DNA of 64,000 nucleotides from Macrostomum lignano (Eukaryota): NCBI GenBank assembly GCA_002269645.1, contig NIVC01002733.1, positions 1 through 64,000 of the forward strand, in the 5' to 3' direction. How positions within the stretch are numbered: position 1 is the stretch's first letter; every line of letters begins with the position of its first letter. The notes below the pieces were generated by a model. That model had not been told where the DNA came from and ran no database searches. It saw nothing but the letters and a program-made list of their open reading frames with translations. A program made the position numbers and the translations under genes. Shown here piece by piece: positions 1-64,000 of this stretch.

Positions 1-459
1 ATCCTAAGATTCGGTCACATGCAGAGAGGCACTAGAAGCCATAGATAATTCAATATCGTTATATTACAGAACTCTGCTTCAGATTGCATGACATCGAAGG
101 CGCTTGAAAATGTGCCACTTCCATGGTTACGAGACAAGAATATGCTATTACTAGCGTATACGTGCACTGTAATATTAATTATTATAGAATTTTTTCACAC
201 TTAAGTTTGTTCACGTGCTCAACATTTTCTTATCAGAGATTGGATCAGTGAAATGCTAATTGATTACTCTGCATATAGTGGCGAAACGGAAGCTCTTTTA
301 TTGACGTTTGACACATTAATGGCTTTATGGAGTTTTTTGTCTATAGTAGGCGTATCTTCTGATCTTGTTCGAGCTTTGTCGGGCTCCTTGATGTATTAGC
401 TAACGGCAGCAAAAATGGAGCAGGGCCAAGCACGTGACTCTTCTCTTACTTCACACTCA

Positions 460-1560
460 CGCCTCCTAACTATTTTTAACTTGGCGCCTTATGACCATTT
501 GAACGTGCATGGCGCCTTCTGAAGTTCTAAACAATTAAACTGGGCACCTTCTGACCATGACTGAACTTTATGCCTCCTGACCATTTTAACTGGGCACCTT
601 CTGACCATTTTAACTTGGCACCTTCTGACCAATTAAACTTGGCGCCTCCTGACCATTTTAACTGGGCGCCTTCTGACCAATTAAACTTGGCGCCTCCTGA
701 CCATTTTAACTGGGCGCCTTATGACCAATTAAACTTGGCGCCTCCTGACCATTTGAACTGGGCGCCTTCTGACCATGACTGAACTTTATGCCTCCTGACC
801 ATTTAAACTGGGCGCCTTCTGACCATTTTAACTTGGCGCCTTCTGACCATTTTAACTTGGCGCCTCCTGACCATTTTAACTGGGCGCCTTCTGACCATTT
901 TAAATAGGCGCCTTCTGACCAATTAAACTTGGCGCCTCCTGACCAATTGAACTTGGCGCCTTCTGACCATTTTAACTGGGCACCTTCTGACCATTTTAAC
1001 TTGGCGCCTTCTGACCAATTAAACTTGGCGCCTCCTGACCAATTGAACTTGGCGCCTTCTGACCATTTTAACTGGGCACCTTCTGACCATTTTAACTTCT
1101 GACCAATTAAACTGGTCCAATTAAACTGGCGCCTTCTGACCAATTAAACTGGGCGCCTTCTGACCATTTTAACTTGGCGCCTTCTGACCAATTAAACTGG
1201 GCGCCTTCTGACCATTTTAACTTGGCGCCTTCTGACCAATTAAACTTGGCGCCTCCTGACCAATTGAACTTGGCGCCTTCTGACCATTTTAACTTGGCGC
1301 CTTCTGACCAATTAAACTTGGCGCCTCCTGACCAATTGAACTTGGCGCCTCCTGACCAATTAAACTTGGCGCCTCCTAACCAATTGAACTTGGCGCCTCC
1401 TGACCAATTGAACTTGGCGCCTTCTGACCATGATTAAACTTAGCGCCTTCTGATCATGATTAACCTTGGCGCCTCCTGACTACTTTAAACTTGGCGCCTT
1501 TTGACCATTTAAACTTGGCGCCTCCTGGCCATAATTAAACTTGGCGCCTCCTGACCAATT
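460..1560. repeat. Minisatellite, ~24-bp unit (TTAACTTGGCGCCTTCTGACCATT variants)
   Basis: Direct tandem repetition; explains the NLAPSDHF-type ORFs at 570-1437. Confidence 0.95.
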
Positions 1561-1689
1561 AAATAAGATGAAAATCATAAGTATATAGCTAGACTATATT
1601 ATAACAAAAGCGACCGTCTCTGCCAAGAAGAAACAATTGTCACAATAAAAATTTAGCACCAAAAAAGCATCATTTTTGCATTGCTTTGC

Positions 1690-1770
1690 CCTTTTGTAAC
1701 TGGGTGTATACTTCGGTCTCCTCCTTGAACTCGAATAATTCGTCCATGTTTGAAAAGCGTTCGGCAGGAA
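1690..1770 (-). CDS. Candidate extra 3' exon of TTLL10-like copy A
   Basis: Acceptor ttctatttag| then an open, coding-looking frame (PAERFSNMDELFEFKEETEVYTQLQK). Its phase 1 matches a possible donor TTCG|GTATTT near 2170 in the preceding TTLL exon. The donor of this exon is unclear (possibly GC). Confidence 0.3.
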
Positions 1771-2162
1771 CTAAATAGAAAATATGCGTTCGGGTTTGTA
1801 AATTTCATTTCTTTGTTATAGCGAATTCAAAATTCAAAAAAAGAAACTTATTGACAAAAATTGAACACCCTTTTCTTAGGCCACGACTTTTTAGGAGATA
1901 CAATTTTTTGCCTCAAAATTCTCCCTGAAAAAAGCCACTTGACCCATCCCCAGGACGCTACTTAGATCAGTAGTCTAAGTGGGACATTTTTCCAAACATT
2001 ATTTTGAGTTGTCTTGCAAACCCTTGTTTTTTTCCATTTCTAAAATTCGTTCACGCGCGAGTTGTTTCTTTTTGATAACCTAAAAAATGCAGAGCATCAT
2101 AAAGAGCTTAAAGTCTACTAGAAGTAATCAGTTCAGACTTTGTGTCTCTCTTAAATTCCGAC

Positions 2163-7414
<5,252 letters not shown>

Positions 7415-7877
7415 CTGAAAAACAACTGCTATTTTTTTAACGACAATTTGCTATGCTTGGCAAGCCATGCTGGGCAAAAATTGTTCGCGTCTGGTCTTGG
7501 CTCTCTCGTTTGAAGGTTAGGCGCCTCGTATTGTGGGAATTTAAGAAGCACTGTCTATGGCCCGCAGGCGACTTGGGCGGACCCTATAAGCTAATTCTCT
7601 TCTTGATTGCAGCACCAACGTGTCGTACTCATAACGGCAGGTTGTGTCGTTCTGCCGTATTGATGGCATTTGGAATAAAAACTCAAGAAGTCAGCAAACA
7701 AAAAGTCTTCGTGGTGACCATAGACGCAAAGTTCAATCTCGTCTGTCGATATGTTGATCCAGTTTCTAAGCATAATTAACTCTCCTGAGTTATGAAATTG
7801 AATCACCTACAGTGCTATGAAATGCGTCACTTGGGGCTGATGCAATCTGAGAGCACTTGACCATTTGGGGTTGGGAA

Positions 7878-8749
7878 GCCAGACACTTAGGTGCAAGACA
7901 CTTCGGTGCAAGACACTTCGGTGCAAGACACTTCGGTGCAAGACACTTCGGTGCAAGACACTTCGGTGCAAGACACTTCGGTGCAAGACACTTCGGTGCA
8001 AGACACTTCGGTGCAAGACACTTCGGTGCAAGACACTTCGGTGCAAGACACTTCGGTGCAAGACACTTCGGTGCAAGACACAAAGGTGCCAGACACTAAT
8101 GTCCCTGACACTTCGGTGCAAGACACAAAGGTGCCAGACACTAATGTCTCTGACACTTCGGTGCAAGACACAAAGGTGCCAGACACTAATGTCCCTGACA
8201 CTTCGGTGCAAGACACAAAGGTGCCAGACACTAATGTCTCTGACACTTCGGTGCAAGACACAAAGGTGCCAGACACTAATGTCCCTGACACTTCGGTGCA
8301 AGACACAAAGGTGCCAGACACTAATGTCCCTGACACTTCGGTGCAAGACACTTCGGTGCAAGACACAAAGGTGCCAGACACTAATGTCCCTGAAACTTCG
8401 GTGCCAGACACTTCGGTGCCAGACACGGTACCAGACACTTAGGTGCCAGACACGTAGGTACCAGACACGGTACCAGACACTTAAGTGCCAGACACTTCGG
8501 TGCCAGACACTTATGTCCTAGACAATGCGGGGCCAGACACTTACGTCCCAAACAATTTGGCACCTAAGCGTCTGGCACTGAAGTGTCTGGCACCGAAGTG
8601 TCTGGCACCGAAGTGTCTGGCACCGAAGTGTCTAGCACTTAAGTGTCTGGTACCGTGTCTGGCACCGAAGTGTCTGGCACTTAAGTGTCTGGCACCTAAG
8701 TGTCTGGCGCCGAAGTGTCTGGCACCCCTTAGTGTCTGGCACCGAAGTG
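7878..8749. repeat. 15-bp satellite (GTGCCAGACACTTCG) arranged as an inverted repeat (foldback-like)
   Basis: Forward units 7878-8550, loop CAA at 8553-8555, reverse-complement units (CGAAGTGTCTGGCAC) 8556-8749. Confidence 0.9.
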
Positions 8750-9086
8750 AAGTGTCAATCTACTCTGAAGCAACAATGAAAGAAACAATTAGCAAGCCAG
8801 AAAGCCACAGAAATGATAATTCTTTACTGGTTTATTGAGATATCTCGTTTCGTCTTCTAACACGTGGCAACTCATTCTTAATACGAGGCCATAAAAAAGC
8901 AAGCTTCAGTTTTACCCAATTTGTATCTATCTGTTAATGAGTGCAGAAATGTATGACAAAATAAATACATTGAACTCAATGAATGCTCTTGTTTTTGAAA
9001 GGCCTTACTACAATTTTCGATTTAAACATGCATACGCTTATAGTTGAAGTTCTGTTTGGGTATTGCAAGTCTCAGGTTGAAGTCAG

Positions 9087-12000
9087 TCAGTACAGACTGG
9101 TTGAAGTCTGGCCATCGAATATTAGCGAATAATTATTTTGAAACACCAGCGGATAAATGAATTTGAATTTGCGCGATTTGTAGACCACTTCCAGAGCGAG
9201 ACCGACTGCCTCCTGGATGACGCCAGGCATGAGGCGTTTCAGCACCTCGGTGTGAGTTGATAGCGATGGACTCGAGTTGATGTCAATTAGCCATACCTGT
9301 TAGTTTTGTCAGTTTTAATTTGTTTAAATAGACTTAGGGCATTATTGAGCATGGGCAAAAGTCTCAAGTGTTCATGCTGGACGATCGATAACTTTCACTT
9401 TACAATGTGGGGACCCTGAAATTAGATCTTAATACCTGAAAAATGCGATCTCTAACTAGGGGATTAACATCTGGATGATGGGATCTCTAATTAGGGAATT
9501 AACACCTGAATGATGCGAATCTTCAATTAGGGGATTGTCACCTGGATGATGGGATCTCTAATTAGGAGATTAACACCTGGATAATTAGATCTCTAATTAG
9601 GGGATTAACATCTGGATGATGGGATCTCTAATTAGGGGTTAACACCTGGATGATGGGATCTCTAATTAGGGGTTAACACCTGGATGATGGGATCTCTAAT
9701 TAGAGGATTAACACCTAAATGATGGGATCTCTAATTAGGAGATTAACACCTGGATAATTAGATCTCTAATTAGGGACTAACACATGGATGATGGGATCTC
9801 TTATTAGGGGATTATCACCTGAATAATGACGAATGAATTTCAACAATTTAAAATTGAGCCTCACCTGCATTCGACTGTCAATAAGAAAGTCGCAGCCGAA
9901 TATTTCGAAGCAGCGTCGCCCCCGAATCTCCATGCCGTTCATGAGGGAGACAATGTAGCCCAGAATAGCTTTAATCCTTGGGTGCAGCCGGTTGTGCACC
10001 CAGTCCAGACCAATGTCCAACTCCCTGTGACGCTTGTTAAAGTAGCAGTTCAACTCCCCTGGCGACCATGTGGTGGCCTCTTTGACCCTCTGGTAGCGTG
10101 GATCGCGTTTTTGCAGGGCCTGGTTAGTCAGGTGCACAGTCAGGGTTGTGCTGTCCTTCTCGTAGCGTCGGCAGGTTAGCCGAACGTATCCGGGATGGTA
10201 GAAAGCAAACAGAGTGTTCTTCTCCTGATGCGGTACTACTAGTAGGAATACGCGCAAATCGAACTTGCGCTTGTCAACTAGCAGAGGGTCGTCAATGTAC
10301 CTTCATTTGCGACACAGAAGTTTAGAGGGCTCGATCGTTTCACGATGTCGAAATCAGATTAGGATTTTATTTGGGATTAATACCTGGATCAATAGTATCT
10401 CTAATTGGGGGTGGTTATTACCTGTATCAGGTAATCCCTAATTAATAGGATTGATATCATGGGTTCTCTAATTTAGAGGATGAATCCTATAAGATCTCCA
10501 ACTGGCGAGAATAATCCCCGGATAGTGGGATCTCTAATTAGGGGATTAATACCTGGATAGTGGGATCTCTAATTAGGGGATTAATACCTGGATAGTGGGA
10601 TCTCTAATTAGGGGACTAATATCTGAATGATGGGATCTCTAATTAAGGGATTAATACCTTAATTATCGGTATTATGGAGAAGTTATGGCAATGTGAAACT
10701 TCGATTTTCTGCAAGCAAACAGAGAGCTCACTTTTGCACCAGAATGTCGCCGGCGTTGAAATTTTTAAATTGCTCCTGAACCAGAGTGGCGAACTCTTTT
10801 AAGTCGCCGCTAGATCGATAGAGCTTGAGCTCGGAGCCCTGGCTTGAGTTGCTAGGCTTCAGAATCCAAGTTGTCCCCGGTCGCTCTGGAGTGGGTTGGA
10901 GAATCTGTGAGAAAATTCTCCTGAATGCAATGAGTCTATATGATGCAAGGTTATTTAGTGCATTCAGTGTCCTGGCAACCGTGTCACGTGTATAGCTCTG
11001 GGGCGTGCTGGAGAGGCTGAGGCAGTGAATTCTGCATAATATCGTTTGATATTTAATAGGCATTCGCTAGGGTGCATCAGAGGAATGTACTTTTACCTGA
11101 TGCACTGTTGGACTGCCGAATAAGTGATGTAATAAAAGTGACAAACAGTTGTTAAGTGGGACGTGTTAGATAGGGGGTGCCAAGTGTTAGATTAGGAATG
11201 TCACATATTCGATAAAGATTTTACCTGTTAGACAATAAATTTCACCTGTCAGGTAAGGAATGTCACATGTTAGATAAAAAATGTCATCTGTTAGATTGGG
11301 AATATAACCTGATAGATAAGGAATGGTACGTGTTAGATAACGAATGGCACATGTTAGATAAGGAATTCACCTATTAGATAAGGAAATTCACATGCTAGAT
11401 AAGGAATGTCATCTGTTAGATATGGGATGTCATCTGTTAGATATGGGATGTCATCTGTTAGATATGGAATGTCATCTGTTAGATAATGAAGGTCACCCGA
11501 TAGATATGGAATGTCACATGTTAGATATGGAATGTCATCTGTTAGATAATGAAGGTCACCCGATAGATATGGAATGTCACATGTTAGATATGTAATGTCA
11601 TCTGTTAGATAAGGAAGGTCACCCGATAGATATGGAATGTCACATGTTAGATAAGGAATTTCACATGTTAGATCTGGAATGTCAAATGTTAGATTAGGAA
11701 TGTCCCCTGTTAGATAAGGAATGTCACATGTTAAGTAAGCATGTACTGTGTAGTCGGAAATATTGTCGAAAATTCTATATTTAATGAATAATTACTGTTT
11801 CAACTATAATTTTAATTACATTATGACCATTGAAGTCAAAAGGGTTCTAAAAAAGGACTAAGTTATGTTGATTAAAGTTTCATAATAATATCCCCAAGCC
11901 ATCAGGTTTTTCAGTTTCAAGAACACTCACGAATTTCTCGTCTAAACTCGTCGCTCATGGGATGCAGCAGGTAGGACTTGGGCAGCAGAGCGTTCATCTG

Positions 12001-15000
12001 AAGTTCGTCCGGGGCGTGCGGACTTCGGTTCATCCACAGCAGCTTGTACAGGCCGCACTTGCTGGACATTCGAATGCGACAGTTGATTCGGCTCAGGATT
12101 GAGTCCTCTGGATGGATTTTAGACTGTTTCTGCTTTCAAACTTTTTTTTTATTGAAAAAATTAATTTCTCTTTTCTTGTAAGATAGGGATGTCACGTGTT
12201 AGATAGGGAATGTCACCTGTTAGATAGGGAATGTCACCTGTTAGACAGGGAAAATGTCAACTGTTAGATAGGGATGTCACGTGTTAGACAGGGATGTCAC
12301 GTGTTAGATAGGAATTTCAGATGTTAGATAGGGAATGTCAGATGTTAGATAAGGGATGTCAGATGTTAGATAGAGAATGTCCCCTGTTAGACAGGGAATG
12401 TGACCCGTTAGATAGGGAATGTTACATGTTAGGTAGGGAGAATGTAATATGTTAACTAGGTAATGTCACTAGTTAGATAGGAAATGTCAGATGTTCGATA
12501 GGTAATGCCACCTGTTAGATAGGGAATTAACTTTTATTCATTAAGCTTGTGCACACTCTCCCGCTGCTTGTATTAACCTGGATAAGCTGCCGCAGAGGCG
12601 TTGGCGGACAAGCCGGAGTAGCCGTAGCGCCACACTAAATGATGCGATCGTTTGGTGATGGCCACCTGGTTGACCTTGGTCCTGTCCTGCCACCGCAGGT
12701 GCGACATCAGCTCTTCGATCCTTTGTGAGATATGGATTTTTTAGAGGGGGGGGGGAAACAGTGTCAGTAGGGGGTACTAAACTGGGTGTCCGAGGGATAC
12801 TAAACTGTGTGTCCGAGGGATACTAAACTGGGTGTCCGAGGGATACTAAACTGGGTGTCCGAGGGATACTAAACTGGGTGTCCGAGGGATACTAAACTGG
12901 GTGTCCGAGGGATACTAAACTGGGTGTTCGAGGGATACTAAACTGGGTGTCCGAGGGATACTAAACTGGGTGTCCGAGGGATACTAAACTGGGTGTCCGA
13001 AGGGTACTAAACTGGGTGTCTGAAGGGTAACAAGCTAGGTGTCCGAGGGGGTACCAAACTGGGTGTCCGAGGGATACTAAACTGTGTGTCCGAGGGATAC
13101 TAAACTGGGTGTCCGAGGGATACTAAACTGGGTGTCCGAGGGATACTAAACTGCGTGTCCGAGGGATACTAAACTGCGTGTCCGTACTAAACTGGGTGTC
13201 CGAGGGGTACTAAACTAGGTGTCCGAAGGGTACTAAACTGGGTGTCCGAGGGATACTAAACTGGGTGTCGGTACTAAACTGCGTGTCCGAGGGATACTAA
13301 ACTGGGTGTCCGAAGGATACTAAACTGGGTGTCCGAGGGATATTAAACTGGGTGTCCGAGGGATACTAAACTGGGTGTCCGAGGGATACTAAACTGGGTG
13401 TCCGAGGGATACTAAACTGGGTGTCCGAGGGATACTAAACTGTGTGTCCGAGGGATACTAAACTGGGTGTCCGAGGGATACTAAACTGGGTGTCCGAGGG
13501 ATACTAAACTGGGTGTCCGAGGGATACTAAACTGTGTGTCCGAGGGATACTAAACTGGGTGTCCGAGGGATACTAAACTGGGTGTCCGAGGGATACTAAA
13601 CTGGGTGTCCGAGGGATACTAAACTGGGTGTCCGAGGGATACTAAACTGGGTGTCCGAGGGATACTAAACTGGGTGTCCGAGGGATACTAAACTGGGTGT
13701 CCGAGGGATACTAAACTGGGTGTCCGAGGGATACTAAACTGGGTGTTCGAGGGATACTAAACTGGGTGTCCGAGGGATACTAAACTGGGTGTCCGAGGGA
13801 TACTAAACTGGGTGTCCGAGGGATACTAAACTGGGTGTCCGAGGGATACTAAACTGGGTGTCCGAGGGATACTAAACTGGGTGTCCGAAGGGTATCAAAA
13901 TGGGTGTCCGAAGGGATACTAAACTGGGTGTCGGTACTAAACTGGGTGTCCGAGGGATACTAAACTGGGTGTCCGAGGGATACTAAACTGGGTGTCCGAG
14001 GGGATACTAAACTGGGTGTTCGAGGGATACTAAACTGGGTGTCCGAGGGATACTAAACTGGGTGTCCGAGGGATACTAAACTGGGTGTCCGAGGGATACT
14101 AAACTGGGTGTCCGAGGGATACTAAACTGGGTGTCTGAAGGGTAACAAGCTAGGTGTCCGAGGGGGTACCAAACTGGGTGTCCGAGGGGTACCAAACTGG
14201 CTGTCCAAGGGGTACCAGACAGGGTGTCCGAAGGGTACCAAACTGGCTGTCCGAGGGGTACCAAACTGGGTGTCCGAAGGGTGCCAAACTGGCTGTCCGA
14301 GGGGTGCCAAATGCGGTGTCAGGCAAACCGAGTAGACCGTTAATTCGCAACAAAATTGAATAAAGCCGCTCAATCCGATCCGTCAAAAGCTCACATCTCG
14401 GCTCCCAACGTTGATTCCAAAGAATAAGTGCCCAGCAGAGTGGGATATGTGTCCAAGAATATATGGCACTTATTAGCCAACGGGTACGGATATTTCACCA
14501 GCTGGTTCTCCATGATTCTCTCTAATTTCGAAGCCAGACCAGTGTGCACTGTGCACTGAGTGTCCCTGGTCTGCGCGTCGCGGTCCTTGGAGCCGCCGGC
14601 GAAGCCGCCGCCCTGCGAAGCAGCCGTTGCGGCGGCTTGCTGCTTGAATTTCTGCGTTTTCCGAATCTTCAGCAGGCAGGGCGGCCGAGCCGGGTGCTGC
14701 TGCTGGCTCGGCGGCTTCACGATGGTCAGGCGGACGCAGTCGCCTTGGATGGTTTTGATGGCTCCCTCGTCTTCGGGACTTCGGTCTTGCTGTTGGGGTT
14801 GCTGCTGCTGCTGCTGCTCCTGCTGCCCTCTTGAGCACAGATCGCTGACTGAAGATCTACAGAGATGAATTGTAGGTGTTAGTAAAAATATTATCAATTT
14901 TAATAGGTGGATTAATCTGTGGGACCTGAATGTGTAGATCGGAATAAATTCAATTTAGAAACTCATATCTCTATTTACTAGTATAGCTTCTATTTTATTC

Positions 15001-15749
15001 CTAAGTTCTAAGTCTTAAGTTCTAAATGCTACCTAATTATGAATACGTTGAAATCCCAAATTTTACCTAATCTGAATTTGTAGAGAGTTCTCAATTCTAC
15101 CTATCTATAATCAGTAATGTAAAAGAGTCCTAAATTCTACCTAATTAGGAATACGTAAAAGTCCTAAATTCTACCTATTTAGGAATACGTAAAAGTCCTA
15201 AATTCTACCTAATTAGGAATGTGTTAAAGTCCTAAATTCTACCTAATTAGGAATGTGTTAAAGTCCTAAATTCTACCTAATTAGGAATGTGTTAAAGCCC
15301 TAAATTCTACCTAATTAGGAATGTGTTAAAGTCCTAAATTCTACCTAATTAGGAATGTGTTAAAGTCCTAAATTCTACCTAATTAGGAATGTGTTGAAGT
15401 CCTAAATTCTACCTAATTAGGAATGTGTTAAAGTCCTAAATTCTACCTAATTAGGAATGCGTAAAAGTCCTAAATTCTACCTAATTAGGAATGTGTTAAA
15501 GTCCTAAATTCTACCCAACCAAGATTTTCTGAGATGTTCTAAATCTAATTTCTATCATGTTAGGTTATTGTGATGTTCAAACTTCTACCCAATTGCAACA
15601 GTAAACTAGGATTAGAACAGCTCCATAAGGCAATAAATATTCCGAACTCACGGATCCTGTTGACTTCGCGATTGACTTGGAGCAGCAGCGGTTGAGTCTT
15701 TAAACTGGTTAATCTGCAAGGGCTTGCTATTGCTGAAGGCGTTGGCCAT
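9087..15749 (-). CDS. TTLL10: Tubulin glycylase TTLL10-like, copy B, 576 aa, 8 exons
   Basis: Exons 15652-15749, 14395-14856, 12578-12720, 11931-12107, 11097-11112, 10732-10920, 9865-10300, 9087-9296. All phases agree; total 1731 nt. Motifs WILKP, QKYIDDPLLVDKRKFDLRVF, YVRLT, HLTNQALQK, FGCDFL, VWLIDINSSP. Confidence 0.88.
9420..9800. repeat. Intronic 35-bp minisatellite (second array at ~10370-10660)
   Basis: Unit CTGGATGATGGGATCTCTAATTAGGGGATTAACAC repeated in two neighbouring introns of TTLL copy B. Confidence 0.92.
11150..12530. repeat. Intronic ~21-bp minisatellite in two blocks (11150-11740 and 12180-12530) flanking an exon
   Basis: Unit CTGTTAGATAGGGAATGTCAC and variants. Confidence 0.9.
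12770..14310. repeat. Intronic 23-bp minisatellite (CTAAACTGGGTGTCCGAGGGATA)
   Basis: About 1.5 kb of near-identical units. Confidence 0.97.
15125..15515. repeat. Intronic 34-bp minisatellite (CTAATTAGGAATGTGTTAAAGTCCTAAATTCTAC)
   Basis: Roughly 11 tandem units in intron 1 of TTLL copy B. Confidence 0.95.
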
Positions 15750-16109
15750 TTTTCGATAGCCTAAAACTCAATAAACTACCTTATATTTTCCCTAATGAAC
15801 CTAAGTATAAGTACTGGCTACGGAACTGAAATTCTAGAAATTTCTGCACAACAAAATCCGATGCCTTTTTTCCGCTGCGTTCGAGGATTAAATAACAAGG
15901 CTCAGACTCAGACTATATGAGTGATGAACAGCCACCGAATATGCAAACAGATTTGATTTCATACTCACAGGAGTAAATAGGAAATACCTAAAGGTTTCAC
16001 TTTTAGCCATAGACAAATTACGGCAAACTAACTGATGTACTGACGTATGAATTTCGCTTTTTTGGCTTTAGAAATTTTGGTGGCCGACCGTTAGTTCGGC
16101 GCCTTAAAG

Positions 16110-16245
16110 ACTCAGGCTCCTCAAAGACCTTAGTTAGGCGCCTCAAAGACCCAGTTAGGCGCCTCAAAGATTCAGTTAGATGCATCAAAGACCCAGTTAG
16201 GCGCCTCAAAGACCCAGTTAGGCGCATCAAAGACCCAGTTTGCGC
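16110..16245. repeat. Short 21-bp tandem repeat (TTAGGCGCCTCAAAGACCCAG)
   Basis: About 5-6 units. Confidence 0.85.
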
Positions 16246-18664
16246 GCTGCCAAGGCCTAATGAAGCGCGCCAGAGATTAGGACCTCATATATCGGTTCAA
16301 TATGGGCTAACACCCTCAGGCTCTCGCTTCTCCCCTGACCGAACTCATCCCTGAAAAGAGTCAGCCTACTCAACTGGGTTGATTTTTCATTAAGGCAATT
16401 TGCCAATCATTAGTTAATCAACTCGCCTATCGAAGAAAAGCTTCCTAACTCCGATGGGACCATAATAAACAGACTTTGTCAGCATTTTCTGCATGCACGT
16501 TTCATGAACTAAAATTGGTATTCGACCCTAACAGCAGGAGTCTGGCGCCCTTCACCTCGCATATAGTGCCTTCTCTTTACCTTCTCTCTCCTTCCTATCT
16601 CTCTCTCTCTCTCTCTCTGTATCTGAGCTCCGAGCTCTGTACCAATCGATATTTAGCTTGGAGAGTCTAGGTGATTGAGTTACTGCCCATGTCCTCTCTT
16701 TCTGATTCTACACAGCTACAGCCCTGTCTGTCTGTCTGTCTGCCCTGCCCAAATCCTTTCTGTCTTCTATCGCCCGAGGGCTGATGCAGTCGTGCACACT
16801 GCAGGATCGTGGTGGCAGAATCTGAGGGTTTCCAGTCCGCTTATAGCCAGGGACGGCTTACGCTAGACATCTGAGTTGTACCCTAGGGCTTGCGCATGCA
16901 TCCATGTTAAATATCGTCAATGCTAATTACTTATTCTGCTGAAAGTAAAACCAGCATTTTATTTTTCTGAAGGCTTGTGTTGAATTGATTTTGCGGATGG
17001 GTATGCGGCACGCAAATTTTCAGATATCCTGGGTGTGAATGGAGATTTTTCATCTCGTATCCAGATTTTCTGTGTCCGAAATTCCCGGCTGAGTGGGCTA
17101 CTTCCTATCTACAGCTTAAATTGCCGCTGCACAGGTCTGAATGACACGGACTAGCAGGGGGAGAGCAGAAAAGGACTTTTAAACCGGGCTAGCGATTCCT
17201 GCTCTGGCCTGCGTCAAGGAAACCTTTGAGGCGGAATCTGGAGCTGCACAATTGTTTCCTTTGTGACCATTAACATGACTGGATGGACAAATTAGTAATT
17301 TTTACATTGCGCCAAGGTTAGAAAAAATTATCTAAAATTAAAACTTCACACGTCGGTATTTGCCTAGAAAATGTCGGGAGTGTCGTCTGCAGTTTCCGTA
17401 GGCACTAAATAAAGATAGCGGAATTTCTGCATTGTCTTCTACTAAATCAATCATAACTACAGTTATGCTGAATCGAATTATCTAAACTTGGACTCATTTT
17501 AAAGCTGGATAAATCTGTCATGTCTCAGTGGAAAATCTTTAGATTCGGGGTGATAGGCTACAAGCTTGTTTCGATGGAAATTTTGAAAATACAAAATTTA
17601 TGAACTAGTCGTCGAAATGCTGCACTCAAATGCTGCTACGTCATGTCTGAAAATGGGGTGGTTTTAAGGAAATATTGTTGCCTCCAAGTTCTGGTTCTCG
17701 GACTCCTTGGCCTAATCACCCTCTACCTTCGCGCTGCCGAATCTGCAGGCAGTCAGTCAATCCCCCGCGTAAGCACCGCCTACGCTTTATTGCCTAGTCG
17801 TCTCCTATACACTCGGCTGCTCGCATCCCCAAAGGCTTGGGAGCGAGGAAGCACGACCCGAGGCTGCTTTCATTCACTTCTTTCTCTCTACCGTTCTTCT
17901 TGTCGAACGGAGGGATCGGGATCTAGGAACTGTCTCCCTCCTGTTCCCACCCACAGTACGTCTCCCCCCTTTTTTCCTTTAATCCCGCAGACTGTGCGCT
18001 CCCTTCACCCCGTCGCTTATCGATCAGCCGGACTCCCGTCCCTATTAGTCGAATCCTTCCCTTTTCTGTTCTGCCTCTACCCCCTCCAGCCTGCACGCGC
18101 TCCCACACTAGCGCACACAGTCCTGACCTATTGCCGCTATAGGAAACATCTTATAGTCCATCTCGCCTCTTGCTTCTCTTCTCTCTCTCCCATCTCCTTC
18201 TCATTCCGTAAATTTCTCTCCGTTTTCTCTCCCGCTCGCGCGCGGGCGCGCACTCAACTCCGGCTAACCGTGGCATCCTCCTAAGACCCAGACTCCGTAC
18301 CAAGTCCAGCTCTCCGCTGCCTCCTCTGTCCCTCTGCTATTCTCTTCTCTCTCCCCTCTCCCCCCAAGCCGTCTCAGAGTCTAGCGGGGGGGACACTAGC
18401 TAATCTCCTCCTCTTCCTTCTTATTCAAGCGATTTTTTAGCAGAGAACGCGGTTCAATACCCAAGCACAGATAGAAGCCACAGCAGGCAGCAGCTGCTTG
18501 TCGGAAATCCAACAGAAGCTGACAACACACACATATTAGAATAAAACAATTTGTCAACAAACAACACTTGACAACGCCGTGATCAAACTATCAAACGCAG
18601 CCGTATAGCTAGCCAGTTTTTCAAGCCAGTTTGAGTAGAATTCAATCAATAGCAAACAACAGGC

Positions 18665-26653
<7,989 letters not shown>

Positions 26654-29600
26654 GATGCCGATTTAAAATCCTATTTGAACTCCATTATATTATTGCACGT
26701 ACGATTGACTGATTGTGATTTATTAATTAACTGAACAAAGACTAAAGTAATTCAAGCCGAGCTTCTTATGGCTTTTGCTTGATAAGAAGAATAATTATAA
26801 TTAACTACAAGTATGATATTAATAATAAGTTTAAATGTTTGTGAATTCGAACTTTATTTTAATAGGCTTTGTTTGTAAAATCGACCCGAGTATAACAAAT
26901 ATCATTAAACAGGTTTGCCTAATACAAATTTGTCTGCCTCTCTATCTCACTTATGCTCTGATTTTCCAAATACACCAGTTCTCTCTATATAATCTTTCCT
27001 GTTTTTGTTTAAATACGAATTATAATAAGCTAATATGTCATATTTATATATCATTTTGCTATTCTATAAATTTATGCAACATTGCATGCCGGCAGTAAGC
27101 TTATTATAATTCGATATATTATTCAGCTAGGACTTCAACTTTGCTTTATATTTTATACCTTATAAAACATGTCTTCATTTACTTATACATTAAATGTAAT
27201 TGTTCGTTTCTTGGTTCTCTGAGCACTTCAGCAGCGACTGTAAGGCAACCTCGTCCTGCGGTTCAGAAAGCTTCATTATTGTCTGTCGTAATCCTTGCTG
27301 GTCAGAGAACTTTCAAAGACTTCATGGTGTATATTTTAATCAGATGTTTCCACCTTTTATATTACTATAATTGCACTTTACACGCACAATAACATTTAGT
27401 GACAAAGTTAAATTCAGATTATATATTTCTATAATAATATGAGCGTACATGAATATAATGCACATTTTCTGGTCTATTTAAACAAATACTATTGGCTGTA
27501 TTTTCAATTTTTCTTGACGTGCATCGATATAGTCAGTGTTTACAGTGTTTTGTTACCAACAATTTGCAAAAATGTAGTTCTTACTGATTACATGTATTTA
27601 ATCGCATGCATTAATGAAAATTTATCAATTTATAACAATCCAAGATTTATCAACTGTTTTGCCCAAACAACCTGCTGTATCGACTTTTTTAATCATCTTT
27701 GTCCCTCCCTAGTACGCTCTAATTGAACACCTTTTTTAAGTTTTTGTAATGTTTGATTTGTTTCTATATCGGTAACATATTTTAGTAAGCTATTACAAAA
27801 AGTATAACATTCTTATAGCAATACGAATTATAAATTTTATCATTCAGACTATATGCGCTATTAACCAGTAAATATTCCCCATTATAATATACCTATCCAT
27901 TTTTCTGGGATGCGTCCAAAAAGCAAGAATTATACACAAGAATTATGCATGGTTTTTTCTGTACCTGGCTTATAGTGTATGATTTTTTGCCCCCAGTTAT
28001 AATTTCTAATCAATTTTTAAGCCAGATCGAACAGCATGATTAGATGAAACATAATTGTACCTTTTATTGAGCGCCGAATAAGTAAAAGAATTAAATGTAT
28101 GTACGAGTATTGTTAAAAAATCTGTTTTTACGCTAACCAATTGGCACATGACCAAATTCAACAGTTATAAATATACGATAATATATAGACTTATATATAA
28201 TATATACTATCGGAATAAATTCAAAATGTCTTTAAAAATTGAACTATTGCCAAAAAGGGAATTTTAATGGCACGTTGCTTCGTCGCACCAGTATTGCAAT
28301 ATTAACAACTTCGAGCAGGATTGCTTGTAATTAATATTTATTATTTGTTGCTGTATACTAATTCACTTCTTGTGTAAGATAACAAAGAATTAAGTAGGTT
28401 AACCCGTGGTGCTACTGGGGTGCCATCTTTTGTGGGGTGGATTTCGAAAAAATAGGGCCAGAGGATCGAGTAGCTAGGATAAAGTATGATCAATAAAGGG
28501 GCTCATGTCGAAAATCTGCTGGAATATATTCCCTGATTTAATAAAAGATTAAAAGACACCAAAATGGGGAAGCATTGAAATTTTGGCAGATTTCTAAGAT
28601 TTTATGGACCCTAGCTACGCCCAGTTTTGGGTTTAATGCAGGTATTCGTAAAATGCATGTTTTGATTCCATCATGGTAATCTTAGTGTTAAAAACTCCTT
28701 GAAAATTCTCTGATCTCTGCAACCCTTATTTCGAGACAAAATTTACTACGTAGATTAGAACCCGTTAAACTAAACATGAAAATCAAATTAGTTTTCTTTA
28801 TTACATGGACTATAAAAAGTTTACACGTTACTTGTAATTTTGAAATATGCCTATTTGTATTATCAAATGTATCAGAAGACCAAAAAATAAAAAAGTTATG
28901 TTAAAACTTCTTTTAAAAACTCTTGAAAAAAACAATTACGTTTTAAAGGTTTGCTGAAACAAACCATCTTAAATACTTTTGTTAACACTTCCTTTTGCGG
29001 AATCTAGAAGGTTCTAAGAAAAAACTTTGAATTTTCGTGAGTTTTATTGTAGATATCTCGAACATCCGTTTAATCAGTGATTGCAATTTGCATTCAGGCT
29101 GCCTCATTCTGTCAATTAAAGCTTAAATAAAGGTGTTGGTTTGCTCAGATAAATTATAAGACAAATCCAACAGGATTCCTTGCCAGACAGGAAAAATACA
29201 GACCTGAGCCCTGACTGATGGAGATGCAGTGATAAGGGAAGTAGGCCCATTAATACTAGTATTCTTTCTTTATGCCAGTGACAATGAAAATTACTGTAAA
29301 ACTTTTATTGTTTAAAGGCTAAGGTTGCTAGAAATAGATTGATTTTAAATTCACAATAATTTGCCTTGGCTTGGCATTGGCACGCCACACAATTCCTAAG
29401 ACCTAATCTTTAAAATTGCCTTTTTTAATTTCAAAGAAAAATCAACCAAAAAGATGTTCACTTAGAGTCTTACTCTTAGATAGTTATAGTTGTTTGTTAA
29501 GCACTCATCCAATTAGCTATTTGTCCATTTAAATTGCTGTAAACTTTTAGCCAAAGTTTCAAAGAAAGAAGTAACTAAAAAGTCTATAGGCCCCCCTAAC

Positions 29601-29654
29601 AATATTTAAGAAACTGTTTTGTTCAAATCTTAATTTTCTACCTTTTTGTCAGCA

Positions 29655-32600
29655 ATGACTCTTCCTGGAAATGTTCTTGAAGTTAAGAGTAGAGTAAGTA
29701 TTGATTTCATTAATAATTTGCAATTTTTCATTTTCATTTTATTTATCTTTTTGTATAAAATTCATAATATTTTAAATCAATCATTCAAATAGTTTATTAT
29801 CAATTGTATGCAAAAAAGCTTAGTTAAAATCTTATATAGCTTTAATATGTAATGACTACTAGTATCAAGATGTGTACCAATATATACTCTATACCATAGT
29901 CTGGATCATGCTAGGTGTATGCCTAAACAAAAATTGAATTATTACAAATGCATGCCAATAAAAAATTTGTGCATGCCCATTCTCAAAATTATGCCAATGT
30001 TGCAATAATAAATGACCTTTTTACGTTGTGACAATAAATGACCTTTTTTAAATTGCTTAATAAACCTTAATTAGCAAATAATTTGGTTGATTTTTATGCT
30101 TCTTTGGAAATTTATTTACAGTGGAAAATTGATACATGTAAAGATTTGTTTAAATGCTTTATTGCAAGCTTGAAAAAACTAGAAAGCTTGAAATTTACGC
30201 CTAAAAATAAACTTCTTTCATTTTTTCTACTTTATAATAACTCTTATGGGCATTTCCGCCAAATAGGGACACAAATTGTGTCCGAGTGTGCAAAGAAGAA
30301 GAAAAATGTTGAAAACAGGAAATCTAACTAGAATTTGTTATTAAATTTCTTTTTTTATCTTGTAGAAGCACAAGAAATTTTCTGGTAACAATAAAAGTTG
30401 CCGATAAAAGTTATACTGATCTAAGAAGACGATTAATACCGTAGGAGCATAAAATTTTATATTGAGGCGTAATTGCTTGCTTATAATTAACTTTCTTTCA
30501 GTCAATATTTTTTTAATTGTTTCTTAATGCTTTTAATCAACTTTTTAATTCAGATTTTGTTATTTTTGCGCATAAGTTCATACGATATTTTTTAACTTTG
30601 TCAAAATGTTTTTTTCTGCGTGATATACCGAACGTAAATCTCTAATTTTACTTTTCAGTAACTAGCCGATCACCGTAATTATTCAGAAGTTCCAGTGCAA
30701 CTTTGCAAGCAGCAAGAAATGCATATGCTTCCACAATCTAGAGAAAGTTTTTCTGAAGCAATATTACAAGTAAATGTGGGGAAAATTGATTTAGTACTAT
30801 GTAAATTAATATCTACATACTATAGTGCAAAATGTAAATTACATTTTTATTGATAAATAAACAAGAAATTAATGTGAAAATGTTTTATTTTCCAGCTTTT
30901 ATACTTAATGATAGTCTTCTAAGACTGATTTTGAGAAAAAAAACTAGCGAAAAAAAAATAAAGGGTACAACATGAAAATACATCTCGTGTAAGTAGTGTG
31001 CTTACTACATTTAAATGTTAATATTTAAGGTATTTTGACAGATTAAGGTTCAGCAGACCACTTTTTGTGAAGCTCTGTATGTCGGCAATCCATAAATATA
31101 TCGTTTTCAGCTAATGAAAAGCACTAAAAAAAATTATTGGGTACAACATGAGTACAATCTTGTGGTTAAGATGTCACATCGAAAAAAATTAATGTCTTAG
31201 AAAAATGTATTAAGCGAATTCTATTGCTAAAAAATATACTGATGCATCATCGCAAAGATGTTTTCCTTCATTTAAGCTAAAAAACGTGTAGATTGAAAGC
31301 CTTATGAGTAAATTAGAGGGTACAACATGAGTACAAACGATACAAAAACTTACCGTTTATAATTTTTGGTATAGCAAGAAAACTGACAAAAATCAATGAT
31401 TTCTTGCAGGTGTTGTGACGAAAAGGAATGATTTTAACAAAGTTTAATGTGTTTTTTTCATGAAACAAAGAGAATTACTATCAACAATGTTTTTTTTGCT
31501 CTTTTATTCAATGTTGAAGTTAAAAATTGTGTGTTTGGACATCCAAAAAAGTGGCGTCTACGTAAGTTTAAAATGGTTTATTCAACATTAATTTTGCGAT
31601 TAACAATCTTTAAATAGCTTTAAATTGAGCAAAAGTGGTTGTATTTTTCAGTTTAAGTCCTTGTTTGACTTCAATTAGCTGGCTTAAGCTACAATTCATC
31701 ATTTTCTGTTTGTTGAAGTGTAATTTTCCGATAGTGCCTAATTGGCGGAAATGCCCTTATGCATGATTAGTATGATTCTATAAAGTGCATGCCAGGTGTG
31801 CATGCATACTATTTTCCCTAGAGTGATGCATGCCAACTGTGCTTGCCTAATTTTGGTGTGCAAGGCCAATGTATACTCAAATTTTTGGGTGTATATGATC
31901 TGGAGTGTGGTATATACTAGAATATCTTATATATCAATGTATACCATTAGATTTGTTATCCCATATGAAAATGCTAAGACGAAAAGGATAAGTGTCAAAT
32001 TATATTTCAGTCTATTATTTTTTCATTTTTGCAAAAAAGGTAAATAGAAAATCATTAGTATTTTTCAAACTATAAAGAACTGGTTTTATTTAAATCATTT
32101 TTGTTTTATTTTCAACTTTCTAAAAAAATTGAATCCAATTTTTAATTTAATTGTACATTAATTTTTTGGGAGTTACAATATATTCTTTTTGATCAAAATT
32201 TAGCTATCCTAACTATGCACATAGAGACTTTGCTAAACTACGTAAATTTGGTCCTTTTTGTTTACTAGTTTGTTTACTAGTTGTATACATTGGTTGAGAC
32301 TCTGAACTTGGTCCTAACTATTATCTTGGCAATCTTTGTATACCAAGATATATACTTGGGCTAGGCCCCTCTGTATACCAAATTGTACTCCAATAATATA
32401 TTTTAAGTCCTTCTATTCATTAGAATTTTCTAATGTATATGCATATTATCTGGAGTCTAGAATGAGTAGAATAAAGTTCTACCATAACCAAAGTTTCCTA
32501 TATATATACCCATATCTAGACTAATGCTAGTAGACTATATCAGATAGAGCAATAAATAAGGCAATAAGTAGAGCTAGAGGCTAGAGCATTTTCTGATACC

Positions 32601-35600
32601 ATTTCTTATCCTTTTTAGCCCTAAACATCATTTTCTACCATGGCACTATGTTGCAGCACCAATTCAAACATTAAAATATCCCATAACAAACTAGAAGATT
32701 GCCATAATATCATAGTCCCAAATAGTCATATAAATAACAAATCTTGACTTTTTGAAATATCAAAACTAAGATTAAGATTTAAAAAAGTGCCAAGACCTTG
32801 ATGATTAAGAATAAGATCAAGATCTTGACTTTTTGAAATATCAAAACTAAGATTAAGATTTAAAAAAGTGCCAAGACCTTGATGATTAAGAATAAGATCA
32901 AGATCTTATCCAACCCCTAGACCTTTTTGATTATTCTCTCTCTCTTTTCTACTCTTTTCTATTCCCTTTTCCCTCCTCTTTTCTTTTCCCTCTCTTCATT
33001 GCCCCTTTTTTCTTCTCTCTCCTTTCTTCCCTTTTCCCTATTTTCTTTCTTCTCTTCTTTTCTTTTTCTCTTTCCTAACTAGAGATGTTCCAAAAAGCAA
33101 ATTTTTTGTCAAAATTGAAATCGAAATTGAAATTTTCCAAAATCAAAATTCAGAAAAACAAAGTTTAGTAAAACCGACACTCACTTTTCTACTTTCGATT
33201 TACTGCTCATACAAAACAAAATACATGTATATTTAGCAAAAGTTTGTTCATTTTCAGCCACTAAATAAGTAGAATCCCTCATTGCCACTTTTAAATGCAA
33301 AAAAAATTTTGACACAAAAACCACATACTGAGTTGTACGTGTATAAAATGTACAGTTAAAATGTACAATTATCACTGCATGACTAGCAATAACTGATATT
33401 GTGTAAATGATAATGCATGTACATGTACAGTAAATGTACATATATGTACTGTAAAATGCGAAAAATATGCAATAATCTGCAGATGCTTTTGCAGCTTTAA
33501 AGTGCAACAAAATTTACAAAAATTTACAGTTCCACAAACTACATGTTACATGTCCTACATGCATGGAATAGTTTTAACAAATTCAAATAGTTTTACATGT
33601 AAAAATTGTAATAATACCCTGGTATCACCGATAAAAGACAGTAACAAAGTACTAAAAAAACTAAAATTGGATAAAAAATATCGGAAGTAGGCACTTCCAA
33701 AATTTTGACTTCCAAAATTTTTTCAAAATCAAAATTTGTTCTAAAAAAATCCAAATTTTGGAAAATTGAAATCAAAATTGAAATTTCGGAACATCTCTAC
33801 TCCTAACAAATCTTTTCTTAAATTGTTCAAGTAACTAAAGTAACAAAATCTCCAAGTTTTACCAAGATCTTCTGTGAGGGCAATGGCCTACTTATCAGTT
33901 GATTTCCAAGAAGCCTCCTTTGCAATCTAGTTTTTTGATAGTGGCAAATGCTGGGCAGCTTCCTTATTGGCTTTATTTGTCTTAACTTAAGCCCCCACCA
34001 TCCCAACCAAAATTATTGATATTGAAACAAGTGTTGATAATAAATCCTTGATTTTTATGCATTAAAATAAAATGTTGAAGAATAAACAAAAATTCTATTT
34101 TTAAACAGTTTGGCGCTGAGTTCCGTCGATTCTCAATAACCAAGGCAGAGTACAGCTTTGGCAGCAGCAACAGCAGCATCGATCCATTCAACAAATTCTA
34201 CCTCCTATTGCAACAGTTGCACCTGCTCTCTGATCAGCCATTTCTAATATTCTATTCTGCCCGAGATGATGATGTTTTGCCAATTAACAATGCTGACAAT
34301 CTGGCACATGCTGTGTCCAATGCAAATGGTCTGCTCAGGTTGCAAGTGAGTGTTTCACACAGTGTCTACTATGACCAAATTTAAACCCTAAACATTCAAG
34401 ACTGACAATAAATATAGAGCAGTGTACATTGTTTACAGTAATTTACAGTGGATTTTTACAGCATTGTACACACTTGGTGTTTGTAGCAATATTCAGTGGG
34501 CTTTGTACTTACAAGTATAAATAGATGTATGAATAATTATAGCAATGTACACTAGGTATGTACGATAATATACAGTGGGTATTTATGGCACGTACAGTAG
34601 GTATTTAGAGCAATGTAAACTGGGCATTGCATCATTGTGCGCTTGGGTATTTACAGCAATTGAGAGTGGGTATTTACAGCAATTGAGAGTGGGTATTTAC
34701 AGCAATTGAGAGTGGGTATTTACAGCAACGTACACTGAGTATTTACAGCAATGTACACTGGGTATTTACAGCAACGTACACTGAGTATTTACAGCAATGT
34801 ACACTGGGTATTTACAGCAACGTACACTGAGTATTTACAGCAATGTACACTGGGTATTTACAGCAATGTACACTGGGTATTTACAGCAATGTACACTGAG
34901 TATTTACAGCAATGTACACTGGGTATTTACAGCAATGTACACTGAGTATTTACAGCAATGTACACTGGGTATTTACAGCAATGTACACTGAGTATTTACA
35001 GCAATGTACACTGGGTATTTACAGCAATGTACACTGAGTATTTACAGCAATGTGCACTGGGTATTTACAGCAATGTACACTGGGTATTTACAGCATTGTA
35101 CACTGGGTATCTACAGCAATGTACATCTGCAATTGTACAGTCTAAAACCGTCCGAGTTCCCTGGAAACCCCCGCAGGTATTCCGCAAAGAAGAGTACACC
35201 GGCTACCTGTCAGATCTACCGCAGACCCGGCGTCATCAGAAATCCCGTTTCGCCGTCGGCCCTTTCGCGTCATCCTCTTCGTCTAGCGCCGCTGCGCCTG
35301 CGCCCAACCGTCGAATCACCGTGCTGGAAGATTTCCGCAAAGTGTCCTCAATTATTGATGTAGACATTGTGCCGGAGTCCTATCGCCGCGTGAAGCTGAT
35401 GCGCAGCAGCTCGAAGCCGCTGGGATTCTACATTCGCGACGGCACGTCGATCCGCGTGACGCCGAACGGCATAGAAAAAGTGCCGGCAATTTTTATATCA
35501 CGCCTTATGCAGGGCGGCTTAGCCGAGAGCACCGGACTGCTGGCTGTGAACGATGAGGTTATTGAGGTCAACGGGATCGAGGTCACCGGCAAGACCTTGG

Positions 35601-36292
35601 ATCAGGTAGCAGATTATCCTAATTAATCACTCATCAGGTAGCAGATTATCCTAATTAATCACTCATCAGGTAGCAGATTATCCTAATTAATCACTCATCA
35701 GGTAGCAGATTATCCTTAATAATCCCCACCAGGTAGCAGATTATCCTTATTAATCCCCACCAGGTAGCAGATTATCCTTATTAATCCCCACCAGGTAGCA
35801 GATTATCCTTATTAATCCCCACCAGGTAGCAGATTATCCTAATTAATCACCCACCAGGTAGCAGATTATCCTAATTAATCCCCACCAGGTAGCAGATTAT
35901 CCTAATTAATCCGTATCAGGTAGCCGATTATCTCAATTAATCCCACCAGGTAGCAGATTAATCCAAAGGCAATCCGCACCCGCCCTCAGGTAACGGACAT
36001 GATGGTGGCAAACAGCTCCAATCTAATCCTCACTACAAAGCCAGTGAATCAGAGCACCTGTCTGCAAACAAACCGCCGTTCTCGCGCCAGCCAATTGTCG
36101 CACGAATCCAACTCGGACGCTCGCAGTTACCATAGCGACAGCGGCGGCATCTCTCGAGGCGGCATCGGAGCCGGCAGCTATCGTCAGGTGCAGGCGTCAG
36201 CAGCCGCGGCGCCCGGAGTACCTCGTCATCACGCACACAGTGGCTCATTGCCAACGGCGGCTGCCTACGGTGCACCGGATGACACCCTGTGA
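29655..36292 (+). CDS. PARD6: Partitioning defective protein 6 (PB1, semi-CRIB, PDZ), 347 aa, 4 exons
   Basis: Exons 29655-29693 ([13 protein letters not shown]), 34109-34345 (FGAEFRRF...LPINN, PB1), 35141-35605 ([44 protein letters not shown]), 35990-36292. All phase 0; total 1044 nt. Confidence 0.95.
30248..31756. mobile_element. Non-autonomous TIR element (~1.5 kb), superfamily uncertain (PIF/Harbinger- or Tc1-like)
   Basis: Perfect 15-bp inverted termini GGGCATTTCCGCCAA (30248-30262) and TTGGCGGAAATGCCC (31742-31756), with T/A-rich flanks. No transposase ORF. Confidence 0.7.
33080..33799. mobile_element. Non-autonomous hAT-type element (720 bp)
   Basis: 12-bp perfect TIR TAGAGATGTTCC. 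8-bp flanks TTCCTAAC and CTCCTAAC (7/8 identical). Subterminal AAAATTGAAAT repeats. Confidence 0.8.
34650..35140. repeat. Intronic 23-bp minisatellite (CAGCAATGTACACTGGGTATTTA) ending at the par-6 exon 3 acceptor
   Basis: Direct repetition. Confidence 0.95.
35606..35989 (+). repeat. par-6 intron 3, composed of 31-32-bp GT...AG tandem units
   Basis: Unit GTAGCAGATTATCCTAATTAATCACTCATCAG; 12 CAG|GTAG junctions including the true donor. Confidence 0.95.
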
Positions 36293-36689
36293 TGCTGTGC
36301 TGGTTGATTGGATGTTGATTGACGCTTAAAAATAATGTAAATTCATTCCATTAATTATCTTAAAATTATCCTATAATATTGTTTATTTTTACAAATGTAG
36401 CACTTTCTGATGATGCCGATGGTTATCAATTGTAATTTAGAGTTGATTTTTTTGTTAAACCATTTTTTTATCGGAATCTACACTGTCTTGCTTATATATA
36501 ATATAGTTGCATAATGTCTAGTTGTATGTTAATAGCTGTCCAGCTTATGTAGTCGGTCGATGCACTTTTATAAATTATCTTATCTAGTGAAGTCATAAGA
36601 GGTACTGGGTTGTCTCAATTAGTCGCATCACGTGTTTTTTAATTAGTGATAAATTCTTACGGAATGAGAATGTGATTTTGAAGCGCTTA

Positions 36690-37545
36690 ATCCTTCCAAG
36701 GGAGATAGGTGAGATTTTGAAGAGACACTTCTGCCTAAAGGGGTGAGATTTTGAAGAGACAATTCTGTTTAAAGGGTGAGATTTTGAAGAGACACTTCTG
36801 TCTAAAAGAGTGAGATTTTGAAGAGACACTTCTGCCTAAAGAGATGAGATTTTGAAGAGACACTTCTGTCTAAAGGGGTGAGATTTTAAAAAGACACTTC
36901 TGTCTATAGGGGTGAGATTTTGAAAAGACACTTCGGTCTATAGGGGTGGAATTTTGAACAGACACTTCTGTCTATAGGGGTGAGATTTTGAAAAGACACT
37001 TCTGTCTAAAGGGGTGAGACTTTGAAAAGACACTTCGGTCTATAGGGGTGAGATTTTGAACAGACACTTCTGTCTATAGGGGTGAGATTTTGAACAGACA
37101 CTTCTGTCTAAAGGGTTGAGACTTTGAAAAGACACTTCGGTCTATAGGGGTGAGATTTTGAAAAGACACTTCTGTCTATAGGAGTGAGATTTTGAACAGA
37201 CACTTCTGTCTAAAGGGGTGAGATTTTGAAAAGACACTTCGGTCTATAGGGGTGAGATTTTGAAAAGACACTTCTGTCTAAAGGGGTGAGACTTTGAAAA
37301 GACACTTCTGTCTATAGGGGTGAGATTTTGAAAAGACACTTCTGTCTATAGGGGTGAGATTTTGAAAAGACACTTCTGTCTATAGGGATGAGATTTCGAA
37401 GAGACACTTCTGTCTATAGGGATGAGATTTCGAAGAGACACTTCTGTCTATAGGGATGAGATTTCGAAGAGACACTTCTGTCTATAGGGATGAGATTTCG
37501 AAGAGACGCTTCTGTCTAAAGGGGTGAGATTTTGAAGAGACACTG
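36690..37545. repeat. 34-bp minisatellite (GGGGTGAGATTTTGAAAAGACACTTCTGTCTATA)
   Basis: About 25 units downstream of par-6. Confidence 0.95.
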
Positions 37546-38149
37546 ATTTTGGCGTTCAATTTCAAATAGCGTCCTTTACTAATCCAGCACATTCCCACGC
37601 TACTGTTGAACAGTTTCTGCCAATTAATATTTATCTCTATCGGGTTATTATTTTACTTACAACTTAAAAATTTTTGGTATTCCAGTGACTTTATTTAATC
37701 TGTGTAATGTTATGGCTGTAAAATTATTTTCAGTAAATCCAAGTGTTTGAATTTTTCTAATTCTCTGCACATTTTCACTTACTTGCCTATGAAACAGGGT
37801 TGGATTTGTCTGCAGCCTTCTATCTACAGTTTTGTATTAGTGAAATATTTATAAATATTTTCAATCCATTCCCAGCTTGTGCGGAACATTTCCTGATTGA
37901 TTTCTTTAACTTGTGTAATTTTCATTTTCATTGCTCCCGTGTGCTTATAAATTCTGGACTAACTGTTTTTGGTTAATTGTTCTCACTGTATCCTACCTGT
38001 GTGTGAGAATAGATATACGAGAATTAATATTTTTTCATACTATTTTGTGCTTAATTGTATTTGATTTTATTGAATCGCTTCTTCTCAAACTGAAATTCCA
38101 TCTCTACTATTTATTGCTGCACTGTGGACTGCTTATTGCCTTCGTATTT

Positions 38150-38277
38150 ACTGTCCGTGTCTGTCTTACTGTCTGTCTGTTTGTCTGTCTGTCTCTGTCT
38201 GTCTGAATGTCTTAGTGTCTGTCTGTGTGTCTGTATGTCTGTCTGTCTGTCTGTCTTAGTGTCTGTCTGTCTGTCTA

Positions 38278-38308
<31 letters not shown>

Positions 38309-38538
38309 TAGTGTCTGTCTGTCTTAGTGTCTGTCTTAATGTCTGTCTTAGTGTCTGTCTGTCTTAGTGTCTGTCTTAATGTCTGTCTTAGTGTCTGTCT
38401 TTCTGTCTGTTTTCTGTCTGTCTGAATGCCTGTCTGTCTGTCTGCCTGCCTGTCTGTCTGTCTTAGTATCTGTCTTAATGTCTGTCTGTGTCTCTGTTTG
38501 TCTGTCTTAGTGTCTGTCTGTCTGTCTCTGCCTATCTC

Positions 38539-38576
<38 letters not shown>

Positions 38577-38580
38577 ACTC
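38150..38580. repeat. Degenerate (TCTG)n microsatellite
   Basis: Direct repetition. Confidence 0.9.
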
Positions 38581-39589
38581 CTCTGTCTCCACTGCATGCC
38601 CCTCTAGCAGATGTGTTATATTGAGTCTGCCTTAGCCTCGCTCTCAATCATGAGATTAATAGTCTGTACGCACTGTTAAAAGTGCAGCCTTAATTTTGCT
38701 ACTATGCTATCCTACTTACAATTGTGTCGGCATTAGCTGTCGTGTAATTCTGTATAATCTCTGCACCAGACAAGACCCAGTTTGCATGCTTTGAATAAGA
38801 ATTAACAACCAACAATTCTCCAGCTTAAATAAACCATGCATATCAAACAGGAGGATTTTAGTTTAGCAAGTTGAGGAAAAAAACAGACAAATCGAATGCA
38901 CTTAAAAGTAATTTTGTTTATTTATTTGTGCTTTAAATTAGTAGTGAAAAGATCCAACAATTCGCTTATTATAAATTATAAGCCATGTGCGCAGTTTCAA
39001 TTCTCTAAGCTTAGCCTTAATGTAGCAATTTTAATCCATAATATACTACATTTTCCCTAGGCTTTTCACCCTAGGTTATTGCGAGATTTTTTCTTGTTTC
39101 TATTTATAGCATATTTTAGGCACCGGCTTTGTAAAAGGCGTGTTTGTTTTAGCTTGGAATATGGCAATACTAGTATTAGGGTTATCTAGACACCTGAGGG
39201 CCAATTAGCAATTAGCATTGGTACATTGCGAGGCGCCATTTTACCTGTAGTTAGGATTGGAGTCTCATTAATGGTATGCATGCTGTATATTCTATAGGTG
39301 CTATACCTACAGAGGCAAATATTCTATTGGCTAATTATTTCATTTTAATGCAGTATTTTTATCGATTGACTGCATAGCCTATGCGAATATCTGTTTCGGC
39401 TCGATCGGAGCAGAATTATACAGGATTTTTTGCAGTAAATATGCTGCGCTACTAAAACACTGTGCAATACGCCTTTGATAGTACTGGCTTAGTAGTAGTG
39501 GAACATGTTTCTTCTCATTTTTACTCTCGGCACCAGGAAATTATATCGTTTTTCTAAGCTATTGAAACTGATTGACAAGTGATCGTTTC

Positions 39590-40801
39590 CCCACCTCTCT
39601 CCTCTCTTCCCCCTTTCTCCCTTTGTATCTCTGTCCTATCTGTCCCCCTTCTGTCCCGTCTGCCTCTCTCCCCCTATCTCCTCTCCCTAACTCACTATCT
39701 CCTCCCCCTCTCTCCTCTCCCACCCCCTGTATCCCCCTATCTCCTCTCCCTAACTCACTATCTCCTCCCCCTCTCTCCCTCTCCCACCCCCTGTATCCCC
39801 CTATCTCCTCTCCCTAACTCACTATCTCCTCTCCCTCTCCCACCCCTGTATCCCCCTATCTCCTCTCCCTAACTCACTATCTCCTCCCCCTCTCTCCTCT
39901 CCCACCCCCTGTATCCCCCTATCTCCTCTCCCTAACTCACTATCTCCTCTCCCTCTCCCACCCCCTGTATCCCCCTATCTCCTCTCCCTAACTCACTATC
40001 TCCTCCCCCTCTCTCCTCTCCCACCCCCTGTATCCCCCTATCTCCTCTCCCTAACTCACTATCTCCTCCCCCTCTCTCCCTCTCCCACCCCCTGTATCCC
40101 CCTATCTCCTCTCCCTAACTCACTATCTCCTCCCCTCTCTCCTCTCCCACCCCCTGTATCCCCCTATCTCCTCTCCCTAACTCACTATCTCCTCCCCCTC
40201 TCTCCCTCTCCCACCCCCTGTATCCCCCTATCTCCTCTCCCTAACTCACTATCTCCTCTCCCTCTCCCACCCCCTGTATCCCCCTATCTCCTCTCCCTAA
40301 CTCACTATCTCCTCCCCCTCTCTCCCTCTCCCACCCCCTGTATCCCCCTATCTCCTCTCCCTAACTCACTATCTCCTCTCCCTCTCCCACCCCCTGTATC
40401 CCCTATCTCCTCTCCCTAACTCACTATCTCCTCCCCCTCTCTCCTCTCCACCCCCTGTATCCCCCTATCTCCTCTCCCTAACTCACTATCTCCTCCCCCT
40501 CTCTCCTCTCCCACCCCCTGTATCCCCCTATCTCCTCTCCCTAACTCACTATCTCCCTCCCCCTCTCTCCCTCTCCCACCCCCTTTATCCCCCTATCTCC
40601 TCTCCCTAACTCACTATCTCCCTCCCCCTCTCTCCTCTCCCACCCCCTTTATCCCCCTATCTCCTCTCCCTAACTCACTATCTCCCTCCCCCTCTCTCCC
40701 TCTCCCACCCCTGTATCCCCTCTCATCTCCCTCTCTCCCTCTCCCTATCTCACTATCTCCCTCACCCTCTCTCCCTCTCCCATCCCCCCTCTCTCGCTCT
40801 T

Positions 40802-40890
<89 letters not shown>
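39590..40890. repeat. Pyrimidine-rich ~62-66-bp minisatellite followed by (CT)n
   Basis: Unit CCCCCTATCTCCTCTCCCTAACTCACTATCTCCTCCCCCTCTCTCCTCTCCCACCCCCTGTAT. Confidence 0.95.
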
Positions 40891-41479
40891 CTTCTCTCAG
40901 CCTCTCACCCACACTATGAAAGGAGAATCTCGTTAAGCGTAGAAGCAGAAGAAGCCCATGCAATCCTTGGGTTCAGCAGGCAGCGCCATGCAATGCCGCC
41001 ATGACCCCAGATAGATTTCAAACCAGCTGAAAAATCCATGTGAGTAAACACAGACAGCTTACTCGAGAATTTTTTTCAATAAGAGTTTCGTGTTCTTAAC
41101 GCCAGCAAAGCCCCGTTTATCACGCGATAAATTAATTAGTTAAATTATTTTTTTCTTTAGCGATTGATAGCAGCTGGATTGATGGCAATAGATGGCACGC
41201 GCCACTGATGCAGCTGATAAATAGTATGTTCTGCCCGAACTTAATTTGTTTAACCATGAACCAAATGCAGAACGCCATGCCAGTTGAAGGAAAATTATAA
41301 TTTTGCATACATGCAGTATATAATATTATTTTCAGTGCTGAATGTAATGCTACATTTCTGTGCCTCTAAAGAACGTACAGATCGTGCACAGGATAAAAAA
41401 GGTCGATAATAATGGATTCTATTGCAAGGAACTCCCGGGTCCCGCCCAATTCCCAAAATCCCAGGGCCCCAAGTCTGAA

Positions 41480-42085
41480 GTCACGACATCCCTAGATCCC
41501 GACATCCCCAGATCCCAACACCTCCAGATTCCGACATCCCCAGATCCCGACATCTCCAGATCCCAACATCCCCAGATTCCGACATCCCCAGACTCCGACA
41601 TCCCCAGATCCCAACATCTCCAGATTCCCACATCTCCAGATCCCGACATCCCAGATCCCGACATCCCCAACTCCGACGTCCCCAGATTCCGACATCCCCA
41701 GATTCCGACATTCCCAGATCCCAACACTCCCAGATTCCGACATCTCCAGATTCCCTCATCTCCAGATCCCGACATCCCAGATCCCGACATCCCCAACTCC
41801 CGACGTCCCCAGATTCCGATATCCCCAGATCCCCACATTCCCAGATCCCGACACTCTTAGATCCCGAAATCCGCAGATCCCAACATTCCCAGATTCCCAC
41901 ATCACCAGATCCCGACATTTTTAGATCCCGACATCCGCAGATCCCGAAATCCCCAGATCCCGACATTCCCAGATTCCCATCCCACATCCCCAGATATCGA
42001 TTCCCGACATCTCCAGATTGCGAAATTTCCCGATCCCGACATCCCTAGATCTTGACATTCTCAAATCCCAACATCCCCAGCTCCC
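41480..42085. repeat. ~16-bp degenerate minisatellite (CATCCCCAGATCCCGA)
   Basis: Lies just 3' of the KChIP-like stop codon. Confidence 0.9.
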
Positions 42086-42090
42086 AAAAG

Positions 42091-43353
<1,263 letters not shown>

Positions 43354-43424
43354 GGGTGACTTTTGACTCCAGCACAGGCTGCCTATGGATGCAAATTACG
43401 AGGTAAATTTTGACGCCATTTTCG

Positions 43425-43720
43425 GCTATGAATTATGGCGCCACTTTAATCTATGAATTTTGGCGCCATTTTAATCTATGAATTTTGGCGCCATTTTAAT
43501 TTATGAATTTTGGCGCCATTGTAATTTATGAATTTTGGCGCCATTTTCAGCAAAGAATTTTGGCGCCAATTTAATCTATGAATTTAGGCGCCATTTTCAG
43601 CAATGAATTTTGGCGCTATTTTTGTTTTTGAATTTCTGGGCCATTTTTATCTATTAATTTTTGCGCCATTTTTGTCTGTTGAATTTTGGCGCTATTTTAT
43701 CTACGAATTTTGACGCTACG
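43425..43720. repeat. ~25-bp degenerate minisatellite (TTTGGCGCCATTTTAATCTATGAAT)
   Basis: Direct repetition. Confidence 0.85.
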
Positions 43721-44429
43721 AGCTATTTTCGTCTATGAAGTTTTGCACCATTAGTTTTGTTTAAATTTTCGTAAAATTTGACTTATTGTAATTGCATGCA
43801 GCAATTTTACTTAAACGCCAAATCGTGTCCACACACAGCAGCTCTCTTTATCTTCGTTGTTAAAACATCCCACAAAAAATTTAAATTTTCCTAACCAGAA
43901 ACCAGTTCAGCGAGTACCGTCATTCTCGTTGTCAAGTTCGTTTCCTAGAAACAAAATTAGCAATTCAAATTGGCGCGGTATACTTTTAATTAAACTGAAC
44001 TGTAAAATTCTTACTCCGGGGCTGGGGCTCGTCTAAATAATTGAAGCTTTCTAAGAAAGCTACTGGTGCTGAGCTAATGTAACCATTTTTCTGGATCGAA
44101 AATGTACTGAAATACATTTGTAAGAGCCTATAGTTGCAATCCAACCCTTGAAAACAGATAGCAGCAAAAAACCTTGGCTCGAAGTCCCCTGAGAATACCC
44201 AAGAGTTGCGTTGGCATCTGCGAGTGTGTAAAAATTGTGATATGCCTTCGAGAAATTAGCGTTTTTTGAAACCATGCAGCCATCCGATACCTTAAGGAAA
44301 TTGTAGTGTAGATGGTGCAAGCTTGTATTAGAAAATAATGCACTCGGATATGCACTGAGAAGGCTCTGAGTAGGGCATCTGAAGCATGTAAATATACTTG
44401 AGGGTAACGAAACTGCATCAGAAGGTATC

Positions 44430-44730
44430 GGAGGGTATTTTAGGGTATCGGAGGGTATGTGAGGATATTAGAGGTTATTTAAGGGTATTGGACCGTATCG
44501 GAGAGTATTAGAGAGTATTGGGGGTATTTAAGGGTATTGGAGGGTATTGGCGGGTATTGAAGGGTATTGGAGGGTATTGGAAAGGTATCGGAGGGTATGT
44601 GAGGGTATCGGAGGGAGGATATTAGAGATTATTTAAAGGACCGTATCGGAGAGTATTAAAGAGTATTGGAGGTAACAAACGGTATTGGGGGTATTTAAGG
44701 GTATTGGAGGGTATCGGAGGGTATCAGAAG
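44430..44730. repeat. ~10-bp degenerate repeat (GAGGGTATCG/GAGGGTATTG)
   Basis: Direct repetition. Confidence 0.8.
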
Positions 44731-45229
44731 TCGGATAAAATCATGTAAACTTCAATGCTACACTTACCAAAAGGAGTATATTGAAAGGAGATTTTTATAC
44801 TCAAACCGAACGCAAATCTGTTAAAGTGAAGTTTCACTCTCTCTACTCAACGAATTTACCAGCCAGTGCTCAAAAATATAGTTGCCAGAAGTGGATTTAA
44901 TACGAGCGCCTAAAGGACCAATCAGAGCTGCTCAAAAACACTTTATTGAGCTCTATTTCTAGATAGATAGATGAAGCATCGAGGTTTATCTGAAAGTACC
45001 TAAATAGCGCATATCAGCTCTCTATTTTGATAACACGCTAATCAGGGTCCATTGTGAAGCCAGTTCAATGTATTTCTAGCATCCACGAGCTGCATCTAGG
45101 CTTATGACTTGGGAAGTTTAAATTCCAAGCAAATTCTTATTCGCCTCAAAATGCTCGCAAATTTACTCATGTCCGACTTCTCATCGCACTTTTTGATATG
45201 CTCTGGCACCACTTCTCACTGAGCTCTTA

Positions 45230-45600
45230 CTTCATCTCTCTCTCTCTTCTCCTCCTGTCTCTCCCTCTTCTCCTCCCGTCTCTCTCTCTTTTCCTCCCGT
45301 CTCTCCCTCTTCTCCTCCCGTCTCTCCCTCTTCTCCTCCCATCTCTCCCTCCTCTCCTCACGTCTCTCCCTCTTCTCCTCCCGTCTCTCCCTCTTCTCCT
45401 CCCATCTCTCCCTCTTCTCCTCCCGTCTCTCCCTCTTCTCCTCCCGTCTCTCCCTCTTCTCCTCCCGTCTCTCTCTCTTCTCCTCCCGTCTCTCCCTCTT
45501 CTCCTCCTGTCTCTCCCTCTTCTCCTCACGTCTCTCCCTCTTCTCCTCCTGTCTCTCCCTCTTCTCCTCACGTCTCTCCCTCTTCTCCCCTCTCTTTCTT
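45230..45600. repeat. 21-bp pyrimidine minisatellite (TCTCCCTCTTCTCCTCCCGTC)
   Basis: Direct repetition. Confidence 0.92.
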
Positions 45601-46563
45601 CTCACTCCTTCTCTTTCTATCTTCTCTCTCAGTCTCCTCCCTCTCTTCTCTTTCTTCTCCCACTCTCTCCCTCCCTCTCTCTCTTTTTTATCTTTTTCTT
45701 TCCCTCTCTTTTCTTATCTCTTTTTCTCTGTTTTTCTCTCACCCCTCTCTCCCCGGCTCTCCCTCTTTTCTCTCCCTTTCTCTCGTCTTCTCTTCATTTC
45801 TCTATAATTTCTGTCTTTATTCTACTTTTCTTTTCATTTTACGATCAAACATCTCTTTTCAAGTTTATTTGATTAATTTGTCTTAGGCATTTACCTTCGG
45901 GAAGCGGGGAGCCAATTCCCTCTGCCACTGTGTAATTTGCTAGCTACCCACTAAGCAGTACGTAGCTAGGCACTTGTCCTGCCTTTCTGTGTGAGACTTT
46001 ATATTTATGCAGAACTTTATTGCTCAGTATAGTAGTAGAAAGAACAACAGGTAGAGAGTATCCATGCCTGCCAAAAATAAAGCCGATTATGTGTCCCAGC
46101 TGGATTCTTGTCTCATATTGCTAACAAAAGCTACTCGTGCAGACAGAACTGCACCTTTCACAGTGGTGTGTTTACTTTAATCATAACAATAAGAATCTGC
46201 TGTAGACGTTGTGCTGTAGAATCGGTTTTTTGCCATAGACATACAACCGAGAAACCACCGCGCTCTAAAAGGTTACACTACAGAGATGGAATTGAGATAT
46301 TGGACTCATGTCGAACGCTAACACTAAAAACTTTGTACTATAAATCCAATTAGGTTAGATCCCTGAGAATTCTAAACGAAAAACTGGCTAAATTATTAAT
46401 TCACACAGCTCGACTCGACACTCTGCATGCAATCTCATCGCACAGATCTACTTGGAGTAGAGTGTGCTAAAAAATAAGCAAAAACGTGAAAAATACAAAG
46501 CAGTTATTAAAGTAATGAAGCGCAACTTCAAGGTGCGTTTCAGTGTTCTTTAATTAATTATTC

Positions 46564-46709
<146 letters not shown>

Positions 46710-46779
46710 TCGAATAAATGTTTTGTAAAGCTGATCGTTTATATAGGCTTAGCAAGTGCAAAAAATCAAAAAGTGAATA

Positions 46780-48520
46780 AAAAACCTAAATCATATTGAA
46801 TCAGGGGAGGCAGCACAAAACTCAGGGATTAAAACGTGAATCAAAAGCCAAATCATATTGAATCAGGTAAAGCAGCACAAAACTCAGGGATTAAAACGTG
46901 AATCAAAAGCCAAATCATATTGAATCAGGTAAAGCAGCACAAAACTCAGGGATTAAAACGTGAATCAAAAACCAAATCATATTGAATCAGGTAAAGCAGC
47001 ACAAAACTCAGGGATTATAACGTGAATCAAAAACCAAATCATATTGAATCAGGGAGAGCAGCACAAAACTCAGGGATTATAACGTGAATCAAAAACCAAA
47101 TCATATTGAATCAGGGAGAGCAGCACAAAACTCAGGGATTATAACGTGAATCAAAAACCAAATCATATTGAATCAGGGAGAGCAGCACAAAACTCAGGGA
47201 TTATAACGTGAATCAAAAACCAAATCATATTGAATCAGGGAGAGCAGCACAAAACTCAGGGATTATAACGTGAATCAAAAACCAAATCATATTGAATCAG
47301 GGAGAGCAGCACAAAACTCAGGGATTATAACGTGAATCAAAAACCAAATCATATTGAATCAGGGAGAGCAGCACAAAACTCAGGGATTATAACGTGAATC
47401 AAAAACCAAATCATATTGAATCAGGGAGAGCAGCACAAAACTCAGGGATTATAACGTGAATCAAAAACCAAATCATATTGAATCAGGTAAAGCAGCACAA
47501 AACTCAGGGATTAAAACGTGAATCAAAAACCAAATCATATTGAATCAGGTAAAGCAGCACAAAACTCAGGGATTATAACGTGAATCAAAAACCAAATCAT
47601 ATTGAATCAGGGAGAGCAGCACAAAACTCAGGGATTATAACGTGAATCAAAAACCAAATCATATTGAATCAGGGAGAGCAGCACAAAACTCAGGGATTAT
47701 AACGTGAATCAAAAACCAAATCATATTGAATCAGGGAGAGCAGCACAAAACTCAGGGATTATAACGTGAATCAAAAACCAAATCATATTGAATCAGGGAG
47801 AGCAGCACAAAACTCAGGGATTATAACGTGAATCAAAAACCAAATCATATTGAATCAGGGAGAGCAGCACAAAACTCAGGGATTATAACGTGAATCAAAA
47901 ACCAAATCATATTGAATCAGGGAGAGCAGCACAAAACTCAGGGATTATAACGTGAATCAAAAACCAAATCATATTGAATCAGGGAGAGCAGCACAAAACT
48001 CAGGGATTATAACGTGAATCAAAAACCAAATCATATTGAATCAGGGAGAGCAGCACAAAACTCAGGGATTATAACGTGAATCAAAAACCAAATCATATTG
48101 AATCAGGGAGAGCAGCACAAAACTCAGGGATTATAACGTGAATCAAAAACCAAATCATATTGAATCAGGGAGAGCAGCACAAAACTCAGGGATTATAACG
48201 TGAATCAAAAACCAAATCATATTGAATCAGGGAGAGCAGCACAAAACTCAGGGATTATAACGTGAATCAAAAACCAAATCATATTGAATCAGGGAGAGCA
48301 GCACAAAACTCAGGGATTATAACGTGAATCAAAAACCAAATCATATTGAATCAGGGAGAGCAGCACAAAACTCAGTGATTATAACGTGAATCAAAAACCA
48401 AATCATATTGAATCAGGGAGAGCAGCACAAAACTCAGGGATTATAACGTGAATCAAAAACCAAATCATATTGAATCAGGGAGAGCAGCACAAAACTCAGG
48501 CACTAAAGCGTGAATCAAAA
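46780..48520. repeat. 62-bp satellite, ~28 near-identical copies
   Basis: Unit AAAACCAAATCATATTGAATCAGGGAGAGCAGCACAAAACTCAGGGATTATAACGTGAATCA; 62-bp period checked (47041 to 47103). Confidence 0.97.
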
Positions 48521-49095
48521 AGTGAAATCAAGTGAATCCAGTAAAACATAAAACAATGCAATCTTTTTTTTGTTTTTAAAACGGCCTAAACATAAATATG
48601 GCAGTGAGAGAAAATCCTTGACATATTTAAACTGAGAGACTGACGGATTTATGGATGCTAAAGTGACCAAAGTCAGCTTGAGAACTTAGTTAACAGAACA
48701 GCTGGAAGAGAAGTCTTTGATTTCCATAAATTTCAGTGCCGCATACAGACAAATGAAGTCGGCACTACTGATAAGTAGAAAGTTTAGCTTTTATAGGGCC
48801 ACCTATCAAAATCAGGATAATGTTGTCAAGGCTATTCTGTCACGTGCTATCTGGATTTATGTAGACATGATTGGGCACTATTGTTGATAAAGCACGAAAA
48901 CGTACTCGTAAAATTAGAAAAAGTTGGATAGAATAATCTTTAGAAAAAAGATGACGTCATAATCATATCATCCTTTAAAAGAATAAACCAATATCTCCTC
49001 GAGAAAATTTTCGCTGCAAGAATATTTGTCATAAAAATTTGTCAATGCGTAAGCAAAAAGCGCTTTTCTTTAAAAAACTTTTTACTGAAGAAATT

Positions 49096-52000
49096 TTAGC
49101 TCTTTCGTTTCTGATGTCTTCCCTTTTTGGATTTATTCGCTATGAGTGGTCTTTTGCAGCAAGCTAGCTTGCATGTGCAGGGCCACTGGTTGAAGTTCGG
49201 TGGCGGGAAGTTGCCGTCATTTAATATATGCTTTATTGTATTAGCCAAGTTTGATTCAGAGACCGGATTTTCAGAAAAATACTCCCTGAGAGCATTGACT
49301 GTGCACTCCAACCAGGTTATCGCAGCGTCTGAATGCTTTTTATCAGTAGCGACCAGCGGCAGCATGAGGGCTTCAGCTCTGCCACGAGCGATCGCTGCGG
49401 CGGTTTTTATCAGGAGTTGACTGATGCTGCCTTTTGTTTTCTCGTTTACATATGCAATTGCCTCTGCCCTTTCCATGGCCTCTTTGTACAAGTTTGGAAC
49501 GGTTTTCCAATAATTACATCCACCTTCTAAATCGATTCTGGTGCGGTTGTAAATTAATCGCTGTCTCTGCAAATGGTAAAGCGTTCTCAACCGCTTCCTG
49601 ATATGTGTTGCGGCCAGTGTCGCATTGACGCCATTTGGGTAATTTTGCCGCCTACCAAATGGATGCCCAACTCTCCTAAAAAAATATTGCGCACTGCTTC
49701 TGCATGCGACTGCTCCGTTGAACTTGCAGCATTCTTCATGGATTTCGGATTTTTTCTCGGCTGTCAAAAACTTCTCGAGATCGCTCTGTCCTGTGTCTGT
49801 ATATTTTTGTCGATTGCTATTCTGTTCCTTCTGGACATCTTCCACTGAAGCCCAAATGTGAAAGTCAGGATTGTCACATGTAGGCTTAGCGTATGCGCCG
49901 CAACGTTTGAACCTGGGCACAAGAAGGTCAAATACTATTTTTCTAAACTTGAATTCTTCGTATATTTCCGCGTTTTTATTCTTTTTGTCGTTGCTTTTCT
50001 TTGTATTCTCAGCGCTATTTAGAGCCAATGTTGTAGTCGTCTTTTTTGCTTTTTTACTTGTCGGTTCCTCAATCATTTGCAATACGTCTCTTAGCGAAAC
50101 TGTTGTACAGTTTGGTTGGTTGGAATCATTTTGAGGAAAAAAACTTTCTTTTAAAGTTTGAAACATTCCCTTTCCTTCTGCCAGGTCGCTGAAATGATCT
50201 TCTAGCTCCCTTTTCTCAATATCCGTGACCGGATTTTTATACACAAGCTCCTCGCAAAAGAAAGCAACAGGCTGGATCGGGCTCTCCACTTTGAGCACAA
50301 AATACACCGGCATTCTCTTTGCTTCATTGCTCTTTTCAGCATTTAGTGCGAACTCTAAAGTGTGACCATCTGGATGCCGCAGTTCAAAGTCCCTTCCCTC
50401 TGTAGGCACGGGCATAGCAGCCGCCAGCTCGACTGCGCCGTCCCAGAACTCTCTGCAGTCTTTGCAGTCTTTTTCCACGAAGCTGTGAATGACGCACGGC
50501 TCACTTTCACGGGTGAACGGACTGTCCGTCAACCCGACACCCTTGGCGCACAGGGACGTCATGCCCTCCTGATGTCCGGCACGGATCTGCAGCAGGGTGC
50601 GAACGGATCTGTGCACCATCGGTTCGGCTGTGTCCTTATTAAACTGGATGCAGAATCCGATTTCACCTGCTGCTGAATTGTGGCACAGCAGCCGCAGAGG
50701 CCAATGGTGCACTTTTTTTCTATTTTTTCGTCTCCACACAGTCACAGGCTGGTCGTCAAGAAGTCTGAATTCCCCGTTGATGACTGCCAACTGGAGTCCC
50801 TGCCATTTGACCCACCCACCCGTGCTGCTGTCTTTGGTCAGCTTGTTTGAGCTAGTAGGTTCGTGGCCGAGTTCGGGGCAGTTGCTGAGCACATGAACGC
50901 TTTCTTCCTCTGCTGTGAATACCATTGGCACGTCTATCACAGGAAGCATATGAGCGATTGGCTGGCTACAATCCAGGTAAACGAGAACCACAACCTTAGA
51001 CACCGTCGTACTTATCAACTTCTGCTCAATTGCCACTGGCTGCTGGTCAACCACTACTTTCAACTCCTTGAGTCCCGAAACACTTCCATCTGGCAGGACT
51101 CTAGTCGCCACTGAAATAGACTTTCCTGCCGTTACTGAACTTCCTTCCTGACTTATGAGTTCCACTGTACGATTTTCCAACTCTCCTCTTACTCTGAGAT
51201 GCACTTCCACTGGCATAAGTGAGTCTTCTGATTCGTGAGTGCATTCGCAAATGTCCCACTTTTTATCCTCTGTCGTCAACTGAGATACGGTTGCGATGAG
51301 GTCAGCTCCATCAGTGACCAGCTGGGCTCCATCCGGTTTGTCTTTCTGCATGCTGAGGCTGCAGTTGTACAACTTGTTGTTGATGACTGCTTGCACAAGT
51401 GGCCGAACCTTCCAATCATGTTTTGAGTCTATATAAACAAGAGGTACATGAACGGGTGACTGCCACTCCCGCTTTTGATCATCAAGTTTCAAATGCAGAT
51501 TCCCAATACTCAAGTTCGAAACCCAGACTGCCGACATGCCTTCGCAGTGTTCGACCTTGAACCGGAGGGTGATGGAAGTGAACTGCTCAACTGCCACCTC
51601 ACCTTTGCAAACTCTGACGAAAAAGTCGCCAATCCGTTGGTCAACCTGGTCCGGCATTTGGCGCAGAATGTGCACCTTGTTTGTAACTATAATCTTGTAC
51701 GAAATGACTTCTTCTACAAAATTGAAGTCTTCGGAACATGCCAGTTGAAATTCTTTGAGTTCGTCTGACGACTTTGTCTTTGCTTTGAATTTAATGGTTT
51801 CACCATTTCTAGTCCACACTGCATCTTTCCGTTGAGCGTCTTGTACTTTTACGATCTTAGACGTTGAGAAAGTTTCTCCATCAAATTCAACTACAGATCC
51901 TTCTCTAGCAGTATTCTCATCAAATTGAAAGCTCAGCTGCAGCAACTGTTGCACTTTCTCCGGTGGTTTTAGGCTGGCCGGGTCACTCAATGTGTCTGAA

Positions 52001-54642
52001 GCAGCAGTCGGCTCTGAAATCGACTCCCTGAAGCGCTCCTGCTCATTGCCACTGGGATTCTGGTGTCTAAATCTGCACCAGACTCGCATGAGAAACACAA
52101 ACCATTCGGTTGCTTCTCGCATGTGCGACTCTCTATCAGTTTCCATGGGCAGCACCAGAGCTGCTTCCATCCGACCTCGAACGATAGCGGCTGCGTGTTC
52201 AAGTAGAGACTTGTAGTGCTGCTCTGCTGCTAGCAGCTGCTCTTCTGTCACAGCATTCAAGCCTTTTGTTGTGACACCGAGTAGTTCAAAGACTTTCTCC
52301 CCTCGAATACTGTACGTTTTTCGCAGTCTGGTAAATACCGAATTCCTCGCTTCTTCAACATTCAACGTTGAATCGCTGACGATTCTGTGCACACACTGAA
52401 TGGCGGACTCTTTTGTTTGGTTTGGATTGCCAACTGGGTCTGTTCCGTCAGCTTCTCTCCAGATGTTGTGCCACTTGGAAGGAGTTCCAGAAGTTTCCTT
52501 GGTTCTGCCGTCGTATGAGCCGTCCTTTTTGATAAGAGGCACCAGCAGCTGAGCGTAAGTAGATTTGACGTCGACAAAGCGAATGGGCGAGCCTCGACTG
52601 CAAAGATGGTATCTGGTGAGAGCGTTCGTAAATTCGTTTAAAATCTCAACGCGATCAAAAGTCGCTGATAAAGCCATGGTGTCCTTAGTGGTGTAGGTTA
52701 AAGTGCCTGCAGCACCGACATCAGACGGTGGCTTCTTATCTTCGGTAATCGACTCCCTGAACCGCTTGTGCTCATCGCCATGGGGATTCTGCTTCCTGAA
52801 CCTGCACCAGGCTCGCATGAGAAACGCAAACCATTCGGTTGCTTCTCCCATGTGCGACGCTCTGTCAGTCACCGATGGCAGCACCAGAGCTGCTTCCATT
52901 CGACCGCGAACGATAGCGGCTATGTGTTCAAACAGAGATTTGAAGCGCTGCTCTGCACTACGCTGAAGTTCAGAGACTTTCTTCTCTCGATTAATGTATG
53001 TTTTTTGCAGTCTGTTAAATACCGAATTCCTCGCTTCTTCAACATTCAACGTTGAATCGCTGACGATTCTGTGCACACACTGAATGGCGGACTCGTTCGT
53101 TTGGTTTGGATCGCCAACTGGGTCTGTTCCGTCAGCTTCTCCCCAGATGTTGTGCCACTTGGAGGGATTTCCAGACGTTTCCTTGGTTCTGCCGTCGTAT
53201 GAGCCGTCCTTTTTGATAAGAGGCACCAGCAGCTGAGCGTAAGTATTTTTGACGGCATCGAATTCAATGGGTTTTCCTTTTAGCTGTATCTGTACCTTAT
53301 GATGAGGTAATTGCATGTTTTCATGTAGGCGTTTCAGCACCGAGTCCCTTCGCCAAGATAGAAAATCGCAGTCAAACTGACGCATTTCAAGGCTAAAGAA
53401 TATAGGCGGGTCTGAAGACTCGGACTCTGAAAACTCAGAGTTTGTATCTTTGTTTTGCCAAAGGGTCACGTGAGCTTCGAATCTCGTGTTAAGCCATACT
53501 TTACTCACTCGAGGGTACAAACTCATTTTCAGTTTCGTATTTTCGTCTTTAACTGTCACCGCCATCTCGCACTCAAAGTATTCGCCATCCAGTGTCTTCA
53601 GCAGCCAGTCACCGCGGCAATCTTCAGCGGTAGCTACAAGCAGGCAGTCAGTGTGCCATGCTGAATCGAAGGGGAAAGCTTCTTGCCTGGAAAGTCTCAA
53701 TTCAGTTTCACACAGGCCAGTCAACCTGATGTCAGTGACCTGATCTTCCAGGCCGTCTACAAAGAAGCTGACTCTCCAGTTTACGATCTGGTGGACGTTC
53801 ACGCCCACATGGTCGAAGTCGACAATGAATCCTGAGCTCTGCAGCATGGACTCTGATGACTCACACGACAGCGGCACTGTTTGGCTTGGCATGTCGTCAT
53901 GCAACTCGTTCAGCTCGTCGTTTAGTTTCAGGCGAACCTTCAGAGGATCTCCATCTGGTGTGCGGATGCTTTTGTCTTCGCCCTGATGCAAGGTCTCGGA
54001 AGTTTCAATCTGTTGGTTCGAATACCTGTACGCAGTGTAGCTTTTTCCAAGACACGCGAGCCTCACGCGAAGTGCACCTTGAAGCTTTACACCGCTGCCG
54101 TCAGCAACCATTCTGTTTTGATGCGTCTGCTGACACAGCTCCTCACAGTTGCCGAGCACAAAAACCTCGACGCCTGAATGAGCGAGAGCTCGAAACTGCA
54201 GCTGCACAGGTATTACTGGATGTGCAGACACCGTCCACGTGTTTTGTCTCTCATCAATTAACACGAGAACTTCCACAACGTTGTTCAGTGCATGTTGCCC
54301 ATTTAAAATTTGTATTACATTCTCTTTAGAGAGTTTCAGCTCACTCTGACTATTGACGGTCACTGAAAACTCCAACGGGATTCTGTCAGGCAGAATCAGG
54401 AATTCTCCACCGGACCTCATTTCGGCTTGCAGGCACGGAACCGCCGACTCGTCTCTTTCAACTTGCGATCCGACATCAAAATCAGCTGTGACAAACACTT
54501 TTTCATCTTCGAGAGTGTCTTTTTGATGAAGCTGGTACTTCTTACCTGCTAGCGAGACGACACAGGTGGACTCTGCATCGACCAATTGCGTCTCCACGCG
54601 GTAGTGAAGCCGCAGCTCAATCTGCTCGGGTTCATTAGACAT
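49096..54642 (-). CDS. Uncharacterised 1848-aa single-exon protein with internal domain repeats
   Basis: 5547-nt uninterrupted, non-low-complexity ORF. In-frame TGA two codons before the ATG. TATA and CCAAT upstream. Internal homology blocks (see findings). Confidence 0.93.
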   Translation of the reverse strand: MSNEPEQIELRLHYRVETQLVDAESTCVVSLAGKKYQLHQKDTLEDEKVFVTADFDVGSQVERDESAVPCLQAEMRSGGEFLILPDRIPLEFSVTVNSQSELKLSKENVIQILNGQHALNNVVEVLVLIDERQNTWTVSAHPVIPVQLQFRALAHSGVEVFVLGNCEELCQQTHQNRMVADGSGVKLQGALRVRLACLGKSYTAYRYSNQQIETSETLHQGEDKSIRTPDGDPLKVRLKLNDELNELHDDMPSQTVPLSCESSESMLQSSGFIVDFDHVGVNVHQIVNWRVSFFVDGLEDQVTDIRLTGLCETELRLSRQEAFPFDSAWHTDCLLVATAEDCRGDWLLKTLDGEYFECEMAVTVKDENTKLKMSLYPRVSKVWLNTRFEAHVTLWQNKDTNSEFSESESSDPPIFFSLEMRQFDCDFLSWRRDSVLKRLHENMQLPHHKVQIQLKGKPIEFDAVKNTYAQLLVPLIKKDGSYDGRTKETSGNPSKWHNIWGEADGTDPVGDPNQTNESAIQCVHRIVSDSTLNVEEARNSVFNRLQKTYINREKKVSELQRSAEQRFKSLFEHIAAIVRGRMEAALVLPSVTDRASHMGEATEWFAFLMRAWCRFRKQNPHGDEHKRFRESITEDKKPPSDVGAAGTLTYTTKDTMALSATFDRVEILNEFTNALTRYHLCSRGSPIRFVDVKSTYAQLLVPLIKKDGSYDGRTKETSGTPSKWHNIWREADGTDPVGNPNQTKESAIQCVHRIVSDSTLNVEEARNSVFTRLRKTYSIRGEKVFELLGVTTKGLNAVTEEQLLAAEQHYKSLLEHAAAIVRGRMEAALVLPMETDRESHMREATEWFVFLMRVWCRFRHQNPSGNEQERFRESISEPTAASDTLSDPASLKPPEKVQQLLQLSFQFDENTAREGSVVEFDGETFSTSKIVKVQDAQRKDAVWTRNGETIKFKAKTKSSDELKEFQLACSEDFNFVEEVISYKIIVTNKVHILRQMPDQVDQRIGDFFVRVCKGEVAVEQFTSITLRFKVEHCEGMSAVWVSNLSIGNLHLKLDDQKREWQSPVHVPLVYIDSKHDWKVRPLVQAVINNKLYNCSLSMQKDKPDGAQLVTDGADLIATVSQLTTEDKKWDICECTHESEDSLMPVEVHLRVRGELENRTVELISQEGSSVTAGKSISVATRVLPDGSVSGLKELKVVVDQQPVAIEQKLISTTVSKVVVLVYLDCSQPIAHMLPVIDVPMVFTAEEESVHVLSNCPELGHEPTSSNKLTKDSSTGGWVKWQGLQLAVINGEFRLLDDQPVTVWRRKNRKKVHHWPLRLLCHNSAAGEIGFCIQFNKDTAEPMVHRSVRTLLQIRAGHQEGMTSLCAKGVGLTDSPFTRESEPCVIHSFVEKDCKDCREFWDGAVELAAAMPVPTEGRDFELRHPDGHTLEFALNAEKSNEAKRMPVYFVLKVESPIQPVAFFCEELVYKNPVTDIEKRELEDHFSDLAEGKGMFQTLKESFFPQNDSNQPNCTTVSLRDVLQMIEEPTSKKAKKTTTTLALNSAENTKKSNDKKNKNAEIYEEFKFRKIVFDLLVPRFKRCGAYAKPTCDNPDFHIWASVEDVQKEQNSNRQKYTDTGQSDLEKFLTAEKKSEIHEECCKFNGAVACRSSAQYFFRRVGHPFGRRQNYPNGVNATLAATHIRKRLRTLYHLQRQRLIYNRTRIDLEGGCNYWKTVPNLYKEAMERAEAIAYVNEKTKGSISQLLIKTAAAIARGRAEALMLPLVATDKKHSDAAITWLECTVNALREYFSENPVSESNLANTIKHILNDGNFPPPNFNQWPCTCKLACCKRPLIANKSKKGRHQKRKS

Positions 54643-54729
54643 GTCTCATTGTCTGACTTCAAAACCATTGACAATGCAGCATTGTTTCGTTCTTCCTGTC
54701 GCAGCATAAAAATGAAACAGAAAGGGCTC

Positions 54730-54787
54730 TTATATAGTACGGACTGGATTCAAGGTACCAACTCACACAGCTGTGTCTTGTCATTGG
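54730..54787 (-). promoter_or_regulatory. Putative core promoter of the 1848-aa gene: TATATAA (54730-54736) and CCAAT (54783-54787)
   Basis: Motifs read on the - strand about 90 and 140 nt upstream of the ATG, with Inr-like TCATTT near 54713. Confidence 0.5.
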
Positions 54788-57495
54788 TTGGTTGCCCTAA
54801 TCAATGGAGCCACCCCGTTATTTCAGAGAAAGAGTAACGCATGTGAATGAACCCATGCCAATTTTCTCTGTCCTCTCTGTCTTCTCTCTTTCCTTTTGTA
54901 GATCTGAATCTTTACTCGGAAGCTGAATAGACCCAATTTTGGACATTGTACCTAGCCCGTACTGCAATCTGACCTCGAAGATGTCTGAGCCGACGTTCCC
55001 AACGTCTATCGACATCTATGACAGTAGTATAGTATAGGAAAAAGTAGTTTAAGCGCTAAAATTTCAAAAAAATGACCAAAAACAGATGAAAATCGACTAA
55101 AAACAGGTGAAAATGCTCTAAAAACAGCGATTTTAGTGAATTTCCAAAATTTTTGAAAAATTTCTTTTTGCGCAATGTCGTGACCATTAAAACCATAGGA
55201 AATGTCTGATTCGTGGGTTAAAATAATCTATTTTTAGGTATAAACATTTTAAAAGTACCATCTAATTTAATAATAGTCATTTATTCTATCGCGTAACGCC
55301 CTTCAATAAACCAATCATACCCCTTCATACACCATCATACATCTTTCCAAGCTACCTTGTATGCATAAACATTACGAGTATGACTTGTACCTTATTTACT
55401 CTAGCCATACAATGCTTCTACAAAAGACAACAATTTGGCTTTAATGGTGTTTTTGATTTGTACACAACAAGAACAAACCGTAGTTACGAAACACAAAACA
55501 AACAAACGCACACCATAAGCACCATTTCTCATTTCTCAAAGGCTCATTCACACTGAAATCAAATGAAAGACCAAATCAAACAACTCGTTTGACCACACAG
55601 TCACAGAGTTTCTAAATTTTTCTGTGATCACTGAAATCTCAGCTAACTTAGAAAATTTTCAAATTCAGCGACAAAGTCAATAACGCGAGGGCCAGTTGAT
55701 CAACTAAAACGCTGTACAATGATCGTTTGCCTCTTACACAGCACTCCAAGTTGCGCAACATGCAAAACTCAACTCAAGCCACTCTATTTTAACAACTCTC
55801 CGTCTAGTCTGACTGTCGCTTCAAAATTGATTGGTCATCACACCAGTCAGGTTACTAACTATTTTATTATTTTTCATCACATGAGCCGGGGGTCGGTAAA
55901 CTCCGGCCTTAGAAACTCCACAATAGTAATTAGGCCCGCTCAATGTTTGTCTCCTTTCAGCGCTCTTCTCTCTTCTCTCCTCTCTTCTCATCTCTTCTCT
56001 CTTCTCACCTATCTCTTTTCTTTTTTATTCCCCTTTGGTTGCCACTGGAACCCCTGGTGTAAACAAAGTGCAAGAAAATCCTATTCTATACGACCTTCGG
56101 CACTCTGACAATCGAAATACCAGGAAAAAGGACGATCAGAAAAGTTCAATATGCTAGGTTTTTCGTTAGCACGCGCCAGTTATATCAATAAGAGCGCTGG
56201 CCTTTGTACTCTGATATAGACTGTACACTGGTATTGAATTTAAAGCACAAAATAGTTTTCTCAAACGTGCTGAAAATATGTACAATTTAGGCTCAGCTGG
56301 AGATATGTGCAAATCTTTACAAACAAATTGTAAAACCTGCATCACCCTCCTCTAAACCCCAGACCAGTCATTCTCCTCAGTCAGTTGTCAGTTGTCAGTT
56401 GTCACATGTCAGTTGATTGCAGTCGCAAAAGTCAGTTGATGGCGTGAAAAACTGGATGTGATTGTCAAAGATTCGTTAATCATCAACTGAAATTTTGTGG
56501 GATCAACTCGAAAATTGGCCTCATTTGATGCCGGTGTGACGAAAGCCCGAAATCCGAAAACCCCCAACTGAGTCAATTAGGCAGCTCGCAAGTAGACAAA
56601 CTTTGCTTGATGACTAACACAGGAATTCGGGGTTTTCTATTAGCTATCCATCTAATCGCGCTACACACAAAAGAAGCTCGCACCGCAACAATGACCAGCT
56701 ATTCAATTGTCTGACCATCATAGACTGGCCACTTCAATATTATCATTCTTAGATACTGTAGTAGAGAGGTTCTAACCCACCCACTCAACATTCCCTTGAG
56801 ATGAATCAGATGAATCAGGAAAAAGATGAATCATAGTTTTTTGAATGAATGATGAGGCCAGCTTTTGCATGGGAATGGAAGCACTGGAATTGTGCTTATA
56901 CATCGAAGCGAAAAAAACAACGGCCCCCTCTCATCTCGACCGGGGCTATCCAGCCAGACCAGCTCTACACAAAAGAAAAAAATAACAAAAGCCGAGGTTT
57001 GAGGGCCAAGCCTGCAGCCTGCGGACGCGTGACACAGTATAGACTCGAAGCAATGCTTTGGGGGTGATATTGCTGCCTAACAACGGCACACAGAGAAACT
57101 GCTCGAGCGATATCCCTGCACCGCTCTAACTATGCATTGCTGTGCATTTTTCGACTAAACCAGTTTGCTTGCTTGACTGGACTTGAAAATACACTGTCTT
57201 GAATAATTTGCGGTACAGAGCAAATTCGGAGATGTGAGCCTCACTTACTCATAAAAGGGCCCTTGGAGGCCAGTGAGTTAGAAAGTCTTTCTGACTTGTG
57301 AACAGAAGATAGCAGGAAAATAAAACCTGTTATAGGAAATAGGGGAAAAATACTGAAACCAAGACTAGCGTACTCATTCCCGAATCCCTAACCTACAAAA
57401 GGCAGTGTTCCTCTGCACTTCCACTCACAAGTATCTCTTCAGATTTTTCCTCTCTGTTAAATTTTCCTTTTCGAAGGACCTGTCAGCAGACAGAG

Positions 57496-57612
57496 CTGAG
57501 GGTTGCTTTCATAAACGCGAAACTTCACAACTGCGAAACTTCATAACCGCTAAAATTTCTGGACTTACTTTCAGCGGTTGTGAAGTTTCGCGTTTATGAA
57601 ACCCACCCTCAG
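57496..57612. mobile_element. 117-bp palindromic element (MITE-like hairpin)
   Basis: Perfect 25-bp inverted arms 57507-57531 and 57577-57601; outer CTGAGGGT/ACCCTCAG; flanks CAGACAGAG and CAGACAGCA. Confidence 0.65.
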
Positions 57613-57880
57613 CAGACAGCAGCACTGCACCCCGTTCGCAAATTATTTTTCAATTGCTTTTTTATTAAAGCAATTATTTGCTTTCAATTTCTACTAGCCC
57701 GTCAAGACTAAAAATTTTCACCTGTAAAGCTAATTAGCACTTAATCTGGCAATTTGTGTATTTTTGTATTATATAATAGTTTAATATTCAATTGACTACT
57801 GTAATCTATAATATACTTGAGCGTACGTATCAACATCCGTTTCTGTTGTGTTTACTTCTATACAATTATGAACGCGTTTC

Positions 57881-59295
57881 CATAGGCGTAGGAACGGGGG
57901 GAGACAGTGGGGTCATGGCCCCCCCCACCTTGAAAAGTGGGGGGGGGGCAGTAATGGTGTCTGGCCCCTCCACATTTTAAATGCAAGATGTAGACTTTGT
58001 GCTTATTTTTTACTCTTATTTTTATTTTTTCTGCTTTGCATAAATGTATTTTGTTGCAGGGCGACAAAAAATAGCGCCTCTGGCGCTAAAATGGGCCTGC
58101 GGCGCCAAAATGAGTGCCTACGGCGCCAAAATGAGTGCCTGCGGCGCCAAAATGAGTGCCTCTGGCGCTAAAATGGGCCTGCGGCGCCAAAATGAGTGCC
58201 TACGGCGCCAAAATGAGTGCCTGCGGCGCTAAAATGAGTGCCTCTGGCGCTAAAATGGGCATGCGGCGCCAAAATGAGTGCCTGCGGCGCCAAAATGAGT
58301 GCCTGCTGCGCCAAAATGAGTGCCTGAGGCGCCAAAATAGTGCCTGTGGCGCTAAAATAGTGCCTGCGGCGCCAAACTGAATGCCTGCGGCGCTAAAATG
58401 AGTGCCTGCGGCGCTAAAATAGTGCCTGCGGCGCCAAAATGAGTGCCTACGGCGCTAAAATGAGTGCCTTCGGCGCTAAAATGAGTGCCTGCGGCACTAA
58501 AATGAGTGACTGCGGCGCTAAAATGAGTGCCTTCGGCGCTAAAATGAGTGCCTGCGGCGCTAAAATGAGTGCCTACGGCGCCAAAATGAGTGCCTGCGTC
58601 GCTAAAATGAGTGCCTGCGGCGCTAAAATGAGTGCCCGCGGCGCTAAAATGAGTGCCTACGGCGCCAAAATGAGTGCCTGCGTCGCTAAAATGAGTGCCT
58701 GCGGCGCTAAAATGAGTGCCCGCGGCGCTAAAATAGTGCCTGCGGCGCTAAAATGAGTGCCTGCGGCGCTAAAATGAGTGCCTGCGGCGCCAAAATGAGT
58801 GCCTACGGCGCTAAAATGAGTGCCTGCGGCGCTAAAATAGTGCCTGCGGCGCCAAAATGAGTGCCTACGGCGCTAAAATGAGTGCCGTCGGCGCTAAAAT
58901 AGTGCCTGCGGTGCCAAACTGAATGCCTGCGGCGCCAAAATGAGTGCCTGCGGCGCTAAAATGAGTGCCTGCGGCGCCAAAATGAGTGCCTGCGGCGCTA
59001 AAATGAGTGCCTGCGACGCTAAAATGAGTGCCTGCGGCGCTAAAATAGTGCCTGCAGCGCCAAAATGACTGCCTGCGGCACCAAATGAGTGCCTGCGTCG
59101 CTAAAATGAGTGCTGACAACACCGATTCTAAAAATTATTGGTACATACATGCTGTTCATTTTCTATACAAAAAAATAAAAAAATCTAACTCGACAGGGGG
59201 GGCGTGCACCCTGTGCGCCAACCCCCCCCCCCTAAATCCGCCACTGAACCTGCCCCCCCCCCACTTTTTGAAACGTTCCTACGTCTATGCCTATG
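57881..59295. mobile_element. Non-autonomous hAT-type element (1415 bp) carrying ~1 kb of the 21-bp satellite
   Basis: Left end CATAGGCGTAGGAACG; right end CGTTCCTACGTCTATGCCTATG. Perfect 8-bp TSD CGCGTTTC (57873-57880 and 59296-59303). Subterminal inverted G9/C9 blocks. Confidence 0.92.
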
Positions 59296-59946
59296 CGCGT
59301 TTCAATACATTGAATTAATTACTATATTCGTTTACGAAGTTAGTGAAAAGAAACTTTCAGAAATAAATGTTTCTTAAAAAGCTTTAAATTGTTTGCGATA
59401 TCAAAAAAACTATAGAGCTTTCCACTTCCCAGTTACGAGCTAATACTGTGTTTCTGTTCAGCTTCAATGCAAAACTGCTATAGGCCCTAAAGCTACGAGT
59501 CTATCGCACTCGAGTCTAGAAAAACAGGCCTCATCTTGCAAGGGGCCCAAAACCCTTGCCGGTCAAGCTGTTATAGCTATTAGAAGTATGATGGGCGGAG
59601 GTGATGGGGTAAAAAAAGGCAATGCTTTTTTGACAGCTGACTCACGTGCAGTGGGGGTGGGGTGCTGAAAGAAGCTGCCCGTGTGGTTCAGAACTATAGT
59701 TAGTTGAGAAGCTGGAGCATCGCACACTACAGTGACTACACACTTAAATGAGACGAAGTTTTTTCATTTTTTCAATAAAAGCATAATGACTCAGTGCTGT
59801 CTATAGCTGAAGAAGTAATTTGCAGTTTCCGCTAGCTCACAAAATCTTGCTGCAGCAGGAATTGAGCACCTCTCCTTCAAAACGTGCCACTGTCAACCAA
59901 AAATGGAGTTTTTGAGTTTTTGAGTTTTTGAGACACCACTCTGCAG

Positions 59947-60015
59947 GTGGTGGCCGTCATGAACGACACAATGACCGAGGCTGAGATCCGCAGCTTCTTC
60001 GGTCTTGTGCGCTGA
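59947..60015 (+). CDS. Probable terminal coding exon of an unidentified gene (VVAVMNDTMTEAEIRSFFGLVR*)
   Basis: Acceptor ctctgcag|, GC3-rich codons like the neighbouring genes, and a stop codon. Upstream exons not resolved. Confidence 0.45.
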   Translation: MVAVMNDTMTEAEIRSFFGLVR

Positions 60016-60066
60016 AATTCTGGTGAAAACTGGTTGAATTGAGTCGGAACTATGAAGGCTATAAAT

Positions 60067-61024
60067 AATCCCAGTTGCTTTAATCCCAGTTGCTTTAATC
60101 CCAGTTGCTTTAATCCCAGTTGCTTTAATCCCAGTTGCTTTAATCCCAGTTGCTTTAATCCCAGTTGCTTTAATCCCAGTTGCTTTAATCCCAGTTGCTT
60201 TAATCCCAGTTGCTTTAATCCCAGTTGCTTTAATCCCAGTTGCTTTAATCCCAGTTGCTTTAATCCCAGTTGCTTTAATCCCAGTTGCTTTAATCCCAGT
60301 TGCTTTAATCCCAGTTGCTTTAATCCCAGTTGCTTTAATCCCAGTTGCTTTAATCCCAGTTGCTTTAATCCCAGTTGCTTTAATCCCAGTTGCTTTAATC
60401 CCAGTTGCTTTAATCCCAGTTGCTTTAATCCCAGTTGCTTTAATCCCAGTTGCTTTAATCCCAGTTGCTTTAATCCCAGTTGCTTTAATCCCAGTTGCTT
60501 TAATCCCAGTTGCTTTAATCCCAGTTGCTTTAATCCCAGTTGCTTTAATCCCAGTTGCTTTAATCCCAGTTGCTTTAATCCCAGTTGCTTTAATCCCAGT
60601 TGCTTTAATCCCAGTTGCTTTAATCCCAGTTGCTTTAATCCCAGTTGCTTTAATCCCAGTTGCTTTAATCCCAGTTGCTTTAATCCCAGTTGCTTTAATC
60701 CCAGTTGCTTTAATCCCAGTTGCTTTAATCCCAGTTGCTTTAATCCCAGTTGCTTTAATCCCAGTTGCTTTAATCCCAGTTGCTTTAATCCCAGTTGCTT
60801 TAATCCCAGTTGCTTTAATCCCAGTTGCTTTAATCCCAGTTGCTTTAATCCCAGTTGCTTTAATCCCAGTTGCTTTAATCCCAGTTGCTTTAATCCCAGT
60901 TGCTTTAATCCCAGTTGCTTTAATCCCAGTTGCTTTAATCCCAGTTGCTTTAATCCCAGTTGCTTTAATCCCAGTTGCTTTAATCCCAGTTGCTTTAATC
61001 CCAGTTGCTTTAATCCCAGTTGCT
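60067..61024. repeat. Perfect 15-bp tandem array (AATCCCAGTTGCTTT) x63 plus a partial copy
   Basis: No variant units visible; gives the (NPSCF)n ORF. Confidence 0.98.
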
Positions 61025-61714
61025 ATATCCCACTGATGTCTGCTGACAAGGGGGTGATGCTAAAAGTGTTTATGTAGTCTTATATTCTACTGGCCTTCTA
61101 TTTCTTTCTATTTTATTATATTTTTGTTATATACTTCGTAACACAAAATTACTTCTAGTCCTGTCCCAACTATTTACGCGTTTTGTTTGAGTAGGACTTA
61201 GTTGAGAATATAAGCAGTAGAACAGTTGTCAAATTATATTAATAATTATATTTCGAGACAATAAATGTTTAATTTCCACTCTAACCTAAAAGAGAGACTT
61301 AAGTCTTTGTAAAATCCAAGAGTTGGATTTATCTCGAGAAACAGGCCATAGACAACTCGCTTTGTGTTGTAATATGGAACTCATCGACTTGTCTTATAAC
61401 CTTTTTCCAGTTTATTTAAACGCTTGGCCATAGAACCATAGATACTACTGGTCATGACGAGTAGTAGAGGAGCTATATTTACAACAAAATTGGACAATAA
61501 CAGAAGGGTCACAGCAAGCCAATTATTTCTAGGAAAGTCTATCAATGTCTGTAAATTTCGTTTGAAATTTTGAAATGAATATTTTGATGGCTCGATGATA
61601 AAAATATTAATTATAGAATGAGTAACGGAGAGCCGGCTGCTGAAATCAAGCCAAGTTCGAATCGCGATGTGTCAAAATAGTTGGTCAGTCTCGGACAAAT
61701 TAGAAACAACATTA

Positions 61715-62390
61715 CTGGATCAAGCTTCATTTAAAATGGGTCAGTTTTGGGTGCAGCCTCATTAAAAATGGGTCAGTACTGGGTCAAGCTTCATTTAAAA
61801 TGGGTCAGTTTTGGGTCAAGCCTCATTAAAAATAGGTCAGTACTGGGTCAAGCTTTATTGAAAATGTGTCAGTACTGGGTCAAGCTTCATTAAAAATGGG
61901 TCAGTACTGGGTCAAGCTTCATTGAAAATGGGTCAGTTTTGGGTCAAGCCTCATTAAAAATGGGTCAGTACTGGATCAATTAAGCCTCATTAAAATGGGT
62001 CAGTACTGGGTCAAGCTTCATTGAAATGGGTCAGTTTTGGGTCAAGCCTCATTAAAAATGGGTCAGTACTGGGTCAAGCTTCATTGAAAATGGGTCAGTA
62101 CTGGATCAATTAAGCCTCATTAAAATGGGTCAGTACTGGGTCAAGCTTCATTGAAAATGGGTCAGTACTGGGTCAATTAAGCTTCATTGAAAATGGGTCA
62201 GTACTGGGTCAATTAGGCTTCATTGAAAATGGGTCAGTACTGGGTCAATTAAGCTTCATTGAAAATGGGTCAGTACTGGGTCAAGCCTCATTAAAAATGG
62301 ATCAGTACTGGGTCAAGCTTCATTGAAAATGGGTCAGTTCTGGGTCAAGCTTCATTGAAAATGGGTCAGTACTGGGTCAAGCTTCATGGG
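61715..62390. repeat. ~32-bp minisatellite (GGGTCAAGCTTCATTGAAAATGGGTCAGTACT)
   Basis: Direct repetition just 3' of the tetraspan gene stop. Confidence 0.93.
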
Positions 62391-62423
62391 TCAAGCCTAA
62401 GACAAGTTGCGTCAGCAACTGAG

Positions 62424-63254
62424 TCACAGGTGCACTGGTTCCGGGTTGTCATCTTCACTGTCTCCACCGCCACCTTCGGTGAACTGTACAGCTGCGGCAT
62501 AGGCATGCGGTACAGTGAGCAGATTTTCGCTCGCCTGATGCTGGTGCTGGTGCTGATGCTGGAGCTGGTGCTGGTGCTGGTGCTGATGCTGGTGAGGCAG
62601 CAGCAGCATCGCCGACTCTCCAGCGCCGGAGCAGCAGATGCTCGACTCTCGGCTGCGTCCGCTAGCGCCGGCACCGGCGCTCGCTCGACTGGCGCGCCGG
62701 CTTCCAGGCGTCCGATTTGTGCCGGGACTCGAGCGGACGGAATTGCACCGTCTGTGCGGACAGCCGACTGTGGCTCCGCCGGCGGTGGACACGGAGCCGC
62801 TGCGCTGCGAATTCTGGCTGACGCTGCGCTGCGAATTGATCGACGACGAGCGCGAGCGTCGGACCAAGCAGTGCGGCACCGGCAGCTCCTCGGTGACGAA
62901 CAGGTCGGGCAGTGGCGGCAGCTGGTTATGCGACGGGGCCAGCGAGGCGCGCTTAGCGCTGCTTCGCCGACGCTGAAGCAGCTGCTGCTGATGAAGCTGC
63001 TGAAGCTCGATTCGTCGCCTGCGACGCTCTTCCCGGTGGCAGAGCTCGTAGCAGAGCACGCAGGCGGCGATGGTTAGGCACAGGATGCTGCACAGCATCA
63101 GGTAGAAGCTGAACCCCGGCACGGCTCGCCAGCTGGTGGCTCCGATGACCACCAGGTTCAGCAGGTGCGACAGGCGCGGCTCTGCCTCGGCCTGGAGAGC
63201 CGCCGACGAAGCGTGTACAACGAAGAAGTAGGCGAAGACGGACACGGCTCCGAT
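62424..63254 (-). CDS. Last exon of a probable claudin/PMP22/CACNG-superfamily tetraspan membrane protein (5' part outside the window)
   Basis: Acceptor agtcag| at 63254. Hydrophobic helix IGAVSVFAYFFVV, then GFSFYLMLCSILCLTIAACVLC (resembles the YGWSFYL-type TM4 start), and a long cytoplasmic tail with an HQ repeat ending PEPVHL. Confidence 0.6.
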   Translation of the reverse strand: MGAVSVFAYFFVVHASSAALQAEAEPRLSHLLNLVVIGATSWRAVPGFSFYLMLCSILCLTIAACVLCYELCHREERRRRRIELQQLHQQQLLQRRRSSAKRASLAPSHNQLPPLPDLFVTEELPVPHCLVRRSRSSSINSQRSVSQNSQRSGSVSTAGGATVGCPHRRCNSVRSSPGTNRTPGSRRASRASAGAGASGRSRESSICCSGAGESAMLLLPHQHQHQHQHQLQHQHQHQHQASENLLTVPHAYAAAVQFTEGGGGDSEDDNPEPVHL

Positions 63255-63404
63255 CTGACTTGGAGCTGAACGACGAGGATAAGGAGGTTTTTTCTTGGAT
63301 GACTCATGCGATGCTTAAGACATCTCAAAGCCGAAGAATCAAAGAACTGCTGACTTTGCAAACTAGACGCTTTCCAAACAACACACTTCACTAACAAGTC
63401 GATC

Positions 63405-64000
63405 ACTTACCAAACAAGTCACTTACCAAACAAGTCACTTACCAAACAAGTCACTTACCAAACAAGTCACTTACCAAACAAGTCACTTACCAAACAAGGC
63501 ACTTACCAAACAAGTCACTTACCAAACAAGGCACTTACCAAGCAAGGCACTTACCAAACAAGGCACTTACCAAACAAGTCACTTACCAAACAAGACACTT
63601 ACCAAACAAGTCACTTACCAAACAAGTCACTTACCAAACAAATCACTTACCAAACAAGGCACTTACCAAACAAGTCACTTACCAAACAAGTCACTTACCA
63701 AACAAGTCACTTACCAAACAAGTCACTTACCAAACAAGTCACTTAGCAAACAAGTCACTTACCAAACAAGTCACTTACCAAACAAGGCACTTACCAAACA
63801 AGGCACTTACCAAACAAGGCACTTACCAAACAAGGCACTTACCAAACAAGGCACTTACCAAACAAGGCACTTACCAAACAAGGCACTTACCAAACAAGAC
63901 ACTTACCAAACAAGGCACTTACCAAACAAGTCACTTACCAAACAAGTCACTTACCAAACAAGTCACTTACCAAACAAGTCACTTACCAAACAAGTCACTT
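63405..64000. repeat. 16-bp minisatellite (CACTTACCAAACAAGT), ~37 units, continuing past the window end
   Basis: Direct repetition; lies in the intron upstream of the tetraspan exon. Confidence 0.97.

Follow-up and report, generated by a model that had tools for sequence, protein, structure and literature searches.

An intronless gene of Macrostomum lignano combining putative CBM20-related modules with an unclassified helical domain

Described CBM20 proteins and the modules of the Macrostomum family

Among described systems, the CBM20 domains of cytosolic GPCPD1/GDE5 (2z0b), laforin and STBD1 come closest to the protein analysed here. They have the strand-loop signature 'G-x-C-x-x-L-G-N' in common with the beta-rich modules of a protein family of the flatworm Macrostomum lignano, and a signal peptide is absent from these proteins and from the family alike. 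The partner of the CBM20-like modules is a different one, a helical domain (hereafter H) in place of a phosphatase, GDPD or autophagy-receptor region, and family proteins may carry up to three or more such modules each. STBD1 has an N-terminal hydrophobic membrane anchor and a C-terminal CBM20, whereas the protein encoded in the 64,000-nt stretch of contig NIVC01002733.1 studied here (the window) has no hydrophobic N-terminus and carries beta modules N-terminally; the missing anchor and the reversed domain order do not fit an STBD1-type glycophagy receptor. A further point of comparison is provided by the 'flatworm-specific' genes of M. lignano, known from genome and transcriptome annotation, which are likewise without homologs outside flatworms (PMC5816591).

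The family module is beta-rich and is marked by the motif 'G-N-C-x-E-L-G-N'. A module HMM built from the paralogs alone matches the window protein at exactly two sites (modules 1 and 2 in Table 1). Scores for CBM_20 above the Pfam gathering threshold were obtained for the paralogs P0004 (37.8 bits) and P0006 (24.0 bits), with a precomputed match for P0008, and the domain was matched by three of the 13 modules scanned singly. The window protein, unlike the CBM20 proteins, has no CBM_20 (PF00686) match even at E<=1, either as a whole or as isolated modules; its tie to CBM20 is a transitive one and concerns mainly the first half of the domain. The best-ranked PDB sequence neighbour of the module profile is the GPCPD1 CBM20, 2z0b, at a non-significant E=1.3. 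An AlphaFold2 model of aa 136-256 is all-beta and of low confidence (pLDDT 55, pTM 0.49). Its top-ranked Foldseek neighbours (7xsy_A, 2qlv_B and 1z0n_A), none of them significant (E 0.16-1.8, TM <= 0.35), are glycogen-binding beta-sandwiches of the CBM48 type (the branching enzyme N-domain and the SNF1/AMPK beta subunit), to which there is no sequence match. Taken at the level of sequence, these similarities suggest that the CBM20 beta-sandwich, a binder of starch and glycogen, is either an ancestor or a relative of the family beta modules.

In binding site 1 of CBM20, an aromatic residue that stacks on the glucan directly follows L-G-[ND]; in the solved GPCPD1 domain (2z0b) it is seen as 'LGNW'. 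No family module has W, Y or F at this place, and the two modules of the window protein read 'ELCQQ' and 'ELGHE'. Since the aromatic residue is missing from all modules, canonical glucan binding may have been lost.

The gene, its surroundings and the encoded protein

The GenBank record for the contig (assembly GCA_002269645.1) has a one-exon CDS whose length is identical to that of the 1848-codon ORF, in agreement with the preliminary description of a stop-free, intronless reading frame of 5.5 kb. That description did not mention the strand, which is minus. In DNA of 46–49% GC, a run of 1848 unbroken sense codons cannot have arisen by chance. The deposited M. lignano gene models come from a genome-guided RNA-seq transcriptome that retained novel transcripts only from RPKM 0.5 upwards, and transcripts overlapping annotated repeats were left out of them (PMC5730564). 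With a gene model derived from such data, the window gene is very probably transcribed. Neither the window gene nor any paralog appears under its locus tag in the text or supplements of the M. lignano papers searched.

Tandem repeats make up 35% of the window. Tandem Repeats Finder reported none between 48522 and 58067, so the ORF is indeed free of satellites, as had been stated, and the neighbouring TTL-family, G-alpha and EF-hand genes are split into short exons, again as described. Genes of M. lignano have on average about 4.9 introns (PMC5730564). The GC3 of the window gene is 0.51 vs 0.71 for the pooled TTL, G-alpha and EF-hand exons, which puts a figure on the weaker codon bias previously judged by eye; across the family genes examined it is 0.48–0.56 vs 0.65–0.92 in conserved host exons. 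The TATA element noted earlier is present upstream of the ATG as a candidate core promoter element, with a CCAAT beside it (Table 1). The homeologous locus has a TATA at -95, and four paralog loci have none, so that this element is limited to the window gene and its homeolog.

Table 1. Features of the window and of the 1848-aa protein
Feature	Residues (aa)	Positions	Strand	Remarks
TTL-family exons		2166-10302	minus	
G-alpha exons		23093-26650	plus	
EF-hand exon		42094-42504	minus	
Single-exon CDS	1-1848	49096..54642	minus	ATG to stop (49096-49098); annotated gene, GCA_002269645.1
N-terminal part of module A	1-139	54226..54642	minus	no detectable relative, no signal peptide
'GNCEEL' beta module 1	140-253	53884..54225	minus	putative CBM20-related family module; hhalign probability 76% vs paralog-only profile
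Remainder of module A	254-454	53281..53883	minus	no detectable relative
Helical domain H1	455-682	52597..53280	minus	lacks middle 40-odd positions of family profile
Helical domain H2	683-905	51928..52596	minus	tandem duplicate of H1 (71% identical)
First part of module B	906-1231	50950..51927	minus	no detectable relative
'SNCPEL' beta module 2	1232-1347	50602..50949	minus	hhalign probability 80% vs paralog profile and 73% vs module 1
Remainder of module B	1348-1530	50053..50601	minus	no detectable relative
Lys-rich linker	1531-1556	49975..50052	minus	from sequence
Helical domain H3	1557-1824	49171..49974	minus	insert-bearing; ends in P-x-F-x-x-W motif (PNFNQW)
Cys cluster W-P-C-T-C-K-L-A-C-C-K	1820-1830	49153..49185	minus	
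Polybasic tail KSKKGRHQKRKS	1837-1848	49099..49134	minus	K/R = 7/12
TATATAA, candidate core promoter element		54736-54730	minus	94 nt 5' of ATG (-94)
CCAAT		54787-54783	minus	-145 from ATG; about 50 nt upstream of TATA

The order of parts given in the preliminary description, module A, H1, H2, module B, Lys-rich linker, H3 and basic tail, was recovered in our analysis, as was the lack of secretion and membrane signals: hydropathy revealed neither a transmembrane-grade hydrophobic segment nor a signal-like segment at the N-terminus. Searches of the full protein against Pfam, NCBIfam, PHROG and PADLOC found no family. The sole Pfam match, BAR_4 (E=0.07), was dropped, as it is not repeated across the H copies. 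None of the PDB sequence matches was significant, whether the query was the full protein, the H profile or the module profile (nucleobindin, E=0.086, and 2gmy, E=0.066, besides the 2z0b match mentioned above).

An internal duplication had been proposed as well, and it holds for H1 and H2, which are encoded by two tandem copies of a segment of about 0.7 kb within the ORF. It does not hold for A and B as wholes: a BLAST self-comparison shows no similarity between them, and hhalign joins only module 1 with module 2, so that their common ground is one module of about 115 aa. About 60% of A and B is without a detectable relative. At the other end of the protein, the Cys cluster has 10 of its 11 residues the same in the homeolog (the Ala alone differs), although identity in the rest of this region is about 59%, and it was not found in the paralogs; the Cys-rich, polybasic C-terminus is specific to the window gene and its homeolog. 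Either an NLS-like role or an association with membranes is conceivable for the tail KSKKGRHQKRKS. The stretch R-K-I-V-F (aa ~1567-1571) was considered as an RVxF-type PP1-docking motif and rejected because the position is unconserved in H1, H2 and the paralogs.

A Macrostomum family and its helical domain

An exhaustive phmmer (HMMER) scan over 1.84 billion representative proteins returned five relatives of the window protein, all of them matched in the H domain: four annotated M. lignano proteins (E-values of 4e-12 to 5e-4 to the paralogs) and a nameless UniParc sequence with a segment like one of these. No relative from outside M. lignano was found among the proteins scanned, which upholds the description of the gene as lineage-specific. 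It was also called an orphan, and this is correct only in that its relatives are confined to M. lignano, in whose genome there are, besides a homeolog, five or more paralogs of it. The homeolog, of 2111 aa, lies in a syntenic locus that is collinear with the window for about 21 kb (from ~36.8 kb to ~58.3 kb), a span that takes in the EF-hand gene as well as the satellites on the flanks. The further genes are of like design, with one or more beta-rich 'GNCxEL' modules followed by one H domain. Each paralog type is represented by one gene or by one pair of diverged relatives (76–84% identical), as with P0004 and P0008 (76%). Copy numbers per protein range from one to four for H and from one to three or more for the modules.

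An uninterrupted ORF was seen in each of the six family genes read at their loci. A single 'intron' is annotated, in P0005, where it skips 660 nt in frame within a low-complexity QKESD repeat; the genomic frame of this gene is open throughout. The window protein resembles the other members in its H motifs, in the position of a beta module N-terminal to H, in its uninterrupted CDS and in lacking a signal peptide. The H domains of the paralogs are about 30% identical within this genome, a divergence which indicates that the family has long been resident there. The window ORF is a resident nuclear gene of M. lignano, and within this small, hitherto undescribed, Macrostomum-only multigene family it ranks as the largest member. 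The explanation as a whole, with CBM20-related modules and the fusion of units considered below, we hold to be somewhat more probable than not (roughly 0.55).

H comprises about 240 aa, is helical and occupies the C-terminal position in family members. An alignment of 11 copies has 22 invariant columns, all of which are kept in H1, H2 and H3. The polar residues among them (two His, four Arg, one Glu and two Tyr) persist across copies that are only about 20–30% identical. The conserved motifs, L-V-P, G-x-Y, H-x-I-W, R-L-x3-Y-x2-R, A-A-x2-R-G-R-x-E-A, H-x6-W and a terminal F, can likewise be recognized in the three copies of the window protein, each of which terminates at the invariant Phe of the family C-terminal motif. 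H3 is the most divergent copy: H1 and H2 are nearer to the H domains of the paralogs (29–34% identity) than to H3 (21–23%). From these end points and distances, the window protein, with its order beta-H-H-beta-H, looks like a fusion of two beta-H units to which one more H has been added. Two family units would have been joined head to tail and the first H tandemly duplicated, giving [beta-H1-H2]-[beta-H3].

The AlphaFold2 model of H2 is an all-alpha helical bundle (pTM 0.72). Foldseek, the comparison recommended in the preliminary description, found no significant relative of this model in the PDB (best E=0.79, TM 0.27) or among the viral predicted structures of BFVD (best E=0.55); the domain is without a Pfam, PDB or viral-structure relative. 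A profile search with the H alignment in a 5.8-billion-protein database came back empty even for the family's own members and is uninformative rather than a negative result. The best PDB match of the H profile was the AhpD-like protein 2gmy, which aligns along the AAIVRGR-x-EA helix and the His after it. We rejected an AhpD/carboxymuconolactone-decarboxylase-like identity, as the match reaches only E=0.066 and Foldseek returned no AhpD-like structure; the two Cys that 2gmy has around the matched helix are aligned with H-domain residues other than Cys.

Selection, origin and proposed function

Comparison of the window gene with its homeolog gave a dN/dS of 0.64 (95% CI 0.54–0.78), with values below 1 in every domain; the gene is constrained yet fast-evolving, under purifying but relaxed selection. 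A high dN/dS, a 3' third that has strongly diverged from the homeolog (62–82% nucleotide identity) and an internal deletion in H1 could all be expected if the gene had died recently and were a decaying relic without function, its frame still open by chance. Against such decay, the frames of both copies, 5.5–6.3 kb long, have stayed open in spite of 14 indels and about 545 substitutions, bootstrapping excludes dN/dS >= 1, the family-invariant residues are intact in all three H copies, and a transcript-derived gene model exists, so that a relic appears very unlikely.

Acquisition of the gene from a virus, or horizontally from a microbe, had been suggested in the preliminary description, and the missing introns, the GC3 below that of conserved host exons and the lack of a homolog in other animals are all compatible with it. 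In addition, 4–10 kb upstream of the homeolog copy there is a virus-like element, with a D5-type primase-helicase as well as an Endonuclease VII ORF. This element, however, is missing from the window, has a GC content of 0.34 and is found as scattered fragments elsewhere, and therefore represents an independent repeat insertion; the tie that it seemed to offer between gene and virus was rejected on the ground of its absence from the window. No sequence match turned up in IMG/VR, GTDB genomes, JGI metagenomes or phage and plasmid records, there was no PHROG hit, and the viral predicted structures gave no significant match. The low GC3 is common to the whole family, whose members lie far apart in sequence although they belong to one genome; the locus and its homeologous counterpart are collinear, and CBM20-type modules are ordinary eukaryotic cytosolic domains. 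A viral or horizontal origin is accordingly unsupported, and we judge it highly improbable.

The long intronless ORF, the repeat-rich genome and the multicopy family might also be taken to indicate a transposable-element protein, as cargo or as an unrecognized transposase. Searches of Pfam, NCBIfam and PHROG revealed no transposase, RT, integrase, capsid or packaging domain, and Pfam no helicase or nuclease domain either, in line with the earlier observation that transposase and RT motifs are absent. There are no LTRs or TIRs within 48400-58200 of the window and no dispersed near-identical copies, the paralog types being single or in diverged pairs; the pair to which the window gene belongs has collinear flanks and a dN/dS below 1 between the syntenic copies. 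Moreover, repeat-overlapping transcripts are absent from the deposited gene set (PMC5730564), in which this gene is included. A transposon origin is extremely unlikely on this evidence.

A retrocopy, that is, insertion of a processed mRNA followed by DNA duplication and domain shuffling, is a possible, though not a probable, founding event of the family. It would explain the absence of introns from every member, P0005 included, in a genome where genes have several introns on average (PMC5730564) and where the neighbouring genes are split. No intron-bearing parent gene was found in the databases searched, and there is no poly(A) tract or target-site duplication beside the window gene; the lack of such marks is not decisive, because a family whose H domains have diverged to about 30% identity is old enough for them to have decayed. 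A retrocopy origin is compatible with a resident family and does not compete with that explanation.

As to function, a tentative proposal, unlikely to hold as it stands, can be drawn from the domain composition: the protein may be a non-secreted, multivalent scaffold whose beta modules would attach it to a polymer, most obviously glycogen, and whose H domains would carry a conserved activity, either the binding of a small anionic ligand or catalysis. Any activity assigned to H is a guess, since the domain has no relative of known function. It is more doubtful still that H represents a helical fold not seen before, in which a conserved polar site binds or modifies a phosphorylated or otherwise anionic sugar ligand, and that the family forms a flatworm-specific glycogen-handling system, in which the putatively CBM20-derived modules would be the targeting device and the copy number of the domains would tune valency.

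The initial appeal of this locus was that of a foreign or viral gene or of a stress or immune effector, and neither reading is supported. What stands is a fast-evolving family without introns, restricted to one lineage and sharing a conserved domain that is unclassified, and such gene families are common in flatworm genomes. New are a domain of ~240 aa with well-defined invariant residues, for which Pfam, the PDB and the viral structure predictions offer no counterpart, and the joining of CBM20-like modules to a novel partner domain in an animal. As M. lignano is a transgenic model organism, expression and localization data should be easy to obtain. The family also offers an example of modular growth in a neopolyploid genome, through the fusion of units, a change in H copy number between homeologs and a module copy number that differs between P0004 and P0008.

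Gene structure and genomic surroundings

The ORF listing of the window includes a frame of 1848 codons that runs from ATG to stop at positions 49096..54642 of the minus strand. In 2-kb windows, the GC content over this ORF reaches 0.46–0.49 and that of the adjoining windows is mostly 0.36–0.42. Tandem Repeats Finder, applied to the whole window, returned 58 rows that merge into 22.7 kb, or 35% of the window; none of these rows fell between 48522 and 58067, the sole repeat within the ORF itself being a tandem duplication in two copies, of period 684–729 nt. The remaining coding sequence consists of short open stretches that could be assigned by Pfam. The preliminary description of an uninterrupted, satellite-free ORF amid genes split into short exons was accurate, and the strand, which it left unstated, is minus. 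At the left end of the window, the TTL-domain exons form two sets (2166–3806 and 9090–10302, both minus) whose matches to the Pfam TTL profile overlap (positions 68–282 and 104–252), which suggests either two TTLL genes or one duplicated gene.

Contig NIVC01002733.1 of the Macrostomum lignano assembly GCA_002269645.1, whose numbering is the same as that of the window, has a called gene that encodes exactly this protein. Since the recorded gene spans 5547 nt, its CDS is a single exon, as had been proposed, in an assembly that averages ∼ 4.9 introns per gene (PMC5730564). The source of the deposited gene models is a genome-guided RNA-seq transcriptome, from which new transcripts of RPKM < 0.5 were dropped and overlaps with the repeat annotation were left out (PMC5730564). 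That a gene model remains for the ORF after both filters points indirectly to its transcription and to its not having been counted among the repeats; the gene is very probably transcribed.

The homeologous locus, selection and origin

A word-indexed search of 5.8 billion proteins returned a single relative, P0002 (hypothetical protein BOX15_Mlig011933g1, 2111 aa), which is encoded on a different contig (NIVC01002696.1) of the same assembly and is 84% identical to the window protein in a global alignment. The window and the P0002 locus (L001) are collinear from ∼ 36.8 kb to ∼ 58.3 kb of the window at 86–94% nucleotide identity, a stretch that takes in the flanking satellites and the EF-hand exon. 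Such collinear flanks indicate that the two loci are homeologous or duplicated-chromosome copies and not dispersed copies of a mobile element. The comparison of the two genes gave dN = 0.095, dS = 0.148 and dN/dS = 0.64 (95% CI 0.54–0.78, with none of the codon-bootstrap replicates reaching 1); each domain taken by itself fell within 0.53–0.65, and both frames stay open despite 14 indels. The EF-hand exon (L001 21622–22032, plus strand) is 100% identical in nucleotide sequence between the loci, with zero synonymous differences in the 107 codons of its coding part, and the non-coding DNA around it is ∼ 90% identical. Thus, the window gene is under purifying selection, yet evolves much faster than its EF-hand neighbour. 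Identity between the loci is 94–100%, mostly 98–100%, in the upstream flank (window 54760–57629), 94–98% in the 5' part of the CDS, 90–95% in its middle, 62–82% in the region of the third helical domain (window 49100–50150) and 80–84% in most of the 3' flank. This mosaic gradient suggests recent homogenisation of the 5' side, e.g. by gene conversion.

The preliminary description also raised the possibility of a virus-derived or horizontally acquired gene, perhaps a stress or immune effector. Its observation that transposase, RT and P-loop motifs are absent agrees with Pfam, which found no transposase, RT, integrase, capsid or P-loop domain in the window protein, and there is no LTR or TIR within 48.4–58.2 kb. 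A foreign origin was not borne out, as no relatives were found in IMG/VR, GTDB genomes, JGI metagenomes or phage and plasmid records. The window protein had no PHROG or PADLOC match either, and we found no evidence of a viral, horizontally acquired or immune-effector character. The window gene is a resident, constrained gene.

Virus- and transposon-like ORFs were seen beside two relatives. At L001 2–5785, 4–10 kb upstream of the P0002 gene, lies a block (GC 0.34) of four long unannotated ORFs: a D5-type primase-helicase (PriCT_2, D5_N and DUF5906; 632 aa, truncated at the locus start), an Endonuclease VII-domain protein (493 aa) and two ORFs of 550 and 256 aa without a Pfam match. Three of them are consecutive on the minus strand and may be distinct genes or parts of a single interrupted one. 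Nothing in the window matches the block at the nucleotide or protein level, and it has no close relative in IMG/VR; elsewhere, it is present only as small decayed pieces near two paralogs (loci L003 and L005). We take it for a dispersed virus-like repeat or mobile element that was inserted independently beside the homeolog and has no relation to the gene family. The paralog P0005 is flanked by THAP9/P-element-type transposase-like ORFs with TNP-like RNaseH_N and GBD domains and by a BIR-domain ORF (L006 2610–4840, plus; 12600–13349, minus).

A Macrostomum-restricted family and its domains

An exhaustive phmmer scan of 1.84 billion representative proteins with residues 649–1848 of the window protein gave five further matches (E from 4e-12 to 5e-4), all in the helical domain of ∼ 240 aa (H). 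Four of these are hypothetical proteins annotated in M. lignano (Mlig011641, Mlig034522, Mlig010431 and Mlig026577; paralogs P0003–P0006); the fifth, P0007, a UniParc entry without a name, carries a Mlig026577-like segment and looks like a mis-predicted chimera. A further member, P0008 (Mlig008397, 898 aa), is 76% identical to P0004 and has extra modules. The label of orphan therefore holds only in that the relatives are restricted to M. lignano: with a homeolog, four annotated paralogs and P0008, the protein is not a singleton. Lineage specificity, also proposed, was upheld by the exhaustive scan, whose named matches all come from M. lignano. The window gene is an uncharacterised member of an intronless, undescribed, Macrostomum-restricted (species- or genus-restricted) family.

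The genes for P0003, P0004 and P0006 each consist of one exon. In the family, an intron is annotated only in P0005 (L006 6001–10707), as an in-frame skip of 660 nt (220 codons) inside a low-complexity QKESD tandem repeat; the genomic frame has no break over the skip (1568 aa throughout), and this 'intron' may be a transcript-assembly artefact. TATATAA at −94 and CCAAT at −145 occur upstream of the window gene and its homeolog alike, and neither motif occurs within 300 nt upstream of the four paralogs. The putative 5' leader, which extends from the TATA box to the main ATG, contains ATGs of its own; one of them starts a frame of 52 codons (window 54549–54707, minus) that runs over the main start codon. 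The weaker GC3 bias noticed by eye proved correct: GC3 is 0.51 in the window gene and 0.48–0.56 across the family, against 0.65–0.92 in conserved host exons of the same loci, where the GC content of non-coding flanks is 0.33–0.40.

In family members, beta-rich modules with the motif G-N-C-x-E-L-G-N make up the N-terminal part, and one H domain, which closes with P-x-F-[YF]-[RK]-W, the C-terminal part. Across 11 aligned H copies, 22 columns are invariant, and together they give L-V-P, G-x-Y, H-x-I-W, R-L-x3-Y-x2-R, A-A-x2-R-G-R-x-E-A, H-x6-W and the terminal F. At locus L003, ∼ 150 nt downstream of the P0004 gene, a 66-aa open fragment (8105–8302, plus) matches the C-terminal part of H (HMM positions 185–240, E = 9e-15); it was probably left over from a 3' end that had been duplicated.

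Features of the window and domain map of the 1848-aa protein (the map is from self-comparison and family HMMs)
Feature	Position	Strand	Basis
TTL-family exons	2166–10302	minus	Pfam
G-alpha exons	23093–26650	plus	Pfam
EF-hand exon	42094–42504	minus	Pfam
Part of beta-rich region A, no detectable relative	aa 1–139		
GNCEEL module	aa 140–253		family HMMs/hhalign
Rest of region A, no detectable relative	aa 254–454		
H1, without the middle 40-odd profile positions	aa 455–682		
H2	aa 683–905		
Part of beta-rich region B, no detectable relative	aa 906–1231		
SNCPEL module	aa 1232–1347		family HMMs/hhalign
Rest of region B, no detectable relative	aa 1348–1530		
Lys-rich linker	aa 1531–1556		
H3	aa 1557–1824		
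Cys cluster WPCTCKLACCK	aa 1820–1830		
Polybasic tail	aa 1837–1848		

In a non-circular test, an HMM built from the paralog modules alone, without those of the window protein, matched just residues 146–193 (9.6 bits) and 1245–1281 (13.4 bits). With hhalign, the GNCEEL and SNCPEL modules reached probabilities of 76% and 80%, respectively, against the paralog profile and 73% against each other, and the segments of A and B outside them matched nothing. H1 and H2 are 29–34% identical to the H domains of the paralogs vs 21–23% to H3, and P0002 carries three tandem H copies in place of the two of the window protein. Beta modules and then H make up one family unit, and on this basis the window protein reads as a head-to-tail fusion of two units in which the first H has been duplicated (beta-H-H-beta-H).

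Domain resemblances and a working model

The Pfam CBM_20 family (PF00686) matched P0004 (37.8 bits) and P0006 (24.0 bits) above its gathering threshold (23.3), a match to P0008 is precomputed, and 3 of the 13 modules matched when scanned singly, including neither of the two in the window protein. The best PDB sequence neighbour of the module profile, over G-S-C-D-A-L-G-N-W, was the CBM20 domain of GPCPD1 (2z0b), at a non-significant E of 1.3. On sequence grounds, the family modules are related to CBM20, although the aromatic residue that follows L-G-N in GPCPD1 is absent from every one of them. The AlphaFold2 model of residues 136–256 is all-beta but poor (pLDDT 55, pTM 0.49); its top Foldseek neighbours were a branching enzyme, the SNF1 beta subunit and the AMPK glycogen-binding domain (E 0.16–1.8), a modelled likeness to glycogen-binding sandwiches that is suggestive and non-significant. 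H2 was modelled as a helical bundle (pLDDT 68.5, pTM 0.72, core helices 76–89) with no significant Foldseek neighbour in PDB (best E = 0.79) or BFVD (best E = 0.55), and no Pfam family recurred across the H copies. An AhpD/CMD-like protein was the best PDB sequence match of H, but at E = 0.066 and not echoed by Foldseek. The H domain is unclassified on present evidence.

Hydropathy analysis of the window protein revealed no transmembrane-grade segment or signal-like N-terminus (maximal Kyte-Doolittle 19-residue mean 1.47), as the preliminary description had it; the family-wide maximum is 1.61, and such segments resemble beta strands. CBM20-type modules of the cytosolic animal proteins GPCPD1, laforin and STBD1 target the partner domain to glycogen. 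Given this targeting and the lack of secretion signals in the family, the simplest working model would be a cytoplasmic, multivalent scaffold that docks by its modules onto glycogen or another polymer and has the conserved function in its H domains. The site-1 aromatic residue is missing and the window protein's own modules score weakly for CBM20, which makes the glycogen part of this model doubtful. The invariant Arg, His, Glu and Tyr of H would fit a putative anionic-ligand site, and the Cys cluster and polybasic tail could be a candidate metal site, a lipidation or membrane-association signal, or an NLS.

Overall, the initial observation is confirmed and its interpretation is partly supported. 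Undescribed lineage-restricted families are a common situation in flatworm genomes, and the unclassified domain conserved in this one is of moderate interest.
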